From: Candidatus Aenigmatarchaeota archaeon
GTDB lineage: Archaea > Aenigmatarchaeota > Aenigmatarchaeia > QMZP01
Reading direction: 5' to 3'
NCBI GenBank assembly: GCA_016783545.1
Contig: JADHWJ010000002.1
Location: 1,617-65,616 of the forward strand
Length of the DNA stretch: 64,000 nucleotides
Shown here: in pieces, positions 1 through 64,000 of the stretch
Layout of the letters: each line of letters begins with the position of its first letter
Numbering within the stretch: position 1 is the first letter of the stretch
Position numbers and translations under genes: made by a program
Notes under the pieces: model-generated
Databases searched by the model: none
Seen by the model: the letters and a program-made list of their open reading frames with translations, nothing else
Told to the model about the DNA's origin: nothing

Positions 1-2
1 AT

Positions 3-293
3 CTAGCTCATTTATTCGCAAGGAATAGGGGAGCTATTGATTTTGCTGGCACGTTGGACGCCATAGAGAGCCTGAAATTCAAGTACATTCACTTCCATTT
101 TTCAGGCATAAATTTTACACTTAAAGGTGAAAAGAATCATGTACCAATGGGCCAAAATCCGGATTTTAGGCCTTTTGCAGAAGAACTTTTGAAAAGAAAG
201 CAGAATTGCACAATAATTTCAGAAAGTCCAATTACTTGGAAAGATTCACTTAAAATGAAAGAGATATTCGAAGAGTTGGGGTATAAAATTTGA
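3..293 (+). CDS. Endonuclease IV-like TIM-barrel protein, C-terminal part (truncated by window start)
   Basis: Frame open from the window edge: LAHLFARNRG..HFHFSGI..GEKNH..IISESP, typical of the archaeal AP-endonuclease-2 family. Confidence 0.7.
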   Translation, partial: LAHLFARNRGAIDFAGTLDAIESLKFKYIHFHFSGINFTLKGEKNHVPMGQNPDFRPFAEELLKRKQNCTIISESPITWKDSLKMKEIFEELGYKI

Positions 294-622
294 ATATATT
301 TAAAGATTGGAAGATAATAACATAATAGAGATCTTTGGTCTCTGTTCATATTCACACGATTATTACGTTTGCTTTTACAAACACCAGAGAAGATTTTTTT
401 CTTAGTATTATCTACCCACTTGCTACCTTAGAACGTGTCTCAGGACAGTCTTAGATAGAAAGGGGGTGATCATATCATGGCGCCCACAGACTATGCCTAC
501 AAGCGACGATGTCTGACTGGGCACTTCATTTCTTCTGTTGGAGAATAAAATTGTTCTGGTGGAATCAGACTGGTTGTCCACCATAAGGTGCAGAGTCCAT
601 ACCTAATTGAAGGAATGGGCAA

Positions 623-1084
623 GTGAAGATGACAAACTGTTGGAGTTCTATCATGCGACAGCCTCTCCATATTGTGCTGGCTCTGGGTGTCTTTGCCGCG
701 GTTTGCGTTTATGCGCTTCTGGCAAGAGATGCCCGCGCGGACGTCGTAACAGCTAAGGACGTGGTGGCGATCACGAAGGCCGAGAAGGCAACAGTTGACA
801 CGGCGATTGAGTTGAAGATGACCAAGGCGCTCGATGAAGACATCGGGGCCAGCAGCACCCGGATGGCCGCAACGGAGAACGAGAAGAAGAGCAGCGACAG
901 TGCGAATGACGACAGCGTATTGGTAGTGGCGAACATCACCGGCGATGCCCGGGCGGCCCCTACAGCCAAGAAGCTGGCGAGCTCGAGCGACAGCACGGCG
1001 GCAAGAACGATCGAAGCCATCGGGATCGGCGGTGTGAACGACAAGACCCTGACAGCCGGCGCCGTGGCCTACGCCCTATTGTGA
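623..1084 (+). CDS. Orphan signal-anchored Ala/Thr/Asp-rich protein
   Basis: Hydrophobic N-terminal segment HIVLALGVFAAVCVYALLA; GC-rich codons; start could be 623, 629 or 653. Confidence 0.7.
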   Translation: MKMTNCWSSIMRQPLHIVLALGVFAAVCVYALLARDARADVVTAKDVVAITKAEKATVDTAIELKMTKALDEDIGASSTRMAATENEKKSSDSANDDSVLVVANITGDARAAPTAKKLASSSDSTAARTIEAIGIGGVNDKTLTAGAVAYALL

Positions 1085-1162
1085 GGAAGATGATCCTCTT
1101 TTGGGTATGGTCATGGTAAGAACTACCCCCCTCGGTCAGGACAGCTTCTGGCCGGGGGTAGT

Positions 1163-1211
1163 GGGGATAGGTGATGTTGACCTTGTGGTTCAAATCCACA
1201 TATCCCCTCCA
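1163..1211 (+). ncRNA. tRNA-like mini-structure (acceptor stem + T-arm + CCA, no D-arm)
   Basis: GGGGATA/TATCCCC 7-bp stem; TGTGG-TTCAAAT-CCACA T-arm; ends T-CCA. Confidence 0.5.
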
Positions 1212-1299
1212 ATTCGCCTCCGCCTCCCGGACAGGCGCAGCCCCAGATCAAGCGACACCCCAATATTCATGATGAGGTGGTGCTCGCTTGGTCTTTATA

Positions 1300-1316
1300 T
1301 TGTCATTTAAGCGGGA
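1300..1316 (+). repeat. Conserved site copy TTGTCATTTAAGCGGGA
   Basis: Matches the consensus TTGTCATYTTAANGGGA seen in 13 copies. Confidence 0.8.
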
Positions 1317-1377
1317 TATATATCATTGTCGAAAGGTAAAATTTACATTTAAAAGTATTATTGGATAAACATATCCT

Positions 1378-1911
1378 ATGATAGAAGTAAGAGTGCATGG
1401 AAGAGGAGGTCAGGGCGGAGTTACCTTTGTAGAGCTTTTGGCTAAGGCAGCTGGATTAGATGGAAAATATGTACAGGCGTTTCCAAGCTTTGGACCTGAA
1501 AGAACAGGTGCACCTGTCAAGGCATTTTGTAGAATAGATAATATACCAGTCACTTTGCGTTCCCAGATATATAGTCCTGATTTTGTGGTTGTTTTAGATC
1601 CCTCACTTTTGGATTTGCCAGAAGTTATTGAAGGAATAAAACCAGAGACAGTTATCATTGTAAACTCAGATAAAGGAATAGAACTGAATATAAAAAACAA
1701 AGTCTATACAATAGATGCTACAAAACTTGCCATGGAAATCCTTGGCAGGCCCATAACAAATACAGCAATGCTTGGTGCTTTCATAAAGGTTCTGGGATTG
1801 GTAAAATTGGAATCAGTTCTAAAAACAATTGATGAAAAGTTCCCAGAAAAGATTGCTGAGCCAAACAAGAAACTTATATCACAGTCATATGAGCTAATGG
1901 TGGTTGATTAA
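1378..1911 (+). CDS. porC: Pyruvate/2-oxoacid:ferredoxin oxidoreductase gamma subunit
   Basis: IRVHGRGGQG-type start, FGPERTGAP, NTAMLGA motifs. Confidence 0.95.
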   Translation: MIEVRVHGRGGQGGVTFVELLAKAAGLDGKYVQAFPSFGPERTGAPVKAFCRIDNIPVTLRSQIYSPDFVVVLDPSLLDLPEVIEGIKPETVIIVNSDKGIELNIKNKVYTIDATKLAMEILGRPITNTAMLGAFIKVLGLVKLESVLKTIDEKFPEKIAEPNKKLISQSYELMVVD

Positions 1912-2163
1912 ATGTCTAAAGTAGAAAACCTAGGTGTAATTGCGGAGCCTGGCTCTGCGAATAAAGACAAGAAGTCTGGATGGAGAACATTCAAACCAAA
2001 GATTAATGAAAAATGCACAAACTGTGGTTTTTGTGTTTCGTTTTGCCCAGAAGCTGGAATAACTATTGAAGGTGACAGGGCAAAGATAAATTATGATTAT
2101 TGCAAAGGCTGTATGATATGTGTTGATGTGTGCCCTTTGAAAGCAATAGAGGAGGAGAAATGA
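1912..2163 (+). CDS. porD: Pyruvate/2-oxoacid:ferredoxin oxidoreductase delta subunit (2x[4Fe-4S])
   Basis: WRTFKP, CxxCxxCxxxCP twice, DYCKGC. Confidence 0.95.
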   Translation: MSKVENLGVIAEPGSANKDKKSGWRTFKPKINEKCTNCGFCVSFCPEAGITIEGDRAKINYDYCKGCMICVDVCPLKAIEEEK

Positions 2164-4859
2164 AAGTGCTATCAGGTTCCCAGGCAGTTGCAGAGGCAGT
2201 AAAACTTTGTAAACCAGAGGTTGTTCCAGTTTATCCTATCACTCCAGCCACACCAATGGCAGAATACCTCTCACAGATGGTTGCTGATGGTGATTTGAAT
2301 GCTGAATTCATAACAGTGGAATCAGAACATTCTGCAATGTCAGCATGCATAGGCGCATCCTCAACAGGTGTAAGAACATTTACAGCAACAGCTTCACAAG
2401 GTCTTTGTGTAACACCGGATACTGATATAATCATGGAAAATCCAGGAATAAAAAACATAAAAGACTTTGTGGATAAAAATCTTGAGAAGTATAAAATAAA
2501 CCAAGGAAAATGGGAAATTGGAACTGGAACTGGCAAAATTTTGACATGGAATGGTCAGGAATTTGAATATGATAAAATAACCCATGTTCAGAGAATAAAA
2601 CCTCCAAAAAAGTTAATTAAAATTATAACGAGATCTGGTTCTGAAGTTACAGTTACACCAGATCATAAAATATTAATAGATAATGTAAATAAACCAGAAT
2701 GGATTGAAGCAAAAATGTTAAATGGCAATGAATATCTATATGCGCCAAGAAAAATAAAATTAAAAAATATAAAAAGACCAAAAATAATAGAATTTCTACC
2801 AGAAAATATGACTGTTATACTTGATTCCGAAATAAAAACAAGATTAGTTAGAAAAATAAAAAATATTTATGGGAGTTTAAATAAAGGTTCTAAAAAACTT
2901 GAAATACCAAAACATCATATTCTTTCTAACTATTCTATCTCTTTGGAAACAATAAAAAAATTATGTGATTCTGATATTATCAAGTGGAAAGAAATATATG
3001 AAAAAACAAATATATTCTCTCTTCACGGAGGGACAATTAAAACAAATTTTAAGGAACTAAATAAAGATTTCATGTACTTATTAGGTCTGATGTTTTCTGA
3101 TGGATGTTTCAAAGGAGATATTAAAAGTAAAAATAGGTTTGTATTCACTAATAAAAATAAAAAGTTATTGAAAATATTCTCAAATGGTTATAAAAAGTTA
3201 TTTCCGAACAAACCTGTTGGAAAGGTTTTACTTAAAAGAGGTGTAACACAGTTAATGGGTTCAAATTTTATATTTTCAATACTTGGCAAGAAAATAACTT
3301 TAAAGAAAATTTTCAGTTACGATGAAGAGCTAATAAAATCATTTCTGAAAGGTTATTTTGATGGTGATGGGAGTTGCAGAATTCAGAGCAAAAAAAGAAT
3401 AACAATATTCTTACATTGTAAAGATGATAGCAAAGTATCAGATCTGAAAAAGTTATTGTTAAGACTTGGTATTCTTAGTCATGTATATAAAAGAGATAAT
3501 ATTATTAGAGGTCTGTATATTTGTGGTTTGGGTGATACAATAAAATTTATAAGCACCATAGGAAGTAATCATCCTCAGAAACGAGAAAGATTCGTTATAG
3601 CTAAAAAATTCTTATTAAAATCTAAGCCAAGACCGCAATGGTCAGGTAAAACAGCTTTAATATGCAGAGATTTATTGATTGCTACAATAAAGAAAAGCTC
3701 ATATTCAATGAATGAAATTGATCCTGAGAATTATATTAATAAAACAAAATTTAGAAATACTCGAATAGGAAAGGAAAAATTAAGGGAAATTTTGAAAAGA
3801 ATGGAAGAAAGAAATTTTGAAAAAGATGAAACTTTCAGCTTACTGAAAAAGATGTCCTCAGATTCATTCTTTCTGGATCCCATAAAAAAAATAAAAAAAA
3901 TAAAGAGCCCACATAAATATGTTTACGATTTAACTGTTGAGAAGAATAGATCATTTGTTCCAAATGCTGCTTTTGTTGTTAGCAATTGCTTAATGCATGA
4001 AATGCTTTTTGTTGCATCAGGAACAAGATTGCCTATTGTTATGGCAATTGCAAACAGGGCACTGTCTGCTCCTTTGAATATTTGGAACGATCAGCAGGAT
4101 AGTTTTGCTCAAAGGGATTCTGGTTGGATACAGCTCTATGTTGAGAATGCACAAGAAGCTTTTGATACAATTATAATGGCATATAGGATAGCAGAGGAGA
4201 TGAAAACACCTGCAATGGTCTGCATGGATGGTTATGTTATCTCTCATACATATGAGAATGTTGAACTTCTTAGCCAGTCTGATGTTGATAGATTCCTTCC
4301 CAAATTCAAGCCAGAGATATTCCTTAACCCAAGAAAACCAATGACAATTGGCCCGGTAGGAACCCCTGAATATTATATGGAATTTAAAAAGCAGCAGCAG
4401 GATGCTCTGAAACAATCACTTGAGACAATTAAAAGAGTCAGCAATGAGTTTGCTTCAATGGTAAAAAGAAAGTATGGCAACGGCCTGATTGAAAAGATTG
4501 GTATGGAAGGAAAGAAGCATGCATTGATAACAATAGGTTCTCTGACAGGCACAGCAAGAGCTTTACAAGAGCAAGATGATTTTGGTATAATAAGAATTAA
4601 GGCATTGAGGCCTTTCCCTCTAAAACAGATAATAGAGGCCTGCAAAGACCTTGAGTCAGTGGGTGTTGTAGAAAAAGATATTTCTTTGGGGGCAAACGGT
4701 GTCCTATATGATGAAATACGTTCTGCTTTATATGGAAAATCCAAAGCAAAAGTCTCTGGTTATATAGCGGGATTGGGCGGAAAGGATATCACTCTCAGTG
4801 ATCTGAAAGGCATTTTGAAGAGTGTTAGGGCTGGAAAAGATAGTGTGGAGTGGATTTAA
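2160..4859 (+). CDS. porA: Pyruvate/2-oxoacid:ferredoxin oxidoreductase alpha subunit, intein-interrupted
   Basis: VYPITP, VESEHSAMSA, TATASQGL|intein|CLMHE, ANRALSAPLNIWNDQ. Confidence 0.93.
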   Translation: MKVLSGSQAVAEAVKLCKPEVVPVYPITPATPMAEYLSQMVADGDLNAEFITVESEHSAMSACIGASSTGVRTFTATASQGLCVTPDTDIIMENPGIKNIKDFVDKNLEKYKINQGKWEIGTGTGKILTWNGQEFEYDKITHVQRIKPPKKLIKIITRSGSEVTVTPDHKILIDNVNKPEWIEAKMLNGNEYLYAPRKIKLKNIKRPKIIEFLPENMTVILDSEIKTRLVRKIKNIYGSLNKGSKKLEIPKHHILSNYSISLETIKKLCDSDIIKWKEIYEKTNIFSLHGGTIKTNFKELNKDFMYLLGLMFSDGCFKGDIKSKNRFVFTNKNKKLLKIFSNGYKKLFPNKPVGKVLLKRGVTQLMGSNFIFSILGKKITLKKIFSYDEELIKSFLKGYFDGDGSCRIQSKKRITIFLHCKDDSKVSDLKKLLLRLGILSHVYKRDNIIRGLYICGLGDTIKFISTIGSNHPQKRERFVIAKKFLLKSKPRPQWSGKTALICRDLLIATIKKSSYSMNEIDPENYINKTKFRNTRIGKEKLREILKRMEERNFEKDETFSLLKKMSSDSFFLDPIKKIKKIKSPHKYVYDLTVEKNRSFVPNAAFVVSNCLMHEMLFVASGTRLPIVMAIANRALSAPLNIWNDQQDSFAQRDSGWIQLYVENAQEAFDTIIMAYRIAEEMKTPAMVCMDGYVISHTYENVELLSQSDVDRFLPKFKPEIFLNPRKPMTIGPVGTPEYYMEFKKQQQDALKQSLETIKRVSNEFASMVKRKYGNGLIEKIGMEGKKHALITIGSLTGTARALQEQDDFGIIRIKALRPFPLKQIIEACKDLESVGVVEKDISLGANGVLYDEIRSALYGKSKAKVSGYIAGLGGKDITLSDLKGILKSVRAGKDSVEWI
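2406..3986 (+). mobile_element. Intein with LAGLIDADG homing endonuclease (527 aa) in PorA
   Basis: Starts CVTPDT; block B VTVTPDHKIL; endonuclease motifs YLLGLMFSDG and FLKGYFDGDG; ends VYDLTV..FVVSN with +1 Cys. Confidence 0.93.
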
Positions 4860-4979
4860 CCCTTAAATTATTTTCTTCTAAGAAATATCCATGATTGACT
4901 TTGCTAAACTTCTTTCAAAAAGAAGTTCAATCAAGAAGGAGCTACCTTCATAAATTCAGGTAGCTTCCAAGGAGACTTC

Positions 4980-6113
4980 ATGATTGACTTTGCATTCAAG
5001 AATATCACAAGACAGAGAACAAGAACCATTCTCACCACTTTAGGAATTATAATAGGCATAGCTGCTATAGTTGCTTTAGGTTCTATTTCTGAAGGAATAA
5101 ATCAATACATAACTGCTAGCCTAGAACTTTCAGCAGGAAAGATAATAATTCAGCAAAGAGGTTCTGGTGGTTTTCAGGGAGGATTTGCTGGTTCTGATAT
5201 AACAGATGATGATCTAGAAGAGCTTGGGAGTATTGATGGAGTAAAAGAGATTGTTCCAATGAATCTATACTTTTCAATGGGTCGTGGAATGAGCTTTGGT
5301 CCTGGTATGGTTATAGCTGGAATAGATCCTGAAAGATCAGAATTTCTTGTTGGTGAGAACATAGAGATGCATGAAGGTAGGGAAATGGAAGGAGGCGAGA
5401 CTGGTGTAATGATGCTAGGATTTGTTTTTGCAGAACAAAGAGATCTGGGAGTTGGTGATTATTTTGAGTTGAAGGATATGGAGTTTGAGATAATAGGTAT
5501 ATTGGAAAAGATAGAAAATCCAAATGTTGATGATAGTGCAAGTGTAAATATAGTGGACATTCAGGAATTAATGGGTGTTGATACCTATCAGATGGCTTAT
5601 GTGGTCCCCTTTGATATAAGGGATGCTGAAGCAATTGCAGAAGAGATAGAGAATTCTTATGAAAAACTTTCAGCAACAACACCAGTAGAGCTCGCAAGAC
5701 AGGTTGGGGAGATAATAACTCAGATAAGATTATTCACTCTTGGTATTGGTGGCATAGCTGCTGTTGTTGGTGGTCTAGGTGTTCTTAATACAATGATAAT
5801 GGCTGTTCTTGAAAGAAGAAGGGAGATTGGTGTAATGAAGGCAATTGGTGCAACCAAGAGAAGAATATTAATGCAGATACTCACAGAGTCTGCAATGATA
5901 AGCCTTATTGGCGGTGCACTAGGTCTTGCAATAGGCGCTCTTGTTGTCTTTGGTATTGTTTTGGCTAGTGGTGGACAGTTGCCTGCTCAGGTAACACCAG
6001 GTCTTGCTGCTGGTAGTATGATATTTGCTCTGATGCTTGGAATAGTTGGTGGTGTTTACCCATCAATAAAAGCAGCGAATCTAGATCCAGTGGAGGCATT
6101 GAGATATGAGTGA
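4980..6113 (+). CDS. ABC transporter permease, MacB/FtsX family
   Basis: RTILTTLGIIIGIAAIVAL, VLERRREIGVMKAIGA, AANLDPVEALRYE. Confidence 0.93.
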   Translation: MIDFAFKNITRQRTRTILTTLGIIIGIAAIVALGSISEGINQYITASLELSAGKIIIQQRGSGGFQGGFAGSDITDDDLEELGSIDGVKEIVPMNLYFSMGRGMSFGPGMVIAGIDPERSEFLVGENIEMHEGREMEGGETGVMMLGFVFAEQRDLGVGDYFELKDMEFEIIGILEKIENPNVDDSASVNIVDIQELMGVDTYQMAYVVPFDIRDAEAIAEEIENSYEKLSATTPVELARQVGEIITQIRLFTLGIGGIAAVVGGLGVLNTMIMAVLERRREIGVMKAIGATKRRILMQILTESAMISLIGGALGLAIGALVVFGIVLASGGQLPAQVTPGLAAGSMIFALMLGIVGGVYPSIKAANLDPVEALRYE

Positions 6114-6813
6114 AACAGTCCTAGAAGTTCAGGATATAGTGAAGACCTATAATCAGGGTCTTCCGAATGAGATAAAAGTATTGAAAGAGGTAAGTATGAA
6201 AATAAATAAGGGTGACTTTGTTTCAATAGTGGGACCTTCTGGTTCTGGAAAGACCACACTTCTGGATATAATCGGCTGTCTGATGAGACCAACATCAGGT
6301 GGTGTGTTTGTTGATGGTGTGGATGTTAAAGAGCTTGGAGACTCAGAACTTGCAAATATCAGAGGAAACAAGATAGGTTTTGTTTTCCAGCAGTATAATC
6401 TTATTCAGACCATAACAGCGCAAGAGAATGTAGAGATTGCTCTTAGGATAATGGGAAAATCCAAGGGAGATGCAAAGAAAAGGGCAAAAGAGCTCCTAGA
6501 ACTGGTCGGTCTTGGGAAAAGGCTTAATAACAAACCCTCACAGATGTCTGGTGGTGAGCAACAAAGAGTTGCTATTGCAAGGGCATTAGCAAACAACCCT
6601 TCAATAATACTCGGAGATGAGCCAACAGGTAATCTGGATACAAAGACAGGCGAGAAAATACTGAATCTTCTTAAAAAATTAAACAATGAAAATGGTTATA
6701 CGATAGTTGTAGTAAGTCATGATCCAAATGTAACAGAATATGTTGATTATACTATACATATAAGAGATGGGGAGATAGAAAAGACCACAAATGGTACAAC
6801 AACTAATAAATAA
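6106..6813 (+). CDS. ABC transporter ATP-binding protein (LolD/MacB-like)
   Basis: GPSGSGKT, MSGGEQQRVAIARAL, DEPTGNLD. Confidence 0.95.
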   Translation: MSETVLEVQDIVKTYNQGLPNEIKVLKEVSMKINKGDFVSIVGPSGSGKTTLLDIIGCLMRPTSGGVFVDGVDVKELGDSELANIRGNKIGFVFQQYNLIQTITAQENVEIALRIMGKSKGDAKKRAKELLELVGLGKRLNNKPSQMSGGEQQRVAIARALANNPSIILGDEPTGNLDTKTGEKILNLLKKLNNENGYTIVVVSHDPNVTEYVDYTIHIRDGEIEKTTNGTTTNK

Positions 6814-6833
6814 TTTACTATCAATTGAGTGTT

Positions 6834-7976
6834 ATGAAAATAATAACAGTGTTCTTATTGGCAATGATTTTATTGGTTCCTTTAGCATTTGCACAGTCTC
6901 AGGCATCATCAAGCTTTGATGTTGTTCTTTCAAAACAGATACCATATCCAGCAGAACCTGGAAATGTAATAAACATAGAGATTGAAGTCCAAAACATAGG
7001 TTTTGACGACGGTGAAAATATTAACATAGAAATACTACCAGAAGAGCCGTTTAGACTGCTTCCAGGAGAGGATAAGAAGAAAACATTCAGCAGGATAGCT
7101 GCAAAAAGCTCTGTTAAAATCCCTTACAGGTTACAGGTCGATGCAGGAACAGTTACTAATGATTATGAATTGAAATTCAGGATATATAGGGAAGGTTCCA
7201 GTATCTCCCAGATAGAAAAAATTAATGTAGTTGTTCAGGGAATTCCAGACCTTATTCTGAATTCTGTAAGTATATATCCACAGAGGATAGAACCTTCAGG
7301 TATAGTTGATGTAGCAGCTTCAATAAAGAATGTTGGAACAGGCACTGCAAGACATGTTAAGGTAAGCATTGAATCAGAATCAGAAACCCTTGTACCATTA
7401 CTTTCAGGCGGACAGGTTTTTATTGATGATTTAGAGCCAAGTCATATAAAATCCGCAAGTTTAAGGTTAAAGATTGGCAATTCCGCAGAATACAAAACAT
7501 ATATAGCTAAGCTTACTTTAAGCTACAAAGATGAAAATGGAACAGAGCACTCAAAAACACATGATATAGGCATACCTGTGACAGGTAGCATACAGCTAGA
7601 TGTTATCAAAATAGAACCGAACATTGGAAGAGGTGTAATAAAGATAGAAATTGCCAACAAAGGCACTACAGATGCAAAGTCTTTGGACTCAAAGCTTATA
7701 ATAGGTAATGAAACAATTGGTGTGGACTATACGAGTCAGCTGAAAGCAAGCAAGCAGACCACTCTAGAGTTTCCTTTAATCTATAAAGGTTCTGGCAAGC
7801 TGGTGATAGATTACATAGGTCCTGGTATAGAGAAAAACACACTTGAAAAAGAGATTGTTCTGAACTTTGAAGAACCAGGTCAGGATAATACAGGAACAAT
7901 AGTAACTGTTATAGTAATTATAATAATCATTGTGTGGTACATAAGAAGACGAAGGAAAAACAAACAAAAAGCATAG
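6834..7976 (+). CDS. COG1361-type S-layer/CARDB-domain membrane-anchored protein
   Basis: Signal peptide, PYPAEPG and IKNVGTGTA motifs, C-terminal TM plus basic tail; usual partner of this ABC pair. Confidence 0.8.
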   Translation: MKIITVFLLAMILLVPLAFAQSQASSSFDVVLSKQIPYPAEPGNVINIEIEVQNIGFDDGENINIEILPEEPFRLLPGEDKKKTFSRIAAKSSVKIPYRLQVDAGTVTNDYELKFRIYREGSSISQIEKINVVVQGIPDLILNSVSIYPQRIEPSGIVDVAASIKNVGTGTARHVKVSIESESETLVPLLSGGQVFIDDLEPSHIKSASLRLKIGNSAEYKTYIAKLTLSYKDENGTEHSKTHDIGIPVTGSIQLDVIKIEPNIGRGVIKIEIANKGTTDAKSLDSKLIIGNETIGVDYTSQLKASKQTTLEFPLIYKGSGKLVIDYIGPGIEKNTLEKEIVLNFEEPGQDNTGTIVTVIVIIIIIVWYIRRRRKNKQKA

Positions 7977-8007
7977 ATACTTCTAAACAAAATTAAAAAT
8001 AAAAAAA

Positions 8008-8514
8008 TTAAACTTCTGGATGTTCACAAGGATCTATTTTACCTTCAGGTTTGAAATACTGGCTGAACCTTTTTCTCATTTCTTCCCTTGTAAGTCCTGC
8101 TTCTTCTGCCACTTCATATGCATGGTCTAGCATTGCATCTGTGGGCATTAATGCACCTAAATCCAGATATCTGTTTGCTTCTTTAAGCTCACCTTCGCAA
8201 GCAGCCAATGCAGCTCTAGCTTTTGTAGGTTCTACATATTCTTCTGGTAGACCCATACCTAAAAGCTCTGGCATGTCTTCAGCTTTGAAAAAACAATACT
8301 GATTCATATCTTGACAACTACCTGCTCTTCTGTTTGCTGTTTCAACTACCTCTGCTACAAACTCTGCTTCTATAGCTGCTCTATCTGCTTCCCAGTCTTC
8401 GTCAGTATATGCAGAACAATCTCTTGCCATCTTAATTAATTCAGCAGCGCCTTTGTCTGTTACAATAATTTCTGTCATATTATACTCTCTTGTGTCACCA
8501 TTTAACAGTGACAA
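8008..8514 (-). CDS. Orphan acidic protein
   Basis: 168-aa ORF with a TATA box (8535-8541) directly after a conserved site. Confidence 0.65.
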   Translation of the reverse strand: MSLLNGDTREYNMTEIIVTDKGAAELIKMARDCSAYTDEDWEADRAAIEAEFVAEVVETANRRAGSCQDMNQYCFFKAEDMPELLGMGLPEEYVEPTKARAALAACEGELKEANRYLDLGALMPTDAMLDHAYEVAEEAGLTREEMRKRFSQYFKPEGKIDPCEHPEV

Positions 8515-8549
8515 TTAATACTTGGAATATGAGTATATAAAGTTTTTTC

Positions 8550-8566
8550 TCCCGTTAAGATGACAA
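8550..8566 (-). repeat. Conserved site copy TTGTCATCTTAACGGGA
   Basis: Preceded on the minus strand by a 9-bp hairpin (8570-8604) and followed by GAAAAAACTTTATA. Confidence 0.9.
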
Positions 8567-8614
8567 AATAACAGGACAGAAAGGGTCTCCCCAATTGTCC
8601 TGTTCAATCTTACC

Positions 8615-9034
8615 TTACCGCCGACAGACACCGCACACGGTTCTCCGCCCACAACGGCAAGACGATTGCCGGACCGTGCTGAGAATCTCAGCACGTAGTT
8701 TGTTCAGCTCAGCCTTGAGTTGGTCTCTGCAGACCAGCCTTTGCACGCAGGCCTTGATCTCCTCGATCTGGCACCTCATTTCCCTGAGACCAACATTGGA
8801 GCAGCCATGTGAGCATTGCCGCCTCGAACTCGGTGTGTTCACATAGTCGCTGAGAACAACCAGCGACCGTTCGACCCTGTTGAGGCGATCCAGAACCGAG
8901 CGGAGATCTGTCCTTTTGCATGATTCCTTGGGGCGGATCTTTATGACGATCTCCTCACCACCCCTTTCACAGATGTACCGCTCAGATCCGAACACTGACG
9001 AAACAGCGACCAAAAAAATCACCAAGCACTTCAT
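8615..9034 (-). CDS. Orphan secreted coiled-coil, Cys-rich protein (139 aa)
   Basis: AAAGGAGG RBS before MKCLVIFLVAVSSVFG signal peptide; C-terminal CRCGRRTVCGVCRR. Confidence 0.75.
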   Translation of the reverse strand: MKCLVIFLVAVSSVFGSERYICERGGEEIVIKIRPKESCKRTDLRSVLDRLNRVERSLVVLSDYVNTPSSRRQCSHGCSNVGLREMRCQIEEIKACVQRLVCRDQLKAELNKLRAEILSTVRQSSCRCGRRTVCGVCRR

Positions 9035-9279
9035 CGTCTTCCTCCTTTCCAAAGACTTCCCAAAGACTAAGAAACAGAAACCTTCCACATTCCTTCGATT
9101 AAGAAAAACAAATTCGCTTTGTAACTGATGTTTTGTGAGAGCTGTATAGCGTTTTACTGCAAATACGGCTAAGAATAATATTAAATGAAGAAATGATTTA
9201 TAAATGTTCTTGTGTTTGCAATATGCCGTAAAGGCTTTTTCGTGAACGTTTTTGAATAAATATAGCCCAATAAAAAGGT

Positions 9280-11160
9280 TCAAACTAGCCTGATTGCGTC
9301 CAAATTATGCGGAACAATTGTTTCAACCCTAAAGGAATTATGCATGTCTTTTGCAAGTTCCATTGATCTCTTTTTTTCACCGTGGTTAATTATGACTCTG
9401 TCTGGCTTGCTTGCAATATTCCTCACATAGCCCATTAATTGCCTTCTGCCAGAATGCCCTGTTAAACCTTCGATTGTTTCAACATTCATTTCCATTCTAA
9501 TCACTTTTGTTTTTCCACCTTCTGTTCTAACAGGAATCTCTTTCCAACCTTTCTGTATTTTTCTACCCATTGTTCCGATTCCTTGATAACCTACAAAAAC
9601 CAGTGTATTTTTCTTCTCAGACGCGAATGCCTTCAAATACTCCATAACAGGTCCTCCTGAAAGCATACCTGATGTTGATATAACAACACACGGATCTCCG
9701 GAATCTATTATATCTTTTCTGGTTTTTGGCACAACCCTGTGGAATATGTCAGAAATAAACGGATTCTTTCCATAATGAAATATATTTTTTTGAAGATGTC
9801 TTGAAAGATATTCAGGATATGCAGTATGTATGGCCGTTGCGTCCCATATCATGCCGTCTATGTAAACAGGATATTTGAAATTACTGTCAGCCAGTATACA
9901 CATGACTTCCTGTCCTCTACCAACAGCGAATGATGGTATCAGAACCTTCCCTCCATTCTCAACAGTCTTGTTTATGATGCTCATTAGATTTTCTTCAACC
10001 TGCTTTCTTGGAGGAAGTATATTATCTCTGCCACCGTAAGTTGATTCCATTATAAGAGTCTCAACCCTTTGGAAGTTCTTAAATGCGGGTTCAAAAAGCT
10101 TTGTGGGTCCAAATTTGAAGTCGCTTGTATAAACAACATTGTGCAGACCTTCACCAATATGTAAATGAACAAGAGCAGAACCAAGAAGATGGCCAGATGG
10201 CTGTAAAGTAAGCCTTGTGTCCGCAGCAACATCAGTAACCTCTCCGTAATTAAGTGCAATTGTATGTTTTATGGTTTTCTCTATTGCCTTTTTGTTATAG
10301 TAGAGCTGCTTGCCTTCTTTCTGAGCAACCTCTATATAATCCAGGCACATCAGAACAAGTAAATCCCTTACAGGTGGAGTGCAATATAATGGTCCTTTAA
10401 AGCCCTGATCATATAAAAACGGAACAGCAGCGCAATGGTCGTTGTGACTATGTGTTAAAACAACACAGTCCAGTTTTTCAAGATCAAATTCAGGAGCTTC
10501 TAAATGTGGAAGTCTGTTTGAGCCAGGGTCTATACCACAATCCATTAGTATGTTGGCATGCTTTGTCTGCAAAAGAACACTGCTCATCCCAACACCTCTT
10601 GCACCACCAAGGAAGCTAAGCCTTACCCATTCATTTCTTCTCTGTTCCTCTGTCAAAAAACTGGAACTCACTTCCTGCCCAATCTTATTGAGGAATTTCT
10701 TCCTGTAATCTATTTCAGAATGAAGAAGATTTCTAACAGCTCTTACAACTTCAGAATCTATTGCAGGCGCTCTTTCTATTTTAGGAAGCCAGAATGTGGT
10801 ATCTTTTATTTTTCTAAAAGTCTCACCTGATTTGCCTATTATAACACCTGGTTTTGAGCTCTCTATAACAACCTTTCCAAGCTCTGGTTCGAAATATATT
10901 GCCTTTATAACATCTTTGTCAGAAACAATTTTGTGTATCTCTTTTTCTGTTTTCTCAGGGTCCATCATGATACTCATGTCTGCTCTTACTTCTACTCTTT
11001 TCTTCAGGTCTCTTACAATATCCCTTACTTTGCTTTCACATGTTTTGAAAAATTCTTTATTTTTTGTGTAAAGGACTATGTTTGAGCCCTCGAATTTTAC
11101 TTCAGAAATCTTCGCATCTTTTGGAAGTTTCTTTTCCAATTCCTGTAATATGCTGTTCAT
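9280..11160 (-). CDS. fttA: Archaeal CPSF1/FttA beta-CASP ribonuclease with KH domains
   Basis: N-terminal KH region, THSHNDH, SGHLLGSA, MESTYGG, TSGMLSGGP, GHSGR; next to psmB. Confidence 0.95.
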   Translation of the reverse strand: MNSILQELEKKLPKDAKISEVKFEGSNIVLYTKNKEFFKTCESKVRDIVRDLKKRVEVRADMSIMMDPEKTEKEIHKIVSDKDVIKAIYFEPELGKVVIESSKPGVIIGKSGETFRKIKDTTFWLPKIERAPAIDSEVVRAVRNLLHSEIDYRKKFLNKIGQEVSSSFLTEEQRRNEWVRLSFLGGARGVGMSSVLLQTKHANILMDCGIDPGSNRLPHLEAPEFDLEKLDCVVLTHSHNDHCAAVPFLYDQGFKGPLYCTPPVRDLLVLMCLDYIEVAQKEGKQLYYNKKAIEKTIKHTIALNYGEVTDVAADTRLTLQPSGHLLGSALVHLHIGEGLHNVVYTSDFKFGPTKLFEPAFKNFQRVETLIMESTYGGRDNILPPRKQVEENLMSIINKTVENGGKVLIPSFAVGRGQEVMCILADSNFKYPVYIDGMIWDATAIHTAYPEYLSRHLQKNIFHYGKNPFISDIFHRVVPKTRKDIIDSGDPCVVISTSGMLSGGPVMEYLKAFASEKKNTLVFVGYQGIGTMGRKIQKGWKEIPVRTEGGKTKVIRMEMNVETIEGLTGHSGRRQLMGYVRNIASKPDRVIINHGEKKRSMELAKDMHNSFRVETIVPHNLDAIRLV

Positions 11161-11208
11161 AATATAAACCGTAATATAATAGTTACTGCTCAAATTCATT
11201 GAGTATAA

Positions 11209-11862
11209 TTAATTTAGTAATTTTTCCACTTCTTCTGGTTCAATTTCATGCATGCCTTTTGAGTCTATAACAACAATGTCAATGCCTTTCCCACCTGATG
11301 CAATATCCCTTTCTCTTGCAGACCTTATGGCCCTTGCAACCATTACTTTTGCATCTTCAACACTCATACCCTTCTTATATTTATCCTCAAGAACGCCCAA
11401 TGCATATGGGGATCCAGATCCTGTTGAAAAATATTCCTTTTCCTCTGAAAGAGAGCCGCTGGGATCAAATGAATAGAGTTTTGGTTCTTTGTCATATCCT
11501 CCAACAACCAATTGCACTATGTAAGGATAAAACCTTCTTGAATAAAGGATATTTGCAATAAGGTTTGCTGCTGAATTAACACTTATCTTCCTCTCTTCTT
11601 TGAGACTGTAAAGCTTGATCTCTGCTTTAATATATCTTTCCAGTGCCTGCGCATCACCAACAAGACCAGCTATGGTCATTGCTATATGATCATCTAGTGG
11701 TAGTATTTTTTTGACATCTTTGCTTGCTACCATGTAGCCCATTGTAGCTTTTTTATCAGCTCCCAAAACAACAGCATTGTCACAAATAACACCAATAGTA
11801 GTTGTTCCGGTTTTCCTCATTTCTTCAGCTTTCGTCTCTCTATCTTTAAAATCTTGGTACAT
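11209..11862 (-). CDS. psmB: Proteasome beta subunit
   Basis: KTG|TTTIG propeptide cleavage, ADKKAT, STGSGSPYALG. Confidence 0.96.
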   Translation of the reverse strand: MYQDFKDRETKAEEMRKTGTTTIGVICDNAVVLGADKKATMGYMVASKDVKKILPLDDHIAMTIAGLVGDAQALERYIKAEIKLYSLKEERKISVNSAANLIANILYSRRFYPYIVQLVVGGYDKEPKLYSFDPSGSLSEEKEYFSTGSGSPYALGVLEDKYKKGMSVEDAKVMVARAIRSARERDIASGGKGIDIVVIDSKGMHEIEPEEVEKLLN

Positions 11863-12061
11863 TTCCCACCTAATTAGAATTTTAATCGCACTGTATAAGC
11901 AATTTAATATTATGTTTTATTTTACATAAACTACTTTATAAAGGTTTTATTCCCATGATTTACCCACTCATTTTTATACCATCAATCCATAGTTTATTTA
12001 TAAGTAAAAAAATACAAATTTCAATAACAAGCTAGCTTTTGAAATAAGGGATTATGGTTTT

Positions 12062-13186
12062 ATGGCCAAGAAAATAACAAAAAAGAAAGAGATTGAAAAA
12101 CTTGGAAAAAAAGAAAGGATAGAGATTCTAAAGAAATTCACTAAAGAAGCTATAAAGAAATACGGTTCTGTGATAAGAAGCATTGTTCTTTTCGGTTCAA
12201 CCGCAAGAGCTGAGTTTAAAGGCGAGTCTGATATAGACATATTTGTTATTATAGATGATACAAAACAAAAGATGACACCTGAATTGAAAGAAAGGATTGA
12301 ATTCGGACTTGATGATATAGCAAAGGGAACACACAAATTACTTTCAATGCAACAGCCATATACACTGACAGAATTCTGGAGACTTGTTAGGATGGGTCAT
12401 CCTATTGTTTTTAATTTCATAAGAGAAGGGGTTCCAATATATGACAAGGATATCTTCCTTCCAATAAAAAGGCTTTTGCAGATGGGCGAGATAAGGCCTT
12501 CTGAAGAAGCGGTTGAAAAGTTTATTGAAAGAGGACCAAAGAGGATAAAAAGGGTTGAGTCAGCCAAGATGTACATGGTTGTTGAAGACTGTTATTACGC
12601 AATGCTTGAATCAGCACAGGCTGTTCTAATGTTTATGGGCAAATACCCGCCAAGACCTAATGAAACACCAAGTGTTCTTAGAAAAACAGTTGTTAAGATG
12701 AAACTTCTTGATGAAACATTTGTAAAATATCTTGAAGATGTCATTGAGATAAGGAAAAAAGTTGAGCATAAAAAACTAAAAGAGATGTCAGGAAATGATG
12801 TTGATGAATGGATTGAAAAGACAAAGAAATTTGTAAAGAAAATGAAAGGTCTTTTGGCAAAGATTGAGGTTCTAAAAAGAGAGAACATGGTTGAGAAGAG
12901 CTATGTGATAATGGAAGAGACAATAAAGACAATACTAAAGACAATGGATAAGACAGTTCCAATGGGAAGGCTAGGTCTAAATAAAAGCTTTGAAAAAGAT
13001 CTCATTAAGACAGGCCTTGTGCCTAATGTTTATTCAAAGGTCAATAATGATCTGGAGAAAATGCACAATCTTGTAAAGAAAGGAAAAATAATGGAAATCC
13101 AGAAGCAGGATATTCTTATTAACAGGGAATATGTCAGGAAATTTATCAGGGAAGCTGGCAAGCTAATGAAGCAGTATAAAAAATAG
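12062..13186 (+). CDS. Nucleotidyltransferase-HEPN fusion protein
   Basis: LFGSTAR..SDIDIFVIIDD followed by a helical HEPN-like region (YYAMLESAQA). Confidence 0.8.
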   Translation: MAKKITKKKEIEKLGKKERIEILKKFTKEAIKKYGSVIRSIVLFGSTARAEFKGESDIDIFVIIDDTKQKMTPELKERIEFGLDDIAKGTHKLLSMQQPYTLTEFWRLVRMGHPIVFNFIREGVPIYDKDIFLPIKRLLQMGEIRPSEEAVEKFIERGPKRIKRVESAKMYMVVEDCYYAMLESAQAVLMFMGKYPPRPNETPSVLRKTVVKMKLLDETFVKYLEDVIEIRKKVEHKKLKEMSGNDVDEWIEKTKKFVKKMKGLLAKIEVLKRENMVEKSYVIMEETIKTILKTMDKTVPMGRLGLNKSFEKDLIKTGLVPNVYSKVNNDLEKMHNLVKKGKIMEIQKQDILINREYVRKFIREAGKLMKQYKK

Positions 13187-13597
13187 TCATTCTCTAAGAC
13201 TTAATCCATATCTACCAAGAATTTCTTTTACAGCTCTAAGTGATGTGGGACCAAAATGTTCATAATATAACAAATCCTTTTCAGATCTTGTTAAAAGTTG
13301 AGTGATAAGCCGAATTCCTTTAGCTTCAAAAACATTTTGACACCTTGCAGGAAACGGTAGTTCATCTACATTGCGATATGTAATATCTGTACCTGGTTCA
13401 GGGGTTTCTTTTCCCATATCATCCAGGGTAGTACATAGTTCATCTGTTACCCTATCAATCTCTTTTAGATAATTTTTTAAAAATTCGCTGTTCTCTGGAT
13501 CCTCATATTGATCCATTAAGTCCCTGGCAAATGTAGAATATCTTTTGGCTGTTGCCTTAAGGTATTCATGTCTTGCTGTCCGAATTTCCTGTTTCAT
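13187..13597 (-). CDS. Protein with C-terminal bacterial RNA polymerase alpha-CTD-like domain
   Basis: VDELPFPARCQNVFEAKGIRLITQLLTRSEKDLLYYEHFGPTSLRAVKEILGRYGLSL follows the RNA_pol_A_CTD pattern. Confidence 0.8.
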   Translation of the reverse strand: MKQEIRTARHEYLKATAKRYSTFARDLMDQYEDPENSEFLKNYLKEIDRVTDELCTTLDDMGKETPEPGTDITYRNVDELPFPARCQNVFEAKGIRLITQLLTRSEKDLLYYEHFGPTSLRAVKEILGRYGLSLRE

Positions 13598-13632
13598 ATA
13601 ATAAGATAAAATAACAGTTTATAAACACTTTA

Positions 13633-13649
13633 TCCCTTTAAAATGACAA
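13633..13649 (-). repeat. Conserved site copy TTGTCATTTTAAAGGGA
   Basis: Preceded by hairpin 13656-13688 and CTTTATA; followed by a TATA box. Confidence 0.9.
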
Positions 13650-13702
13650 TATAAAGAAGCCCTGTAAGATTGCTCAAACAGGGACTTCGTTGAGCCAACC
13701 TT

Positions 13703-13996
13703 TCAAAAAAGTAGGCTGACACTCAACAGGAGCGCTGCCAGATTGGCCACAGGTAATCCTGTTGTTACTGTCAAGAAAATCGTGTTGGCTAGGAAATTCA
13801 GTGATACTGTGTGCATCACCGGCCTCCACCAAAGATCCGCGTTGTGTGTGAAGAATTGCGAACCCAGGATGTTGCAGAGGACAATGATAATACAGTACGA
13901 AACAACAATATTGTCCACCTTCTTTTTTGCCCTTGAATAATCTATGACTATGAAGGCAAGGGACAGTACGCTTAACACTAGCCATCTAACATCCAT
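13703..13996 (-). CDS. Orphan small multi-pass membrane protein (97 aa)
   Basis: AAGGAG RBS before MDVRWLVLSVLSLAF; three hydrophobic segments. Confidence 0.7.
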   Translation of the reverse strand: MDVRWLVLSVLSLAFIVIDYSRAKKKVDNIVVSYCIIIVLCNILGSQFFTHNADLWWRPVMHTVSLNFLANTIFLTVTTGLPVANLAALLLSVSLLF

Positions 13997-14185
13997 CGGT
14001 TTCTCCTTGAAAGACTCTTTCCAGACAACTGATTCCAGTTTCTGTTCAGAGCAAGACCTAAGAAAAACAGTTCTCTCAGTACGTGTGTTGGAAAAAAACA
14101 AAACAACATTTTACAGCCTGTTTTGCTAAAACAATATTACTATTCGTAATGTTATTTATAAGTGTTTTTTTAACAAGAAATTGAG

Positions 14186-14485
14186 CTATTCCTTTCTTTT
14201 TCCGCTGCCATATTTGTTATACCAGCAAAGAATTGTCCATCTGGAAACCTTTATGCCTTCATATCTTTCCAAGTGCTTTTTTGCTTCTGCAAGAGAAAAG
14301 CCCTTTTCATATAAAGAAACAGCTTTCATGATATCTTTTCTACTGAACCTCATTCTCCAATAACCATCATGCAATGTGAATTTCCTTCCGCATTTCTTGC
14401 AAAGCCTAAGTCTTTTCTTAGTCCTATCATTATACCTGTATCCCCTGAATACAATACTTTCTGAATCGCAATATGGGCACTTCAT
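14186..14485 (-). pseudogene. Zn-ribbon + HTH protein resembling an IS6/IS1-type transposase N-terminus; no DDE domain
   Basis: MKCPYCDS..CKKCGRKF, HTH ending VSRWTILCWYNKY; stop before any catalytic domain. Confidence 0.6.
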
Positions 14486-14566
14486 GCTTATCACTCTGTA
14501 CTAAAACTTTTGTTTTCAGAGCTAATAAATGTACTATTAGAGGGATATCTTCCGGCCTTATAAATA

Positions 14567-14583
14567 TCCCTTTTAATTGACAC
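14567..14583 (-). repeat. Conserved site copy GTGTCAATTAAAAGGGA
   Basis: Preceded by hairpin 14594-14615 and CTTTATA; followed by TATTTATAAG. Confidence 0.8.
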
Positions 14584-14589
14584 TATAAA

Positions 14590-15740
14590 GGCAAGGTGGT
14601 CGGCGTAGGCCACCTATGGTCTGGAAATAGGATACTCTCCAAGGATCTCCGGTTCGAAGAGCCAGTTTCAGCCCCGGTACAATGAAGAGGACCGTTTGAG
14701 CGGGATCCTGATCCCAAAATACCGTCATCATTGTGTCGGGGGTTCCAGTGTCCCGTTTCGGCGCGCTCCAATAAAACATAGAGGAGCGATTGGCCGAGGA
14801 CTGTGCCGGGAGGACCCCCTGTGTTGGTGCTTACCTACCGGACCACCATTGCCCACCGAGAGCCTGTAGCCTTATCAGGGCTCGACTCCCGATAATTCCT
14901 ATTATTGGAGGCTTTTGGATTGTCTGTTTTGGGGCTACCTGAGACCACCTCATGTGGGTGGAAAGGTCTCGCCCCGTTTATGGTTCCCTCCCATTAGAAG
15001 GAGACCCTGAAGGATCTCCTGGGAGTCAAGTGCCTCCCCTTCGGTACAACTAACGCTCAGTGGGATAACTCCCCCCACCGTTCGTTACGAATCACATGAG
15101 GTGCGACCCAAGTCAGCCGAATCCGAACCTCATTTGCGTACTCCCCCTTTCGGGTAAGGTGCCCACCATGTTCTGGACGGGTTGGGTGGACACAGGTTGT
15201 CGGTTTCCGGTGCAACCGCCTTGCTAGGACTCCAGTAATCCCAGCTTTCGTGGCAGTTGGTAAGTGGTTGCCTCCGCGAGAGAGCAACCAACAATGCCTA
15301 GTGACTGGCCGAATTGGTGTTTGGCTTTATCTTTCAGTCTTCGCATAACACCCTTCTGCCACCTCGGACGCGAGGTTCAAAGTTGGATGTTAAAGCTAGG
15401 ACTTAGTCCTTGCCCTCGCAATTTGTTCTCCTTCCTTGCGTTGGCTAGTTTTGGCTCCCTTTAGAGCTCATCAGGAAAGCCAGCTTGGCCGAAGGAGATA
15501 TGCCAGTCTTTCAAGGTACGTCCTGATTTATAGAGATACGGTTTCTTGGCCAATAGCTACATAGGGTACTTCAAACGACAAAGCATGATGCAAATCATGC
15601 GTTTGACCTCCTTTCTAGCGGGGAGTAGGGCCATGAAAAAAATTTGGAGGGAGGGAGGCCGCCCGTGTGGGTCAGGCACGGACGACCTCCTGGGAGGGAG
15701 TTGGGTACGTAACCTAAGACAGAGAAAGATGTTAGTTTTC
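14590..15740 (-). ncRNA. Candidate large (~1.15 kb) structured non-coding RNA (island 4)
   Basis: GC-rich, no credible long ORF, dense hairpins; 14-bp helix 15654-15690 and helix 14999-15020 have G-U pairs only on the minus strand; CCC-GAAA-GGG and C-UUCG-G loops on minus. Confidence 0.65.
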
Positions 15741-15820
15741 TAGAAGTAGTACTAAAGAAAAAAATCATCTTCTCTGGGAGTTTGCAAAGCAAACCTTGTG
15801 AACTAATGAATATGAAATGA
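15740..15820 (-). promoter_or_regulatory. Conserved 5' leader shared with island 1, downstream of TATA box TTTAAATA (15851-15858)
   Basis: TTCATATTCA..GTTTGCTTTGCAAACTCCCAGAGAAGATGATTTTTTTCTTTAGTA versus 345-414. Confidence 0.7.
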
Positions 15821-15968
15821 TTAATGATACTTGACAATTCGCTCTTAATATTTAAATACTTATCCCATAAAAGTGGGAATTTCGTAAAGCCTCTTAAGGT
15901 TTCTTTTCCCAAGGGTTTTCTTGGGAGCAATATAAACAAAGAAGGTGGAAGCCTCTAAGAAAAGCCTT

Positions 15969-17990
15969 TTATACGAATTCTATCCTTTCAAACTTGCCTT
16001 TTTTCTCAAATTCCTTTACTGTAGAGATGAAAATAGTTGGCTTTCTCCCGCTTTCATAAGAGAATTTTGCAACTTCCTGTATGATTATGTTCTTTATGGA
16101 AGCGCTGGCGCATAAAAAATATTTGTTCTCTGAGACATCTTTTGCTATCTTGTCCCTGTCAAAACCAGTTTCTACCATAACAGAGATCTTTTTTCCACCT
16201 TCTTCAAATGTAAAGCAGTTCTTCTCTTCATTATATGTCCAGCCACTCTCAGAGAATATTGGATAGACATCATCTATGTTTATCTCCTTTTCCCCTTCTA
16301 TTCTACCAAATTGCTTCTCAAATATGCCCTGGCCAAGTTCTGTAAGATAATAATAATTTAGCTTGTTTTTCCCGACCTTTGCCTGTTTTATCTTAACCAG
16401 ACCAGAATCTATCAGGCCTCTTACATGTTTGTTAAATGTTGAGCCAGAAATCTTTACTGCTTTGTAAATCTGGGAAGTGAACGCAGCCCTGCCTTCACCC
16501 AAGACATGTAGTATATTCCAGCCCTGTTCTTCTAGTTCTTCTATCGGAATTTCGTCTGCTGGCTCCTTTTCAGACGAAGGCTCTTTTAGTCTTGCGAATA
16601 TTTCTGGAACCTGTGCTCTCATATGCTTTCTGACATCCTCATCTTTAATGGCACCTTTTCTCAATGAGTATTTTTTGAACTGGACAAGAAATGGGTCATG
16701 GAAAGCAGACATCCTCATTAGCATAAAACCATGCCCTATTGGTAGTTTTCTTAGATAGATACCCTGTTCTTCATAGTTTAGTCCTAGCATATTACTCGCA
16801 TCTAAGACATCAGACGCGTGTTTAGTATCCAGGCCCAGATTCATGTAGATATGTGTGGACGTGTTACCAAGTGCAGGATATGAAACAAGAGAAGGATGCT
16901 GGTCTATATAAATTATTCCCATACCAAGTTCCCTAATCTCTCTAAATATCAAATCCATGACTGTTTCTATACCAAGTGATGATGATTTTTCCCTATTCAA
17001 TACATGGTGCGCTTCTTCAAGTATAATAACACCCTGAAGCTCTTCCTTTTTCCCATGTATGAGAAGCCAATCTCTTATCCATTGAAGAATAATCTCTATG
17101 AAGAATGCCCTGTCATTTGCATCCAATGCATCTAGTTCTAATATGGTTATCTTTCCTTTCTGGAAAAATTCCGAGGGCTGAATACCTTCTTTGCATTTCC
17201 ATATCTCAGCAATCTCTCTGAAGCAAAGGCTTGCTAGAGGTCTTAGTGAAGTAGAAAGCCAGTTCCTTTCCCTTGATGAAAGAGACTCTCCTCCGTACCC
17301 CTCAAGCCAGCGTTTAATATCTGAAAGAATAGGATGCTGCTTCTCTTCGTGTATAGCATCCAGGCTTTTCATTATAAGATGCCTTCCGCCGCCCATAAGC
17401 ATGTACGCATGATCAAATATAGAAGAAAATTCCTTCATCCATTGGGATATCTGTATACCTTCTGGTGGTTTTAATGGATTGAATTTAAATGGTGCTGGAT
17501 CTCTTCCAATCGTATATACGTTTATGTGATCCTTTAGCTTTGTCTGTAAAAGATCCCTGTAATTTCTTTTGGAGAAATCAAATATCAGAATAGGAACATC
17601 ATTTTCGTTTATCTTATCTATAAGATCATATGCGATGTTTGTCTTTCCATAACCTGTAGAACCGAATATGCCTATGTGTGTAAGAAGCGCGTTCTTTCCT
17701 ATTTTCAGTGGATAGAGTCTTTTCTTTCCATATAGAACTTCTCCTATTTCTATATCACCAGACATTGCTATCTCTTTGTTTGGAGGTTCCATTAGAACAG
17801 AATCCCTTAGATCTTCATCAGAGAATGTAGCAGCCTTCAAAACATCAATAAGCTCAAATATTCTTTTCCTTGTGTCTTCGTCTGCCAGGAGGTATGCTCT
17901 TCCAAGTCTTGTAGCGCTTGCTTTTCCCAAGACAGGGATAAGTCTCTTTATTTCATCTGAAACCAGTCTTTCATGCATTTCTGTAACCAT
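15969..17990 (-). CDS. HerA/FtsK-like (DUF87) ATPase with C-terminal winged helix
   Basis: GIFGSTGYGKT Walker A, IILEEAHH Walker B, RELGMGIIYIDQHPS. Confidence 0.85.
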   Translation of the reverse strand: MVTEMHERLVSDEIKRLIPVLGKASATRLGRAYLLADEDTRKRIFELIDVLKAATFSDEDLRDSVLMEPPNKEIAMSGDIEIGEVLYGKKRLYPLKIGKNALLTHIGIFGSTGYGKTNIAYDLIDKINENDVPILIFDFSKRNYRDLLQTKLKDHINVYTIGRDPAPFKFNPLKPPEGIQISQWMKEFSSIFDHAYMLMGGGRHLIMKSLDAIHEEKQHPILSDIKRWLEGYGGESLSSRERNWLSTSLRPLASLCFREIAEIWKCKEGIQPSEFFQKGKITILELDALDANDRAFFIEIILQWIRDWLLIHGKKEELQGVIILEEAHHVLNREKSSSLGIETVMDLIFREIRELGMGIIYIDQHPSLVSYPALGNTSTHIYMNLGLDTKHASDVLDASNMLGLNYEEQGIYLRKLPIGHGFMLMRMSAFHDPFLVQFKKYSLRKGAIKDEDVRKHMRAQVPEIFARLKEPSSEKEPADEIPIEELEEQGWNILHVLGEGRAAFTSQIYKAVKISGSTFNKHVRGLIDSGLVKIKQAKVGKNKLNYYYLTELGQGIFEKQFGRIEGEKEINIDDVYPIFSESGWTYNEEKNCFTFEEGGKKISVMVETGFDRDKIAKDVSENKYFLCASASIKNIIIQEVAKFSYESGRKPTIFISTVKEFEKKGKFERIEFV

Positions 17991-18008
17991 AATTCCTCAA
18001 AATTTGCT

Positions 18009-18557
18009 CTATCTACCTTTGAATATTTTTACTATCTTTTTTTCTGTTTCAAATTGTTCTGAAAGCTCCCTAAACTCTGTTCTTAATTCCAATATATCCC
18101 GCCAGAACTGTAAATTTTCAGATCTTTTTTCCTTTCTAAGAATACTCATATCCAATTTTATGGCTCTCTTTTCATCAAGGTCTCCCACCTTCTCCATCAT
18201 CCTTTCCTTTTCTAATAAATCAACATCTATGTCATCTAAAACATCTTGGTGAATCTTTCCTCTCATTTCAATTGTCTTTTCTATCTCTTCTATTCTTGTT
18301 TTAAGAAATTCCACTCTGTCAAATAGACCACCAATAATATTAGGAGCAAGTCTTTCCAATGGCTGTATTTTTGTTTCCTCCATTTTTGGCATTGACCGTC
18401 TTTTGATAACCGTTTCAACTCTTTCTTCCACAGGTTTTTCTTCATATTCATCTTCCAGATCTTCAAGAAGTGTTTCTATCGGTGCTTCTGCCTCTTCTTT
18501 TTTCTTTTTATAAATATCGTCATCGTCTTCTGTTACATAACCTGGACCTATTGGCAT
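18009..18557 (-). CDS. Acidic coiled-coil protein, co-oriented with the ATPase
   Basis: 182-aa ORF, heptad-rich E/K/L/I. Confidence 0.75.
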   Translation of the reverse strand: MPIGPGYVTEDDDDIYKKKKEEAEAPIETLLEDLEDEYEEKPVEERVETVIKRRSMPKMEETKIQPLERLAPNIIGGLFDRVEFLKTRIEEIEKTIEMRGKIHQDVLDDIDVDLLEKERMMEKVGDLDEKRAIKLDMSILRKEKRSENLQFWRDILELRTEFRELSEQFETEKKIVKIFKGR

Positions 18558-18652
18558 TGTCTATCACCCTCCAAATAAATAAAATATCACAAGACAATAT
18601 ATACTTGTCTTTCTTACTAAAAAATGAAAGATATATTCTATGGAATTCGTAA

Positions 18653-18940
18653 CTAATACCCTGTGCTGCCGCTTGCCTTTGGATGATCTTTTTTCAATGT
18701 CCTTTTGCATGCCCTGTATGCATCTGAATTCGATGTTTCAGCTGGCAATGTAGTGCAGAGAATCTCCCTTTCTTTCAAAACAATTATATTACCATCTGTT
18801 CTTTCTCTGAAAATTTTTCTTAAAACCCTAACTTCTGTTTCATTCCTTTTAAAAAAATAGAATTCGTCACGTTCTCCACTGTACGCATATCCAGATTTAC
18901 CATCATCTTCATCTCTCCAAAAGACTTCTCCTTTAACCAT
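18653..18940 (-). CDS. Orphan protein
   Basis: 95-aa ORF with a TATA box and a degenerate conserved site upstream. Confidence 0.6.
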   Translation of the reverse strand: MVKGEVFWRDEDDGKSGYAYSGERDEFYFFKRNETEVRVLRKIFRERTDGNIIVLKEREILCTTLPAETSNSDAYRACKRTLKKDHPKASGSTGY

Positions 18941-18975
18941 TTTTATAGAAAGATAAATGATTTATAAAGTTCTTA

Positions 18976-18992
18976 TCCCCTTTAATGAAGAA
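18976..18992 (-). repeat. Degenerate conserved site TTCTTCATTAAAGGGGA
   Basis: Followed by TAAGAACTTTATAAA, as in other promoter-linked copies. Confidence 0.45.
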
Positions 18993-18995
18993 ACC

Positions 18996-19877
18996 CTAAA
19001 CCCCTGCCATCAATCTAATCAAATCCCTTAAACCAGGTGCTAGTCCAAGAATTATTACAACTATTTTCAAGAAATTTCTGAAATCTCTCTGTTCTGCATA
19101 TTGGTCTATAAGATACAGAACAGGTATCACAACAACTATCTTCAGGAAGAACATTGAGATTGGTCCAAATAATGCAGCAGAAACCCTAGGAACAACATGT
19201 TGTTCCAGATAACCAAAAATAGAGAGTGCAAAATATGTGGCAGAGGCGTCTAGGAAATGTGCACCCAAAACTATTTGATTTGTGGAAGAAAGCGGATTTT
19301 TTACTTTAAAATAGTCCAAACTTTTGCTAATTCCATAAAATAGCAGCATTAGGAGTAAAGTAGTGCCAATTATAAGGTAAAATGGCAGAAAATTCGAAAT
19401 TGGGAGCAATAGGGTAACTCTAACGCATAAAATTAGACCTATAATCGCCATAATGGCCCAATATGGGCTTCTAGGGGCATTTTTAGAGGCAAGTAGGTGC
19501 ATTTCAGGCTTAAAATGGGCAGTTACCTTTGATATAACAAGGGAGAAAATAAGCACACCTAACGCAAGGAAAAATGTTATTATATAGCTTCCAGGGGTTG
19601 GGAATATCAAAGAGCCATAAAATTGGTTCAATTCCGGTGTTAAAACACCTGTTACAGCAGAGTCATGTAAAACCCTTGTAGAAGAAGCCCAATATATGAA
19701 TGGTAAAATGGCTATGAAAAAATACCTGTCTATGTGTATATTCATTTTCCTAAGAAGCCTATATACCAAATATACAGCTACTACAAGTATCAAACCATAT
19801 ACTATCGTATTGAATGGGTTGAACCAACCGTTCTGAGTAATTGGCTGCAAAAAATATGTTTGGATAAAGTCTAACAT
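18996..19877 (-). CDS. DUF63 family membrane protein
   Basis: FNPFNTIVYG, AHFLDASATY, YLEQHVVPR, ILGLAPGLRD. Confidence 0.85.
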   Translation of the reverse strand: MLDFIQTYFLQPITQNGWFNPFNTIVYGLILVVAVYLVYRLLRKMNIHIDRYFFIAILPFIYWASSTRVLHDSAVTGVLTPELNQFYGSLIFPTPGSYIITFFLALGVLIFSLVISKVTAHFKPEMHLLASKNAPRSPYWAIMAIIGLILCVRVTLLLPISNFLPFYLIIGTTLLLMLLFYGISKSLDYFKVKNPLSSTNQIVLGAHFLDASATYFALSIFGYLEQHVVPRVSAALFGPISMFFLKIVVVIPVLYLIDQYAEQRDFRNFLKIVVIILGLAPGLRDLIRLMAGV

Positions 19878-19965
19878 TTTAATCTATTAGGCTTTGGAAA
19901 GTAATAAATCATAGAAATTTCATAACAGTGTGGCTATATATTCTCTTAATTATTAGTATAGTATT

Positions 19966-20619
19966 ATGGGATGCGAAGCATGTGATTTGTATGAAGAACA
20001 GTTAGGAGTTTTTTATAAACCCAGAGTTGTTCTAGCAGAAAGTTCTTACGAACCCAGAACAAGTTCTGAAAGGCCTTGGAGGGTATTGGGAGGAGATGAG
20101 CCAGGTATGGTTGAAAGGTTTTTAGATTCAGAACCTGTATATCAAAGTGATAGATTAAGAGATTATTTTGAGCCAGTAAAATCTAGAATAGATAACTGGA
20201 CTTCAGAAATTTTTGGATCAAAACCTTATTGGGGGGATATTCGTGTAGAGGAAAGAAGATACCCTGTTTTTGAATATGTAAAAAGCGGTATTAGATGGAT
20301 AGGCAAGATATTAGGACAGTATGAACCAGGAAAAAAGAAGATAACAGTTGACAGCTATCTTCTGAGAAATGGCGATGAAAGAATGATCCAAAGGGTTCTT
20401 GGAGAAGAGGGTCTGCATGCTTTCCAGCACAAATCAGGTGCAATTAAAAGAAATACAAAAAGATACGGTCGTAGATCTAGAGGCTATGTAGAGGGTGCTA
20501 CTGCTTATGTTGCAGACAGACTTTTTGGTAAAACACCTATTTACCGAAAGTGGAAAAATAGATTCGGTGGTATTGCAAGAAAATATGGCATGAAACCAGC
20601 TTTTTCTGGAAGTTATTAA
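19966..20619 (+). CDS. Hypothetical protein, possible zincin-like metallopeptidase
   Basis: GEEGLHAFQH followed by YVEGAT resembles a variant HExxH..E; weak. Confidence 0.6.
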   Translation: MGCEACDLYEEQLGVFYKPRVVLAESSYEPRTSSERPWRVLGGDEPGMVERFLDSEPVYQSDRLRDYFEPVKSRIDNWTSEIFGSKPYWGDIRVEERRYPVFEYVKSGIRWIGKILGQYEPGKKKITVDSYLLRNGDERMIQRVLGEEGLHAFQHKSGAIKRNTKRYGRRSRGYVEGATAYVADRLFGKTPIYRKWKNRFGGIARKYGMKPAFSGSY

Positions 20620-20789
20620 ACAGATTCCCTTCATGGCGAAATTGTAGTTTAATAGGCAGCGAACATAATATATATTAGGAGAGAAGTGTGTTACGCATAG
20701 CGTTTAGTAGGTTAAAACTTATTAGTGAGAACTACTAAATAGTTACAACTAATATAGGAAATTAACACATAGGTTTTGACAGTGAATTA

Positions 20790-21722
20790 ATGAAAACCGA
20801 AACAAACAGAGTTTGTAAATTAATAGCAGGTTTTGATATGGAATACGACATGCTGATAAGGAAGAAGTATTTGAAGGTTCAGGATAGGCTAGGCATGAGA
20901 ATAGGTATTCATGGCGGAACAAAGAAAATGCCTGTTCCAAGGACGGTTCAAGATGTTCTCAAAATTCTAAGAGAACTCTACAATATTGGCTTAAAGGCAT
21001 ACATATTACCAAAGGAGTTTTTTTCTAAGATAAAGGTTACAACAGATCTGTACACAACATATTACGGTGAGCTTCTAAAAATAAAGGATATAGCGAATAA
21101 ATATGACATTGAACTTAGCATTGAATATCCAAATCTTCCAGATCCTCCTGATGAAACACTGAAAATATTCATAACAATTGCATCTGTAATGGGATGCAGA
21201 ATGTTTATAGTAAGACCTGATTTCTATCCAATGGTTCCACAGGACCAGGCACTAAGGCTTACCGTCTATAAAATAAATGAGATTGTTTCTGAAGTTAATG
21301 CAAAAGCAAAAATCGGAATGGAAACAGCAGGGAAGATAGATGAATTAGGAAGCCTGGAGGACATTGTTGAAATAGCAAAAAGAACAAGGGAAACCAACAT
21401 TGTTATTAATTGGGGAAATATACATGCAAGGGGTTCTGGATCTTTGAGAACAACTGAAGATTTCGATAAGGTAGTAAAGAAGGTTTCAGAAGGTATAGGC
21501 GTAGGGTATTTCCGTGAAGCATTTTTTATATTCGGCGGAGTTTCATATGGACCATCTGGTCTTGTAAGGAAAATTCCTATAAAGAATTGTGACATGAAAC
21601 TAGAGGATCTGATAAAACAGATAATGACATATGGTATGAGAGGGACGCTTATTTTGGATGATCCTGGAAAGGAGCAATTTACACTCCAGATTCTGGATAG
21701 GCTTGCGGATACAGTAAGATAA
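20790..21722 (+). CDS. Endonuclease IV-like TIM-barrel protein with degenerate metal ligands
   Basis: ETAGKIDELGSLEDI, INWGNIHARG, GGVSYGPSG; true start may be 20838 or 20850. Confidence 0.7.
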   Translation: MKTETNRVCKLIAGFDMEYDMLIRKKYLKVQDRLGMRIGIHGGTKKMPVPRTVQDVLKILRELYNIGLKAYILPKEFFSKIKVTTDLYTTYYGELLKIKDIANKYDIELSIEYPNLPDPPDETLKIFITIASVMGCRMFIVRPDFYPMVPQDQALRLTVYKINEIVSEVNAKAKIGMETAGKIDELGSLEDIVEIAKRTRETNIVINWGNIHARGSGSLRTTEDFDKVVKKVSEGIGVGYFREAFFIFGGVSYGPSGLVRKIPIKNCDMKLEDLIKQIMTYGMRGTLILDDPGKEQFTLQILDRLADTVR

Positions 21723-22111
21723 TGAGTATTCTTAAACAATAATTTTTCTTTTTAAGTAACCAATACCAATTCAAGAGATATCAAAGCTCTTTTTGGCGTA
21801 AAACCCATTGAGCTTGTCCAACACATTTCACCAACTCATCAAGAGCTGGTTTAGAGAAGCTGTTTTCTTTCTTAGTTATCAGACTATCCTCTGTAAAGGA
21901 ACAATAGTCTTTTCTAGGTCTTCGGGAGCACTGTGTCCATTGGACTATGGCGGTAGAACATGGTAATGCCAATACGCAACCGTCCCATTGCAGCCATGCG
22001 CATAATTGGGAAATCGGTGGTGGCGGATTCTCTTTTCGCACCTCCCTTCTTGATGAAACCACTGACGCTTCGAGCAGTGCTATCCGAACTTTTTTTAGAA
22101 AGAGTTGGGTC

Positions 22112-22324
22112 ATGAATTACGTTGAGTGGAAGGTCAGAAACGCCCCAAAGAGGGAGAAGTGGTGGCAGAAGCTGCTTGCTATCATTATTCTTTGCTTGGG
22201 AGTAGCTCTCCTGGGCTGGCTTTTTGTTGATGCCTGGGAGAAGGAAGAGAGGTTCAGGGACGCCAGGCTGAAAGCGTTCCAAATAGAAAATGGAGTTGAC
22301 ATCAACGAAGTCAGCTCCAGATAG
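22112..22324 (+). CDS. Orphan single-pass membrane protein (70 aa)
   Basis: KWWQKLLAIIILCLGVALLGWLF TM segment; upstream start at 21947 also possible. Confidence 0.65.
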   Translation: MNYVEWKVRNAPKREKWWQKLLAIIILCLGVALLGWLFVDAWEKEERFRDARLKAFQIENGVDINEVSSR

Positions 22325-22408
22325 TATTGACACGACCCTCCCAACATAGAGAACAGTGTCAGTGCCAGAGATATGGGTTTGCCACAAGCTTACTCATACT
22401 CTGTTATA

Positions 22409-22425
22409 TTGTCATCTTAAAGGGA
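22409..22425 (+). repeat. Conserved site copy TTGTCATCTTAAAGGGA
   Basis: Directly upstream of GAAAAGGCTTATAAA promoter and ACTATAG-AACA-CTATAGT operator-like palindrome. Confidence 0.9.
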
Positions 22426-22462
22426 GAAAAGGCTTATAAACTATAGAACACTATAGTATACT

Positions 22463-22687
22463 ATGGAAACAACAACAATACAAATAACTGAGAATTTGCA
22501 AAATGAACTCAAATCCAGAAAAATATCAGAAAATGAAAGCTATGAAGAGGTTATATGGGATATGATAGAGGATACTATGGAACTTTCTGAACAAACCAAA
22601 AAAGATATAAGGGAAGCTGAAGAGGATATCAAAGCCGGTAGAGTTCATACACTTGAAGAGATTGAAAAGAGAATCAAAGATGATTGA
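22463..22687 (+). CDS. Antitoxin (DUF7557/VapB3-like), partner of RelE
   Basis: TTIQIT..ESYEEVIWDM..EEDIKAGRVHTLEEI; overlaps the toxin gene. Confidence 0.8.
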   Translation: METTTIQITENLQNELKSRKISENESYEEVIWDMIEDTMELSEQTKKDIREAEEDIKAGRVHTLEEIEKRIKDD

Positions 22688-22943
22688 AATGTATAATGTT
22701 ATTTTCTCTAAAAAAGCAGGAAAAGAGTTTGATAAATTGGAAAAAATAATTCAGAAAAGATTAGTTTCTGTAATCAAGAGGATAAGGATAAGACCTGAGG
22801 CTTTTGTTAGAAAGCTTGTCGGAGGACCTTATTATAGACTGAGAGTTGGTGAATACAGAGTAATTTTGGATATCAGAAAAGGAGAATTGATTATTCTGGT
22901 TATTTCTATTGGTCATAGAAGAAACATCTATAAGAGCCTTTAA
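22680..22943 (+). CDS. RelE/ParE family toxin
   Basis: YNVIFSKKAGKEF..YRLRVGEYRVI..IGHRRNIY. Confidence 0.92.
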   Translation: MIEMYNVIFSKKAGKEFDKLEKIIQKRLVSVIKRIRIRPEAFVRKLVGGPYYRLRVGEYRVILDIRKGELIILVISIGHRRNIYKSL

Positions 22944-22954
22944 TTTACTTAAAT

Positions 22955-22971
22955 TTGTCATTTTAGAGGGA
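22955..22971 (+). repeat. Conserved site copy TTGTCATTTTAGAGGGA
   Basis: 11 bp after the relE stop; followed by GAAAAAGCTTTATAAA and GTAAACA-AATA-TGTTTAC palindrome. Confidence 0.9.
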
Positions 22972-23017
22972 GAAAAAGCTTTATAAATATGTAAACAAAT
23001 ATGTTTACAGTGATTAT

Positions 23018-23254
23018 ATGGTTCAAGTTCAATTAAGAGTGCCAGATAATATGGTTAAGGATATTGATGGATGGGTAGAAGAAGGAAGATTCAAAAACAG
23101 AAGCGATGCTGTTAAAACAATTATATCTCTATATGAGGATAAGATGAAAACAATGGAATTCCTAAAAATGCTTGTAAATAGGAGCAAAGAAGCTGAAAAT
23201 AACCCTGAAAAATTGATACCCCTGGATGATCTGGATGTTAAAAGTTCTAATTAA
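23018..23254 (+). CDS. Ribbon-helix-helix (CopG/Arc/MetJ) antitoxin
   Basis: VQVQLRVP..IDGWVEEGRFKNRSDAVK. Confidence 0.88.
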   Translation: MVQVQLRVPDNMVKDIDGWVEEGRFKNRSDAVKTIISLYEDKMKTMEFLKMLVNRSKEAENNPEKLIPLDDLDVKSSN

Positions 23255-23308
23255 TAATAAAGCGAATTTTTACAGATATGCCTTGATCGGCATTATAGGA
23301 GGCATTGG

Positions 23309-23569
23309 ATGTTTAAGATACTTCTACACACTCTAAGTTTAAAATCTCTTGAAAAGCTGGATAAAGAAGTTCAGTTTCAAATAAGGAAGAAATTAAGAGA
23401 ACTTGAGGAATTTCCTGAACAAAGAGGTAAGCATTTAAGATATACACAATTCTGGAGTCTGAGAATAGGTGATTATAGAGCTATATATGAAATTAAAAAT
23501 AAAGAAGTTATTGTTCTTTTCATAGGTCATAGAGATAGAGTATATGATGATTTCTCAAAGATATTTTAG
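23309..23569 (+). CDS. RelE/ParE family toxin
   Basis: WSLRIGDYRAIY..FIGHRDRVY. Confidence 0.92.
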   Translation: MFKILLHTLSLKSLEKLDKEVQFQIRKKLRELEEFPEQRGKHLRYTQFWSLRIGDYRAIYEIKNKEVIVLFIGHRDRVYDDFSKIF

Positions 23570-23714
23570 ACAGACGATTTACTTAAATTTGTTTAAGCCT
23601 TTTAGAGGCAAATGAAACCTCCATTTAAACCAATAAGATCAAATGGAGAACCTACTGCCTTCTTTGGTTAAATCTTTTCGCAAAAGCCTTAAGTTCACCC
23701 AAAAACCCTTAAAA

Positions 23715-23731
23715 TTGTAATCTTAACGGGA
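23715..23731 (+). repeat. Conserved site copy TTGTAATCTTAACGGGA
   Basis: Followed by GAAAAAGCTTTATATA; same sequence at 52002. Confidence 0.9.
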
Positions 23732-24160
23732 GAAAAAGCTTTATATACCACTAATACAATTAATCTTATCTGTCACTATGTAATAGTGATAATTAAAGGG
23801 AGAACATGGGAGTAACTCATGTTCTATGAAACTTAAATAGAGTTGCAATGCAACCGAAAGTTTCATAAATAGTAATTACAAATAAAAGAGATCAGGTGTC
23901 AAATTTGTCCCGCAAGGGTGAATTTGGCAAACTCTCCCATCTTGGAACTGCCAGTTGGCAGTTCCTCTTGGACCATTGGTTGTAAAAGATCAATGGTTTT
24001 ATCCTTACAAACACAATTGAACTGGCTTACTATCTTCGGATATACCAGTTCAAACCGAGTGAATACACGGATTAAAGGGCCAAATTTTTCTAGTTCTGAG
24101 AATCTTCAATGATTTTCTTCAAGGTCTTTTGTCTGTCTACTCGGTAATTACATAATTGTT

Positions 24161-24500
24161 AGGGACAGGAAGCGGGGTCGGTAAAACCATCCCCGATTAC
24201 TATACATCGCAACGGTAGGAGTCGCGAGTCCGCCCGCAGTACCACGCCTAATGGCTGGTAATGGCCGGCATAATTCCTACCCGGGGTCGGAACCACCCCG
24301 CTTCCTCCCTTCGGCTTCTAAGGTATACAGCCCCCTTTAGAAGAATACACCGAAGGATTCAAACGGTTCAGGGGCAATGTGGTGCACCATAATATTACAT
24401 AGGAGTATATAGGTGCACAAGGACGCCGAAGGGAGTCCCGAAAATTTGTCGTACCTCACTATGACATATGGTGAGGCACTCGCGTCCTCTAAGAGGACAC
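24161..24500 (+). ncRNA. Candidate structured RNA / long leader
   Basis: AGGAAGCGGGGT pairs with ACCCCGCTTCCT and encloses GGTAGGA/TCCTACC; four more hairpins follow. Confidence 0.55.
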
Positions 24501-24546
24501 TGATGTTTCGCTGATGGAGTCTTTTTCACTGAAAGGAGTGAAAGAG

Positions 24547-25086
24547 ATGGAAGAAGAAAGACGGTCAGAAGAAAGAGCAGACGCATACGAAGAGTTGGGT
24601 GAGGTTGCTGTGCCCACACCCGAGACCGCGCCGGAACCCACGGGTGGGATCACGATCAGGTTCACTCGCGGGAACGTAGTTTCCGCATTGATCGGAGCCC
24701 TGATTTGTTTCGGGGTGATGTACCTGATCTCCGAGGGAAACGACCGGCGACAGGTCGACGAGATCACCGAGCTGCGCGAGGTCGGCCTGAAGCTGCACAC
24801 CCTGGCCCAGAAGGCGTTCGACAAGTGCCGGGATATCGAGGGCTACGAGCGGGCCACGTTGAAGGTCCCGGCGATTTTGGCAAAGGGGCAGAAGGTCGAG
24901 ACCGCACCGAAACCGAAGCCCCGACAGGTCGAGCCGGAGCCGCAGCCTGAACCGGTCTACGACGACCCGGAGCCCGAGGTCGTGGAGCCTGAGCCGGTCA
25001 CGACCAACGACGACCCTCGGACCGAGGATCCCCCACCCATCGCGAACGATGAGTTTGAGGATGGGGGCGACGAAGGCGGCGAGTAG
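24547..25086 (+). CDS. Orphan membrane-anchored protein with Pro/Glu-rich acidic tail
   Basis: AAAGGAG RBS; TM VVSALIGALICFGVMYLI; ELREVGLK motif; ends DEGGE. Confidence 0.8.
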   Translation: MEEERRSEERADAYEELGEVAVPTPETAPEPTGGITIRFTRGNVVSALIGALICFGVMYLISEGNDRRQVDEITELREVGLKLHTLAQKAFDKCRDIEGYERATLKVPAILAKGQKVETAPKPKPRQVEPEPQPEPVYDDPEPEVVEPEPVTTNDDPRTEDPPPIANDEFEDGGDEGGE

Positions 25087-25096
25087 TTTTCGCTGC

Positions 25097-25151
25097 AACG
25101 GGAGTCCTATAGGCCTCGGGACTTCCTTAACAAAATAAAGGGAGGCCTACT
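25097..25151 (+). repeat. 55-bp intergenic direct repeat, copy 1
   Basis: AACGGGAGTCCTATAGGCCTCGGGACTTCCTTAACAAAATAAAGGGAGGCCTACT identical at 26162-26216. Confidence 0.95.
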
Positions 25152-25190
25152 GATGGATGTTGACGTTCGACGGTAAGAAAGGGACACAAC

Positions 25191-26153
25191 ATGAGGACGA
25201 GAGCCCTCACGGCCGCGCTCATTTTCACGGCCGCAACCATAGGACTCGCTGGGAGCGCCCGCGAGCATTACAAGGTCGGCGTCCGGCACATGATTCAGGG
25301 GTCTGATGCATATAACCCCCGTGCCGCGATGGAGGCCTTCAGCAAGGTATGTGAAGCCGATCCCACGTACGGGAACTCGATTGGCTTTGCGAAGCCTGTC
25401 AAGGAGCAGCTGTTCAACGCTGCTATGGCGTACTTCTCCGAAGTTACGGAGTCAGAGATGACTCTGGAGAAGAAGTTGGAAGAGCTGACTGCGATTAGGA
25501 TTGCATTGTTCATGTGTAAGTCAGATCGAGGTCAGTTCTCAGAAGTTGACCAAAGTGGTCTGAACGCGAAGATCATGGCGGTCAACGCGGTAGCCCAACG
25601 GGTGCAGGAGGTCATTAGGGCGCAATCCCGACAGGCCGAGCCGGAGAAGTTCGACGCAGCCGCGACGATGCAAGAGGTCGCGACACGTTACGATACGGCC
25701 AAGCGAGAGCTGGCCTTCGCGTCTCAGCTCGTGGGAGAGGTCCTTGAACAGGACCCGGACCATGAGGAAGCGAATCGGGCCAGGGAGCTCCTTGAGATTC
25801 GCCTCATACCAGTGGATGAGTTCAATGAGCTCAATGCGACCGTCTCGTTGCTGAAACAGACGGTTAACGAGGCCGCGGACAAGATTCGCGAGGCCCGGCA
25901 GGATCACGCGCGCCGGGTCCTTTACTCGCGCGAGCTGCGCGAGGTCGGGCTGAAGTTTCACGAGCTCGCCGAGATCAGTTACAACAAGTGGCTGAAGTTG
26001 GCCAAGCCCGGAAGCGAGGCTCGGACGCTGAAGCTTCCGGAGGTGCTGGAATACGAGCCGTTCATCTCGGAGCAGGTCCTTGATCTGGTTCACGACGATG
26101 AGCAGCACGAAGGCGACGAGCACGAAGCCGACGACGACGAAGGCGGTGAGTAA
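25191..26153 (+). CDS. Orphan secreted helical (TPR-like) protein, paralog of 24547-25086
   Basis: Signal peptide MRTRALTAALIFTAA; ELREVGLKFHELA; ends DEGGE. Confidence 0.8.
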   Translation: MRTRALTAALIFTAATIGLAGSAREHYKVGVRHMIQGSDAYNPRAAMEAFSKVCEADPTYGNSIGFAKPVKEQLFNAAMAYFSEVTESEMTLEKKLEELTAIRIALFMCKSDRGQFSEVDQSGLNAKIMAVNAVAQRVQEVIRAQSRQAEPEKFDAAATMQEVATRYDTAKRELAFASQLVGEVLEQDPDHEEANRARELLEIRLIPVDEFNELNATVSLLKQTVNEAADKIREARQDHARRVLYSRELREVGLKFHELAEISYNKWLKLAKPGSEARTLKLPEVLEYEPFISEQVLDLVHDDEQHEGDEHEADDDEGGE

Positions 26154-26161
26154 CTAGCCGT

Positions 26162-26216
26162 AACGGGAGTCCTATAGGCCTCGGGACTTCCTTAACAAAA
26201 TAAAGGGAGGCCTACT
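26162..26216 (+). repeat. 55-bp intergenic direct repeat, copy 2
   Basis: Identical to 25097-25151. Confidence 0.95.
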
Positions 26217-26259
26217 TTGGACGTGAAGTTGGGACGTTTTCAGAAGAAGGAGTAGTACC

Positions 26260-26754
26260 ATGAGAGCGATCACGATCGCCCTTATCACCGTTGCCGGACT
26301 GTCGTTCATCGGGTCGGTCGAGGCAGCGGAGATCGATTTGGACGCCGCATTGGCGGAAGTGACGGCCGCGCCGGATACGACGGCCGCGCCGGTTCGGAGA
26401 AGTACCAGTGCCCAGAGGCCGGTGGTTCGGAGAAGCGCCACCAGGGTCGCATACCCGGCCGCTCAGGCGCATGCTGATGCCGCAGTCACGGACATTGAGT
26501 CCAGTATCACTGAGGCCGAGGCACACGGGCGTGTTCGCCGCGCCCAGGCTGATAGGGTAGTTTCCGCAGCAGAAGAGGCCGAGGCCATGGCAGATGCGGC
26601 GGCGGCTCGGGCCCGTAGGGCGCAGGCCGAGGCACGCTTCGAGGGTGCCCGGAGCGAATTCCATAGTGGTTGCAGCGATGCGGCTGCCACACAGTATCGG
26701 ACACATCTCCGGCGCGTGACCCGTGCCAGCGGAGGTCGGGTGCCTGTTCGGTAA
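26260..26754 (+). CDS. Orphan secreted Ala/Arg-rich coiled-coil protein
   Basis: GAAGGAG RBS; signal peptide MRAITIALITVAGLSFIGSVEA; internal 27-30 nt duplication (TTAAPVRRST/AQRPVVRRSA). Confidence 0.75.
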   Translation: MRAITIALITVAGLSFIGSVEAAEIDLDAALAEVTAAPDTTAAPVRRSTSAQRPVVRRSATRVAYPAAQAHADAAVTDIESSITEAEAHGRVRRAQADRVVSAAEEAEAMADAAAARARRAQAEARFEGARSEFHSGCSDAAATQYRTHLRRVTRASGGRVPVR

Positions 26755-26765
26755 TACCCGATCTC

Positions 26766-26809
26766 AACCTCCCCCTGGTGGCATACAACCAGCTTGCCAG
26801 GGGGAGGTT
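26766..26809 (+). terminator. 13-bp perfect hairpin (terminator or processing site)
   Basis: AACCTCCCCCTGG..CCAGGGGGAGGTT. Confidence 0.55.
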
Positions 26810-26879
26810 AGCGTCCTTAAAAAGCTGGTTTTTCACCAGACCAGTCAAAACAACGAGACCTTCTTGAAAGGAGGTTGTC

Positions 26880-27239
26880 ATGTGGAGAATAAGTACAGGC
26901 GAGCTGGCACTTTTGATCATCGGCAGCTTTGTTGCCGGTGCAGTTGTTGCCGGCTTTCTTAGTCGGTTGGTGCGGGGTCGAGGCAAGCCGTCTCCGGCAG
27001 CTCAGCCAGTGCCAGTGCCGAGCGAGTCGGAAGTCGTTCTGACGAAAAGGGAGCTGACGGCTCTGGTGAAGAGCCAGGTTGTTAGTGCTCTCAAGGAGAA
27101 GGAGCTGGGAGCACAGCCCGAGCCGATAGAGCCGCCGGAGTTGACCAAACTGTCGGTAGAAGAAGTGGTTGATGCAATACCCGAATCAATCACCGCCGAG
27201 AAGGAGGAGGAAGTACCCGAGAAAGGAGAAGACTCATGA
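26880..27239 (+). CDS. Orphan single-pass membrane protein
   Basis: AAAGGAGG RBS; TM LALLIIGSFVAGAVVAGFL. Confidence 0.75.
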   Translation: MWRISTGELALLIIGSFVAGAVVAGFLSRLVRGRGKPSPAAQPVPVPSESEVVLTKRELTALVKSQVVSALKEKELGAQPEPIEPPELTKLSVEEVVDAIPESITAEKEEEVPEKGEDS

Positions 27240-27826
27240 GGAATCTGAGTTTCGCCGCCATCATAGCGGCTCTCCTTCTTGTAGGTTGTGAGAGGGAGAA
27301 GAGTTCCAGCAGCCGAGGGCGCACAACCAGGCGCGCCGCCGATGGGGAGAAGTTGACCCTTCGGGACCTGCAGGCGGATCCTAACGGGTTCGCTATCGTG
27401 GACCCAGACCGCCGGCGAATGAAGCTCCCCATGAGCTTCAGAATCGTCAGAGCCATGGACGGCGGGTCCGGTGAGGAAGTTATGCTGGTCGCTTATCTTG
27501 GGGGTGAGGAGAGCCCCAGCGATGAGCAGGACGGGGTTGAGGAAGATGTACCGCCGAACTATGTTCTCGTCCGGGTTCGGCGGGCGTGTGGTGTAGATCT
27601 CCTTGGCGGGGAGACGAACGCCAACTGCCGCCTCTTTGTGAAGAAGTTCGAGCGCAAAGGGACGGTGGAGATGGGCGATCACGGTGACGAATTGTATGTA
27701 ATCACGGTCGCTCGCGGGGACATCTACTACAACTACGACGTCATGTCCCTGAGCGGCGATAACATGACGGATACGGTTGAGCGAGACCGGCCGCCGGATC
27801 CGGTGCGGCACCACAGCTACCCGTAA
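27236..27826 (+). CDS. Orphan putative lipoprotein
   Basis: MRNLSFAAIIAALLLVG-C lipobox; ATGA overlap with the previous gene. Confidence 0.75.
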   Translation: MRNLSFAAIIAALLLVGCEREKSSSSRGRTTRRAADGEKLTLRDLQADPNGFAIVDPDRRRMKLPMSFRIVRAMDGGSGEEVMLVAYLGGEESPSDEQDGVEEDVPPNYVLVRVRRACGVDLLGGETNANCRLFVKKFERKGTVEMGDHGDELYVITVARGDIYYNYDVMSLSGDNMTDTVERDRPPDPVRHHSYP

Positions 27827-27989
27827 GGGAAATGAATACCAGGTCCCTCCCAAGGGGTGGAGGGGCCTGGTGGCCTCTTGAGAGAAAGGAGATGAAAATC
27901 ATGTTGTGACGCCTTTCACAAAAACAACACAATGTTGAGGGTACGGCAACAGTACCAGAAAGGGAGTGGCGCCCCACAGTTGCTTTATG

Positions 27990-28025
27990 ATGTCTTTTTA
28001 ACGGTATATACCATTAACTTGACTG
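27990..28025. repeat. Two degenerate conserved sites head-to-head (27990-28006 +, 28009-28025 -) around palindrome GGTATATACC
   Basis: ATGTCTTTTTAACGGTA and CAGTCAAGTTAATGGTA, each preceded by a hairpin. Confidence 0.7.
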
Positions 28026-28060
28026 AGTAAAGGGGAAGTTGTTCCCCTTGTAATTACTCC

Positions 28061-28993
28061 TTATTTGATTTGATTCAGCTCTTCGTGAAAGCTTCTCCCA
28101 GCAGGGACCATGTCGTCTGTAACCCTGGGGTACTTCTCCCTTTTCTGTAGCAGACGGTTGGTGGCCTCTTCGAGTCGGTGTTTGAGCCCTTGCATGGGCT
28201 CATAAGAGGGCCTGGGCCAGATCAGGATACCACCATCCTTGAGAGAGTATGTGAGTCCGAAGGGCTCAAGGAGTATGGTTAGTATGGCACCAACAGACCC
28301 TTCGAGGCATTCCACCTGCTCGATCTTGATATGGTCCTCCCTATTGACCATCAGGTCGAAGGTCACCTTAAACCCCCCAATATCAGCTAGACCACTCACC
28401 AACTCTTCGAGTGTGATTGAAAGAGGGCTGGGCTGGAAGGTTATTTCCTTATCGAGCTTCTTCAAGAGATCGATCTTCCAACGCTGCTCTGAACCAAACT
28501 CTTTTTCCAGGTCCTCGTCCACCTTCATCTGGTAGAGTTTGTTGCAGATCTTAGTCCTCTCTTCAGCTGCTCGGAGTTGGGTAAAGAGCCGTGCCTCTCT
28601 CTTATTACGGGGCTCTTCCACAGCACTCTTCAGACTAGCTTTGGCTGTTTTGAGCTGTTCCTTAAGGCTCGCTTCAGTTGTCTGATACCCTTCGACCCTT
28701 TTGCGGAGATCCTCGAGCTCCTTTTGGGCTTGGTCCCTTTCCCCCTCTGCGATTCGGAGCATCTTGATGAAAGGGCCGTTGTGCTTGGCCTTTTCGAGTT
28801 TCTGGTTCTCTGCTGAGAGTCTCTTTACCTCGGTTCGAAGCTCAGCGAGCTCAGGTTCGTACTTGGCTTTCAGCTCTTCTCGAACCCGGTTTTCACCTTC
28901 CTTTACGAGCCGACTGACCTCCTCTTGGAGACCTAGATCACCCGCAAAGGCCAGTGCTGTGAAGCATAGTGATACAGCGATTCTTCTGTACAT
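28061..28993 (-). CDS. Secreted coiled-coil protein with STN/secretin-N-like domain
   Basis: Signal peptide MYRRIAVSLCFTALAFAG; TLEELV..ILTILLEPFGLTYSLKDGGILI. Confidence 0.75.
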   Translation of the reverse strand: MYRRIAVSLCFTALAFAGDLGLQEEVSRLVKEGENRVREELKAKYEPELAELRTEVKRLSAENQKLEKAKHNGPFIKMLRIAEGERDQAQKELEDLRKRVEGYQTTEASLKEQLKTAKASLKSAVEEPRNKREARLFTQLRAAEERTKICNKLYQMKVDEDLEKEFGSEQRWKIDLLKKLDKEITFQPSPLSITLEELVSGLADIGGFKVTFDLMVNREDHIKIEQVECLEGSVGAILTILLEPFGLTYSLKDGGILIWPRPSYEPMQGLKHRLEEATNRLLQKREKYPRVTDDMVPAGRSFHEELNQIK

Positions 28994-29005
28994 ATTAATC
29001 CTCCC

Positions 29006-29542
29006 TCAGAACACGATGAAATTGAATGCTCCTGTATAAGCAAATAGACTTGCTATTAGAAGCACCAATATCATCACCAGAATCCAGGCCATCTTACTTT
29101 TCGACATGGTCAGAGTAAACGACCGCCACCAGGTCCTCCTTATACCTGGTTCATCGACCCTCCTATTCACCATCAGCACACGTACTATGTATAGAAGACC
29201 ACCCACTATGGTTGCAATAATGCTCCAAAAGAGCACACCCATCTTCACTAGTGTGGATGGTTGTTGCTTCTTCAGATCATTGAGACTTAGAAGCCTTTCT
29301 TTTTCCTTGAGATGATTCTGAAGATCAGCTATCTTCTTGGCCTTTTCCTCGAGTCTGGCCAGACTTTCTGCTCCCTTCTGGTTAGCCTGCTCAAGCTGGG
29401 CAGAGAGTTTGGTGTTCTCTGCCCGGAGATGCTTGACCTCATTTTGGAGCTTCTCGTACTCTTTCTCGAATTCAGCTATCCGAGAGAGGTCGGGGTCTGC
29501 TGTTACTAGAAACTGTACGAGTAGAAACATTACGCTTTTCAT
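29006..29542 (-). CDS. Orphan coiled-coil protein with two C-terminal TM segments
   Basis: Short hydrophobic N-terminus, heptads, two hydrophobic segments. Confidence 0.75.
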   Translation of the reverse strand: MKSVMFLLVQFLVTADPDLSRIAEFEKEYEKLQNEVKHLRAENTKLSAQLEQANQKGAESLARLEEKAKKIADLQNHLKEKERLLSLNDLKKQQPSTLVKMGVLFWSIIATIVGGLLYIVRVLMVNRRVDEPGIRRTWWRSFTLTMSKSKMAWILVMILVLLIASLFAYTGAFNFIVF

Positions 29543-30096
29543 TGGCTACTCTCCTCTGGCAAAACATCGCCTAACAAATCACCGAGTATGATCCTTGGCT
29601 CATTCATAATCGTTCTCAGCCTATTTTCTGATAGTGCAATCTCCTTTTCAAAGGCCTTTCGCTGCCATATGGTAATACCTAACAATACAATGACCAATAC
29701 GATGAGATAGAGTCCGGCGAGGGCCATTATCCATTTCCTCTGGTTCGCAGCTTGCTGTATCACCCTATCTCTAGCCATCCTAGCTTCCTTAACCTCTTGG
29801 CTAAGGGTTACAATTGCCCTGTTAAGACCTCGGATCTCCTTTCCAAGGGCAATCTGGGTGGTTTTCAGCGTTTTCTCGGCCTTTACCCGGGCTTCTTGAG
29901 AAAAACTAAGCCCCCTCTCTGTTATGTCAAGTTGTTGATTGAGGTTCTTTAGCCTTTCATCAGCAACCCGGAGCTTCCCCTTGAGCTCCTGATTTTCGAT
30001 CTGGAGCCTTTTGAGCCCCTTCTCGAACCTGGTGATCGATTCTTCCCCATACACTGTAAGACAGAGTAGGGGAAATACCATAGCTATGCGATACAT
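29539..30096 (-). CDS. Orphan signal peptide + coiled-coil + TM protein
   Basis: MYRIAMVFPLLCLTVYG; TM WIMALAGLYLIVLVIVLLGITIW. Confidence 0.75.
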   Translation of the reverse strand: MYRIAMVFPLLCLTVYGEESITRFEKGLKRLQIENQELKGKLRVADERLKNLNQQLDITERGLSFSQEARVKAEKTLKTTQIALGKEIRGLNRAIVTLSQEVKEARMARDRVIQQAANQRKWIMALAGLYLIVLVIVLLGITIWQRKAFEKEIALSENRLRTIMNEPRIILGDLLGDVLPEESSQ

Positions 30097-30369
30097 CTGA
30101 TTTCCCCTTAAGACGAACAAAGGACTAAAGAAAGTCCCTGAGAAATGGAAATCTGGCTAAAAAAGTGAATTATGAGACAATTCTCTCTCTTATCTAACCA
30201 GATAGACATATACGAATAATCCAATAGGTTTTTACACTCTATTGGGCAATATGTGTGTTATGTGTAAGGGTATTTGGCACAAAACCGCTTAAAAGCGGTA
30301 TTTAGTGACCATTGAATAGTAACATTAGAAATAGTTATTTAAATACATTATTGTGTGAAAAAATCGTGT

Positions 30370-33300
30370 TTATGATGACTGAGGGATGGTATCAGGTTCC
30401 TGAGGAACTGTATCTGGTTCTTGGGGAACGGTATCCGGTTCTTGTGGGCTACCATCAGGTTCTTGGTCACCACCACCATCGCTCATAGTACTCCAACTAA
30501 CAGGACACGCAAGTCCACCGCAGCTGAATGTATTAAAGTCACACTCAGGAGTCTCTCCCCTTGGGCAGTCAACATCCTTTCCTTTAAAACTTGAAGCAAG
30601 TCTTGTCCAGAAGCTCTTCTCTGAACAGCATTTTATTCCACCAAATTCTAACTTAGTGCTCTTTGTATCAATTCTTTGGTATGTATAGTTTGCATTCCCT
30701 CTTAACACAAACGTCTTTGAAGGCACTTCTAGGTCTGTAAGGCCTTGTTTAAAGTAACAAGATGCAACATATACACCTTTCAGCTGGCTGAAAGCAGCTT
30801 TGTCCCATACCAGCTTATTACCATCTTTTCTTGGAGCAGGATAACAGTCATTTTCGTGGCTAAAGCCAGGAACATTTTCAAGGAATTCTCCAGGGAACTC
30901 CAGTTCTATGAATTTCATATCAGTAATGTTTCCTTTGTTTCCCTGTGCTCCGGCAAGATTTATATCCACACTGAAAGGCATTCCCTCTGTAATCGGCTGT
31001 TCCTGAGTGTCTATGTTAAGCCTTACAGGGGCGTTTGTAAGTGTTGCCGCCTTCTTTGCTACTGATACTATACCTTCCCTTGTCCTTCTATCCCATTCAT
31101 CCCTGCCCATGAACTCAATCTCAAAGCTTGAGTCTATCTTGTACTTGTACATCACTACGGCTGTTAATGGTATGAATTTCTCCCTTAGGTTAGTGGATAA
31201 TGTGGTTGCGCAATCTATCATATCTGTTGCAGGGAAGAATACCTCTGTTGAAGCTAATTTGTTTAGATTTCTGTCAGGTGTTTGCAGTGGCTGTTCACAA
31301 TATCCAGGAGTGCCTCTCCTGAAGTCGTCATCACCTATATTTGTATTATGACATGCAATTTCAAGTTCAGTGTCGTCTACAAATCCAAGCTGGCCTATAT
31401 TGATATAGGTTTCATCCCCAGGCGCCCAGCTCGGGTCGTAATGAAGCGGAGAGCTAATCCTTATAGATACCTCTTCTGCGTCGAACGCGCCCTTATTATC
31501 AAGCTTGAGAGAGACAGTGTATGGCCTGCAGACATAGATAAGGCTAGTTCTAAAGCTGGTTATTTCAATACCATATGCTCCTGCCAAGCCTGTGTCAGAG
31601 TCTGTTGCGTATGAACCATTCATCATCTGTTGGGCATAACCAACAGGGTTTGTCAATAGTTTCCATCCAGTTCCGAACATGCCACCAAAGCCTGTGAACA
31701 GCTCTGCTAGTGGTTTGAATACGTCAGAGAAGCCTGTATAAACAGTTGGGAACCAGTCTCCAAGTATTGCTCCGCCAACTTCCTGGGTGCCTGGACCGAA
31801 TGCATATATTACTGTAGCTGCGCCTAGCATAAGCATACCAACTTCTGCTCTGTTCTCTGTGGGCGCGAAGAACCCAGCCACAAACGTGACAAACCAGAAA
31901 TACAGGAAGAATCCCTTAAGTAAGCCGGTCAGCTCCCATCCAACCCCTCCAATCATCTGGAAAAGCCCTCCCATACCGATATCTCCGCTAAATACCATCA
32001 ACAGAGCAAGGACTATGAAAATTGGAGCGCCCATTGGTATTTTTGAAATAGCAAAAAGCAAGCCAATTCCAACAAATACAATTGCAATGGCCCAGCCTCC
32101 AAGTGCTCCAGAACCTATTAATGCAATTCCCATTAATAATGCAAAAACGAATTTCATTGGTATTTCGTAGAGTGACAGTCTTTCATCTACATCTGCTGTT
32201 GGCGCTCCGCCAGCGCCTCTGTTCGCATGCGGTGGCGCAATAAAGAATGCCCATGCTATAAGCGCAAGAACCCATGAATCAAAAATACTAAGGAACGCAA
32301 ATGGTATGAATGTACATCCCAGAATGAACCTGTATGTGGAATCTATAAACTGTGAAGGATTATATCTATCCCCTAAATCATATCCATGTGAATAGCTAAG
32401 ATAACCAACAAAAAGAGTTATTATTCCGAAAAGGTTGAAGAAAGGAATTTCACTTTTTACAAAAAGACCCATGAACCCTCCGCCCATGAAGCCTGCATAC
32501 ATTCCTATTATTGCTGCTGACTTGAAGAAACTCTTTGTGAAGGCCATGCTGTAGTGGTGCCTTCCTGGTCTGTCATGGTGCATGTCTGATACAGCTCTGT
32601 GTAAATTTCCACCATACCCTCTGAATGACCTGCCTATCCCTCTGCCCCAATGACCTACACGTCCGAATCCACCATGGCGTATATCGAGTCCGGTCAAATC
32701 CGCATCTCGTATGGCTCTATCATCTTCAGGTTGGTCTCCCATTGGCCAATAGTCTGCTGGGTTAGGGAACATGTAATAGGCTGCCCAAGAAAAGAATCCA
32801 ACTATAAACCAGAAGTTTCCGGTCATTGATGACACAATCAGGCCGATTGCTACTAATGCAATGGTGGGCATATAGTCCCTGATGCTCCAGTGGGAGTAGG
32901 CGTCTCTCCAATGGAGTTCGCCTCTTTCCTTTTTCTTTTCCTTTAATGTAAATGTTATCTTGTAAACATGGTTTTTACAGTCAACATCAACATTATATTC
33001 TTCTGGATCAGGATCATGGGTATTACATAAACATCTCACATCATATACATTAGCTACGTTTGTTAGGAATGTAAAGAATCTTACCTTTTTCTTTGCAGGC
33101 ACATCTGCCAGTTTAAATGTTGAATTGGTTGGTTGAGGATCACAATGAACACTTACATTTTCTGCTTCCAAATCACTGGCTTTATTATCAATATAAACTA
33201 CAATCTTACAGCCTGGGCCAGCGGGGCCAGCAGGAGGTGGACCACCAGGAGGACCACCAGGAGGACCAGCAGGAGGACCACCAGGACCAGCAGGAGGTGG

Positions 33301-34515
33301 AGCACCAGGAGGACCAGCAGGAGGACCACCAGGACCAGCAGGAGGTGGAGCACCAGGAGGACCACCAGGACCAGCAGGAGGTGGAGCACCAGGAGGACCA
33401 GCAGGAGGACCACCAGGACCAGCAGGAGGACCACCAGCAGGAGCAGGCGCTGCAGCAGCCGGGCCTCCAGTATAATGAGCAACTACAGAATAGTTCTGGT
33501 CCATTTTTATATCTATTTCAGAATCACCGGTGTACAGATCAACATCAGGTATTGTATGTGGTGGTACTCCTGGTTGCCGGGCTGCAAGACCATCTCTGAC
33601 ACCAGTTATTTTATTTGGAACTGCTGGTGGAGCTGGCATACCTGGACCAAATCTATTCTCTAATATATCACCAGGCCACAAATTAACACCGTTTACTGTC
33701 CAATGGTCAAAAGTATAACCCGGATTAGGTCTTTGATGAATAGTTACAACAGAATCCTTTGCAGGTTCTGATTTTCCGTGCAGATTAACCCAACCAGCTT
33801 TTTCAGGTGCTTCATTAACAGCAAGAATAACTTTACCAGGTGGAGGTACAGGAGCCGGAGCAGGTGCTGGAGGAGGCGGAGCAGGAGCGGGTGGAGGAGG
33901 TTGCAATTGAAAATATGCTACGATGGTAGTATCTGCATTTAAATTAACGATTCTGGCCGGGTTGACGGATCCATCTTCCCATTTTTGAAAGACATAAAGG
34001 TTTCCACCAATAGCAACATTGTTATTGACAATGATATTTTTTACACCAGCCTTTAGTTTACCCTTATATGTGGTTGTTTTAGATGAACCATCTAGTGTAA
34101 AAGGAACACCTTTCATCGGCAAAGAATCAACAACCAATGTAAATTTATTTCCACCACCAGCACAACTACCAGTTGCTGTTATACTAATTTTTTTTGTTGC
34201 TAAAACTTTAGCGTTACTATCAATAACTTCAATAGTGATAACATGCTCACCTGGTACTATACCTGTTTTTGCATGGATATTTAATCCATTAGTGAAAAGA
34301 CCAGTATTATTTATGAGTTGTGCTGAATCATATATTCCATCTGTTCTTTCTGGTGGTTCAACCGACCCAAACCATGCAATAAGTTTTGGAAGAGATTTTA
34401 TTCTGATATCTATTAATTCATTTTGTGGTCCCCTGACATTGAATCCTAAAGTACTAGGTTTGCAAATTTTTACATTTGTTTTAGATACAGTGCTAATTTC
34501 TGCTAAACTAGGCAA
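30370..34515 (-). CDS. Large surface/membrane protein with Ig-like domains, Pro/Gly repeats and multi-pass core
   Basis: 1381-aa ORF, GGTGA RBS before TTG; InlB-B-repeat-like GYTFDHWTVNG; PGGPP repeats; many TM segments; LKLDNKGAFDA CARDB-like segment. Confidence 0.8.
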   Translation of the reverse strand: MPSLAEISTVSKTNVKICKPSTLGFNVRGPQNELIDIRIKSLPKLIAWFGSVEPPERTDGIYDSAQLINNTGLFTNGLNIHAKTGIVPGEHVITIEVIDSNAKVLATKKISITATGSCAGGGNKFTLVVDSLPMKGVPFTLDGSSKTTTYKGKLKAGVKNIIVNNNVAIGGNLYVFQKWEDGSVNPARIVNLNADTTIVAYFQLQPPPPAPAPPPPAPAPAPVPPPGKVILAVNEAPEKAGWVNLHGKSEPAKDSVVTIHQRPNPGYTFDHWTVNGVNLWPGDILENRFGPGMPAPPAVPNKITGVRDGLAARQPGVPPHTIPDVDLYTGDSEIDIKMDQNYSVVAHYTGGPAAAAPAPAGGPPAGPGGPPAGPPGAPPPAGPGGPPGAPPPAGPGGPPAGPPGAPPPAGPGGPPAGPPGGPPGGPPPAGPAGPGCKIVVYIDNKASDLEAENVSVHCDPQPTNSTFKLADVPAKKKVRFFTFLTNVANVYDVRCLCNTHDPDPEEYNVDVDCKNHVYKITFTLKEKKKERGELHWRDAYSHWSIRDYMPTIALVAIGLIVSSMTGNFWFIVGFFSWAAYYMFPNPADYWPMGDQPEDDRAIRDADLTGLDIRHGGFGRVGHWGRGIGRSFRGYGGNLHRAVSDMHHDRPGRHHYSMAFTKSFFKSAAIIGMYAGFMGGGFMGLFVKSEIPFFNLFGIITLFVGYLSYSHGYDLGDRYNPSQFIDSTYRFILGCTFIPFAFLSIFDSWVLALIAWAFFIAPPHANRGAGGAPTADVDERLSLYEIPMKFVFALLMGIALIGSGALGGWAIAIVFVGIGLLFAISKIPMGAPIFIVLALLMVFSGDIGMGGLFQMIGGVGWELTGLLKGFFLYFWFVTFVAGFFAPTENRAEVGMLMLGAATVIYAFGPGTQEVGGAILGDWFPTVYTGFSDVFKPLAELFTGFGGMFGTGWKLLTNPVGYAQQMMNGSYATDSDTGLAGAYGIEITSFRTSLIYVCRPYTVSLKLDNKGAFDAEEVSIRISSPLHYDPSWAPGDETYINIGQLGFVDDTELEIACHNTNIGDDDFRRGTPGYCEQPLQTPDRNLNKLASTEVFFPATDMIDCATTLSTNLREKFIPLTAVVMYKYKIDSSFEIEFMGRDEWDRRTREGIVSVAKKAATLTNAPVRLNIDTQEQPITEGMPFSVDINLAGAQGNKGNITDMKFIELEFPGEFLENVPGFSHENDCYPAPRKDGNKLVWDKAAFSQLKGVYVASCYFKQGLTDLEVPSKTFVLRGNANYTYQRIDTKSTKLEFGGIKCCSEKSFWTRLASSFKGKDVDCPRGETPECDFNTFSCGGLACPVSWSTMSDGGGDQEPDGSPQEPDTVPQEPDTVPQEPDTIPQSS
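33215..33465 (-). repeat. Low-complexity tandem repeat encoding (P/A)GGPP
   Basis: Iterated CCAGCAGGAGGACCACCAGGA units. Confidence 0.9.
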
Positions 34516-34577
34516 TTAATCACCGATTAATTATTAGGTTAGAACAAGTTAAATAATTAGTAAAGTTCTTTAATGGG

Positions 34578-34949
34578 TTAAGCTGTTTGATAAAGTTCCA
34601 TCTGAGCAGAATTTGTATCTTCGTCTCTAAGACCTCTTCCGCCTCTTCGTCTTGCTCTGTTTCTGAGATAAATAGCACCGCCTGTTAGAGCTAAACCCGC
34701 AGCAACTGAACCATAAAGAATAGGGTGTTCTACAATTTCCTTGTAGTAACCCATACTATCATCGGGCATTAATGCTGTGAAAGCATTGGCTGGCCATCTT
34801 AGATAAAATGGAAGACTGTCTATTTCATTTTCTATGTATTGAGAAACACCTACCCAACCACCTAGAGCTGTACCTGATGCAGCTACAGTTGCACCTGCCA
34901 ATCTCTTACCCCTTTTCCACATAGAATCTCTGGGTTTTCTTTTAGCCAT
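34578..34949 (-). CDS. Orphan two-TM membrane protein
   Basis: MAKRKPRDS start with TATA upstream; two hydrophobic Gly/Ala-rich segments. Confidence 0.65.
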   Translation of the reverse strand: MAKRKPRDSMWKRGKRLAGATVAASGTALGGWVGVSQYIENEIDSLPFYLRWPANAFTALMPDDSMGYYKEIVEHPILYGSVAAGLALTGGAIYLRNRARRRGGRGLRDEDTNSAQMELYQTA

Positions 34950-35110
34950 ATTTGTCACTATCCTATAGTAACAATTAGAATATGTATTTAAATACTTATA
35001 TAACGCTGTTATATGGCTCTGAAACCTATCAGAGAACTGAATAGCCTTTTGCATCTCATTTGTTGAGTAGCAGATATTATTAATTTAAACAAAGAAACCA
35101 AAGAATAATT

Positions 35111-35473
35111 ATGAATGAAGAAGCTAAAAAATGGATGAAAAAAGCAGAAGATGATTTTGAAAATGCGGAAATTCTTCTTAGGAATAAAAAATATGATGGT
35201 GCAATGTTTTTCTCCCAACAAGCCGCAGAAAAGGCTCTAAAGGCAATTTCTATCGAGAAATTTAACAGGCTGAGAAAAATCCATGATTTGGTGGAGCTTG
35301 GGAAAGATGTGAATCTTGATAAGAATCTTCTTGAAAACGCAAAAGAGCTTACAATGGCATATATTTATTCTAGGTATCCTGATGCTGAAGAAATTAAAGA
35401 TTTGAAAAAGCTTTCTGAAAATCTTGCTGAATATTCAAGGAGGATAGTAGAATGGGTAAAAAAGAGTCTGTGA
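35111..35473 (+). CDS. HEPN domain protein (HEPN-MNT pair)
   Basis: FFSQQAAEKALKA, KIHDL, YIYSRYPD. Confidence 0.92.
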   Translation: MNEEAKKWMKKAEDDFENAEILLRNKKYDGAMFFSQQAAEKALKAISIEKFNRLRKIHDLVELGKDVNLDKNLLENAKELTMAYIYSRYPDAEEIKDLKKLSENLAEYSRRIVEWVKKSL

Positions 35474-35772
35474 TAAAGAGTCTGAAAGATTTCAAAAAGT
35501 CATTAAGCAAGGATTTTCCAGTGAAAAGAATGCTGCTATTTGGTAGTTATGCCAGCGGAAAGCCTCGTAAAGACAGTGACATAGATCTTATTATAGTAAG
35601 TTCTAAATTCAAAAGATTAAACTTCATAAAAAGAGGGGCTAAAATGTACGGTTATTGGAAAATAAGATTTCCTGTTGATTTTCTTTGCTACACACCAAAG
35701 GAGTTTAACAAACTGAAAAAAAGACCAACAATAGTTAAAGAAGCTATAGACAACGGAATAGAAATTAATTAG
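35452..35772 (+). CDS. Minimal nucleotidyltransferase (MNT)
   Basis: LLFGSYASG..DSDIDLIIVS, VDFLCYTPKEF. Confidence 0.92.
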   Translation: MGKKESVIKSLKDFKKSLSKDFPVKRMLLFGSYASGKPRKDSDIDLIIVSSKFKRLNFIKRGAKMYGYWKIRFPVDFLCYTPKEFNKLKKRPTIVKEAIDNGIEIN

Positions 35773-35774
35773 TC

Positions 35775-36893
35775 TCACCTTTCAATACCAACAATAACCT
35801 TCTGCACATCAAAGCTTCCTGTAGCAGAGAGCTCTAATGTGTTAGAACCTATCTGTACATCATTCATTGAGAAATAAACAGTATTTACACCTTCTTTTAC
35901 AATACCTAAAGGCAATTTCTTTTCATTCAATTTTAATTCCAAAGAACCCTGCCTTTCAATATTTGTAACCTGTGCATCAATTCTTCCCCTTAGGCCAAGC
36001 CTCAGGGAATTGAAAGCCTTTGCAGAAACATCAAAATCCCTTTTCTTTGAGACTTCATCAGAAACAAGGAAAAGCTTAAGCTCAACATCTCTCATTTTCA
36101 ATGGCCTGTCTGAATTAACAGAAACAAGGTTTGGTCCAGACCTTAGTGGTGCATCTGCCAGTGTGAATTTTGCAACATCCACACCTCTTGGAACTTTTTC
36201 ATATATTGTTTTTCCATTGACTTTTACAACCACTGAAACAGCGCTTGTTGCATAAAATCTTAGGTCAGCATGCTCGAATTTCTCTATATCAGATGGCTCC
36301 AGAATCAATGGTATGATTTTTGCAGGACCATACTCAAGTTTTATCTCTATATCCTTTAGGAAATAATAATTCTCTGCCCAGAATGCAACACCAGGGCTGT
36401 CTGCATAGAGTTCAACTGTATTGCTTTGCTTTATGTATTGCTTGTCAACATACACATCAAGTTCGTCTTCTGGTTTTCCTTTGTATATCTCTTTTCCGTT
36501 CCATCTTACAGCAAAATCACCCACTCTATTGGAGCTGGTATCAACATGTGCAGTCATCCTTATATTGTTCATATCATCCATCAGCCATTCAGGGATATCT
36601 ATATCAAAACCTTCTTTGTGTGAACCAAACACACTTGATTTGAACTCTAGCTGGGGTATTGTTTTAAGTGTTTCTGCCTGTAGCTCTCCTGATACAAAAT
36701 CAGGCACTTCAACAATCTTTGATGCTATATTTGTGACTATGCCTAGTTTTCCAAAATTAAGAACAGTAATCTCTTCGATATTGCCTGTTGTGATAGGCCC
36801 TACGAATGAACCTATTAATAGAAAAGAAACTATTATTCCTAATGCAACTATGAGAAGAATAAAAAAATCATTCCAACCTTTAAGTTTTTTCAT
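35775..36893 (-). CDS. Membrane-anchored beta-rich extracellular protein
   Basis: N-terminal TM, repeated beta-sandwich-like segments. Confidence 0.7.
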   Translation of the reverse strand: MKKLKGWNDFFILLIVALGIIVSFLLIGSFVGPITTGNIEEITVLNFGKLGIVTNIASKIVEVPDFVSGELQAETLKTIPQLEFKSSVFGSHKEGFDIDIPEWLMDDMNNIRMTAHVDTSSNRVGDFAVRWNGKEIYKGKPEDELDVYVDKQYIKQSNTVELYADSPGVAFWAENYYFLKDIEIKLEYGPAKIIPLILEPSDIEKFEHADLRFYATSAVSVVVKVNGKTIYEKVPRGVDVAKFTLADAPLRSGPNLVSVNSDRPLKMRDVELKLFLVSDEVSKKRDFDVSAKAFNSLRLGLRGRIDAQVTNIERQGSLELKLNEKKLPLGIVKEGVNTVYFSMNDVQIGSNTLELSATGSFDVQKVIVGIER

Positions 36894-36936
36894 ATATTAT
36901 TATTGTTTAGCAATAATTAAATAGTTAGGTATTATT

Positions 36937-37935
36937 ATGCACGTATCTTATATCAAAAAAGAGAAAAAAGCAAGGCTCAAGGTGGAAACACCAGAAGATC
37001 TCTGGCATCTTTCAAAAGTCCTTGAGAAAGGAGATCTTATTACTGCTAAGACTCTGAGGAAGAAGACAATTAGAAGGGGAAAGGAGATAGTTGAAGGAAA
37101 AAGAGAGGCAATGACCCTGCAGATAGAGCTTGAAAAAACAGAGTATAGAAAAGAAACACATTCATTAAAGCTTCTTGGAAAGATCACTTTAGGGCCTGAA
37201 GATGTAAAATTAGGTTCCCATCATTCCATATACGTAGAACCTGGCTTATTGCTCATAGTACAAAAGGACTGGAAGAATTACCAGTTGGATAAACTAAGGA
37301 AAGCCGGTGTAAAGAAAACCCTGGTTTTTGTATGTACAATAGACAGGGATGGCGCTGATTTTGCCATATTGAAAGACAATGGTATAGAGTTCCATGGAAA
37401 GAAAAGCTTCAAAAAAAGATCCAGAGAGGAAGAGAAAAGGGATGAGTTCTACAATGAAATAATTTCTATTATGAAAGACCAGAAAACAATAATAATTGCA
37501 GGACCTGGGTTTGAAAAGGAAAACCTTTACAAATACATAAAGGAAAAAGAGCCAGAGCTTGCAAAAAGATGCTTTACTGAAAATGCTTCTGAAAGGGGGA
37601 GATCTGGAATAAGAGAGGTTCTTAGAAAATCAGGCAACAAAATACTAAAAGAGAGCAGAATAGCTGAAGAGACAATACTTGTTGATAATTTCTTTAAGGA
37701 GCTGGAAAAAGAAGGCCTTATTGTATATGGAAAAAAAGAAACAGAGAAGGCATTGGAAATGGGTGCTCTAAAGGAGCTTTTGGTCTCAGATGACAAAATA
37801 AATGAATTTGAGAATATTCTGAATAAAGCAGAGAAGATGCAGACAAAAATACACATAATTAGTGCAGAGCATGATACTGGCGAGCAATTCCTTGGTTTTG
37901 GAGGAATTGGCGGTTTTTTGAGATTTAAGCTCTAA
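36937..37935 (+). CDS. pelA: mRNA surveillance protein Pelota
   Basis: ETPEDLWHL, IIIAGPGFEK, GEQFLGFGGIGGFLRF. Confidence 0.93.
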   Translation: MHVSYIKKEKKARLKVETPEDLWHLSKVLEKGDLITAKTLRKKTIRRGKEIVEGKREAMTLQIELEKTEYRKETHSLKLLGKITLGPEDVKLGSHHSIYVEPGLLLIVQKDWKNYQLDKLRKAGVKKTLVFVCTIDRDGADFAILKDNGIEFHGKKSFKKRSREEEKRDEFYNEIISIMKDQKTIIIAGPGFEKENLYKYIKEKEPELAKRCFTENASERGRSGIREVLRKSGNKILKESRIAEETILVDNFFKELEKEGLIVYGKKETEKALEMGALKELLVSDDKINEFENILNKAEKMQTKIHIISAEHDTGEQFLGFGGIGGFLRFKL

Positions 37936-38156
37936 AATGTATTTTTAAATCAAAAAATAATGATAATATATCTGCCTCCTGAATTTTCAAAGATCCAATG
38001 GTTTTCTATAATAGATTTGAAACGTTCAAAGAGATATGCAAATCTTTGTTTGCATGTACTTTGAAAAAAATTTCAAAGAGAATAAGATCGTTTCAGCTCT
38101 ATTTCTCTATTTTTCCTGGTTTCTGATGACTTTTCACTGTCTTTGGAGGAAGAGCT

Positions 38157-38306
38157 ATGGACTTGGAGTTCTGGTTTTTCGTTATTCTTGCTATGAGTCT
38201 TATCCTCAACATCGTTCTGATTATCGTGGCTCTTGGGCAAAGGACCAGGATCACGAATCTAGAAGATGACTTGGATATCTCAGAATCACACGCAGATGAG
38301 CGGTAG
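38157..38306 (+). CDS. 49-aa single-pass membrane protein (not in ORF track)
   Basis: GGAGGA RBS; MDLEFWFFVILAMSLILNIVLIIV. Confidence 0.7.
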   Translation: MDLEFWFFVILAMSLILNIVLIIVALGQRTRITNLEDDLDISESHADER

Positions 38307-38332
38307 ATTTCCGCTACATCAGGAGGAGAATT

Positions 38333-38488
38333 ATGGATTGGACGATCTGTTTTCTGGTCGCGAGCGTTGGTCTGAACATCGTGTTGTTGGTTGTCGTTCG
38401 TCGCAAAAACAGGGAAAATCAGGCCCTTTTGGATGAACTGGGAAGCCTGAGAACTGATCGTAGATCAACATTCGAATTCAGGAGGTGA
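38333..38488 (+). CDS. 51-aa single-pass membrane protein, paralog of 38157-38306 (not in ORF track)
   Basis: AGGAGG RBS; MDWTICFLVASVGLNIVLLVVV. Confidence 0.7.
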   Translation: MDWTICFLVASVGLNIVLLVVVRRKNRENQALLDELGSLRTDRRSTFEFRR

Positions 38489-38491
38489 ATC

Positions 38492-38674
38492 GTGGATGAC
38501 CGTGAAAATCTCAAAGAACAGATCCGCTGGAAGAACGAGCGGATAGCGACGTTGGAGGAGCGCGTGAAGGCACTCCAGGAACGAACAGAGGAGCTGGAAA
38601 CCCAGAATGCCGCATTGGGCAGAGAACTTGGGCGGCTGAGAGAGGAAAGGAGTTTGAAAGCTCTTACGAGCTGA
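38492..38674 (+). CDS. Small coiled-coil protein
   Basis: AGGAGGT RBS, GTG start, heptad repeats. Confidence 0.65.
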   Translation: MDDRENLKEQIRWKNERIATLEERVKALQERTEELETQNAALGRELGRLREERSLKALTS

Positions 38675-38684
38675 GGAGACAAAT

Positions 38685-39008
38685 ATGCATGTGAAGAAGG
38701 CAGATGTAATCGCGTTGATTGTCGGGGCCTTTGTCATCGTTGTGGTCTTTATCATATGTAACTGGGCGAATAGCTTGTTCTCGGTTTACAAGTGCAAACC
38801 CTGTATGGTGAAGGCTGTAAACGAGAGCAAGAGCAACTATAAGGAGAGAATCGGCGTTGAACTGACAGTTGTCTACGAGACCGGCGAGGAGAAGAGAGAG
38901 ACGCTCTACAAGCCGGATTGGTGGCTTCTGGACAAGAATATCCTGAAGCCGGGTGTGAAGCTTCCGCTGAAGAAGCCGAAAGCTTTCATACCGGCAAGGA
39001 CACGATAG
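38685..39008 (+). CDS. Orphan membrane-anchored protein
   Basis: GAGGAG RBS; TM VIALIVGAFVIVVVFIIC. Confidence 0.7.
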   Translation: MHVKKADVIALIVGAFVIVVVFIICNWANSLFSVYKCKPCMVKAVNESKSNYKERIGVELTVVYETGEEKRETLYKPDWWLLDKNILKPGVKLPLKKPKAFIPARTR

Positions 39009-39016
39009 GAGAGAAC

Positions 39017-39475
39017 ATGAAAAAAGTGCGCGGATTTACCCTAATTGAGTTGTTGTTCTGTGTTGCGATCCTTGCGATCTTGGTTGCTGTATTCCTACCG
39101 ATGTTCGTCAAATCAGCCAACAAAAAGCTCACAGAGAGGGCACAGGAGTTCGCAAAAAACCCGCCCATCGAGGACAATCTCCTGTTCTCCAACAAAGACG
39201 GTCGGGTGGAGATGTATACCGGTAACCTCGACATGCTGGGAATCAGCTTCAGCAGGACCAAGACAGGATATGATGCCATGATCTGTGGTAGGATGAGTGA
39301 GAGGATGAAAGACATTGTCCTCATAGTCTGGAAGACAACTGGCGAGGTCATTCTTTACCCAGACAGGAAGAAGCTGGGAGACAATGTCTATCTCTGGAAA
39401 GTTGTCTATCTTCCGAAGGTCAATATTGAGAAGATTGACGTTCCGAATGACAGCCGTTCACCTACGAAGGGGTGA
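39017..39475 (+). CDS. Bacterial-type prepilin N-terminal cleavage/methylation domain protein
   Basis: MKKVRG-FTLIELLFCVAILAILVAVFLP with Glu at +5. Confidence 0.85.
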   Translation: MKKVRGFTLIELLFCVAILAILVAVFLPMFVKSANKKLTERAQEFAKNPPIEDNLLFSNKDGRVEMYTGNLDMLGISFSRTKTGYDAMICGRMSERMKDIVLIVWKTTGEVILYPDRKKLGDNVYLWKVVYLPKVNIEKIDVPNDSRSPTKG

Positions 39476-39517
39476 ACCATGGGGATATGTGTTGGATGAC
39501 ACTAATTCCCCATTACT

Positions 39518-39569
39518 ATGTCTTATTAACGGGATATATATAAAAATAGTTATCCCTTTTAAATGACAA
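39518..39569. repeat. Two conserved sites head-to-head (39518-39534 +, 39553-39569 -)
   Basis: ATGTCTTATTAACGGGA and TTGTCATTTAAAAGGGA separated by 18 AT-rich bp. Confidence 0.85.
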
Positions 39570-41101
39570 TGTAAGTAAGTCCAGGAGGATAGGGCGGGCT
39601 ACCACTGGACTTGTTTGCTACCTTTGAATCTTCCTCCGGGCGCGTCTGGCAATCGCCTGGAGGATGATCAACCTCAGGTTTGCCCTTCGTAGCGGGTCGA
39701 ACATACCAGTCCAACCAAAGGCTTCGATGAAGTGTTCAATGGCTTGGATTTCCCTTCGTAGGTCAAAGCCCACGGCGTTCGAGACCTGTGCCTCAACCTT
39801 TTCTTCAGGGAATTTGACCCCGTTAACGGACTTGACTAGTTCTTCCGCTAAGCTTGCCTGTAGGTATTCGGTAGTTTTGGCAATCAGCCTTGCGCGCCAG
39901 TTCTCTTCCATCAGTCCTAGGGTCTGTCGGAGGTACTCATCGTACCCACACCGTGCCAGGGTGGTTCCCAGCTCGAGTAGGGCGTACTGCTTTTGCTGTC
40001 CCCTCAGTTCAGCCACAGCATCGCTGAGGGTCTGATGATTAAAATTTTCACTAGAATTCATACTTCGGAGGATGATCCGGCCCTGGACCTTACCGACAGT
40101 GGTTTGGAGGTGTTTCTGGAGACTCTCCACCGGTTTAGTGTCCTCCCCAACGAGTTCGTACATGAGTTGGACTATTCCCTGGTCCAGGACAACCAAGGAG
40201 TCGGTGTAGTCACTAGATCCATGGGTATAGGCCAGGCCAGAGAATTGGGTCAGTAGCCCATGGGCCATCTTCGCTATCCTGCCCAGTTGGATTATGACAT
40301 GGACCATCTCGATGAAGCTTTTCCGTTGGACTCTCCGGTCCCCGATTTTGAAGAGCTTCACCGTGTTCTCGTAGAGCTGTCTATTATCATGTGAGTAGAG
40401 CAATGTGAGAACCTCTACTTTGATCGCAGCGACCCTAGATATTGCCAGATCATTCTGGGGTTGCAGGTCTTTGAACATATCGATGATCGGAACGCAGTCA
40501 TTACCCATCTCGCTTATCCCAAGGACTAACCATTTCAGAGCTTCGGCCTTGGAGACTGGGTCATTGATAGCAATTTGCCTTCCAGAAACAATCAGATTAG
40601 GCCAGGCAAACTGCCAGACATCCGAACAGGCCTTGCAGACACCTGCTAGGATATTGTCAGCGCTCTTGACATCTGGCCTATCTTCAGGCAAAGATGCCAG
40701 GTCAATTCTGATCATCTCGACAAGTCGTCGGAAAAGACTCTGCATGTCGAAGGTTGACTCATACTTATCCACGATCCACTGTGCCTGACCTCTGGAGATG
40801 TTTCCATTAGACATCAGATGGGTAATCTCAGCCACCTGTTTCATCGTCGCCGGCTTGCTTTCCAGCAAGTTCTTAGGTTTCATCTTTTTCTCCTTTGACA
40901 AATACCTATTAACCAAGCGCACCCCGCCGCACGGTTGGAATAGAGGTATTTGCCCAAAGACACCTCCCAGATGAAAAAGAGGCGCCTGGCCAAAAGAAAC
41001 GACGATCCGGACCACCCGGATTTTAGTTGTTTTCTTTCCAAAAGACAGCAGAAACCAGATGAGAAAGAGTCCTTTATTTAGAAGGTTCCGCAGGTTCTCT
41101 A
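39553..41101 (-). mobile_element. GC-rich island 9 (one orphan helical gene)
   Basis: Gene, hairpin 39577-39612, site; TAGAGAAC near the 5' edge. Confidence 0.5.
39618..40883 (-). CDS. Orphan alpha-helical protein (421 aa)
   Basis: AAAGGAG RBS before MKPKNLLESKPATMKQ; long open frame. Confidence 0.75.
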   Translation of the reverse strand: MKPKNLLESKPATMKQVAEITHLMSNGNISRGQAQWIVDKYESTFDMQSLFRRLVEMIRIDLASLPEDRPDVKSADNILAGVCKACSDVWQFAWPNLIVSGRQIAINDPVSKAEALKWLVLGISEMGNDCVPIIDMFKDLQPQNDLAISRVAAIKVEVLTLLYSHDNRQLYENTVKLFKIGDRRVQRKSFIEMVHVIIQLGRIAKMAHGLLTQFSGLAYTHGSSDYTDSLVVLDQGIVQLMYELVGEDTKPVESLQKHLQTTVGKVQGRIILRSMNSSENFNHQTLSDAVAELRGQQKQYALLELGTTLARCGYDEYLRQTLGLMEENWRARLIAKTTEYLQASLAEELVKSVNGVKFPEEKVEAQVSNAVGFDLRREIQAIEHFIEAFGWTGMFDPLRRANLRLIILQAIARRARRKIQR

Positions 41102-41330
41102 GGAAATAAATAATGTGTGAAAATCAAAATCACCCTTTAATGTGATTAGGATTGTTTATATCTTTCAATACATGGTTTTTAAGTGCGTTTATACTGTTAA
41201 ATTGACAAAACTTATTATCATTAATAACAAAATATAAAAGGTTATTATAATTGATTATATCCGAAGGACTTTGGGGTTGAGACTTTTGAGGCAAATAATT
41301 TTTAATGGAGGTAACCAATAAAAGGTTCAC

Positions 41331-41678
41331 ATGCGTGGGTTCTGGTATACTTTAGAGGCAGTACTTGCAGGCATACTTCTTATAGGCTTTCTTTTAGCTG
41401 TAAATACATTCTATCTCTCACCAAGAACCTCAGAGCCGCAGCCCTATCTTATTCTCAAAGGCCTTGATGAGCAGGGTATTTTGAGAGCATATGCTGTTGC
41501 AGATGATTATTCAGGGTTGAATTCCCAGATAGATACCGCATATAATCATTCTGTAGAAATATGCAGCACTGGTTGTGTTGGAGAAAAGTCTGAAGCAGAT
41601 AATGTTTTTGTTGGAAGGTATTTTGTTTCAGGTGAAAATAGTTATGATCCTAAAGAAGTGAGGTTGTATCTATGGTAA
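41331..41678 (+). CDS. Archaeal pilin-like protein (class III signal peptide)
   Basis: MRG-FWYTLEAVLAGILL. Confidence 0.7.
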   Translation: MRGFWYTLEAVLAGILLIGFLLAVNTFYLSPRTSEPQPYLILKGLDEQGILRAYAVADDYSGLNSQIDTAYNHSVEICSTGCVGEKSEADNVFVGRYFVSGENSYDPKEVRLYLW

Positions 41679-42190
41679 GGAAAGCTCAGTTTTTTATATT
41701 GGGTGCAGTGATACTGCTTGCGCTAATGCTTTCCTCAATGAGTTTTTACAGACCAATTGCATCTGAAACAGAAAATGTTGAATACATGGCTGAAAATATT
41801 GCGAATGAGCATGCAAATGCATTAAATCTTATACTAAAGTCCGGAACCCCATCAGAGCTTGCCACATTCACCAATTTTCTTAAAGAAAAGACTGATTTCA
41901 AAGCTGTTTGGCTTGTTTCAGAGAAGCAGGGATCCAGTTTATCAATAACAGCCGGGAACTTCCTTGGAGAAGACAAGGAAATAATAGTGGAAGTCGGCGG
42001 GAATTCGGAAACCCTTTCAGTGCCTGATTCAACAGCAGTTTCCAAAACCTTTTCGGTGAGCTCAGCAGTGAAAATAAAATGGGATAGTGAAGAAAGGACG
42101 TTTGACTGGGTTTCAGATAAAACCAACATGTTTGTGCAGATAAATATGGAAAGAGGGGAAAATCTGGTGAAAAAAGAAATCAATGTTTAA
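41672..42190 (+). CDS. Archaeal pilin-like protein (class III signal peptide)
   Basis: RKA-QFFILGAVILL. Confidence 0.7.
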   Translation: MVRKAQFFILGAVILLALMLSSMSFYRPIASETENVEYMAENIANEHANALNLILKSGTPSELATFTNFLKEKTDFKAVWLVSEKQGSSLSITAGNFLGEDKEIIVEVGGNSETLSVPDSTAVSKTFSVSSAVKIKWDSEERTFDWVSDKTNMFVQINMERGENLVKKEINV

Positions 42191-42573
42191 CTTTTTTCTT
42201 CTTTTTCTTTAACAACTTTCACAATAACTTTATCTTTCTGTTTCTTTTTCCATGCCCTGGAGAACGGTGAAAGTATAATCCTTAATATCTTATACGATGT
42301 GTTCATGGCTGAGAATACAAAGAAGAATACAACACCAGCTAAAGCAAACCAGAGGATTGAAGTTATTGTAAGTGGTATTCCAAATCCTATGTAGTTTAGT
42401 CCAAGTGGGAGAAAAGCAAACGCAATTCCTGTGAATATGGCCTTTGTGACATATTGGAATGTCTTGTATGCAAGAAACACAAAAGCAACTAATATGACAC
42501 CAGCAATGATAGGATTAAGCTGAAACAATTGTGCAATAAGACCTGTTATCTCTCCCAACATAATAACACTCAC
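42187..42573 (-). CDS. Membrane protein
   Basis: Three hydrophobic segments and a Lys-rich tail. Confidence 0.7.
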   Translation of the reverse strand: MSVIMLGEITGLIAQLFQLNPIIAGVILVAFVFLAYKTFQYVTKAIFTGIAFAFLPLGLNYIGFGIPLTITSILWFALAGVVFFFVFSAMNTSYKILRIILSPFSRAWKKKQKDKVIVKVVKEKEEKS

Positions 42574-42639
42574 TTTAGTTAAATATTTGGCTTCTGAATA
42601 ATAAAGCCTTTTATTTACTAAAAACTAATATTAGTATAG

Positions 42640-43077
42640 ATGTTTATGGCTAGACGAAAAACTAAAAAAATAGTTAGGGCTAAGAGGACAGTTAAATCCA
42701 GGGCAAGGAAGACTCGTTCTAAGATCAGGAGAGCAAAAAGACCAAAACCAAACCTAAAGAAACCGACCATAAGAAGAGCAAAAATAAAGGTTTCAAGAAA
42801 ATTGGCAAACAGAGCAGCAAAATCAAAGGAAAAACATTATGTAGGAAAGATAAGCCATTATTTCACAAGGATTGGTGTAGGTGTGGTGGAAGTTGAAAAA
42901 CCAGTCAGGAAAGGTGAATGGCTAAAGATAGAAGGGTTTACAACAAACATGAGACAGAAAGCGAATTCCATACAGCATAACAGGAGAGACATAAAACTTG
43001 CCAACAGAGGAAAATCAATTGGCCTGAAAGTAAATGACCGTGTAAGAGAAAATGATAAAGTATACGTGTTCAGGTAA
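42640..43077 (+). CDS. EF-Tu domain II-like / peptidase U32 C-terminal beta-barrel protein with basic N-terminal tail
   Basis: VGKISHYFTRIGVGVV..SIGLKVNDRVRENDKVY. Confidence 0.75.
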   Translation: MFMARRKTKKIVRAKRTVKSRARKTRSKIRRAKRPKPNLKKPTIRRAKIKVSRKLANRAAKSKEKHYVGKISHYFTRIGVGVVEVEKPVRKGEWLKIEGFTTNMRQKANSIQHNRRDIKLANRGKSIGLKVNDRVRENDKVYVFR

Positions 43078-43120
43078 ATAACATCTTACTGATAATCTGG
43101 ACACCCTTTCTTTATTTATA

Positions 43121-43792
43121 TTAATATAAAGTTATGGTATATCTTTTAACAAATCCAAGATTCTCTTCTGAAACACCCACAGAATGACCGCCTTCTATTC
43201 TTTCAGCTTCCATTTCAAGCTGCGCTTTCAGTCTTTCTACAGAATCTGCACAGTCTGTTTTCACTAACTTTGTTCCACCACCAGCCTTCTTTCTGAATCC
43301 ATCTGATTTCACAACAACGTCCTCAATTCTCTTTGTTTCATTGAAAATAAGCCTGAAAGCATAACCTATTACATCAGGGTCCAGACCGAGCCTCTCTTCA
43401 TTTGCCTGTGCTATTCTTTTAGTTATTTTTGCCCTTTCTATTTCAGGGACATGAATAGGCAGGCCTCTTGGATACTTGTATCTTGCAATAGCCACACCCA
43501 CTTTTGATGTCCTCTCCAATAATTTTTTTAGCAGTTCCTTGTCAACGTCATGGACATTGACATGGGGATAATTATCACCAGCGTCCCAGCAAAGAGCACT
43601 TACTAATTTAGGATAGAAACCCTGCGCATATGCTGACATACATGAATCCTTTCTGGAGAATTTACCTGTTCTGTAAACTTCTGGATTGGCTGGGTATTTT
43701 GCACGAGTGGCAAACATTCTTAATATCTCAGTATCATAAGCTTCTGCCAGATCCCTTATTTCCTCTATAGGGTCTATTTCTTTTGGGTTCAT
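43121..43792 (-). CDS. Chorismate mutase-like (duplicated AroQ fold) protein
   Basis: IEEIRDLAEAYDTEILRMFATRAKY and VDKELLKKLLER..IARYK..GLPIHVPEIE..LGLDPD. Confidence 0.6.
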   Translation of the reverse strand: MNPKEIDPIEEIRDLAEAYDTEILRMFATRAKYPANPEVYRTGKFSRKDSCMSAYAQGFYPKLVSALCWDAGDNYPHVNVHDVDKELLKKLLERTSKVGVAIARYKYPRGLPIHVPEIERAKITKRIAQANEERLGLDPDVIGYAFRLIFNETKRIEDVVVKSDGFRKKAGGGTKLVKTDCADSVERLKAQLEMEAERIEGGHSVGVSEENLGFVKRYTITLY

Positions 43793-43823
43793 AGAATAAA
43801 TTCATTAAAAGTTTTAAAAGCCT

Positions 43824-44813
43824 TTATTTCATCCAAACAACATCAACTTCGTCTGTTCTCTGTCTTGGATAAACTTCTGCCTTTTCTGGTTCCAGAGGCT
43901 TTTGTCCAAATTTGTAAGCCAAAAGTCCTGTCCAGGCAATATTCGCACCGCAGTCACCGCAATATTCTCTTGGGCATACAAAGAATTTGGCACCCCTTTC
44001 TTTGCACATTATTTCAAGCATTTCCTGTAGTCTCTTGTTTGCAGCAACACCACCTGTCAGCAAAACCTCACTTTTTCCTGTATGTGCTAGCGCCCTTTCA
44101 GTTACCTCAGTAAGCATGGCAAAACAGGTTTCCTGAAAAGAAAAGCAAATATCCTCTATTTTTTCTTTGTTCTTGAACTTTCTGGCACATTCGCTAAGGA
44201 TTCCAGAAAAGGAAAGATCCATTCCCTTGACAGTATATGGAAGTTCTGTCCAGCTACCTTTTTTCGCAAGCTCTTCTATCTTAGGGCCTGCTGGAAAGCC
44301 TATGCCAAGCTCTCTTCCAAGCTTGTCCATTGCATTGCCTATTCCAATATCATTCGTTTCTCCAAATTGCCTATATTTGCCTTCTGCAAAACCTAATATT
44401 TGGGTATTGGCACCGCTTGTAAATGTCACTATTGGGTCATTTGATTTTGTAAAAAGTTTACCTATTTCTATATGCGCTATCAGATGATAGACACCGATTA
44501 ATGGTTTTTTGTATTTTTTCGCAAGCTCTTTTGCAAATTCCAGGCCAACATAAAGGCAGTGTGGAAGTCCAGGTGCCTGGCTAAAAGAGATTATATCAAC
44601 ATCCTTCATGGAAATATTTGCTTTTTCAAGTGCCTGTTTTAATAGTTCATCCTTTATTTCCTTATGGTGTTCAGCAGCTTCCATTGGTATTATACCCCAA
44701 CCCTGTTTCTTTGGTTTATACATATCTGTTTCATTACTGAGGACTTCGCCATTGTCAGTGACTATACCAATGCTGAAACTATGCGCTGTTGATTCAATTC
44801 CTAAGCATATCAT
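43824..44813 (-). CDS. kae1: t6A synthase Kae1/TsaD
   Basis: LGIESTAH, HLIAHIEIG, TSGANTQ, GETNDIGIGN, GGVAAN, CGDCGANI. Confidence 0.95.
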   Translation of the reverse strand: MICLGIESTAHSFSIGIVTDNGEVLSNETDMYKPKKQGWGIIPMEAAEHHKEIKDELLKQALEKANISMKDVDIISFSQAPGLPHCLYVGLEFAKELAKKYKKPLIGVYHLIAHIEIGKLFTKSNDPIVTFTSGANTQILGFAEGKYRQFGETNDIGIGNAMDKLGRELGIGFPAGPKIEELAKKGSWTELPYTVKGMDLSFSGILSECARKFKNKEKIEDICFSFQETCFAMLTEVTERALAHTGKSEVLLTGGVAANKRLQEMLEIMCKERGAKFFVCPREYCGDCGANIAWTGLLAYKFGQKPLEPEKAEVYPRQRTDEVDVVWMK

Positions 44814-44846
44814 ACTAACAGTTTAGCATAATCCTTAAAAAGCTTA

Positions 44847-45311
44847 TTGTTTAAAATCCAGAGTATGAGAAAAGAAAAAATGGGCAAATATACAATAGCG
44901 CTCTTTGTGGACAGTGAAAACTGCATAAGACAAGACACTGGCGTGACATTTGATGAGATAATGGCTGTTGCAGGGGAATATGGAGATGTTGCTATGGCAA
45001 GGGCATATGTGAATACTTCTTTTGAGCAGTATACGGGTTTCTTAAAAGCCATTCTATTATCTGGTTTTGAGCGGGTTGATAATTCTGGAAATGTTGACAC
45101 AAAACTTGCTGTTGATGTTGGGGTACTTGTTGCAGAAAGGGATGATATAGATATGGTTGCACTGGCAGCTGCAGATAGGGATTATTTGCCCATAATCTAT
45201 GCATCAAGAGAACACAAAAAAGATAGCTTGATTTTGCTTCCAAGGTCGTGTGAGGTATTGGAAAGGGCTGCTACTTATTCAAGACGGTTAGGGAATTTTG
45301 GGAAAAAATAA
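44847..45311 (+). CDS. NYN (LabA/DUF88) domain protein
   Basis: ALFVDSEN, VDTKLAVD, AAADRDYLP. Confidence 0.8.
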   Translation: MFKIQSMRKEKMGKYTIALFVDSENCIRQDTGVTFDEIMAVAGEYGDVAMARAYVNTSFEQYTGFLKAILLSGFERVDNSGNVDTKLAVDVGVLVAERDDIDMVALAAADRDYLPIIYASREHKKDSLILLPRSCEVLERAATYSRRLGNFGKK

Positions 45312-45381
45312 CTTTTATAAACTTTATGTACAAATATCTATTATGGTAAGCATAATCATTATTATACGATGATTTTGGTAT

Positions 45382-45672
45382 TTGCTTACTTCTAACTATT
45401 TCTGGTGTTTTATGATTAGTTCTGGGGTATTAGATGAAAGAAGATTGAATGAATACTGGCCTTTAGAGCTAGATGATTCTAAATACATGCTTGAGCACAT
45501 GTATGATGATCTTGGCAGCATAGCGTTGGATCCAAATTATAATAGTCCTGCACAGAGACTTTTCAGTATGTCTCGAAGTGTACAAAATTCAGCTTTAAGA
45601 GAGAAATGTAGACGGACATTTCTGAAAGTCACAACAGAGGCTTATAGAAAGAGATTCTGGATGGAGGTATGA
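45382..45672 (+). CDS. Hypothetical protein
   Basis: 96-aa ORF between NYN and ileS; start uncertain (TTG). Confidence 0.4.
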   Translation: MLTSNYFWCFMISSGVLDERRLNEYWPLELDDSKYMLEHMYDDLGSIALDPNYNSPAQRLFSMSRSVQNSALREKCRRTFLKVTTEAYRKRFWMEV

Positions 45673-45704
45673 ATTTAAATCAGAGAAAAAGAAAATAAAT
45701 TACT

Positions 45705-48536
45705 ATGGAACCATACAATCCGCAAAAAATAGAAGAAGAGGCTTTGAAACATTGGGTAGCCAAAAAAACATATGAAAAAGCAAAAGATAAAAGAAAAAAC
45801 GGAAAGCCGTATTATTTTATTGATGGGCCGCCATATGCGTCAGGCTCTATTCATCTTGGAACAGCAATGAATAAGATAATAAAGGATTGTTATATTCGAT
45901 TTTTCAGGATGCAAGGTTTCAATGTCTGGGATCAGCCTGGCTATGATACACATGGCACTCCTATTGAAGTTAAAGTTGAGAAACAACTTGGATTCACCAA
46001 TAAAAAAGACATTGAGAAATATGGCATGGGAAAATTCATTAAGAAGTGCAGAGAGTTTGCAACAAAATACATAGATGTAATGAATAAACAATTTGCAGGT
46101 CTTGGTGTTTGGATGGATTGGGATAACCCATATCTTACTTTACATAATAGATATATCGAAGGTGCATGGTTTACATTCAAAAGAGCATATGAAAATAAGT
46201 TCCTTTACAAAGGAAGTTATCCAGTGCATGCATGTTCTCGATGCGAGACTGTTGTTGCTTATAATGAGGTTGAATATCAAAATCTGACAGACACCTCAAT
46301 TTATGTGAAATTCCCTGTCAAAGGAAAGCCAAAAACATATTTTGCGATCTGGACTACTACACCGTGGACGATTCCCTCAAATACTGGAATAATGGTTAAT
46401 CCAAAGTTTGATTATTCTTATGTGAAAATACCTACAGGAGAGACTCTTATTATAGCAAAGGAACTTGTTGAAAAGATAATGTCAGAGATTATTGAGACAG
46501 GCAATTATAAAATTGTTAAAACAGTGAAAGGAAAAGATTTGAATGGAATGGTATACGAGCATCCATTAACAAATTGTGTTCCTGCCTTACAGAACCTGAA
46601 AAATGGTCATAGGGTTGTTCTTTCTTCAAGATATGTTACTTTGGATAGTGGAACAGGTTTGGTTCATGCAGCACCAGGTCATGGTACAGAGGATTTCATT
46701 GTTGGAAAAGAGACAGGTCTTCCTGTAGTCTCACCTGTTAAAATAGATGGTACTTACAAGAAAGAGGCAGGTAGCTGGCTTGCTGGAAAGTATGTGAAAG
46801 ATATGGATCATGTTATTATAGAGAAACTTAATGAAAGAGGCGTTCTTCTTGGAAGAGAAGAGGTTTCTCATGATTATCCAATTTGCTGGAGATGTTCCAC
46901 ACCATTGCTTTTCATTAACATACCTCAGTGGTTCCTCAAAGTTGAAGATATAAGAAAGAATCTAATTGTAGAGAATAAAAAAGTTAATTGGGTTCCTAGT
47001 TGGGCTAAGAAAAGAATGAATGATTGGTTGGAGAATCTTGGTGATTGGCCTATCTCTCGTCAGCGTTTTTGGGGAATACCATTGCCTATATGGGAATGTA
47101 AATGCGGTAATACAGATGTTATAGGCTCTTTAGAAGAACTGAAAAAGAAATCTGGACTAAAAAAGGAAGTGGATTTCCACAGACCAGAAATAGATACTGT
47201 AAAATGGAAATGTAGTTGCGGAGAAGAGATGAAGAGAATTCCTGATGTTCTTGATGTTTGGTTTGATTCTGGTGTGTGTACATGGGCTTCTTTGGGCTAT
47301 CCAAGGGATAAGAAACTATTCCAGAAATTTTGGCCATCTGATTTCCAGCTTGAAGGTCCTGATCAGTTTAGAGGATGGTGGAACTCTCAGATGATTACAA
47401 GCTATGTTACCTTCAAGAAGGCTCCTTACAAGAACATACTTTTACATGGGTTCATTATGGATGCAAAGGGAATCAAACTAAGTAAATCAAAAGGAAATGC
47501 TATAGATCCGATAGAGATTTCTGAAAGAGAGGGAAAAGATATTTTCAGATTTTACATGCTTTCTAATCCACCATGGAATAATTTTTATTTCAGTTTTGAT
47601 GAATTAAAAGAAACTAAAAGATTTTTCAATGTTTTTTGGAATGTCTATCAGTTCATTAAAACATATAGTCAGAAGGTTACCAAAACACCTGAGCTGAATG
47701 TGGAAGATAAATGGATAATCAGTAAGTTGAATAGTATATTAGAATCAGCAGAGCATGGAAGTAATTTCCATATGCATAAGGTTGCCCAAGAGCTAAAAGA
47801 GTTTATTTTAAATGATTTTTCCAGATGGTATATTAAACTTATCAGAGATAGGGTCTCACCATCATATGTAGGAAAAGACAAGGCTGGAGCACAATATACT
47901 TTAAATATTATTCTTGAGACAGTTGCAAGAGCATTGGCACCAATTTCCCCGTTCCTTACAGATCATATATACAGGGACCTTTTTGGTGAATCTGTTCATT
48001 TTGAAGACTATCCAAAACCAGACAAAAGAAAAATAGACAGCAAACTTGAAAAAGACATGGAATCAGTTAAGATCATTTTCGAGGCATTGACAACGCTAAG
48101 ACAGGAAAAGGAGATAAGATTAAGATGGCCTGTTGACAAGGTTTTTGTTCAGATGAAAACACCACCAAAACAATTAGCTGATATAATAAAGTACATATGC
48201 AATGTTAAGGATGTTGCTTTTGTAAGCAAGCTAACTGGAAAAGGAAAAGAATTTGAAGGTGGCTCACTTACACTAGGAAAAGCTCTTATGGACGAAGCTT
48301 TTGTTCGGGAGCTAACAAGAAAGACACAACAGCTTAGAAAAGAAGCCAAGTTGCAGGTCTCTGATACAATATCACTTTATTTAAACACTGACAAAGATAC
48401 AGAACAGCTAATAGAAAAGTTTAAGGATGATGTTCTGAAAGGAACTAGTGCAAAGAGTTTAGAGTTTAGTTCAAAGGAACCAAAAGGTGTTCTAGAATTT
48501 GAAGGTAAGAATGTTAGCATTGGTTTTAAGAAGTAA
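45705..48536 (+). CDS. ileS: Isoleucyl-tRNA synthetase
   Basis: DGPPYASGSIHLGT, WTTTPWT, GTGLVHAAPGHG, SRQRFWGIP, KLSKSKGN. Confidence 0.97.
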   Translation: MEPYNPQKIEEEALKHWVAKKTYEKAKDKRKNGKPYYFIDGPPYASGSIHLGTAMNKIIKDCYIRFFRMQGFNVWDQPGYDTHGTPIEVKVEKQLGFTNKKDIEKYGMGKFIKKCREFATKYIDVMNKQFAGLGVWMDWDNPYLTLHNRYIEGAWFTFKRAYENKFLYKGSYPVHACSRCETVVAYNEVEYQNLTDTSIYVKFPVKGKPKTYFAIWTTTPWTIPSNTGIMVNPKFDYSYVKIPTGETLIIAKELVEKIMSEIIETGNYKIVKTVKGKDLNGMVYEHPLTNCVPALQNLKNGHRVVLSSRYVTLDSGTGLVHAAPGHGTEDFIVGKETGLPVVSPVKIDGTYKKEAGSWLAGKYVKDMDHVIIEKLNERGVLLGREEVSHDYPICWRCSTPLLFINIPQWFLKVEDIRKNLIVENKKVNWVPSWAKKRMNDWLENLGDWPISRQRFWGIPLPIWECKCGNTDVIGSLEELKKKSGLKKEVDFHRPEIDTVKWKCSCGEEMKRIPDVLDVWFDSGVCTWASLGYPRDKKLFQKFWPSDFQLEGPDQFRGWWNSQMITSYVTFKKAPYKNILLHGFIMDAKGIKLSKSKGNAIDPIEISEREGKDIFRFYMLSNPPWNNFYFSFDELKETKRFFNVFWNVYQFIKTYSQKVTKTPELNVEDKWIISKLNSILESAEHGSNFHMHKVAQELKEFILNDFSRWYIKLIRDRVSPSYVGKDKAGAQYTLNIILETVARALAPISPFLTDHIYRDLFGESVHFEDYPKPDKRKIDSKLEKDMESVKIIFEALTTLRQEKEIRLRWPVDKVFVQMKTPPKQLADIIKYICNVKDVAFVSKLTGKGKEFEGGSLTLGKALMDEAFVRELTRKTQQLRKEAKLQVSDTISLYLNTDKDTEQLIEKFKDDVLKGTSAKSLEFSSKEPKGVLEFEGKNVSIGFKK

Positions 48537-48607
48537 TTAATTCTAGCAAACACTTATAAACTTATAAGTACTAATATACTTATAAGTATAGCATTTATGG
48601 TTATATA

Positions 48608-48910
48608 ATGAAAAAGAGTCTAGAAATTATTGGAAAGGAAATACGTCGAAACAAGAATGCACATTATCCAAGATTAGATACAATGATTATGGTAGAAGAG
48701 ACTATAAAAAAAGAGGGGGTAATAACCAAAACAAAGTTATATAGAGAACTACCAAAAAAGGTTATGTTTCCCACATTGGAGATAATAATTCAGTATCTGG
48801 AATCAAAGGGAATAATAGTAAGAGATAAAATAGGCCAGATAGTATACACATATAACCCAAAAACCCTAGAAAAATACAGGAAACTAAAGCACCTTGAAAT
48901 AAAGATATGA
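48608..48910 (+). CDS. Winged-helix antitoxin-like protein
   Basis: YPRLDTMIMVE..LPKKVM..YLESKG; ATGA overlap with the toxin; TACTTATAAGTA palindromes upstream. Confidence 0.7.
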   Translation: MKKSLEIIGKEIRRNKNAHYPRLDTMIMVEETIKKEGVITKTKLYRELPKKVMFPTLEIIIQYLESKGIIVRDKIGQIVYTYNPKTLEKYRKLKHLEIKI

Positions 48911-49245
48911 AAGATGTGAGATTAGTATTTGCGGATGAGAGAGTTGAGATTGCTTATAATAAATTATCTGAGAAACCCGAATTTTTCAAATTAAAGAAGT
49001 TTTTAGATAGGGCAATTGAAGATATTAGAAATAATTCTAGTTGTGGAATAGGCATAAAGAAAAAATTAATACCTAGAGAATATATGGAAAAATATGATAT
49101 AACTAGTCTTTTCAAATATGATTTACCAGATGGTTGGAGATTGTTTTATTCACTTGAAACACGAGAGATATTTGTGTTAGCTATAATTCTGGAATGGATG
49201 AGTCATAAAGACTATGAAAAGAAATTTAAATATGCAGTGAGATAA
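48907..49245 (+). CDS. RelE-like toxin
   Basis: GIGIKKKLIP..LFKYDLPDGWRLFY..WMSHKDYE. Confidence 0.8.
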   Translation: MKDVRLVFADERVEIAYNKLSEKPEFFKLKKFLDRAIEDIRNNSSCGIGIKKKLIPREYMEKYDITSLFKYDLPDGWRLFYSLETREIFVLAIILEWMSHKDYEKKFKYAVR

Positions 49246-49253
49246 TTTAATAA

Positions 49254-49388
49254 TCATCTTAAACACATTGGTAATCCACTAGTTGACTTATGATATCTAA
49301 CGCATTCGCAACATTTTCCATGCCTTTCACAATCTTCTTCTGGGCAAGTGCAAGTTTTCTTATTCTCTTGAATATTTGAACAATCCAT
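49254..49388 (-). CDS. 44-aa Cys/His-rich metal-binding protein (DUF6485-like; not in ORF track)
   Basis: CTCPEEDCERHGKCCECVRYH..LPMCL. Confidence 0.75.
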   Translation of the reverse strand: MDCSNIQENKKTCTCPEEDCERHGKCCECVRYHKSTSGLPMCLR

Positions 49389-49416
49389 AAAGAATATAAT
49401 GACTAGATTATTTAAA

Positions 49417-50049
49417 TTACTGACTTGATATGTCTAAAGTACCAGCGCTATCTTTTACTATTTTAAGTCCTTCTGCAACAACATCAAAGTTCTTTGCAAG
49501 TTCTCTGAACATATCTGCTTCCCTTCTTTCATCAAAAAAGTCAAGCTGAGAAACCTTTGCATATGAATTTTCTCCTGCTCTTTGAAGAATTTTTCTTATA
49601 CCCTCACTTGAAGGTTCTTCTATTGGAATATCCATACCAACTTCTGCTATCATATCTCTTGCAAAATCCAATGTTTCCATTGCATGACCATAAAAAATAC
49701 TTAAACACCCAGGATAAGCACCTGTCCAGAAAAGAGTGAAATCACCTAGATATCTATATTGTTCCCTTTCAGCACCAGCACTAACCATAATAGGAAGAGT
49801 TTCAATCTCTGTGAGTGTTTTTGCAATTACAAGTCTTGCAACTCTTTTATTTTTACCTCTAAATGTATTATCCATATGAGAATATCTTGTGAGAAGCCTT
49901 GCAGTATATTCTTTACTTGGTTCAGAAATAGCGTCACCATATACTATATCAGCTGCAGCTCTGAAACGCCTCCCAAGTTCGCTTGCGTATGGTACAGGGA
50001 CTTCTTTGAACCCTAGTACACGTGTAGGATCAATCATTCCCATATACAA
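49417..50049 (-). CDS. Hypothetical helical protein
   Basis: 210-aa ORF; YRYLGDFTLFWTGAYP segment recalls a bacterial uncharacterised family. Confidence 0.65.
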   Translation of the reverse strand: MYMGMIDPTRVLGFKEVPVPYASELGRRFRAAADIVYGDAISEPSKEYTARLLTRYSHMDNTFRGKNKRVARLVIAKTLTEIETLPIMVSAGAEREQYRYLGDFTLFWTGAYPGCLSIFYGHAMETLDFARDMIAEVGMDIPIEEPSSEGIRKILQRAGENSYAKVSQLDFFDERREADMFRELAKNFDVVAEGLKIVKDSAGTLDISSQ

Positions 50050-50230
50050 TATTAGAAGTAAAATTTTTATATCTAATATGGGAATTCACAATCTAACTTG
50101 GTATTGTGGAAACTGTTATATTTTCCCACCACTTGGAATTTTTAAGTATTTAGAACCTCAGAATAACGTTTATAAGCCAAGAATTGAACTATAATCATAG
50201 GTATGCATTACATACCACGAGCAGGAAAGT

Positions 50231-51409
50231 ATGCTTCAGCTTAAATGGAATGGAAGTGAAATATGGGCTGAAGACCCTGAAACTATTGGAAAAATCAGAC
50301 AGAATTTTTTCGGCGAACATAAAAACGCTAGGGTCTTCTTAAATATAGAAGAAGCTCTATATCTCTTACAGTTCCAGAACGCTGAATGTGAAAGAGATGG
50401 TAAAAAAATAGGTTTCAATGATCTTGCAAGTGCCTATGCAAAAGCAGAACCAAGGCTTTTTATAAGATATAATGCTTTTAGGGACTGGAGAGACAGAGGC
50501 CTTGTTGCAAAAAGATTTGATAAAATTCAGGGTCTTGGAGCAGAAACTGCAAAGAAATATCCTTCGCAAAAAATGCAGATAAAGAAAATAAATGCAAAAA
50601 TAGTGTGGTATCCTGGGTCGCTTTTCTCTATTCTTGAAGATGAAAAACTTGGAAAAGAACTTTTTAATACATATTGGTTTGGGCAGTTTGGTATTTACAA
50701 ACAGGATAGAGGAACATTACTCAAACTGAATTTCTTTGAAACAATTTTCCTGGCAAAACATTTTGGAGTAAAGGTAATAAGCGCTAATACAGGAACAGAA
50801 GCAAACTACAAGAACATAATGGAGGATGTGATAAAGAAAAGGGAATATACAAAGCAGTTATATGAAGTGTATGAGGAATGGAGACTTCATGATTTTGTTG
50901 TAAAAACAGGCTTTAAATTCGGTTCGCATTTCAGGATATATTTTCCAGGCGCAAGTCCCGCCAAGAAAGGCAAATGGATACATTCAAAGCATGTTCTGCA
51001 CATTTTCCCAAAAGAAGAAAGGCTTTTAATTTCTGAATGGTCCAGAGCAGTCAGAGTAGCACATGGTGTAAAAAAGACGTTTATACTGGCAATTCCAAAG
51101 ATGGATGAAAGTGATTATATAAATTATCCTTTGGATTACCTTGCATATAGAAGAAAAAAGCATAAAGGAAACCTGATAAGAGAAACACCAAAAGACAAAC
51201 CAAGATATCTGTTAGAGGCTGTTTCAGAGGATGATCATATAGGTGGAATAGAGCTTGCAACATTACTGAAAAGGTCTTCTGACCAGAAACTGGAGCTATT
51301 GCTTTCTATTTCAGATAGGGAATCTGCTATCACTTACTATGTTCTGAAAAAGGTTAACATACCAGACTCTAAGTATGAATACTATGAAATAGAATGGATG
51401 AAACCCTAA
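50231..51409 (+). CDS. endA: tRNA-intron endonuclease, three-unit (epsilon2-like) architecture
   Basis: VVKTGFKFGSHFRIY, HSKH, SRAVRVAHGVKK catalytic unit between partial N- and C-terminal units; 392 aa. Confidence 0.9.
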   Translation: MLQLKWNGSEIWAEDPETIGKIRQNFFGEHKNARVFLNIEEALYLLQFQNAECERDGKKIGFNDLASAYAKAEPRLFIRYNAFRDWRDRGLVAKRFDKIQGLGAETAKKYPSQKMQIKKINAKIVWYPGSLFSILEDEKLGKELFNTYWFGQFGIYKQDRGTLLKLNFFETIFLAKHFGVKVISANTGTEANYKNIMEDVIKKREYTKQLYEVYEEWRLHDFVVKTGFKFGSHFRIYFPGASPAKKGKWIHSKHVLHIFPKEERLLISEWSRAVRVAHGVKKTFILAIPKMDESDYINYPLDYLAYRRKKHKGNLIRETPKDKPRYLLEAVSEDDHIGGIELATLLKRSSDQKLELLLSISDRESAITYYVLKKVNIPDSKYEYYEIEWMKP

Positions 51410-51661
51410 CTACTTATATACCTTTTTCCTATGTAAAAATCTTAAAAGAAAAAGTTTATAGTCTCTGACTGAATAAATTAATCTATATGGTTTTACATAT
51501 ACTGTTCTTTCACCTCTGAGACCATATCTTAGAGGTTTGCCAATGTTAGGATTTTCGATTATTTTTTCTATCTGTTTCTTAATTCTTCTTAGCATTTCAG
51601 AATCTTTGAGAGATTTTAGATTCTTCTCAAATTCTTTACTACTTCTTATTATCATTTTCAC
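51410..51661 (-). CDS. RelE/ParE family toxin
   Basis: NPNIGKPLRYGLRGER..PYRLIY..FLHRKKVY. Confidence 0.9.
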   Translation of the reverse strand: MKMIIRSSKEFEKNLKSLKDSEMLRRIKKQIEKIIENPNIGKPLRYGLRGERTVYVKPYRLIYSVRDYKLFLLRFLHRKKVYK

Positions 51662-51950
51662 AATCAGAAATTAGTTTACCGAGTTCTTTGAGAAAATCTT
51701 CTGCACTACTTTCAGTATATTCCCCTTTTTCTACCTCTTCCCATGCATTTTTTGCTTCTTTTGCCAATTCTAGTTCTTCCTTTGTTATAGGATTTTCAAC
51801 TTTTTTCAGCAGAAGCATATCATCATCAAAGCTTGAAATGGCAAAAACACTGCCTTCTGCTATATGCATATTCTTTCTCATATGTTTAGGGATTACTACC
51901 TGCCCTTTAGAACTCATTCTTGTAAGTTCTGGAATTGCTTTTTTATCCAT
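51639..51950 (-). CDS. AbrB/MazE/SpoVT family antitoxin
   Basis: TRMSSKGQVVIPKHMR; AGTAAGA-TTG-TCTTACT palindrome at the start. Confidence 0.9.
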   Translation of the reverse strand: MDKKAIPELTRMSSKGQVVIPKHMRKNMHIAEGSVFAISSFDDDMLLLKKVENPITKEELELAKEAKNAWEEVEKGEYTESSAEDFLKELGKLISDCENDNKK

Positions 51951-52001
51951 ATAGTAAGATTGTCTTACTTACTTATAAATGTTGCATGAAATTGCCTAAT
52001 T

Positions 52002-52018
52002 TTGTAATCTTAACGGGA
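52002..52018 (+). repeat. Conserved site copy TTGTAATCTTAACGGGA
   Basis: Same as 23715; followed by GAAAAAGCTTTATAA and GTCACT..AGTGAC palindrome. Confidence 0.9.
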
Positions 52019-52087
52019 GAAAAAGCTTTATAAGGGGATAATATAAGTATTAATTGTCACTAACAAATAGTGACATGAGGTATTATT

Positions 52088-52348
52088 ATGGATGCGGAGA
52101 ATATAAAAAGACGGGCTGAAAGGGGAGATACTATTAATGTTGATTCCTATCGGGCCGGAGACAGATACGCTGTATTTGGTCTTTCTGATGAAAGGCTGAT
52201 TGGTGAATCTGGTCAGGTAGAACCCAATGGTTATAAACCATTAAAAAGGTTCGAAGTTGTTGATAAGGAGATAAGAGACCTTGATACTAATGAAACAGTC
52301 TTTGATAAGGCTGGTTATACTGGTGGTGCTCTTAAGATGGCAGCTTAA
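52088..52348 (+). CDS. Orphan protein
   Basis: GAGGT RBS; 86-aa ORF downstream of site plus promoter. Confidence 0.65.
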   Translation: MDAENIKRRAERGDTINVDSYRAGDRYAVFGLSDERLIGESGQVEPNGYKPLKRFEVVDKEIRDLDTNETVFDKAGYTGGALKMAA

Positions 52349-52410
52349 TTTTTTTCTTTTATTTTTAACAAAATAGAAGCATTTATAAATATTAACTTCA
52401 AATAAATCTT

Positions 52411-53295
52411 ATGTCTGAAGAGAATACAGATGAAAAAAAAGAAGAGCGGGAAGAAAAAACAGATACGCATAAAGAAGAAAACACAGAGACTCACAAAGAA
52501 CATGTAGAGAAAAAACCTGAGTATGAGAAAGAATTTCAAGAGACTTTTGAAAAGAAAAGAAAACCTTATGTTTTTGCGGCTGTAATTGTTATTGCATTTG
52601 TTGTGGGATATTTTGTCACACCAACAATAACAGGTTTTATGACAGCTTCACCAAGCCAGATTGGTAATAAAATGGTTAGTTTTGTTAATGAAAATCTGAT
52701 ACCAGGAGGCGGTGTTACTTTAGTTTCTGTTGAAACAATGAGTGATTTATACGTGATTACAGTATCTTTTGAAGGAAATGATATGCCCCTATATGCAACA
52801 AAAGACGGAAAATTCCTTATTCTAGGAAATGTAGTAGACACAACTCAGCCTATTCCAGATCAGGGACCAATAAATACATCGACAGTGAAATCAGATATAC
52901 CTGAGAACACTGACATAAAAACATTCCTTGATAGTGGAGAAGAAATATGCTCTGTTGATGGAAAACCAATAATAAGAATGTATTCATTCTCAGAATGTGA
53001 TTTTTGTGCATGGACTAAGCCAATATTTGAAAAGGTGGTTGGGGAATATGTAGAAGCTGGAAAAGTGACTGCATATCTATGGGAAGACAATTTTAATATA
53101 ATGTCAGAAGATCTTGAAGAAATAAGCGAAGAAGAAGTTTTGCTTTACCAGAAATATGGTCTTGACGGAGTTCCTGCATTCATATTCGGCTGTAAATATT
53201 ACAGATCAGGTGCACCATTCATTAACGAAGAAAACGGGGAAACAATGGAAGAAGATGAATTTAGGGCTGTTATAGAAGACCTTATTGGAGAATAA
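52411..53295 (+). CDS. Membrane-anchored thioredoxin-fold protein
   Basis: TM, YATKDGKFL, CDFC, GVPAFIFGCKY. Confidence 0.85.
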   Translation: MSEENTDEKKEEREEKTDTHKEENTETHKEHVEKKPEYEKEFQETFEKKRKPYVFAAVIVIAFVVGYFVTPTITGFMTASPSQIGNKMVSFVNENLIPGGGVTLVSVETMSDLYVITVSFEGNDMPLYATKDGKFLILGNVVDTTQPIPDQGPINTSTVKSDIPENTDIKTFLDSGEEICSVDGKPIIRMYSFSECDFCAWTKPIFEKVVGEYVEAGKVTAYLWEDNFNIMSEDLEEISEEEVLLYQKYGLDGVPAFIFGCKYYRSGAPFINEENGETMEEDEFRAVIEDLIGE

Positions 53296-53352
53296 TTACT
53301 GGTTTCTAAAAGTATACAAAGCATTTATAAATATTAACTTCAAATAAATCTT

Positions 53353-54408
53353 ATGTCTGAAGAGAACAAAGAAGAAAATAAAAAAGAGACTGAAGAAAAC
53401 ACAGATGCACAAAAAGAAGAGAACAAAGAAGAGAGAGGAGAAGTTTCTGAATCAAGTGAAGAGTTCAATGAAGCGTTTGAAAAGAAAAAGAAACCTTATG
53501 CTTTTGCAGCTATTGTTGTTATTGCATTTCTTGCAGGTTATTTTATCAGTCCAACAATAACAGGCTTTATGATAGGGCCTTCAGATGGTTCTCTTTCAGA
53601 AAATGACATTTCTAATAAAATGATTGCATTCATTAATGAGAATGTAGTTCCTGATGGCGGGGTCACATTAATCTCATCTGAAAAATCAGGCGATTTATAC
53701 AGGATTCTTGTATCTTATCAGGGAAATCAGATGCCTATTCATACAACAAAAGACGGAAGGTTCCTTGTTCTTGGCAATGTCATAGATACATTATCGCCGC
53801 AAACACCAGTAGATAATGGCGGTGATCCACAGCCAGTAGACACTGGAATAACAAAATTAGATAAACCAACAGTTGAACTATTCGTTATGACTCATTGTCC
53901 ATATGGTACACAATCAGAAAAAGGTATTATTCCCACATTAAAGACACTGGGTGATAGTGTGGATGCTAAGATAAGATTTGTGCATTACTTTATGCATGGT
54001 GATAAGGAAGAACAGGAAACTTATAGGCAGGTTTGTATAAGAGAAGATCAGCCAGAAAAGTTCTTAGCTTATCTGGAATGTTTCTTGGAAGATGATGATA
54101 GTAGCAGGTGTTTATCTGAAACAGGTATAGATACTGAAGTATTGAGCACATGCATGGAAAATAGCGCAGCAGATTACTATGCACAGGATTCTGCAATAAG
54201 CGAGGGTTATGGTGTAAGAGGTTCACCAACACTTGTAGTTAATGGGCAGATAGCTAATTCAGCAAGAAGCTCAGCTGCATATTTAGCAACAATTTGTTCA
54301 GCTTTCAATGTAGTACCAGAAAATTGTGCAGCAAAGTTATCATCAGAAGCACCCTCACCAGGATTTGGATACTCTGGAACTGGTGCATCTGGCGGAAGTT
54401 GTGGTTAG
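53353..54408 (+). CDS. Membrane-anchored DsbA/thioredoxin-fold protein, paralog of the previous gene
   Basis: FVMTHCPYG, MHGDKE, VRGSPTLVVNG. Confidence 0.85.
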   Translation: MSEENKEENKKETEENTDAQKEENKEERGEVSESSEEFNEAFEKKKKPYAFAAIVVIAFLAGYFISPTITGFMIGPSDGSLSENDISNKMIAFINENVVPDGGVTLISSEKSGDLYRILVSYQGNQMPIHTTKDGRFLVLGNVIDTLSPQTPVDNGGDPQPVDTGITKLDKPTVELFVMTHCPYGTQSEKGIIPTLKTLGDSVDAKIRFVHYFMHGDKEEQETYRQVCIREDQPEKFLAYLECFLEDDDSSRCLSETGIDTEVLSTCMENSAADYYAQDSAISEGYGVRGSPTLVVNGQIANSARSSAAYLATICSAFNVVPENCAAKLSSEAPSPGFGYSGTGASGGSCG

Positions 54409-54436
54409 TTTTTAAACCAGAGACCCAATTTTATTC

Positions 54437-55291
54437 ATGAAACAGTTTATTTATAGTTTTGAGAATGAAGTGAATGCTACTATAAAGAAATATAAACTTC
54501 TGAAAAAGAATGAAAAAACATTAGTTGCGTGTTCAGGTGGAAAGGATTCCATAACAGTGCTTTATATCTTGAACAAATTGGGATATAACCCAGAAGCCTT
54601 GATAATAGATTTGCATATAGGCAAATATAGTGATGATAATTTAAAGAACCTTAAACAGGTCTGCAAAGAACAAGGAATAAAGCTTCATGTTGTTTCAATT
54701 AGGAAGGAGTTTGGATGCACGCCTTGCTATGCCAAATCTTTGATAAATTCAAAGGGCATGAACCTTAGCAGCTGTTCTATATGCGGCATAATGAAAAGAT
54801 ACATGCTTAATAAAAAAGCAAGAGAACTTGGCGCAAACAAAATTGCAACAGGGCACAACCTGGATGACGAGGCACAGACAGTTCTAATGAACTTTTTTAC
54901 ATGTAATGTAGATGCAGGGCTGAATACAGGTCCAAGTACAGGTGTGATAAAGGATAAGAAGTTTGTTCAAAGAGTAAAGCCGTTATTTTTCTCAAAGGAA
55001 TCTGATGTAAGAAAGTATTCTGAAGCAATGAATTTCCCTGTCATATATGATAATTGCCCATGTTCTACTGGCTCTTTCAGGCATGAAATAAAAGATAAAA
55101 TTAATCAACTTGAAAAAGATTACCCTGGAACAAAAATAAACCTTGTGGAATCGTTTCTAAAAACAGTATCAGAGATCAGAAAAAACATTCCAAAAGGCGC
55201 TTTGAAGATATGCAAAAAATGCAAAGAACCGACTAGGAACGAAAAATGCTCTGTTTGTGAACTTTTTGGAAAAATCAAAGGATTTAAGTAA
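54437..55291 (+). CDS. ttuA: tRNA 2-thiolation protein, TtuA/NcsA family
   Basis: VACSGGKDS, CSICG..KR, ATGHNLDDEAQT, C-terminal CxxC..CxxC. Confidence 0.85.
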   Translation: MKQFIYSFENEVNATIKKYKLLKKNEKTLVACSGGKDSITVLYILNKLGYNPEALIIDLHIGKYSDDNLKNLKQVCKEQGIKLHVVSIRKEFGCTPCYAKSLINSKGMNLSSCSICGIMKRYMLNKKARELGANKIATGHNLDDEAQTVLMNFFTCNVDAGLNTGPSTGVIKDKKFVQRVKPLFFSKESDVRKYSEAMNFPVIYDNCPCSTGSFRHEIKDKINQLEKDYPGTKINLVESFLKTVSEIRKNIPKGALKICKKCKEPTRNEKCSVCELFGKIKGFK

Positions 55292-55310
55292 TGATAAACA
55301 TTATTCTCTT

Positions 55311-55823
55311 ATGAAAAACCGAATAGTTGGATTTCTGATAATAGGAATTGCAATTTTGATAGGCTTTATAATATATTCCTTTAACAGGGCAATGGTTACT
55401 ATAGTGAGTCAGTCCTGTTCTCATGGCTCAACATGCCCTATGTGGGGAAGCATTGATTTTCAGACGAATGTTAGTGCTGTGATAATGGTGTTTGTTGTCA
55501 TCATAGGCATATATCTCATATTTTTTGGAAAAGAAGAGAAAATAATCACTAAAATAGAAAAAGTACATGAACAGCTTGATCCAAAGAATATAACAAAGGA
55601 AAATTACAATGATATCTTGGAAAGTTTAAATGAAGAAGAAAGTGCAGTTTTTGAGAAGATAATTGAATCAAAAGGTTCTGTTTTACAGTCAAAACTAATA
55701 GATGATGAATTTACAAAAGTCAGAATTACAAGGATTTTGGATAGGCTTGAGGGTAGAAATCTTATAGAAAGAAAAAGACGCGGAATGACGAATATTGTTC
55801 TATTGAAACATTCAGGAAACTAG
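55311..55823 (+). CDS. Two-TM protein with C-terminal winged helix (membrane-bound regulator)
   Basis: CSHGSTC loop; VRITRILDRLEGRNLIERKRRGMTN. Confidence 0.8.
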   Translation: MKNRIVGFLIIGIAILIGFIIYSFNRAMVTIVSQSCSHGSTCPMWGSIDFQTNVSAVIMVFVVIIGIYLIFFGKEEKIITKIEKVHEQLDPKNITKENYNDILESLNEEESAVFEKIIESKGSVLQSKLIDDEFTKVRITRILDRLEGRNLIERKRRGMTNIVLLKHSGN

Positions 55824-55865
55824 TTTCACCCAAGGGATATATGGTGTTTCACCTTCGAATTCTAT

Positions 55866-56765
55866 ATGGAAAAGGAAATTTCTGTAAAAGGGATGACATG
55901 CAAGAACTGTTCAGATAAGATAGAAAAAGAATTAAAAGAAACTGATGGTGTAAAAGATGTTAAAATTGATCTTATCAAGGATACAGTAACTGTTAAATTT
56001 GATTCTGAGAAAGTAGACATTGAAAATATAAAATCAAAAATAGATGGTCTTGGTTATTCAACAGACGGGAAAACATCAAAAAACAGGACAATGATGGAGG
56101 GAATAGCATATGGCTTAATTCCTCATATAGGTTGCATTGCGTTTATTGTTGGTTCTATCTTGGGTGTTACTCTTTTAATGGAATTTTTTAGACCAATTCT
56201 AATGAATAGATGGTTTTTTCATATACTTTTTCTAGTATCAGTAGGTTTTGCAACACTTTCATCTGTTATATATTTGAGAAAGAATGGAATGTGCTCAGTT
56301 GCTGGTGCTAAGAAGAAGAGGACATATCTTGGAACAATGTATGGTTCTACAATAGGAATAAACCTGGTATTGTTCATGTTAATATTCCCATTACTTGCAA
56401 ACATTTCAGTTGCTGCACCTATAACAGGTGGTATCGTTGCTGCAAGTGATATGTCAAGTATAAAATTCCAGGTTGATATACCATGCCCTGGTCATGCGCC
56501 ATTGATATCACAAGAACTGAAAACAATAGATGGTGTTTTGGGAATAGAATTTAGTTTCCCTAACTATTTTGATGTAGATTATGATTCTTCAAGAACTTCA
56601 AAAGAAGAGATGCTCGAGCTAGAAGTTTTTGATGAATATCCTGCAACAGTTGTGGGCGGTGGTGTTAAACAAGCAGCACCAAGAACTATTGCTTCAGGCG
56701 GCAGCTGTGGTGGTAGTTGTGGAGGAAGTAGTTGCGGCGGGAGCAGCTGTGGTTGTGGTGGATAA
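55866..56765 (+). CDS. Heavy-metal-associated (HMA) domain membrane protein
   Basis: GMTCKNC, PHIGCI, IPCPGH, Cys/Gly tail. Confidence 0.85.
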   Translation: MEKEISVKGMTCKNCSDKIEKELKETDGVKDVKIDLIKDTVTVKFDSEKVDIENIKSKIDGLGYSTDGKTSKNRTMMEGIAYGLIPHIGCIAFIVGSILGVTLLMEFFRPILMNRWFFHILFLVSVGFATLSSVIYLRKNGMCSVAGAKKKRTYLGTMYGSTIGINLVLFMLIFPLLANISVAAPITGGIVAASDMSSIKFQVDIPCPGHAPLISQELKTIDGVLGIEFSFPNYFDVDYDSSRTSKEEMLELEVFDEYPATVVGGGVKQAAPRTIASGGSCGGSCGGSSCGGSSCGCGG

Positions 56766-56777
56766 TAGGAGGATAAG

Positions 56778-57224
56778 ATGAATAAAATTTTTGCTGGTAT
56801 AGGAGTTTTGGTTATTATAGCAGTAATTGCATTGGTTCCTGGTATGTTCGGAACAACGGGTAATATAGTAACAGAAGGTGCATTTACAATACCTATAACA
56901 GAGATATCAGAAACAGCAAAGTTCTATGAATATGATTCAAATGGTGTTACAGTAAGATTCTTTGTGGTAAAAGCAAATGACGGTAATATTAAAACAGCGT
57001 TTGATGCATGTGATGTCTGTTATAGAAGCAAAAAGGGTTACAGACAAGATGGAGAATATATGGTATGCAATAACTGCGGAAATAAATATCCTATAACTGG
57101 TCTAGGAACAGAAAACAGAAACCCTGGTGGATGTTGGCCAAGTTACTTGGCAAGTATTATAATTGGAAATGAACTTATAATACAAAAATCAGATATTGAT
57201 AAGGGAAGAACAAGCTTTGCCTAA
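56778..57224 (+). CDS. DUF2318 membrane iron-sulfur protein
   Basis: FDACDVC..KGY..CNNCG..GGCWP. Confidence 0.85.
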
Positions 57225-57262
57225 TAAAGAATTCTTCCTATTTTATTTTATATGGTGTTAAA

Positions 57263-59440
57263 ATGAAGAGCACAATTAAGATATCAGGTATGCATTGCGC
57301 GTCATGTGCACAAAACATAGAGTCATCTATAGGAAAAATGGATGGTGTTATATCTGCAAGCGTTAATTTTGCTTCTGAAAAACTTACAGTGGAATTTAAT
57401 GAGAATGTTACTGAGAATCAGATAAAGAAAGCTGTTGAAAAGCTGGGCTTTAAAACAGCTGATGGATCAGTTGATACAGAGAAAAAAGAAAGAGAAAAAG
57501 AGATGCAAAGTTTGAAAAGAAAATTCCTGTTATCATTGGCACTCTCAATTCCTATTTTTATAATCTCAATGATTCTTGATATGTGGTTTGGTATGTCTAT
57601 ACCGTTTAAGAATGAAATATTATTGATTTTGACAATACCGGTTCAGTTTGTTGTTGGTTATGGTTTCTATAAGGGCACGTTTACAGCACTGAAAGCAAAA
57701 ACAGCGAGTATGGATACGCTAGTGGCAATAGGCACATCTGCTGCATTTATCTACAGTATACTTGTCATGGTATTTCCAGGGCTTTTTGGAAGTCATGTGT
57801 ATTTTGAAACATCCGCTGTTTTGATAACATTCATAATATTTGGAAGATGGCTTGAAGCAATAACAAAGGGAAAGACCTCAGAAGCTATTAAAAAACTTGT
57901 CGGGCTTCAGCCAAAAACAGCCATAGTTATCAGGAAAGGTAAAGAGACTGAGATTCCGATTGAAGACGTGGTTGTTGGTGATGTTATTTTAGTCAAACCA
58001 GGACAGAAAATACCTGTTGACGGTGTTATTGTTGATGGTCATTCTTCTGTTGATGAATCCATGATAACAGGAGAGAGTATACCTGTTGAGAAAGGAAAAG
58101 GTGATACTGTAATTGGTGCAACCATTAATAAACATGGTTCTTTCAGGTTTAGGGCAACCAAAGTTGGAAAGGATACTGCATTATATCAGATAATAAAACT
58201 CGTTGAAGATGCACAGGGTAGCAAGGCACCAATCCAGAGAATTGCAGATAGAGTAAGCAGTTACTTTGTTCCTGCTGTTATTTTGATAGCTCTTCTAAGC
58301 TTCTCATTGTGGTTCTTTGTTATCGGACAGACATTTATTTTCAGCTTGACGGTTTTTGTTGCTGTGATAATAATAGCATGTCCTTGTTCTCTTGGATTGG
58401 CTACACCAACAGCAATAATGGTTGGTACAGGAAAAGGAGCTGAGAATGGTGTTCTTATCAAGGGTGCAGAAGCACTTGAGAATGCACACAAGCTTACAAC
58501 TATAGTTTTTGATAAGACAGGAACATTAACAAAAGGAAAGCCTGTTGTAACTGATATTGTAAATGTAGGAAAAATGAACAAGAATGATATAATAAAATAT
58601 GCTGCTATTCTTGAAAAGAAATCAGAACATCCACTTGCAGAAGCTATTATGAATAAAGCAAAAGGCAAGATACCCGAAGCCAGTTCTTTCAAAGCCATTC
58701 CAGGATATGGTATAACAGGAAAATATGGAAAACAAGATATATTGTTTGGAAACCTGAAACTAATTAAGAAAAATAAGATAGTTATTGATGATATTGAAGA
58801 AAAAGTAGCACAGCTAGAAGGTCAGGGAAAGACAACAATGATACTCTCAGTTAATAAAAAAGCTGTTGGAATAATAGCTGTTGCTGATGTTCTGAAAAAG
58901 AATTCAAAAAGTGCTGTTGAAAGACTTAAAAAAATGGGTAAAGATGTATTCATGATTACAGGGGATAATGAAAGAACAGCCAGGGCAATCGGAAGCCAGC
59001 TTGGAATAACAAATATACTAGCAGAAGTTTTGCCAGAAGAAAAGGAAAAAGAGATTGGAAAGCTTCAAAAATCAGGAAAAGTTGTTGCTATGGTTGGTGA
59101 TGGAATAAATGATGCACCTGCATTAGCAAAGGCAGACATAGGCATTGCTCTAGGAGCAGGAACTGATGTTGCTCTGGAAACAGGACAGATTATTCTTGTA
59201 AAAGACGATCCCAAAGACGTGGCAACAGCAATAGATTTAAGCAATTATACAATCAAAAAGATTAGGCAGAACCTATTCTGGGCATTCTTTTACAATTCTG
59301 TTGGCATACCAATTGCAGCAGGTATTTTGTACCCATTCACAGGGTTCTTACTAAATCCAATGATTGCAGGAGCTGCAATGGCTTTAAGCTCTGTGAGCGT
59401 TGTTTCAAATTCTTTGCTCATGAAAAGGTACAAGAAGTAA
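57263..59440 (+). CDS. copA: Copper-translocating P1B-type ATPase
   Basis: [37 protein letters not shown]. Confidence 0.96.
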
Positions 59441-59470
59441 TATATATTAATATATAATAGAATTGATATT

Positions 59471-60670
59471 ATGGATGAAAAAATACGCTCTGATTTCCCT
59501 GTATTGAATAGGGAAGGCAAACCAATAATATACCTGGATTCGGCATGTCAAACTCTTAGACCAAACCAGGTAATTGACAAGATAAATGAATACTATAAAG
59601 AATATCCTGCTTGTGGGGGAAGAAGCCTTCATAAACTAGGTAAAATGGTTGATGAGAAGGTCATAGAAAGCAGAAAAAGAATGCAGAAATTCATTGGAGC
59701 AAAGAAGTCAGAAGAGGTTATTTTTACTAAAAACACAACAGAAGGGATAAACATTATTTTGAACTCACTTTCTCTGAAGTCAGGAGATGCTGTTATAACA
59801 ACTGACAAAGAACACAATTCAGTTCTTTTACCAGTACAGTTCCTTGCAAAAAGAAAAGGCATTGAACATAAGATAACAAAATCAAATGATGATGGAACAT
59901 TTAATCTGGATAAATTTCAAGAACTGCTTACACCAGAGGTAAAATTGGTTTCAGTTGTTCATACTTCTAATATAGACGGGTTTACAAACCCTGCAAAAGA
60001 GATAGTTAAAGCAGCGCATGATAATGGAAGCTTAGTGCTTTTGGATGGAGCACAGTCTGTTCCTCATAAGGAAGTAGATGTGAAAAAACTAGATGTTGAT
60101 TTCCTTGCATTTTCAGGTCATAAAATGTGTGGACCTTCTGGTACAGGAATTCTATATGGTAAATATGATCTTCTGAAAAATATGGAACCTATTTTTGTTG
60201 GCGGTGAAACAGTCTCTAATTCAACATATACAACAAGTGAAATGGAAAACCCACCAGAGAGATTTGAACCAGGTCTTCAGAACTATGCTGGTATGGTAGG
60301 TCTTGCAGAAGCAGCAAGATATTTACAGAAGATTGGAATGGATAAGATACAGAGACATGATGTTGAATTAAACAAATATCTGACAGAAAATGCAAGAGAT
60401 TTAGGTCTTCAAATATTAGGGCCTAGTGACCCAGGTCTAAGAAGCGGAGTCTTTTCTTTTAATATAAAGGGCCTTGACCCTCATGAAATAGCTATTATGT
60501 TGGATCATACAAACAATATAGCAGTAAGATCTGGCATGCATTGTGTGCATTCATGGTTTAATGAAAACGAAATAAAAGGTTCTGTTAGAGCTTCAATGTA
60601 TTTCTATAACACTAAAGAAGAAATAGAAACATTTATATCAACGCTTAAGGAAATAATTAAACTAAGATAA
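59471..60670 (+). CDS. sufS: Cysteine desulfurase, SufS/CsdA class
   Basis: YLDSA, FTKNTTE, DGAQS, FSGHKMCGP, RSGMHC. Confidence 0.9.
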   Translation: MDEKIRSDFPVLNREGKPIIYLDSACQTLRPNQVIDKINEYYKEYPACGGRSLHKLGKMVDEKVIESRKRMQKFIGAKKSEEVIFTKNTTEGINIILNSLSLKSGDAVITTDKEHNSVLLPVQFLAKRKGIEHKITKSNDDGTFNLDKFQELLTPEVKLVSVVHTSNIDGFTNPAKEIVKAAHDNGSLVLLDGAQSVPHKEVDVKKLDVDFLAFSGHKMCGPSGTGILYGKYDLLKNMEPIFVGGETVSNSTYTTSEMENPPERFEPGLQNYAGMVGLAEAARYLQKIGMDKIQRHDVELNKYLTENARDLGLQILGPSDPGLRSGVFSFNIKGLDPHEIAIMLDHTNNIAVRSGMHCVHSWFNENEIKGSVRASMYFYNTKEEIETFISTLKEIIKLR

Positions 60671-60674
60671 TTTT

Positions 60675-61127
60675 GTGAATATTATGGTTGCATGTATTAT
60701 TGCTCTGATTGTACTTGCCTTTATGGCACTGTTTTCAGCAAAATATAGGGTATGGTTTAGGGAAGCGCTTTCTTGCGTTACCCGAAGATTTGTGTTAAAG
60801 TCGTGTAATACAGGGTTTGACTCTAAAGTTAAATCTGTTGTAACAGCAAAACTTCTAAAGAAGAATGTAAAAATGGCAAGATTCACCCACAAATATTTTG
60901 AGGCAATCTCCTGGATATTTATGATAATATTTGTAGTTTCATTGGTTTTTACAGCATATGGATTATATAATATAGCTGTTTATGGGAGCTGCGATCCACA
61001 GAATCCAGATATGTGTGTGCTTACACCAGGAATAAGCTCTTGTTCACACGAATGCCCAGAAGGTAATTGTCAGGCTAGTATGGTTCCCTGTGATACATGT
61101 GGTTGTTCTGGAGAGGAATGTAGCTGA
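60675..61127 (+). CDS. Membrane protein with Cys-rich C-terminus
   Basis: Two TM segments, GSCDPQ..C motif. Confidence 0.75.
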   Translation: MNIMVACIIALIVLAFMALFSAKYRVWFREALSCVTRRFVLKSCNTGFDSKVKSVVTAKLLKKNVKMARFTHKYFEAISWIFMIIFVVSLVFTAYGLYNIAVYGSCDPQNPDMCVLTPGISSCSHECPEGNCQASMVPCDTCGCSGEECS

Positions 61128-61252
61128 TTTTTAACCAAAAACCTATTTAAATAACCCAAAAACCATTATATATATAAACTATTTCTTCTAATTTCTATGA
61201 ATTAGAGGTAGTGGTTTAATAACCAAAAATCCATATAATTAAGTGAAAAAAT

Positions 61253-61828
61253 ATGTATAAAATAATATCAGTTGATGACAAGGTAAGGGTTTCTCCTTCA
61301 AAGTTCAATATGGACTTTGAAAAGGCAGTAAAATCCAGTCTTGAAGATAAATGGGAAGGTGTTATAAATCCTGATTTGGGAGTAATATTGGCAGTTATAT
61401 CAATAGAGAACATAAAAGAAGGTAGGATATTCCCTGGTGATGGTGCAATTCACTATCCAGTGGGATTCAAGCTATTGACGTTTATACCAGAAAACCATGA
61501 GCTGATTAAGGGAAATATAATAGATGTTACAGAATTTGGCGCATTTGTGAACCTAGGACCTTTGGATGGAATGATACACGTATCACAGATAATGAATGAT
61601 TTTGTTTCCTTTGATGAAAAGAAAGCTGTGTTTGTAGGAAGGGATAGCAAAAGGATTTTGAAAGAAGGTGACCAGGTCATGGCAAGGATAATATCTGTCT
61701 CATATGCTGGAAACCAGTTCAAAATAGGATTGACAACAAGGCAGGCAGGTCTTGGTGCGTTGTTATGGATAGATGCTGATAAGAAAGCTGCGAAAAAAGC
61801 CGCAGCTCCGGTAAAGAAAAAGGAATAA
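61253..61828 (+). CDS. rpo7: RNA polymerase subunit Rpo7 (E')
   Basis: PGDGAIHY, FGAFVNLGPLDGMIHVSQI, KIGLTTRQAGLG. Confidence 0.96.
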   Translation: MYKIISVDDKVRVSPSKFNMDFEKAVKSSLEDKWEGVINPDLGVILAVISIENIKEGRIFPGDGAIHYPVGFKLLTFIPENHELIKGNIIDVTEFGAFVNLGPLDGMIHVSQIMNDFVSFDEKKAVFVGRDSKRILKEGDQVMARIISVSYAGNQFKIGLTTRQAGLGALLWIDADKKAAKKAAAPVKKKE

Positions 61829-61830
61829 AT

Positions 61831-62022
61831 ATGTCTAGTAAAGAAAAAGTTTGCAGGGATTGTAAAAGATTTGTTCAGGGGAACACATGCCCTGTATGTA
61901 GGCAGTCAAATTTCTCTCGTTCATGGAAGGGTACTGTTCTAATAGTGGATCCAGAAGGTTCTGAAATAGCACAAAGTTTGAGTATAACTGTTCCTGGAAA
62001 ATATGCTCTTTGGGTGAGATAA
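61831..62022 (+). CDS. spt4: Transcription elongation factor Spt4
   Basis: CRDC..CPVC..W.G..PGKYALWVR. Confidence 0.95.
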   Translation: MSSKEKVCRDCKRFVQGNTCPVCRQSNFSRSWKGTVLIVDPEGSEIAQSLSITVPGKYALWVR

Positions 62023-62023
62023 T

Positions 62024-62434
62024 ATGGCAGAAATTCTAGAACAAAAAAAGAATCCTTTGTTAAAAAGGGAAGAATCTTGGATTTTAATAGAACATAAAGG
62101 AAAACCCACTCCAAAGAGAGATGAAATACTCTCAGAAATTTCAAAAGTTTTAAAATCTAAAGACGAATTAATAATTATAGATAAAGTGTTTTCCCAGAAA
62201 GGCAAGTCAGCTTCCAGAGTAAAAGTACTGGCTTATTCGAAAAAAGAAGACATACCAGAATCAAAGCTGGAAAAAATGAAAAGAAGGGCTTTGCCATTGG
62301 GTAAGAGAGGAAAATCAAAAGAAGGCGAAGCTTCTGGAGACGCTCCAAGCGAAGCTCCTACTAAAGCAACGGAAAAACCTTCTAAAAAGGAACCACCAAA
62401 AGAAGAACCACCAAAAGAAGATGAAAAGAAGTGA
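62024..62434 (+). CDS. rps24e: 30S ribosomal protein S24e
   Basis: KKNPLLKREE..TPKRDE; low-complexity tail. Confidence 0.88.
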   Translation: MAEILEQKKNPLLKREESWILIEHKGKPTPKRDEILSEISKVLKSKDELIIIDKVFSQKGKSASRVKVLAYSKKEDIPESKLEKMKRRALPLGKRGKSKEGEASGDAPSEAPTKATEKPSKKEPPKEEPPKEDEKK

Positions 62435-62444
62435 TAATGATTTT

Positions 62445-63191
62445 ATGAAATACGATCTACAGGGCTCAACAATGCAGATGTTGAATATTGAGATACCAGA
62501 AGGTAAAACAATAATTTCTGAATCAGGTAGAATGGTTTACATGACTGATAATATTCAGATGGAAACTAAATCAAAAGGCGGTTTCTGGTCTGGTGTGAAA
62601 AGAAAGTTTGCAGGTGAAAGTTTTTTCCTTGTTAATTTCAGTTCAATTGGTTCAAAAGGTTTAGTGGCATTTGGTTCAGAATTTCCAGGGAAGATAGTGC
62701 CAATGAAGCTCGTAGCAGGGCAGGAAATCATTGCACAGAAAGACGCATTTCTCTGCGCAGAAGATACTGTTAATTTTGATGCTACATGGGCAAGAAAACT
62801 AGGTGCGGGTGTACTTGGTGGCGAAGGTCTTATACTTATCAAAGTTAGAGGTCCTGGTACTTGTTTTTTCAATGTTGGTGGTGAGATAAGCGAGATAAAT
62901 CTGAAAGCAGGCCAGAAAATAAGGGTTGATACAGGAAACCTTGCTATGTTTGATTCTTCTATAACATATAGCGTTGAAAGAGTAAAAGGTGTAAGGAATA
63001 TGATTTGGGGTGGCGAAGGTCTTTTCCTTGCCACATGCACAGGTCCAGGAAGGGTCTGGGTTCAAAGTCTTCCAATAAATGAATTTGCAGGAAAGATCGC
63101 TGAATATCTTCCTTCTCAGAGAAGAGGTGGAGGTAGCCTTGCTGCAATGGCTGCTGGCGGGGTTATAGGTAGTGTTCTTTCAAGTAGGTGA
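62445..63191 (+). CDS. AIM24 family (TIGR00266) protein
   Basis: SESGRMVY, GESFFLV, QKDAFLC, GGEGLFL, GPGRVWVQSLP. Confidence 0.92.
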   Translation: MKYDLQGSTMQMLNIEIPEGKTIISESGRMVYMTDNIQMETKSKGGFWSGVKRKFAGESFFLVNFSSIGSKGLVAFGSEFPGKIVPMKLVAGQEIIAQKDAFLCAEDTVNFDATWARKLGAGVLGGEGLILIKVRGPGTCFFNVGGEISEINLKAGQKIRVDTGNLAMFDSSITYSVERVKGVRNMIWGGEGLFLATCTGPGRVWVQSLPINEFAGKIAEYLPSQRRGGGSLAAMAAGGVIGSVLSSR

Positions 63192-63195
63192 ATAA

Positions 63196-63510
63196 ATGCC
63201 AGAAAAAACCTTTTTCGGAAAGCTTATTTTATATGTTCTTTTAGGTCTTGTTACGATTGCCTTAACATCTGCTGTTTTGTTTTTCGTTGTTTTGGCATTG
63301 ATACCATATGCTAAATTAATGGCAATGGGAATGATTGGAATAATTTTGCTTATAACTATAGCATTTTTTACGTTTATTGCCATCTACATAGCGCTTTTTG
63401 TGGGTATTTTCATGCGTTATGTTTTTAAATCTATGAATGTAAGTAAAGTTAATAAAAAGTATGCAATTAACAGTGTAAAAGAAGCAGGCAGAAGAAAAAA
63501 AGGTAAATAA
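63196..63510 (+). CDS. Membrane protein
   Basis: Long hydrophobic stretch and basic tail. Confidence 0.7.
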   Translation: MPEKTFFGKLILYVLLGLVTIALTSAVLFFVVLALIPYAKLMAMGMIGIILLITIAFFTFIAIYIALFVGIFMRYVFKSMNVSKVNKKYAINSVKEAGRRKKGK

Positions 63511-63588
63511 TTATGGTTGAGCCTGCTTTTAGAGCCCAAGGGCGTCTACCAAAAGCAGGCGGGCAAAACCCAAGGAAGGAAAATAATT

Positions 63589-63984
63589 ATGGTTGAAGAA
63601 GAAAAAAAAGAAGAAGTGAAAGAAGAAGCAAAAACAGAAGAAAAAGCAGAGGAAGCCCTAGAAGCTAAAGCTTCTGGGTCCCAGAGTTCCGAAGGAAACT
63701 CTAGGGCTCCAAAGGAAGAGAAGCTAGAAGTAGAGGGTGCTAGACCCAAAGAAGAAAAAGAGGTAAAAAAAGAAAAGCACGTAGAAAAGAAAGGCAAAAG
63801 GGTAAGAACAGGCAGAAAGCATGAGTCTGTTAAGCCAAATTCTTATTTTGATATTCAGGGTGACAAAATTATAAGAAAGGGCACTAACTGCCCAAGATGT
63901 GGTCCAGGTACTTTGCTAGCAAAGCATAAAGACAGGCAAACATGTGGAAGATGCGGTCTAACAGCTTTTGAAAACACTGATTAA
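63589..63984 (+). CDS. rps27ae: 30S ribosomal protein S27ae with long charged N-terminal extension
   Basis: [23 protein letters not shown]. Confidence 0.92.
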
Positions 63985-64000
63985 GTTTATTTATATATTT

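Follow-up and report, generated by a model that had tools for sequence, protein, structure and literature searches.

A candidate structured mRNA leader at the head of an apparently foreign, G+C-rich gene block in a DPANN-type archaeon

The host of the locus described here is a small, AT-rich archaeon of the DPANN type, whose assembly comprises 886 kb in 18 contigs and is 70% complete, with the G+C content of the contigs ranging from 33 to 39%. The analysis covered a window of 64 kb (the whole stretch of DNA that was analysed), corresponding to positions 1617-65616 of contig C12. Within it, a gap of about 980 bases without a credible gene lies between a RelE/ParE-type gene, which ends at 23569, and the ATG at 24547, where a bacterial-style block of five genes begins. 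No ORF longer than 45 aa is found within 24161-24500, and comparison of the gap with the genome itself and with the paralogues of the island revealed no pseudogene remnant. The gap and the start of the block are organized as follows, where the folds, like all structure statements made below, are thermodynamic predictions:

23715-23750, plus strand: native promoter-like site, TTGTAATCTTAACGGGAG then GAAAAAGCTTTATATA (BRE/TATA-like)
23771-23791, plus strand: operator-like palindrome TGTCACTAT-GTA-ATAGTGA, placed where transcription is expected to start
23797-24145, plus strand: AT-rich, ORF-free array of nine hairpins, including GCAA and UUCG tetraloops (z to -7.4)
about 24161-24310, plus strand: domain 1, an irregular, rod-shaped hairpin with 49 pairs and a closing stem of 11+5 bp
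about 24305-24435, plus strand: domain 2, a three-way junction closed by CUCCCUUCGGC/GCCGAAGGGAG (10 bp)
24447-24512, plus strand: two hairpins (24447-24466 and 24470-24512), the latter holding GUCCUC-UAA-GAGGAC
ATG 24503, plus strand: mini-ORF of three codons (MFR, stop) within the hairpin part 24447-24512
24519-24548, plus strand: hairpin of 12 bp whose loop contains GGAG, the ribosome-binding site, and whose 3' foot carries ATG 24547
24547-25086, plus strand: gene 1, an orphan membrane/acidic protein of 179 aa, with the same ATG called in a second assembly
24547-27826: the five-gene bacterial-style block

The G+C content jumps from 32% to 58% within a few bases at 24161 ('...acataattgtta|GGGACAGGAAGCGGGG'), and domain 1 starts exactly at this switch from AT to GC. 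In the genes of the island, GC3 is 0.58-0.77 as against 0.2-0.3 in native genes, and the codon-position pattern is that of real genes; judged by these sequence features, the five genes are of bacterial style and were horizontally acquired from a source of high G+C content. They carry signal peptides, a lipobox-like LVGC or N-terminal anchors and transmembrane segments, together with Shine-Dalgarno sites. None of the five proteins gave a Pfam match above the family cut-off. In a word-indexed search of 5.8 billion proteins, genes 1 and 2 returned only themselves and gene 5 only near-identical (99%) copies, and a full HMMER search of 1.84 billion representatives likewise gave only the self-match for gene 2. 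The gene-5 protein led to two contigs of other ENA assemblies, both of which cover the same locus. One of them covers positions 21243-28915 of the window, from which it differs at a single base out of 7673, and domain 1 is identical in the two. Since both island junctions are reproduced in an independent assembly, the block is not an assembly chimera, and this possibility was ruled out. The second copy comes from the same strain; hence, no covariation can be obtained from it.

The block is one of about 25 segments of foreign composition in the genome, with G+C contents of 50-69% and GC3 up to 0.88, which are distributed over contigs C1, C2, C5, C6, C7, C11, C12, C13, C14 and C16. A conserved 17-mer, TTGTCAnTTAAnnGGGA, stands at one end only in 16 of these 25 segments. 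In the island tails that were written out, a G+C-rich stretch, often a hairpin, is followed by a TTTATA-like linker and then by the 17-mer. At the opposite end, at least seven of the heads written out are leaderless, with a GGAG-type ribosome-binding site and a start codon at their very beginning or within a few bases of it; the block studied here (island 6) is unusual among them, as 386 non-coding bases come first. A left half-site common to the island heads was considered and rejected, ATTGT being found in only 2 of about 15 heads written out. No rRNA was detected in the 18 G+C-rich regions scanned, one of which is a tRNA cluster. The cargo of other islands includes two bacterial N-methyl pilins (C6 4270-5429), an M54 peptidase with a signal peptide (C2 13251-14192) and sugar isomerases (C1 16967-23668), namely a xylose-isomerase-like TIM barrel and a fucose isomerase. 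The genome also holds one gene for a Y1 (IS200/IS605-type) transposase and three tyrosine recombinase genes (loci C8:31430-31795, C11:942-1433 and C7:39821-41411), none of them near the islands examined.

Upstream of the compositional switch, the gap is of native character. The motif TTGTCAnTTAAnnGGGA, followed by ATATA, a TATA-like box or GAAAAAGCTTTATA, occurs in 45 copies in the genome, and examples in the window lie at 1292, 8574(-), 13654(-), 14588(-), 22404, 22950, 23715, 27990, 28030(-), 39574(-) and 51997. In the copies inspected, start codons follow about 53-68 nt downstream, and the motif therefore looks like an extended archaeal promoter. Yet for tail-to-tail pairs of the motif (27990/28030, for example) there is no gene that such a promoter could serve. 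Among 47 genomes of the family, matches to the gap were confined to 23708-23789, which spans the promoter site and the adjacent operator palindrome; the folded stretch had none. The palindrome recurs at the sites 51997(+) and 8574(-), both of which precede start codons; at 23771-23791, what follows is only a 7-codon frame, and the folded stretch begins at 24161, 390 bases downstream of the native promoter and operator. Between them lies the AT-rich array, with a predicted energy of -129.7 kcal/mol on the plus strand versus -101.3 kcal/mol on the minus strand, 15 G-U pairs (plus) versus 7 (minus), and a run of five T residues at 24086-24090. The array may itself represent a distinct native RNA, about 315 nt long.

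An earlier note on this DNA had described 24161-24312 as a compact multibranch RNA enclosed by a 12-bp helix AGGAAGCGGGGT (24167-24178)/ACCCCGCTTCCT (24295-24306). This helix is present, as is the inner pairing GGTAGGA/TCCTACC (24214/24275). The outer extension that had been proposed was found as AGGG/CCCT, but not as a 12+5 bp stem, because T24306 would be used twice; the stem is thus either 12+4 or 11+5 bp. Two further inner helices of the drawing were lost on calculation of the thermodynamic ensemble, in which both GTCGG/CCGAT and GCTGG/CCGGC have a pair probability of about 0. GTCGG (24177) shares 2 nt with the closing helix, and the two pairings are displaced by CCCCG/CGGGG (p 0.95) and UACCA/UGGUA (p 0.985). 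The fold as drawn scores -43.5 kcal/mol, compared with -72.6 kcal/mol for the minimum free energy fold. From the displaced helices and the poor score of the drawn fold, domain 1 is predicted to be an unbranched irregular rod, with 49 pairs and 0 branch points in the model, and the multibranch description was abandoned. On comparison with shuffled sequences, the same stretch gave z -5.2 on the plus strand and -4.3 on the minus strand, and z -4.2 with DNA parameters; the energies on the two strands (-72.6 kcal/mol on the plus strand and -75.5 kcal/mol on the minus strand) show no strand preference.

In the predicted fold, the real three-way junction is domain 2 and not domain 1. The pairing TTCGG..CCGAA, earlier taken for a separate hairpin, does occur, but within the 10-bp helix that closes domain 2. 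The domain (24305-24435) has z values of -5.2 (plus) and -4.8 (minus) and energies of -46.8 and -48.5 kcal/mol, respectively, again without a strand preference. UCCCU at 24306-24310 can pair with AGGGA at either 24161-24165 or 24430-24434, and with these two possible partners domains 1 and 2 compete for five bases. Further downstream, the hairpins GTGCACC..GGTGCAC, CCTCAC..GTGAGG and GTCCTC..GAGGAC were found as previously noted. Directly behind the closing helix of domain 2 lies GAAAATTTGTCGTACC (24436-24460), a sequence similar to the linker and the initial half of the motif at the island tails, as seen for instance in TTTTTATTGTCGTGTAAGAGGGATA at C1 19445. From sequence, domains 1 and 2 might be a separate non-coding cassette with a decayed tail site.

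The expectation that the stretch would fold better than shuffled controls was borne out, with z about -5 for each of the two domains and, for the whole gap (23775-24550, 776 nt), z -9.4 on the plus strand and -6.8 on the minus strand (-289 versus -259 kcal/mol). It had also been proposed that G-U pairs favour the plus strand. This holds for the flanking parts, including the final hairpins before the start codon, where the plus strand is preferred, but not for domains 1 and 2; hence, the strand argument fails for the core of the finding. Because the domain boundaries had been picked on helices, the island was rescanned with fixed windows. Domain 1 then reached z -5.3, a value equalled or beaten elsewhere in the island:

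26700-26870: spacer, z -7.5
24420-24580: end of the leader, z -6.8 (24440-24569)
25470-25600: coding stretch, z -6.6

Among the windows that start at 24560 or further downstream, about 5% have z below -4. By these predictions, the structure is real but unexceptional for the island, every spacer of which is folded. As the other spacers are equally structured, ordinary operon RNA structure fits better than a special aptamer.

The searches for relatives agree with the earlier statement that the stretch is not a 5S, SRP or RNase P RNA. No Rfam match at the gathering score was obtained in the 64-kb window, and at E up to 10 on 23500-24600 nothing overlapped 24161-24500. The archaeal SRP RNA of the genome sits on contig C15 (RF01857, 131 bits), outside the window contig, and RNase P RNA (RF00373) gave no match anywhere in the 70%-complete assembly, 24161-24500 included. 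ARAGORN found 0 tRNA or tmRNA genes in the window. The absence of homologues had been named beforehand as a point that would count against the element, and none was found beyond the same-strain copy. DNA homologues of the folded stretch were detected neither in the genome itself and 40 relatives nor in phage and plasmid records, and a covariance model of domain 1 recovered only itself in its own genome and 91 genomes of the order. Pattern scans, in which the two closing helices served as queries, returned two unrelated palindromes from genome contigs and one iteron-like repeat from viral contigs; in metagenome contigs, nothing matched the first helix, and the second had 9 matches, each of them unrelated inside. 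The suggestion of a specific class, riboswitch or ribozyme, thus found neither a family match nor a homologue, and hence no covariation.

Several other known classes were considered and rejected. A generic riboswitch does not suit the gene context, the downstream genes encoding orphan exported or membrane proteins without Pfam domains or a metabolite link. An integron attC site is contradicted by the lack of R'' (RYYYAAC) and R' (GTTRRRY) cores, the arms being AGGGACAGGAAGCGGGGT and ACCCCGCTTCCTCCCT, by the location at the head of the block and by the dispersed islands. A MITE- or REP-like repeat was dismissed, as the element is single-copy in its own genome by BLAST and covariance model and has no flanking direct repeat. 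For a retron msr-msd, closing repeats are present, yet the downstream ORFs have no RT or other Pfam domain. Inspection by eye revealed no A-specific repeat differences of the kind expected for a DGR, no 3-nt bulge pair as in a bulge-helix-bulge motif and, with regard to a hammerhead, the core CUGAUGG instead of CUGAUGA.

The preferred reading, adopted tentatively and at somewhat less than even confidence, is that 24161-24546 is a candidate structured 5' leader of the mRNA of a horizontally acquired operon. Transcription would most likely be initiated from the native promoter and operator, near 23.74-23.79 kb, and traverse the AT-rich hairpin array before entering the foreign block. The leader would then consist of the 150-nt rod, the 130-nt three-way junction, two small hairpins and the hairpin whose loop contains the ribosome-binding site; the folded RNA may stabilise the foreign message and set the level of translation of the first gene. 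This is consistent with a stretch that is non-coding, folds better than shuffles and starts at the compositional switch, with downstream genes that are coding, foreign and equipped with Shine-Dalgarno sites, and with junctions that do not depend on the assembly. The upstream promoter and operator are of the same kind as those that drive the genes at 51997 and 8574, both the flanking parts and the gap as a whole favour the plus strand, and the other spacers of the island are structured to an equal degree. However, the T5 run could end archaeal transcription before domain 1, most other G+C-rich islands start directly at a Shine-Dalgarno site and ATG and need no leader, and there is no homologue to show selection on the structure. 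Moreover, domains 1 and 2 have no strand preference and fold as DNA too, and they could therefore be DNA-level palindromes. That domain 1, perhaps with domain 2, is such a foldback, brought in with the foreign block and without an RNA function, is considered rather unlikely, and the same applies to the particular forms envisaged for it, namely a palindromic terminus or a short inserted palindrome, either REP/MITE-like or acting as a hairpin signal in recombination or in single-strand replication. Its position exactly at the compositional junction and its equal folding on both strands and as DNA argue for it, as do the hairpin-bearing 60-nt repeat of the island, which is better conserved than its flanking genes, the tyrosine recombinases and Y1 transposase encoded in the genome, and the 17-mer, which stands at one end only of the 16 segments and often has a hairpin directly before it. 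On the other hand, the element is present in a single copy without a target-site duplication, the other island heads share no hairpin or motif with it, it has no attC-type cores, and no recombinase gene is located in its vicinity.

Domains 1 and 2 may instead be a separate cargo RNA, stable, non-coding and about 280 nt long, made alone or cut from the long transcript, though the chances of this are put rather low. The two closed domains stand back to back, each with z about -5, the same genome has other ORF-free G+C-rich islands and a tRNA cassette, and at C13 22515-22650 there is a similarly built structure that clearly prefers one strand. Yet no promoter-like TATA is located directly upstream of 24161 and no terminator behind domain 2, and both the missing strand preference and the lack of a homologue or family tell against a cargo RNA. 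It is also unlikely, to a slightly greater degree, that the pairing has no function and is an unselected by-product of the origin of the foreign DNA, for example through local inverted duplications. Perfect 10-mer inverted repeats with a spacing of 40-220 nt number 25 in the genome against about 35 expected by chance (our own estimate), an island coding stretch reaches z -6.6, and the island is an orphan without conservation, all of which would suit such an origin; two adjacent closed domains with further hairpins that together give z -9.4 over 776 nt, and the structure in every island spacer, speak against it. A riboswitch or self-cleaving ribozyme, with domain 1 as the sensor and the alternative UCCCU pairing as the switch, is highly improbable. 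The mutually exclusive pairing exists, and the ribosome-binding site is held in a downstream hairpin, but no Rfam match was seen even at E up to 10, no homologue is available for covariation, domain 1 is predicted to be a rod with no junction to form a pocket, and the exported orphan proteins downstream offer no link to a metabolite. Very unlikely, too, is the broader proposal that domains 1 and 2 are a working part of an undescribed capture system, by which foreign genes and RNAs are placed beside the 17-mer TTGTCAnTTAAnnGGGA in a DPANN lineage; in such a system, the domains could serve either as non-coding cargo or, at the head end, as a hairpin signal for insertion or transcript processing.

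G+C-rich islands of non-coding RNA in AT-rich archaeal genomes were reportedly described by Klein, Misulovin and Eddy in 2002. The stretch studied here resembles them in being G+C-rich, ORF-free and strongly folding against an AT-rich archaeal genome, but it is not conserved in relatives and its G+C richness extends into the downstream coding genes; hence, this richness marks foreign DNA and not RNA structure. In bacterial operons, 5' leaders and intergenic stem-loops, such as the ompA 5' UTR and the REP/BIME palindromes, stabilise mRNA or gate the ribosome-binding site. The leader proposed here is similarly placed between a promoter and the first gene led by a Shine-Dalgarno site, its last hairpin holds the ribosome-binding site, and the spacers are structured; it differs in that the host is an archaeon, that the leader is very long, with about 770 nt between the predicted start and the gene, and that it is single-copy and its folds are computed. 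Ghaly et al. (2022, PMC9668308) reported integron cassettes and attC hairpins in Archaea, together with transfer across domains for lineages that include the Nanoarchaeota. The islands are like such cassettes in that foreign, promoter-less, bacterial-style genes led by ribosome-binding sites are present in an archaeon, with imperfect inverted repeats at the borders. Unlike them, domain 1 lacks R''/R' cores and lies at the head and not at the tail, and the islands are dispersed, with no array beside intI; the conserved element of the island tails is, unlike attC, a 17-mer of fixed sequence. Taken alone, the stretch adds one more orphan leader known from computed folding. Its value is that of a marker: the very small archaeal genome contains about 25 islands of foreign composition and bacterial style, and the stretch sits exactly at the left junction of one of them. 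If it is processed into a stable RNA, a non-coding type of cargo would be added to an apparently recent uptake of genes across domains by a DPANN archaeon; if not, it would be an ordinary operon leader structure.

Structured spacers of this kind were also encountered elsewhere. The closed multi-stem structure at C13:22515-22650 lies between two genes of another island, with z -4.7 on the gene strand versus -2.9 on the other; its closing helix is ACAGCCC.CGCC/GGCGGGGCUGU, and it has no sequence likeness to the structure at 24161. The C13 island, too, is preceded by a promoter site with a palindrome, TGTCACTA (C13 21850). Within the block at 24547-27826, the 60-nt repeat occurs at 25092-25151 and 26157-26216 with 97% identity, behind two paralogous genes that are 72-75% alike. 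It can fold as GGGAGUCC/GGGACUUCC, or as TAGGCCTC/GAGGCCTA, which covers a strong AAAGGGAGG site, and each copy is followed by a mini-ORF, starting with ATG 25153 (MDVDVRR, stop) and TTG 26217 (LDVKLGRFQKKE, stop), respectively. The most strongly folded stretch of the island, 26700-26880 (z -7.5), is situated between the third and fourth genes and contains a perfect hairpin of 13 bp, AACCTCCCCCTGG/CCAGGGGGAGGTT.

Follow-up and report, generated by a model that had tools for sequence, protein, structure and literature searches.

The palindrome between two convergent gene cassettes of an Aenigmarchaeota genome is very probably the product of two independent, overlapping copies of a polar motif

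The window analysed here is a stretch of 64,000 nucleotides on contig C12 (JADHWJ010000002.1) of an Aenigmarchaeota-type genome assembly (GCA_016783545.1; 886 kb in 18 contigs, about 70% complete); an eRF1-type release factor is encoded in it and fits an archaeon. Near the middle of the window two gene cassettes run towards each other. The left cassette (island 6; 23715-27989, + strand) begins with a variant-b copy of the motif described below and a TATA element at 23715, continues through an AT-rich, hairpin-rich leader of about 400 nt that ends TTTTTCTAG ... GGTCTTTTG, and carries five GC-rich open reading frames (24514-27826), none of which has a significant match in Pfam; its GC and AT skews are those of + strand coding. 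The right cassette (island 7; 28026-30345, - strand) has a TATA element at about 30335-30345, and its leader shows, ahead of the ATG, AGAGAGAAT, T6-TAG and GTCTTAAGGGG; its open reading frames are 29539-30120, 29006-29542 and 28061-28993. The convergent reading frames that flank the junction, 27236-27826 (+) and 28061-28993 (-), are each the last of their operon, GC content is about 58% to the left and about 48-50% to the right (genome about 35%), and the strand skews indicate convergent coding in the regions on the two sides; all of this bears out the initial annotation, in which islands 6 and 7 were seen to converge here. A search of 5.8 billion proteins found no homologue of the 310-aa product of the right cassette that lies beside the junction. 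The islands of the window are not RNA genes, since it gave no hits in Rfam and tRNA scans; one island on contig C7 has four tRNA genes in its 5' part.

Between the two cassettes, positions 27990-28025 read directly as ATGTCTTTTTAACGGTA-TA-TACCATTAACTTGACTG, which are the inverted 17-nt arms with a 2-nt TA spacer that had been described before; the arms are identical at 11 of their 17 positions. The dyad consists of two inverted copies of a 19-nt motif, one being ATGTCTTTTTAACGGTATA at 27990-28008 on the + strand (arm A, the 3' boundary site of the left cassette) and the other CAGTCAAGTTAATGGTATA at 28007-28025 on the - strand (arm B, the 3' boundary site of the right cassette). These copies share two nucleotides (TA), and their overlap creates the perfect 10-bp palindrome GGTATATACC at 28003-28012. 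With our first position weight matrix (PWM) arm A scores 21.5 bits and arm B 13.4 bits, and with a 19-nt PWM from which both arms were excluded they score 20.2 and 9.6 bits, respectively. The leave-out score of arm A is reached by only 45 of 1.77 million genome positions, and 76 positions score as high as arm B, for which shuffled sequences predict about 0.001 equally good matches per 80-nt window. Both arms thus withstand the refuting condition set in the initial annotation, that the arms fall below threshold in a motif PWM.

Arm A follows a TTTATG linker (27984-27989), and arm B follows, on its own strand, a TTTACT linker beside a strong hairpin. Each arm had been said to be preceded by its own hairpin, and this stands for the right side only. 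The right cassette closes with a terminator-like hairpin (core GGGGAA-GTTG-TTCCCC), which together with the TTTACT linker occupies 28026-28058 on the - strand and was found both by folding and as a match in a terminator-like scan; its stem-loop (28030-28049, - strand) has a folding energy of -15.2 kcal/mol and a z-score of -4.9. The left hairpin proposed at 27946-27983 did not withstand analysis, and the fold of 27935-27990 is no better than those of shuffled sequences (z = -0.2). This weak element lies in the 3' untranslated tail of the left cassette (27838-27989, + strand), which also has a stem-loop at about 27838-27872; by eye the latter, directly past the stop codon, is the better left stem-loop. 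The dyad as a whole, compared with shuffles, gives z = -1.05 and so does not form an unusually stable cruciform.

Repeat and pattern searches showed that the motif (consensus TTGTCATTTWARAGGGATA; hereafter called the box) is present in dispersed copies, with 56 sites of at least 14 bits in the genome, nearly all of them single, against 6 in composition-preserving shuffles. G3, T4, T9, A11 and G15 are invariant among the 49 strong copies and are retained by both arms of the dyad; arm B departs from the motif at positions 2, 13 and 16. Conservation extends beyond the 19-mer to a block that spans positions -9 to +21 and reads CCC-TTTATA-19-mer-TA, with the consensus TTTATA at positions -6 to -1. 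The hairpins that precede the boxes are short GC stems of unrelated sequence which end about 6 nt before the box, and the box with this hairpin-linker architecture recurs in other genera. A tandem array of variant-b copies on the + strand (22409-23733; copies at 22409, 22955 and 23715) leads into the left cassette; each copy is followed by BRE/TATA elements, and those at 22409 and 22955 drive RelE-type toxin-antitoxin pairs, so that the same-strand series here comprises 22409, 22955, 23715 and 27990. The exact pattern has just three matches in IMG/VR, and a viral or plasmid origin of the box was rejected on this count. A search of the literature on Aenigmarchaeota cassettes or integrons returned nothing relevant.

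The box keeps a regular position relative to its neighbours. At most boxes the upstream gene is co-oriented and ends typically 12-120 nt before the box, and the exceptions are mostly in GC-rich islands, where ORF calls are unreliable. What lies downstream is of three kinds, a co-oriented host gene with its ATG about 35 nt away and a TATA element directly after the box, a convergent host gene whose stop codon is 0-20 nt away, or the end of another cassette, and the same three contexts are found in the relatives. Because the downstream context may be any of these, the box belongs to the upstream unit. The genome's general TATA peak lies 25-33 nt upstream of start codons, which is a leaderless-promoter geometry. 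We considered and rejected the idea that the box is a general promoter element; it is not simply a promoter element of the downstream gene, since TTGTC is found in about 14 of 367 upstream regions (a mild enrichment) and nine box copies adjoin stop codons of convergent genes. Native AT-rich units that have a box at their 3' end include the gene for EF-1alpha (contig C13, position 7760) and two RelE-type toxin-antitoxin modules, and in the relative G021 there is a box behind a XerA-type gene. An integrated element bounded by boxes was considered for this G021 locus and rejected, as the intervening segment consists of housekeeping genes and the XerA-type gene. Boxes are far commoner after GC-rich islands (27) than after native genes (about 10), and since the box thus favours foreign cassettes, a general terminator model is by itself insufficient.

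Two-state GC segmentation of the genome gave about 50 GC-rich islands, which together cover 54 kb. A box stands at the end of 27 of these islands; since one of them has two overlapping copies, the island-motif pairs number 28. Most island ends are within about 7 nt of the box, and the box is always oriented away from the island. The 5' ends of most islands have a loosely conserved leader (AGAGAAG, a T-run then CTTAG, GTCTTTKG and a Shine-Dalgarno sequence), of which the cassettes of the relative G008 have their own variant. The 5' ends of the 27 cassettes have no inverted or direct PWM match to the box above background, and an att-like or TIR-like copy at that end was rejected accordingly. Mean GC3 is 0.58 in island genes and 0.28 in host genes; this difference and the bacterial relatives of one tested protein make the island cargo look foreign. 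The closest relatives of a 564-aa island protein (55-62% identity) are encoded by Phycisphaerae, Omnitrophota, Pirellulales, Lentisphaera and Spirochaetes genomes, and the bacterial loci of these relatives contain no box of at least 11 bits, so presence of the box in donor-like bacterial loci was rejected. The cargo proteins are mutually unrelated, save one pair of paralogues inside a single island, and have no match at 16 motif-adjacent loci of five relatives (G004, G007, G008, G018 and G021). By eye several cargo proteins look bacterial, among them proteins with GFTLIE-type prepilin N-termini, a Gfo/Idh/MocA-like protein, an SDR-like enzyme and a VWA-like protein; Pfam confirmed only one prepilin N-terminus among these, in a window ORF.

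One cassette can be placed against an unoccupied locus. In eight relatives from other genera an AP-endonuclease gene and porG are adjacent with a short spacer, and in the source genome an insertion of about 1.1 kb that ends with a box lies between them and is absent from these eight syntenic relatives. The native porG promoter is intact downstream of the insertion, and the junction is reproduced in independent assemblies. No strain polymorphism was seen at this cassette in two other assemblies, which are of the same strain (99.8-99.96% identical) and have the same content. Because the box is inside the porG insertion, it moves together with the cassette, which would be expected of a recombination end.

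The tabulation of inverted copies over the genome confirmed that the pair at 27990/28025, whose gap is -2 nt (an overlap), has company. Head-to-head pairs are also present at 9219/9259 on contig C13 (gap 3 nt), at 39518-39569 (gap 14 nt) between the convergent GC-rich ORFs 38918-39475 (+) and 39618-41015 (-), with a separate hairpin for each copy, and at 14529-14583 (gap 17 nt), where the - copy ends the island 14590-15709 and the + copy, with no island of its own, is in the promoter region of a Zn-ribbon/helix-turn-helix (HTH) gene. Two of the four pairs have an island on one side only. There are no tail-to-tail pairs in the genome. Four head-to-head pairs are more than the 0.6-0.8 expected under random placement (P about 0.002-0.007), an excess that simply reflects the place of the motif at the 3' end of units, which are often convergent and clustered. 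Of 47 family genomes two have a strict pair pattern, the source genome twice and G003 once (gap 17 nt); the G003 pair and the window pair at 14529 gave no tblastx match, and orthology of the two was set aside. PWM scans of relatives found further pairs in G021 (gap 18 nt) and G017 (gap 6 nt), upstream of the Zn-ribbon/HTH gene, and the 17 copies in G008 are all single, with no pair among them. Pairs thus have no fixed geometry, and the working unit is therefore a single asymmetric site. The box is a family-wide motif that is polar and used singly, and its pairs lack a fixed spacing.

These findings speak against one of the two readings offered in the initial annotation, that the functional site is dyadic in the manner of dif or lox: the gaps are -2, 3, 14 and 17 nt, almost all of the roughly 56 copies are single, and recombinases are uncorrelated with the motif. 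They agree with the other, that two independent units came to end at one spot, each arm closing its own cassette with a standard 5' leader and 3' end and the two cassettes differing in GC content. The dyad is, in our judgement, very probably two independent sites and not one dyadic site.

The Zn-ribbon/HTH gene mentioned above (14186-14485, - strand) encodes a 99-aa protein, called ZrH here, which is a candidate binder of the motif. It has a CxxC...CxxC Zn ribbon and then three helices, and its structure model (mean pLDDT 82.6) shows a Zn ribbon followed by a 3-helix HTH. All 12 aligned members match NF033587 (model positions 3-53), NF033558 (positions 1-81) and NF050000, hits that fall on the N-terminal regions of the NCBIfam transposase models for IS6 and IS1 and on the Zn domain of IS1/IS1595; neither ZrH nor its 12 aligned orthologues have a catalytic domain. 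The source genome (about 70% complete) has no full-length IS6-type gene, its only IS6-model match being the ZrH N-terminal piece. Full-length IS6-like relatives of 303 and 383 aa are present in G017 and G012, and there is no box near these genes. ZrH is encoded by a single-copy gene that is kept across at least 14 genera, and it has only 17 homologues among 5.8 billion proteins, all 77-112 aa in length. Searches with Foldseek and of PDB sequences gave no significant match, only weak Foldseek ones, and no structural match was accepted.

The phyletic distributions of ZrH and the motif are parallel. Counted over related, non-independent genomes, both are present in 14 of 41 relatives, the motif only in 1, the protein only in 0 and neither in 26; the corresponding numbers for 47 family genomes are 20, 6, 2 and 19, and for the 27 genera of the family 14, 1, 1 and 11. 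The six motif-only genomes are all MAGs that are 63-88% complete, and four of them have a ZrH-bearing congener; in genus g14 the same two of five genomes hold both ZrH and the motif. In addition, an inverted box lies upstream of the ZrH start codon in 11 of 16 loci (two metagenome contigs included), at a distance of 16-45 nt (70 nt in one locus), and in at least four loci the box centre TTTAAATA is about 25 nt from the ATG, which is the TATA position of a leaderless promoter. To judge by its sequence features, this arrangement is the layout of an autoregulated DNA-binding protein. ZrH is probably the protein that binds the box, and the link between the two is, as far as we know, new.

We propose the following explanation for the dyad. 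The boundary element would run from a GC hairpin, which varies, through a TTTATA-like linker and the 19-nt box TTGTCATTTWARAGGGATA to a TA. It would be monomeric and dependent on orientation, and each arm of the dyad would be one copy of it at the 3' end of one of the two convergent cassettes, which it closes. The box would be bound by ZrH, a 99-aa protein apparently domesticated from the N-terminus of an IS1/IS6-type transposase, which may regulate its own gene through an inverted box that overlaps the promoter's TATA position. Box-bound ZrH could then act as a polar boundary that halts RNA polymerase arriving from the cassette side over the T/A-rich linker (roadblock termination or insulation), and convergent cassettes closed in this way would naturally end tip to tip. 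The palindrome GGTATATACC is a by-product of the overlap between the tips of two boundary elements, and the dyad is an unspecialised but chance-free meeting point of two independent transcription units. Taken as a whole (independent polar 3' boundary sites, bound by ZrH, with a boundary function) the explanation seems to us somewhat better than an even bet, with its weight on the independence of the sites and the binding by ZrH. A terminator or insulator function of the box, which is suggested by its placement, is put forward tentatively, at rather less than even chances. Roadblock or insulation of this kind would explain the polarity of the box, its indifference to what lies downstream, its presence on native units and the lack of tail-to-tail pairs. 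It leaves unexplained why nearly every foreign cassette has a box and why a box arrived with the porG insertion, and for these two reasons a model in which the box is a recombination end stays its main rival.

In that model, which we regard as unlikely, an IS1/IS6-derived system for gene capture or transposition recognises its termini by the box, which would be an IR-like end or an attachment site, with ZrH as the end-binding protein, and the dyad was made when a second cassette inserted at the tip of the first, like an abutted IR-IR junction. ZrH is indeed homologous to the end-binding N-terminal domains of transposases, full-length IS6-like relatives are present in G017 and G012, the cargo is diverse, mutually unrelated and bacterial-looking, and the porG insertion contains a box and is missing from its eight syntenic relatives; the same-strand array from 22409 to 27990, the enrichment of head-to-head pairs and the resemblance of two 17-nt arms with a 2-nt TA spacer to the IR-IR junctions of IS30 and IS911 point the same way. 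Against this, the genome in its roughly 70% complete state has no catalytic IS6-type transposase, ZrH is a single-copy 99-aa gene in at least 14 genera, cassette 5' ends have neither an inverted nor a direct box, the full-length IS6-like genes of the relatives have no box nearby, native genes such as that for EF-1alpha have one, and pair gaps vary from -2 to 17 nt; nor is there any presence/absence polymorphism, the two other assemblies recovered being of the same strain. Decidedly doubtful, in turn, is the proposal that the reverse reading of the box (TATCCC-TTTAAAT-GACAA) provides a core promoter directed into the cassette. Cassette ends would then have antisense promoters under the control of ZrH, and in the dyad two of these, divergent and placed closely back to back, would tune or silence the two foreign operons. 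The inverted box at the ZrH gene does lie exactly at the leaderless TATA place, with 16-17 nt from its inner end to the ATG (G026, G009, G021 and a metagenome contig), the TATA peak of the source genome is at 25-33 nt upstream of start codons, and the box centre is TATA-like in all copies, with T9 and A11 invariant. Most copies in this genome, however, have CTCTTAAAT or the like at their centre, which as a TATA is weaker than the relatives' TTTAAATA; a fixed hairpin and a T-rich linker on the side of the cassette would have no obvious role, and many copies adjoin a forward TATA element that serves the next gene at about 35 nt.

The two remaining alternatives concern the dyad more narrowly. That the dyad is a genuine two-armed core site of the dif/XerA or lox type, at which a tyrosine recombinase would carry out resolution, inversion or cassette exchange, is suggested by inverted arms around a short TA spacer in a genome with three tyrosine recombinase genes. 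It is nevertheless very improbable, given about 56 mostly single copies in place of one site, an arm identity of merely 11/17, the variable spacing of the other pairs, a motif-rich relative (G008) that has no pair, tyrosine recombinases in 37 of 41 relatives whether or not they have the motif, and no integron integrase above its family cut-off. The proposal that arm B is a chance resemblance, so that the locus has a single real site, draws on its 9.6 bits when left out and its deviant positions 2, 13 and 16, but it is scarcely credible for a sequence that keeps every invariant position, has an expectation of about 0.001 per 80-nt window and occupies the canonical place: the cassette is itself canonical, and the arm comes at its 3' end, preceded by a strong hairpin and the TTTACT linker.

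Several known systems resemble parts of this one. In IS1 the InsA protein binds a terminal repeat that overlaps its own promoter, and IS30 and IS911 form abutted IR-IR junctions. Like IS1 InsA and the N-terminal domains of IS1/IS6, ZrH has a CxxC...CxxC Zn ribbon with an HTH, its own promoter contains the site as does that of InsA, and the boxes mark the outer tips of DNA segments as IS terminal repeats do. Unlike the IS1/IS6 elements, the present system has no DDE catalytic domain or full-length transposase, its ZrH gene is single-copy and vertically conserved across genera, its units have unrelated cargo with their own promoters and leaders, and the box is at one end only of each unit, unlike a terminal repeat. 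Integron attC arrays share with it a set of diverse, mostly unknown cassettes that end in a variable hairpin and a short conserved core, the presence of toxin-antitoxin cassettes and cargo that crosses the domains of life. On the other hand, the genome (about 70% complete) encodes no integrase above cut-off, the best match to the integron integrase model TIGR02249 giving 121.7 plus 88.5 bits against a cut-off of 265; inspection found no RYYYAAC/GTTRRRY boxes at the stem base and the box is unpaired with the sequence 5' of the stem, and the cassettes are spread over at least 12 contigs in both orientations with their own promoters and leaders. With dif/Xer and loxP sites the dyad shares inverted arms around a short central spacer, but here there are many, mostly single copies (>45), no fixed 6-8 bp spacer, arms of 17-19 nt that are asymmetric, and a box distribution without a link to recombinases.

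The PeSL elements of T4-type phages are terminator-promoter modules that can act as exchange points between unrelated sequences (PMC2839356, PMC4122927). As in PeSL, a short intergenic stem-loop and a promoter-like conserved box lie here between variable, mostly orphan genes, and a role as exchange points between unrelated sequences is putative for the box. Unlike in PeSL, the hairpins beside the box are unrelated to one another and only the 19-30-nt box is conserved, and the modules are dispersed in both orientations on a cellular archaeal chromosome and linked to a dedicated candidate DNA-binding protein. We have not filed the system as a member of the IS ends, PeSL or attC groups because at least one defining feature fails for IS ends and attC, and apparently for PeSL as well. 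Polar protein-roadblock terminators are known from rDNA (Reb1/Nsi1 and TTF-I) and from mitochondria (mTERF), and we know of none described in archaea. The box resembles them as a putative protein site in fixed orientation just past a unit and behind a T-rich stretch, and differs in that ZrH is unrelated to their proteins. No tested feature of this class fails, polarity and the T-rich element being present and protein-dependent termination being putative.

Once the single-site rule is recognised the dyad itself is ordinary, and the broader interest lies in the units that it joins. In this family of ultra-small archaeal symbionts, dozens of foreign and partly bacterial genes are kept in units of one design, each closed by a box, and the phyletic pattern of the box is matched by that of the transposase-derived ZrH, whose own promoter contains a box. 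Should ZrH prove to bind it, prokaryotes would have a clear example of a transposase domain that has been domesticated and serves sites throughout a genome, and archaea could have a first example of transcription-unit boundaries that are sequence-specific and depend on a protein. In either case the system is a concrete entry to how DPANN archaea domesticate genes from other domains. One might speculate, at long odds, that the box and ZrH are a remnant or a working part of a DPANN system that takes up bacterial genes and installs them as standardised cassettes (leader, cargo, hairpin, box), with tip-to-tip junctions, like the IR-IR junctions of insertion sequences, as its reactive or favoured docking points for further cassettes.

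A detail of the junction itself is that both arms have T at motif position 16, a rare base there that is found in 4 of the 49 strong copies. This common T hints that the evolution of the two tips has not been fully independent, and it may be the result of local homogenisation or of a small deletion that fused the tips.

The AP-endonuclease-like gene and porG lie side by side in eight relatives, and in the window they are separated by an inserted cassette, roughly 1.1 kb long (293-1378, which is 1909-2994 of contig C12). ATATAT is present at each border of this insertion; it could be a target duplication or merely AT-rich DNA. A conserved element, TTCGACTTTYAAC, is found 14-17 nt upstream of the porG TATA in several genera and families (relatives' loci L020-L030), and its first half is similar to the box, the 19-nt polar motif that closes many of the GC-rich islands.

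The cassettes have in common an AT-rich leader that is made up, in this order, of a hairpin, AGAGAAG, five to seven T's then CTTAG, and GTCTTTKG (doubled in some cases), with a Shine-Dalgarno sequence after it. It is present in the window at 345-414, 15758-15816, 21840-21910 and 30100-30210, and across the genome most islands carry it at their 5' end. The T-run sits within the leader, which suggests regulated read-through. Spacers of the left island (23715-27989, + strand) carry two copies of a 60-nt intergenic element (25092-25151 and 26157-26216) that are 97% identical and contain a hairpin and AAAGGGAGG. The ORFs that flank this element (24514-25086 and 25191-26153) share stretches of DNA that are 72-75% identical, which makes them look paralogous. 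Near-identical promoters, TTGTCATTTTAGAGGGAGAAAAAGCTTTATAAA, drive the two RelE/ParE-type toxin-antitoxin pairs at 22463-22943 and 23018-23569 (within 22409-23569), and a palindromic operator comes after each promoter. The same 33-mer is found again on contigs C4 and C13.

The gene for the Zn-ribbon/HTH protein, the candidate box-binding protein, is adjoined in the window by genes for a HerA/DUF87-type ATPase of 673 aa that bears a winged helix at its C-terminus, and for a second protein, about 190 aa long (15969-18557, - strand). The same pair adjoins the Zn-ribbon/HTH gene on two unrelated metagenome contigs (L080 11597-14180 and L081 12830-15429), and it may be a functional partner of the Zn-ribbon/HTH protein, a DNA translocase.

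Boxes also lie at the EF-1alpha gene (contig C13 7742-9259, locus L056), where an inverted box is upstream of the BRE/TATA and a forward box is 54 nt past the stop codon. The gene for a 956-aa protein, which by eye looks like a VWA/VIT-type protein, ends at the upstream box, which it meets tip to tip. On contig C7 the 5' part of a GC-rich "island" (28960-29925, locus L057 961-1925) holds four tRNA genes, and the box comes about 575 nt after the last of them. In the window, the gene for a 136-aa archaeal protein (13187-13597, - strand) lies directly downstream of a box and TATA, and this protein has a domain similar to the alpha-subunit C-terminal domain of bacterial RNA polymerase (PF03118, E = 6e-11). 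Finally, a tandem array of about 17 repeats of 12 nt each, very rich in purines and in GC, occupies 33191-33490 inside a 1381-aa ORF (30370-34515, - strand).

Follow-up and report, generated by a model that had tools for sequence, protein, structure and literature searches.

A bacterial-type prepilin-like gene as probable cassette cargo in the chromosome of an Aenigmatarchaeota archaeon

The open reading frame at 39017-39475 of the window (the whole 64,000-nucleotide stretch analysed here, G000:C12:1617-65616) is likely to be a horizontally acquired bacterial-type pilin- or pseudopilin-like gene carried as cassette cargo, where it forms the last member of a five-gene fragment of bacterial style. 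That it is foreign, pilin-like cargo of a cassette is very probable. That the pilin is made and cleaved in the archaeon is proposed tentatively, and that it becomes part of a native pilus and serves in contact with a host seems doubtful. The assembly comprises 886 kb in 18 contigs (~36% GC, 70% complete, 0.1% contamination) and the genomes of its relatives measure 0.6-1.5 Mb, which fits a DPANN-type archaeon. The features on which the argument draws are listed below; a hyphen within a leader marks the predicted cleavage site.

36937..37935, + strand: native pelota (aRF1-like) gene, left flank; Pfam eRF1_1/2/3, GC3 0.35, syntenic in the relative G023
38105..38149, + strand: 5' end of cassette A, half-box CTGGTTTCTGATGACTTTTCACTGTCTTT; GC rises here
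38157..38306, + strand: cassette gene 1 (tm1), 49-aa single-pass membrane protein; GGAGG Shine-Dalgarno, GC3 0.54
38333..38488, + strand: cassette gene 2, 51-aa single-pass membrane protein; ORF call
38492..38674, + strand: cassette gene 3, 60-aa coiled-coil protein; weak coiled-coil family matches
38685..39008, + strand: cassette gene 4, 107-aa orphan with N-terminal membrane anchor; no Pfam or PHROG family
39017..39475, + strand: 152-aa bacterial-type prepilin-like protein; PF07963 and TIGR02532 matches, orphan body, GC1/2/3 0.46/0.33/0.63
39479..39513, + strand: terminator-like hairpin ending cassette A; RNA fold -22.7 kcal/mol, z -2.7
39519..39537, + strand: 3' end box of cassette A, TGTCTTATTAACGGGATAT; box search (C12:41135)
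39550..39568, - strand: 3' end box of the convergent cassette B, TGTCATTTAAAAGGGATAA; box search (C12:41184, minus strand)
39577..39612, - strand: terminator-like hairpin ending cassette B; RNA fold -22.6 kcal/mol, z -2.5
39618..41015, - strand: orphan gene of cassette B, ORF of 465 aa; GC3 0.59
41040..41069, - strand: 5' end of cassette B, half-box CTGGTTTCTGCTGTCTTTT; shared with the cassette A 5' end
41331..41678, + strand: native pilin-like gene of 115 aa (pil115), MRG-FWYTLEAVLA, right flank; GC3 0.28
41672..42190, + strand: native pilin-like gene of 172 aa (pil172), MVRKA-QFFILGAVIL; in 42/46 other family genomes

The first-pass annotation had recognised a bacterial prepilin motif, RG-FTLIELL with Glu+5, at the start of this frame, and two domain models bear this out. 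Pfam PF07963 (N_methyl) matches the 152-aa protein with 33.8 bits (E 2.1e-8; curated cut-off 21.2 bits) and NCBIfam TIGR02532 (IV_pilin_GFxxxE) with 26.3 bits (curated cut-off 16.3 bits), and a six-frame N_methyl scan of the entire 886-kb genome recovers the same ORF at E 4.9e-9. Among the control genomes, the N_methyl model matches eight bacterial ones and not one of the four archaeal ones. The leader reads MKKVRG (39017-39034) and is followed by FTLIELLFCVAILAILVAVFLP, with the Phe encoded at 39035 as the predicted mature N-terminus, so that MKKVRG-FTLIELL places Gly at -1, Phe at +1 and Glu at +5, with Pro at +22; the protein thus combines a short basic leader and Gly-1/Phe+1/Glu+5 with a hydrophobic helix some 20 residues long. 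In an alignment of the protein with its best weak matches, which are bacterial pilins (A1), Gly-1, Phe1, Thr2, Glu5, Leu6 and Pro22 are conserved, F1, T2, E5 and L6 being invariant and P22 nearly so. Sequence matches in the PDB are likewise bacterial pilins only, in the helix region only, and N_methyl is the sole Pfam match, with none of the archaeal pilin models of Pfam reaching E <= 0.1. The ATG lies 7 nt downstream of an AGGAG Shine-Dalgarno sequence, and the GC1/2/3 values of the frame are coding-like, as against 0.34/0.44/0.66 in the overlapping antisense ORF. At the level of sequence the motif is genuine and well above chance, because the domain scores, the conserved residues, the coding-like frame and the Shine-Dalgarno sequence all point the same way.

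The body behind this leader was earlier described as orphan, and larger searches agree. No homologue of the 152-aa protein was found in a word-indexed search of 5.8 billion clusters, and a full HMMER search of 1.8 billion representative proteins returned one 65-aa piece of this very protein together with 34 weak matches, most of them on the N-terminal helix and ending by residue 60, with a few extending to residues 95-128. Among these 1.8 billion representatives there is no full-length relative and, past about residue 60, no homologue; ordinary full-length archaeal homologues, which would speak for a native origin, did not appear in the homologue searches. Past about residue 70 there is no match in Pfam, PHROG or NCBIfam, all full-length pilin family models of NCBIfam score far under their cut-offs, and neither tblastn of the pilin body against 50,697 phage records nor a search of IMG/VR found a relative of the head. 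The exact sequence is on record only from the 101-kb contig of this MAG, and a fragment of the protein is present on one 15-kb Logan contig, from a second, independent assembly. In the ESM Atlas, residues 36-152 obtain a best score of 0.89, too low to be taken as more than a lead, with clusters named 'type IV pilin' among the matches; the Atlas's own model of these residues has a pLDDT of 0.47.

AlphaFold2 predicts a confident helix at residues 9-47 followed by 4-6 low-confidence strands, with a mean pLDDT of 51 from the single sequence and 59 from a 14-row alignment; the head stays below 55 and its fold is not modelled, and no PDB structure matched the models in Foldseek at E <= 0.001. With its 152 aa and a 40-residue helix ahead of beta strands, the protein resembles an ordinary small pilin in length and architecture, its variable head being relative-less, and nothing calls for reading it as an exotic fusion. 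The previous wording, a motif fused to an unrecognised domain, therefore holds for the unrecognised body and overstates the fusion, given the ordinary small-pilin dimensions.

The gene does not stand alone: it closes a tight run of five genes, its stop codon being followed by the hairpin and then the box, and it is one of three N_methyl genes in the genome. Cassette A shows the full layout of a foreign-composition block, a stop codon, a GC-rich hairpin and a box. GC3 is 0.54-0.68 across all five of its genes compared with 0.28-0.36 in the native neighbours, and GGAGG or AGGAG Shine-Dalgarno sequences precede 5/5 of them while being mostly absent from the native neighbours. GC content over 38-41 kb is 0.46-0.49 versus ~0.36 genome-wide, which establishes the previously proposed island as real; the foreign nature of the pilin gene, also proposed previously, agrees with its GC3, its Shine-Dalgarno use and its absence from relatives. 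High GC is in itself no proof of a bacterial source, as archaea of the same family reach 55-60% GC. The five cassette A products are all membrane-anchored or coiled-coil. Gene 1 has no family match in Pfam or PHROG, gene 2 appears by eye to be its paralogue (a similar LNIVL...TM with a charged tail), and gene 3 weakly matches DUF7310, ZapB and XhlA in Pfam and 'hemolysin' in PHROG. No bacterial T4P or T2SS assembly gene lies within cassette A.

The box, TGTCWTTTAAGMGGGATAT, is present in about 37 copies genome-wide. In 17 of these the upstream 1 kb has a GC of at least 0.43, and mean GC is 0.43 upstream versus 0.37 downstream. The 5' ends of cassettes A and B and of a further cassette on contig C6, described below, have in common a half-box ending CTGTCTTT, and CACTGTCTTT is common to the cassette A 5' end and the start of the C6 cassette. 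Eighteen bases past the cassette A box come the inverted box and hairpin of cassette B, whose single gene likely starts at Met45 (40883; 421 aa) behind an AAAGGAG Shine-Dalgarno sequence. The 465-aa/421-aa protein has no relatives among proteins, the 50,697 phage records or IMG/VR. The cassette A 5' end is 77% complementary over 30 nt to that of cassette B (41040-41069); this 30-nt inverted repeat (38105/41040) was considered as a pair of transposon ends and rejected, as it represents the 5' end that the two convergent cassettes have in common. A tRNA scan for an integration site was negative over the whole window. Both cassettes consist of orphan genes throughout, none of which points to a donor.

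The flanks of the two cassettes are native. To the right, the two genes at 41331-42190 had been called archaeal class III-like pilins, in keeping with their N-termini. The 172-aa gene is considered native because it is kept in 42/46 family genomes, and the 115-aa gene has homologues of 42-46% identity adjoining pil172 in five relatives; Pfam support for the pair is a weak DUF7288 match on the 115-aa member only (E 0.023). The relative G023 keeps the order p372-pelota-gap-pil115-pil172-tm128. The gap between pelota and the pilin genes is regarded as a variable slot, since in G023 it carries different genes.

The two other N_methyl genes of the genome (169 and 194 aa) fill the 1.3-kb, GC-rich C6 cassette, which ends in a hairpin and box and is flanked by a UPF0047-like gene and an unrelated gene. 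The nearest relatives of the 194-aa protein are proteins with PF07963 and PF07596 (DUF1559), which are 35-60% identical over the first 60-100 residues, the match being confined to the first 30-70% of the protein; the few relatives with a named source come from Verrucomicrobiales, Akkermansiaceae, Chlamydiae and Fimbriimonadaceae. The likeness of the motif's wording to expanded families of Planctomycetota and Verrucomicrobiota, suggested on first reading, is thus supported for this C6 protein by its relatives.

Similar cargo is present in relatives. G067 has a classical pilin with a hairpin and box directly after it, followed by an archaeal MCM gene. G008 carries a homologous pilin (34% identity, E 2e-23) in a 12.5-kb, 50%-GC island that ends in a box and contains further bacterial-type cargo (FHA, EamA, acyl-CoA dehydrogenase, 3-hydroxyacyl-CoA dehydrogenase and STAS), and G013 holds another bacterial-type pilin cassette with the same box. 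N_methyl genes were found in 4/46 other family genomes (one on a probably misbinned contig), in 7/91 genomes of the order and in 18/371 of the phylum. In the present genome they make up about three of roughly 80-90 island genes, a denominator estimated from the ~59 kb that are GC-rich; a pilin-rich donor could account for this share through capture alone, without selection. The contig G060:C14, which bears N_methyl at 66% GC, looks misbinned. The contig G248:C8, with three N_methyl genes in 27%-GC DNA, was considered as a case of long-term archaeal retention and rejected as a probably misbinned bacterial contig; it carries a LacI-like regulator (by eye from the N-terminal sequence), a large gene and split DUF1559-like genes. 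The nearness of the 152-aa gene to native pilin genes is probably a coincidence, because the other N_methyl cassettes lie elsewhere (C6, and in G067 beside MCM) and the corresponding gap in G023 is different.

Bacterial and archaeal type IV pilins have a mechanism in common. A bacterial-type pilin at work in an archaeal pilus is not known to have been described, and literature searches found no such case. The host's own assembly genes comprise four T2SSE ATPases, four to five T2SSF platforms and one Peptidase_A24, all in native-GC DNA elsewhere. The single A24 peptidase, encoded on contig C16 (L025:3676-4515, minus strand), is of archaeal type (279 aa, peptidase domain only); within the 70%-complete assembly there is no match to the PilD-type methyltransferase domain A24_N_bact (PF06750), and bacterial PilB, PilC and secretin genes were not found. 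The native leaders given by a scan for pilin-like N-termini include KG-ITPVISIIILL, KG-FSPLIAVV, RG-FWYTLEAV, KA-QFFILGAV and KG-QLVFEFIV. None of the native pilin-like proteins is matched by the N_methyl model, and the likely major native pilins, encoded on contig C17 (KG-ITPVISIIILL), are without Glu+5, so that co-assembly is not obviously favoured.

Archaeal prepilin peptidases require G, A or S at -1 and a charged residue at -2 (PMC4371748). [quoted passage not shown] The leader of the 152-aa protein conforms to the archaeal rule in having Arg-2 and Gly-1, and the next 21 residues include a single charge. Because its RG-F junction agrees with both the published rule and the native [KR]G-F/I/Q leaders, cleavage of the precursor by the archaeal A24 peptidase, without methylation, is plausible, though no more than a reasonable inference.

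Taken together, a bacterial-style operon fragment, or a piece of a bacterial mobile element, would have been kept as a hairpin-and-box cassette and inserted, with the convergent cassette B, between pelota and the native pilin-like operon. If expressed, the precursor would enter the membrane via its class III signal peptide and the single archaeal A24 peptidase would cut after Gly6, leaving the mature protein unmethylated. The variable head of about 110 aa would then be exposed, either on a membrane-anchored surface protein or on a minor subunit of the native pilus.

The strongest alternative, which we regard as a serious possibility without favouring it, is that the gene is a silent passenger: a young bacterial capture neither usefully expressed nor needed, whose ORF is intact through youth. 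The composition is unameliorated (GC3 0.63 versus ~0.3), all cassette genes are orphans, the miscellany of bacterial-type genes in G008 suggests indiscriminate capture, and the distribution among the family and order is patchy. However, all six ORFs of cassettes A and B are intact with their translation signals kept, and the leader fits the likely specificity of the host peptidase. Two separate cassettes in a single 886-kb assembly contribute three N_methyl genes, more than would be expected of typical bacterial donors. If the gene is a mere passenger, this is ordinary gene transfer and its chief value is as a marker of the cassette system.

At the other extreme, the foreign pilin may have been adopted as a surface protein, cleaved and placed in the native pilus or on the membrane, where it would act as a variable host-contact adhesin renewed by cassette exchange. 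We consider this unlikely. Incorporation into the archaeal pilus and host mimicry, both raised in the first-pass annotation, find no direct support. The basic residue at -2 and Gly-1 are as the archaeal peptidase would require and the leader resembles native Phe+1 leaders, the host has both pilus machinery and peptidase, the cassette products are without exception membrane-anchored or coiled-coil, and pilin-type cargo recurs in relatives. Against this, the other N_methyl cassettes do not share this placement next to native pilins, the major native pilins lack Glu+5, and there is no conservation from which selection could be inferred. In its broadest form the proposal would be that DPANN archaea of this family take up bacterial pilins by cassette, cleave them without methylation and build them into archaeal type IV pili, where they would serve as interchangeable adhesive subunits. 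This is a little less probable still; if true, it would amount to cross-domain re-use of pilins, possibly for attaching to bacterial cells or mimicking their surface.

A remnant of a virus or mobile element, in which small membrane and coiled-coil genes with a pilin-like 'moron' form a phage-like fragment, is improbable. The leader does match PHROG families including phrog_3433 'pilin' (moron category; E 2.6e-6), the 60-aa coiled coil has its weak similarity to PHROG 'hemolysin' and Pfam XhlA, and viral DNA typically contains short orphan ORFs. However, viral hallmark genes are absent, the PHROG matches cover the generic leader only, the head and the 421-aa protein have no viral relatives in the phage records or IMG/VR, and the ends are a box of ~37 genomic sites rather than the att sites of a provirus. 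An artefact, whether a chimeric assembly or binning error (MAGs of the phylum do contain probably misbinned N_methyl contigs, G060:C14 and G248:C8) or a chance resemblance of a native archaeal pilin to the bacterial motif (some archaeal pilins carry Glu+5, PMC4371748), is highly improbable, given that the 3-kb insert is flanked on either side by native genes within a 101-kb contig and ends exactly at genome-repeated sequence marks, that the protein was recovered in the independent Logan assembly, and that neither do native pilin-like proteins match N_methyl nor do archaeal pilin models match the 152-aa protein; as far as sequence can show, the insertion is truly in the archaeal chromosome.

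As foreign, pilin-like cassette cargo, the 152-aa gene belongs to a known prepilin-type class, and the interest lies mostly in the cassette system and in the question of cross-domain processing. At least five bacterial-type pilin genes appear as cassette cargo in archaeal chromosomes, three here and further ones in relatives, and they offer a concrete substrate for asking whether an archaeal peptidase and pilus machine accept bacterial pilins. The pilins also add a recognisably bacterial-type class to a mostly orphan cargo, which supports a partly bacterial origin of that cargo.

The cassettes recall integron cassettes and other site-delimited arrays in being promoter-less, operon-sized units closed by a conserved site near a hairpin, stacked or convergent and with varied, mostly orphan cargo. 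Unlike in integron cassettes, the box is not an attC and the 5' ends hold only its left half. Among bacterial families, the DUF1559/H-X9-DG proteins of PVC type are approached in the leader only, where the 152-aa protein weakly touches the models of Verru_Chthon cassette proteins C and D; it differs from them in having no C-terminal H-X9-DG part, and a PF07596 match is absent from both C6 proteins as it is from the 152-aa one. The likeness to bacterial type IV pilins and T2SS pseudopilins (PilA, GspG/H, ComGC/GE) extends to the leader, Glu+5, Pro+22, a length of about 150 aa, a predicted long helix followed by beta strands and scores above both domain cut-offs, whereas the relative-less head and an archaeal host in which no PilD-type domain or PilB, PilC or secretin was found set it apart. 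From archaeal type IV pilins (PibD/EppA, FlaFind rule) the protein differs in matching no archaeal pilin model, in its foreign composition and in its absence from relatives. However, it shares with them the basic residue at -2, Gly-1 and an H-domain right after the cut site, and, as in archaeal type IV pilin systems, the host has a matching peptidase and assembly genes.

The slot bounded by pelota on one side and by the native pilin-like operon on the other is variable. In G023, a genome of the same archaeal family, the gap between these two landmarks (L044:7634-8542) holds other genes instead of cassettes, namely an apparent endonuclease III-type gene, read as such by eye, and a 71-aa ORF. 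A native pilin-like protein that adjoins pelota has a counterpart at the same position in G023, with 35% identity:

Window 35775-36893, minus strand: native 372-aa protein with pilin-like N-terminus, MKKLKG followed by WNDFFILLIVALG

The pelota gene is separated from the start of cassette A, the five-gene foreign block that ends in the bacterial-type prepilin-like gene, by an AT-rich stretch of 200 nt within which TTCAAAGA(GA) occurs three times (window 37982-38081). These repeats could be a putative protein-binding site or a promoter element serving the cassette.

The 5' ends of cassettes have in common a half-box, CTGGTTTCTG[A/C]TG[A/T]CTTTT ... CTGTCTTT, which is similar to the left part of the box marking cassette 3' ends and is missing the right part, AAGMGGGATAT. 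The box itself exists in two forms, the first lying behind a hairpin at cassette ends and terminating in ...GGGATAT, the second without a hairpin, terminating in ...GGGAGAAAAAGCTTATAAA and set in a promoter-like context. Positions of both elements in the genome under study are as follows:

Window 38105-38149: half-box, cassette 5' end
Window 41040-41069, minus strand: half-box, cassette 5' end
G000:C6:4233: half-box, cassette 5' end, on the contig with two further bacterial-type prepilin genes
C12:24572, C13:19101 and C4:19150: examples of box sites genome-wide

The shorter motif [CG]TGTCTTT lies exactly at a step from low to high GC, directly before a Shine-Dalgarno sequence, in 11 of its 121 genome copies. 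This arrangement at cassette 5' ends hints at a crossover point located within the box. The 465-aa ORF of cassette B, the convergent neighbour of cassette A, probably starts at Met45 (40883), which is preceded by AAAGGAG; this start leaves a leader of ~150 nt (window 40883-41015), inside which lies a 29-nt imperfect inverted repeat (window 40891-40960).

Two contigs of MAGs from the same phylum are probably bacterial sequences misbinned into archaeal bins, and they raise the counts of 'bacterial' genes in the phylum. G248:C8 (L047) has 27% GC, an apparent LacI-type regulator (by-eye reading) and DUF1559-like genes divided into separate N- and C-terminal ORFs, and G060:C14 (L023) has 66% GC along its entire length.

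An island with bacterial-type genes, ending in the same box, is found in G008, another member of the family:

L022 (G008:C5:124000-143000), about 4300-16830: GC-rich island of 12.5 kb, 50% GC within a 38%-GC archaeal contig

Its genes include FHA, pilin, EamA, acyl-CoA dehydrogenase, 3-hydroxyacyl-CoA dehydrogenase and STAS. A GC-rich island is not by itself proof of bacterial origin, because GC content across genomes of the family spans ~36% to ~57%, as seen with L044 (G023:C2:43000-57000) and other relatives. Transfer of cassettes among family members is also conceivable.
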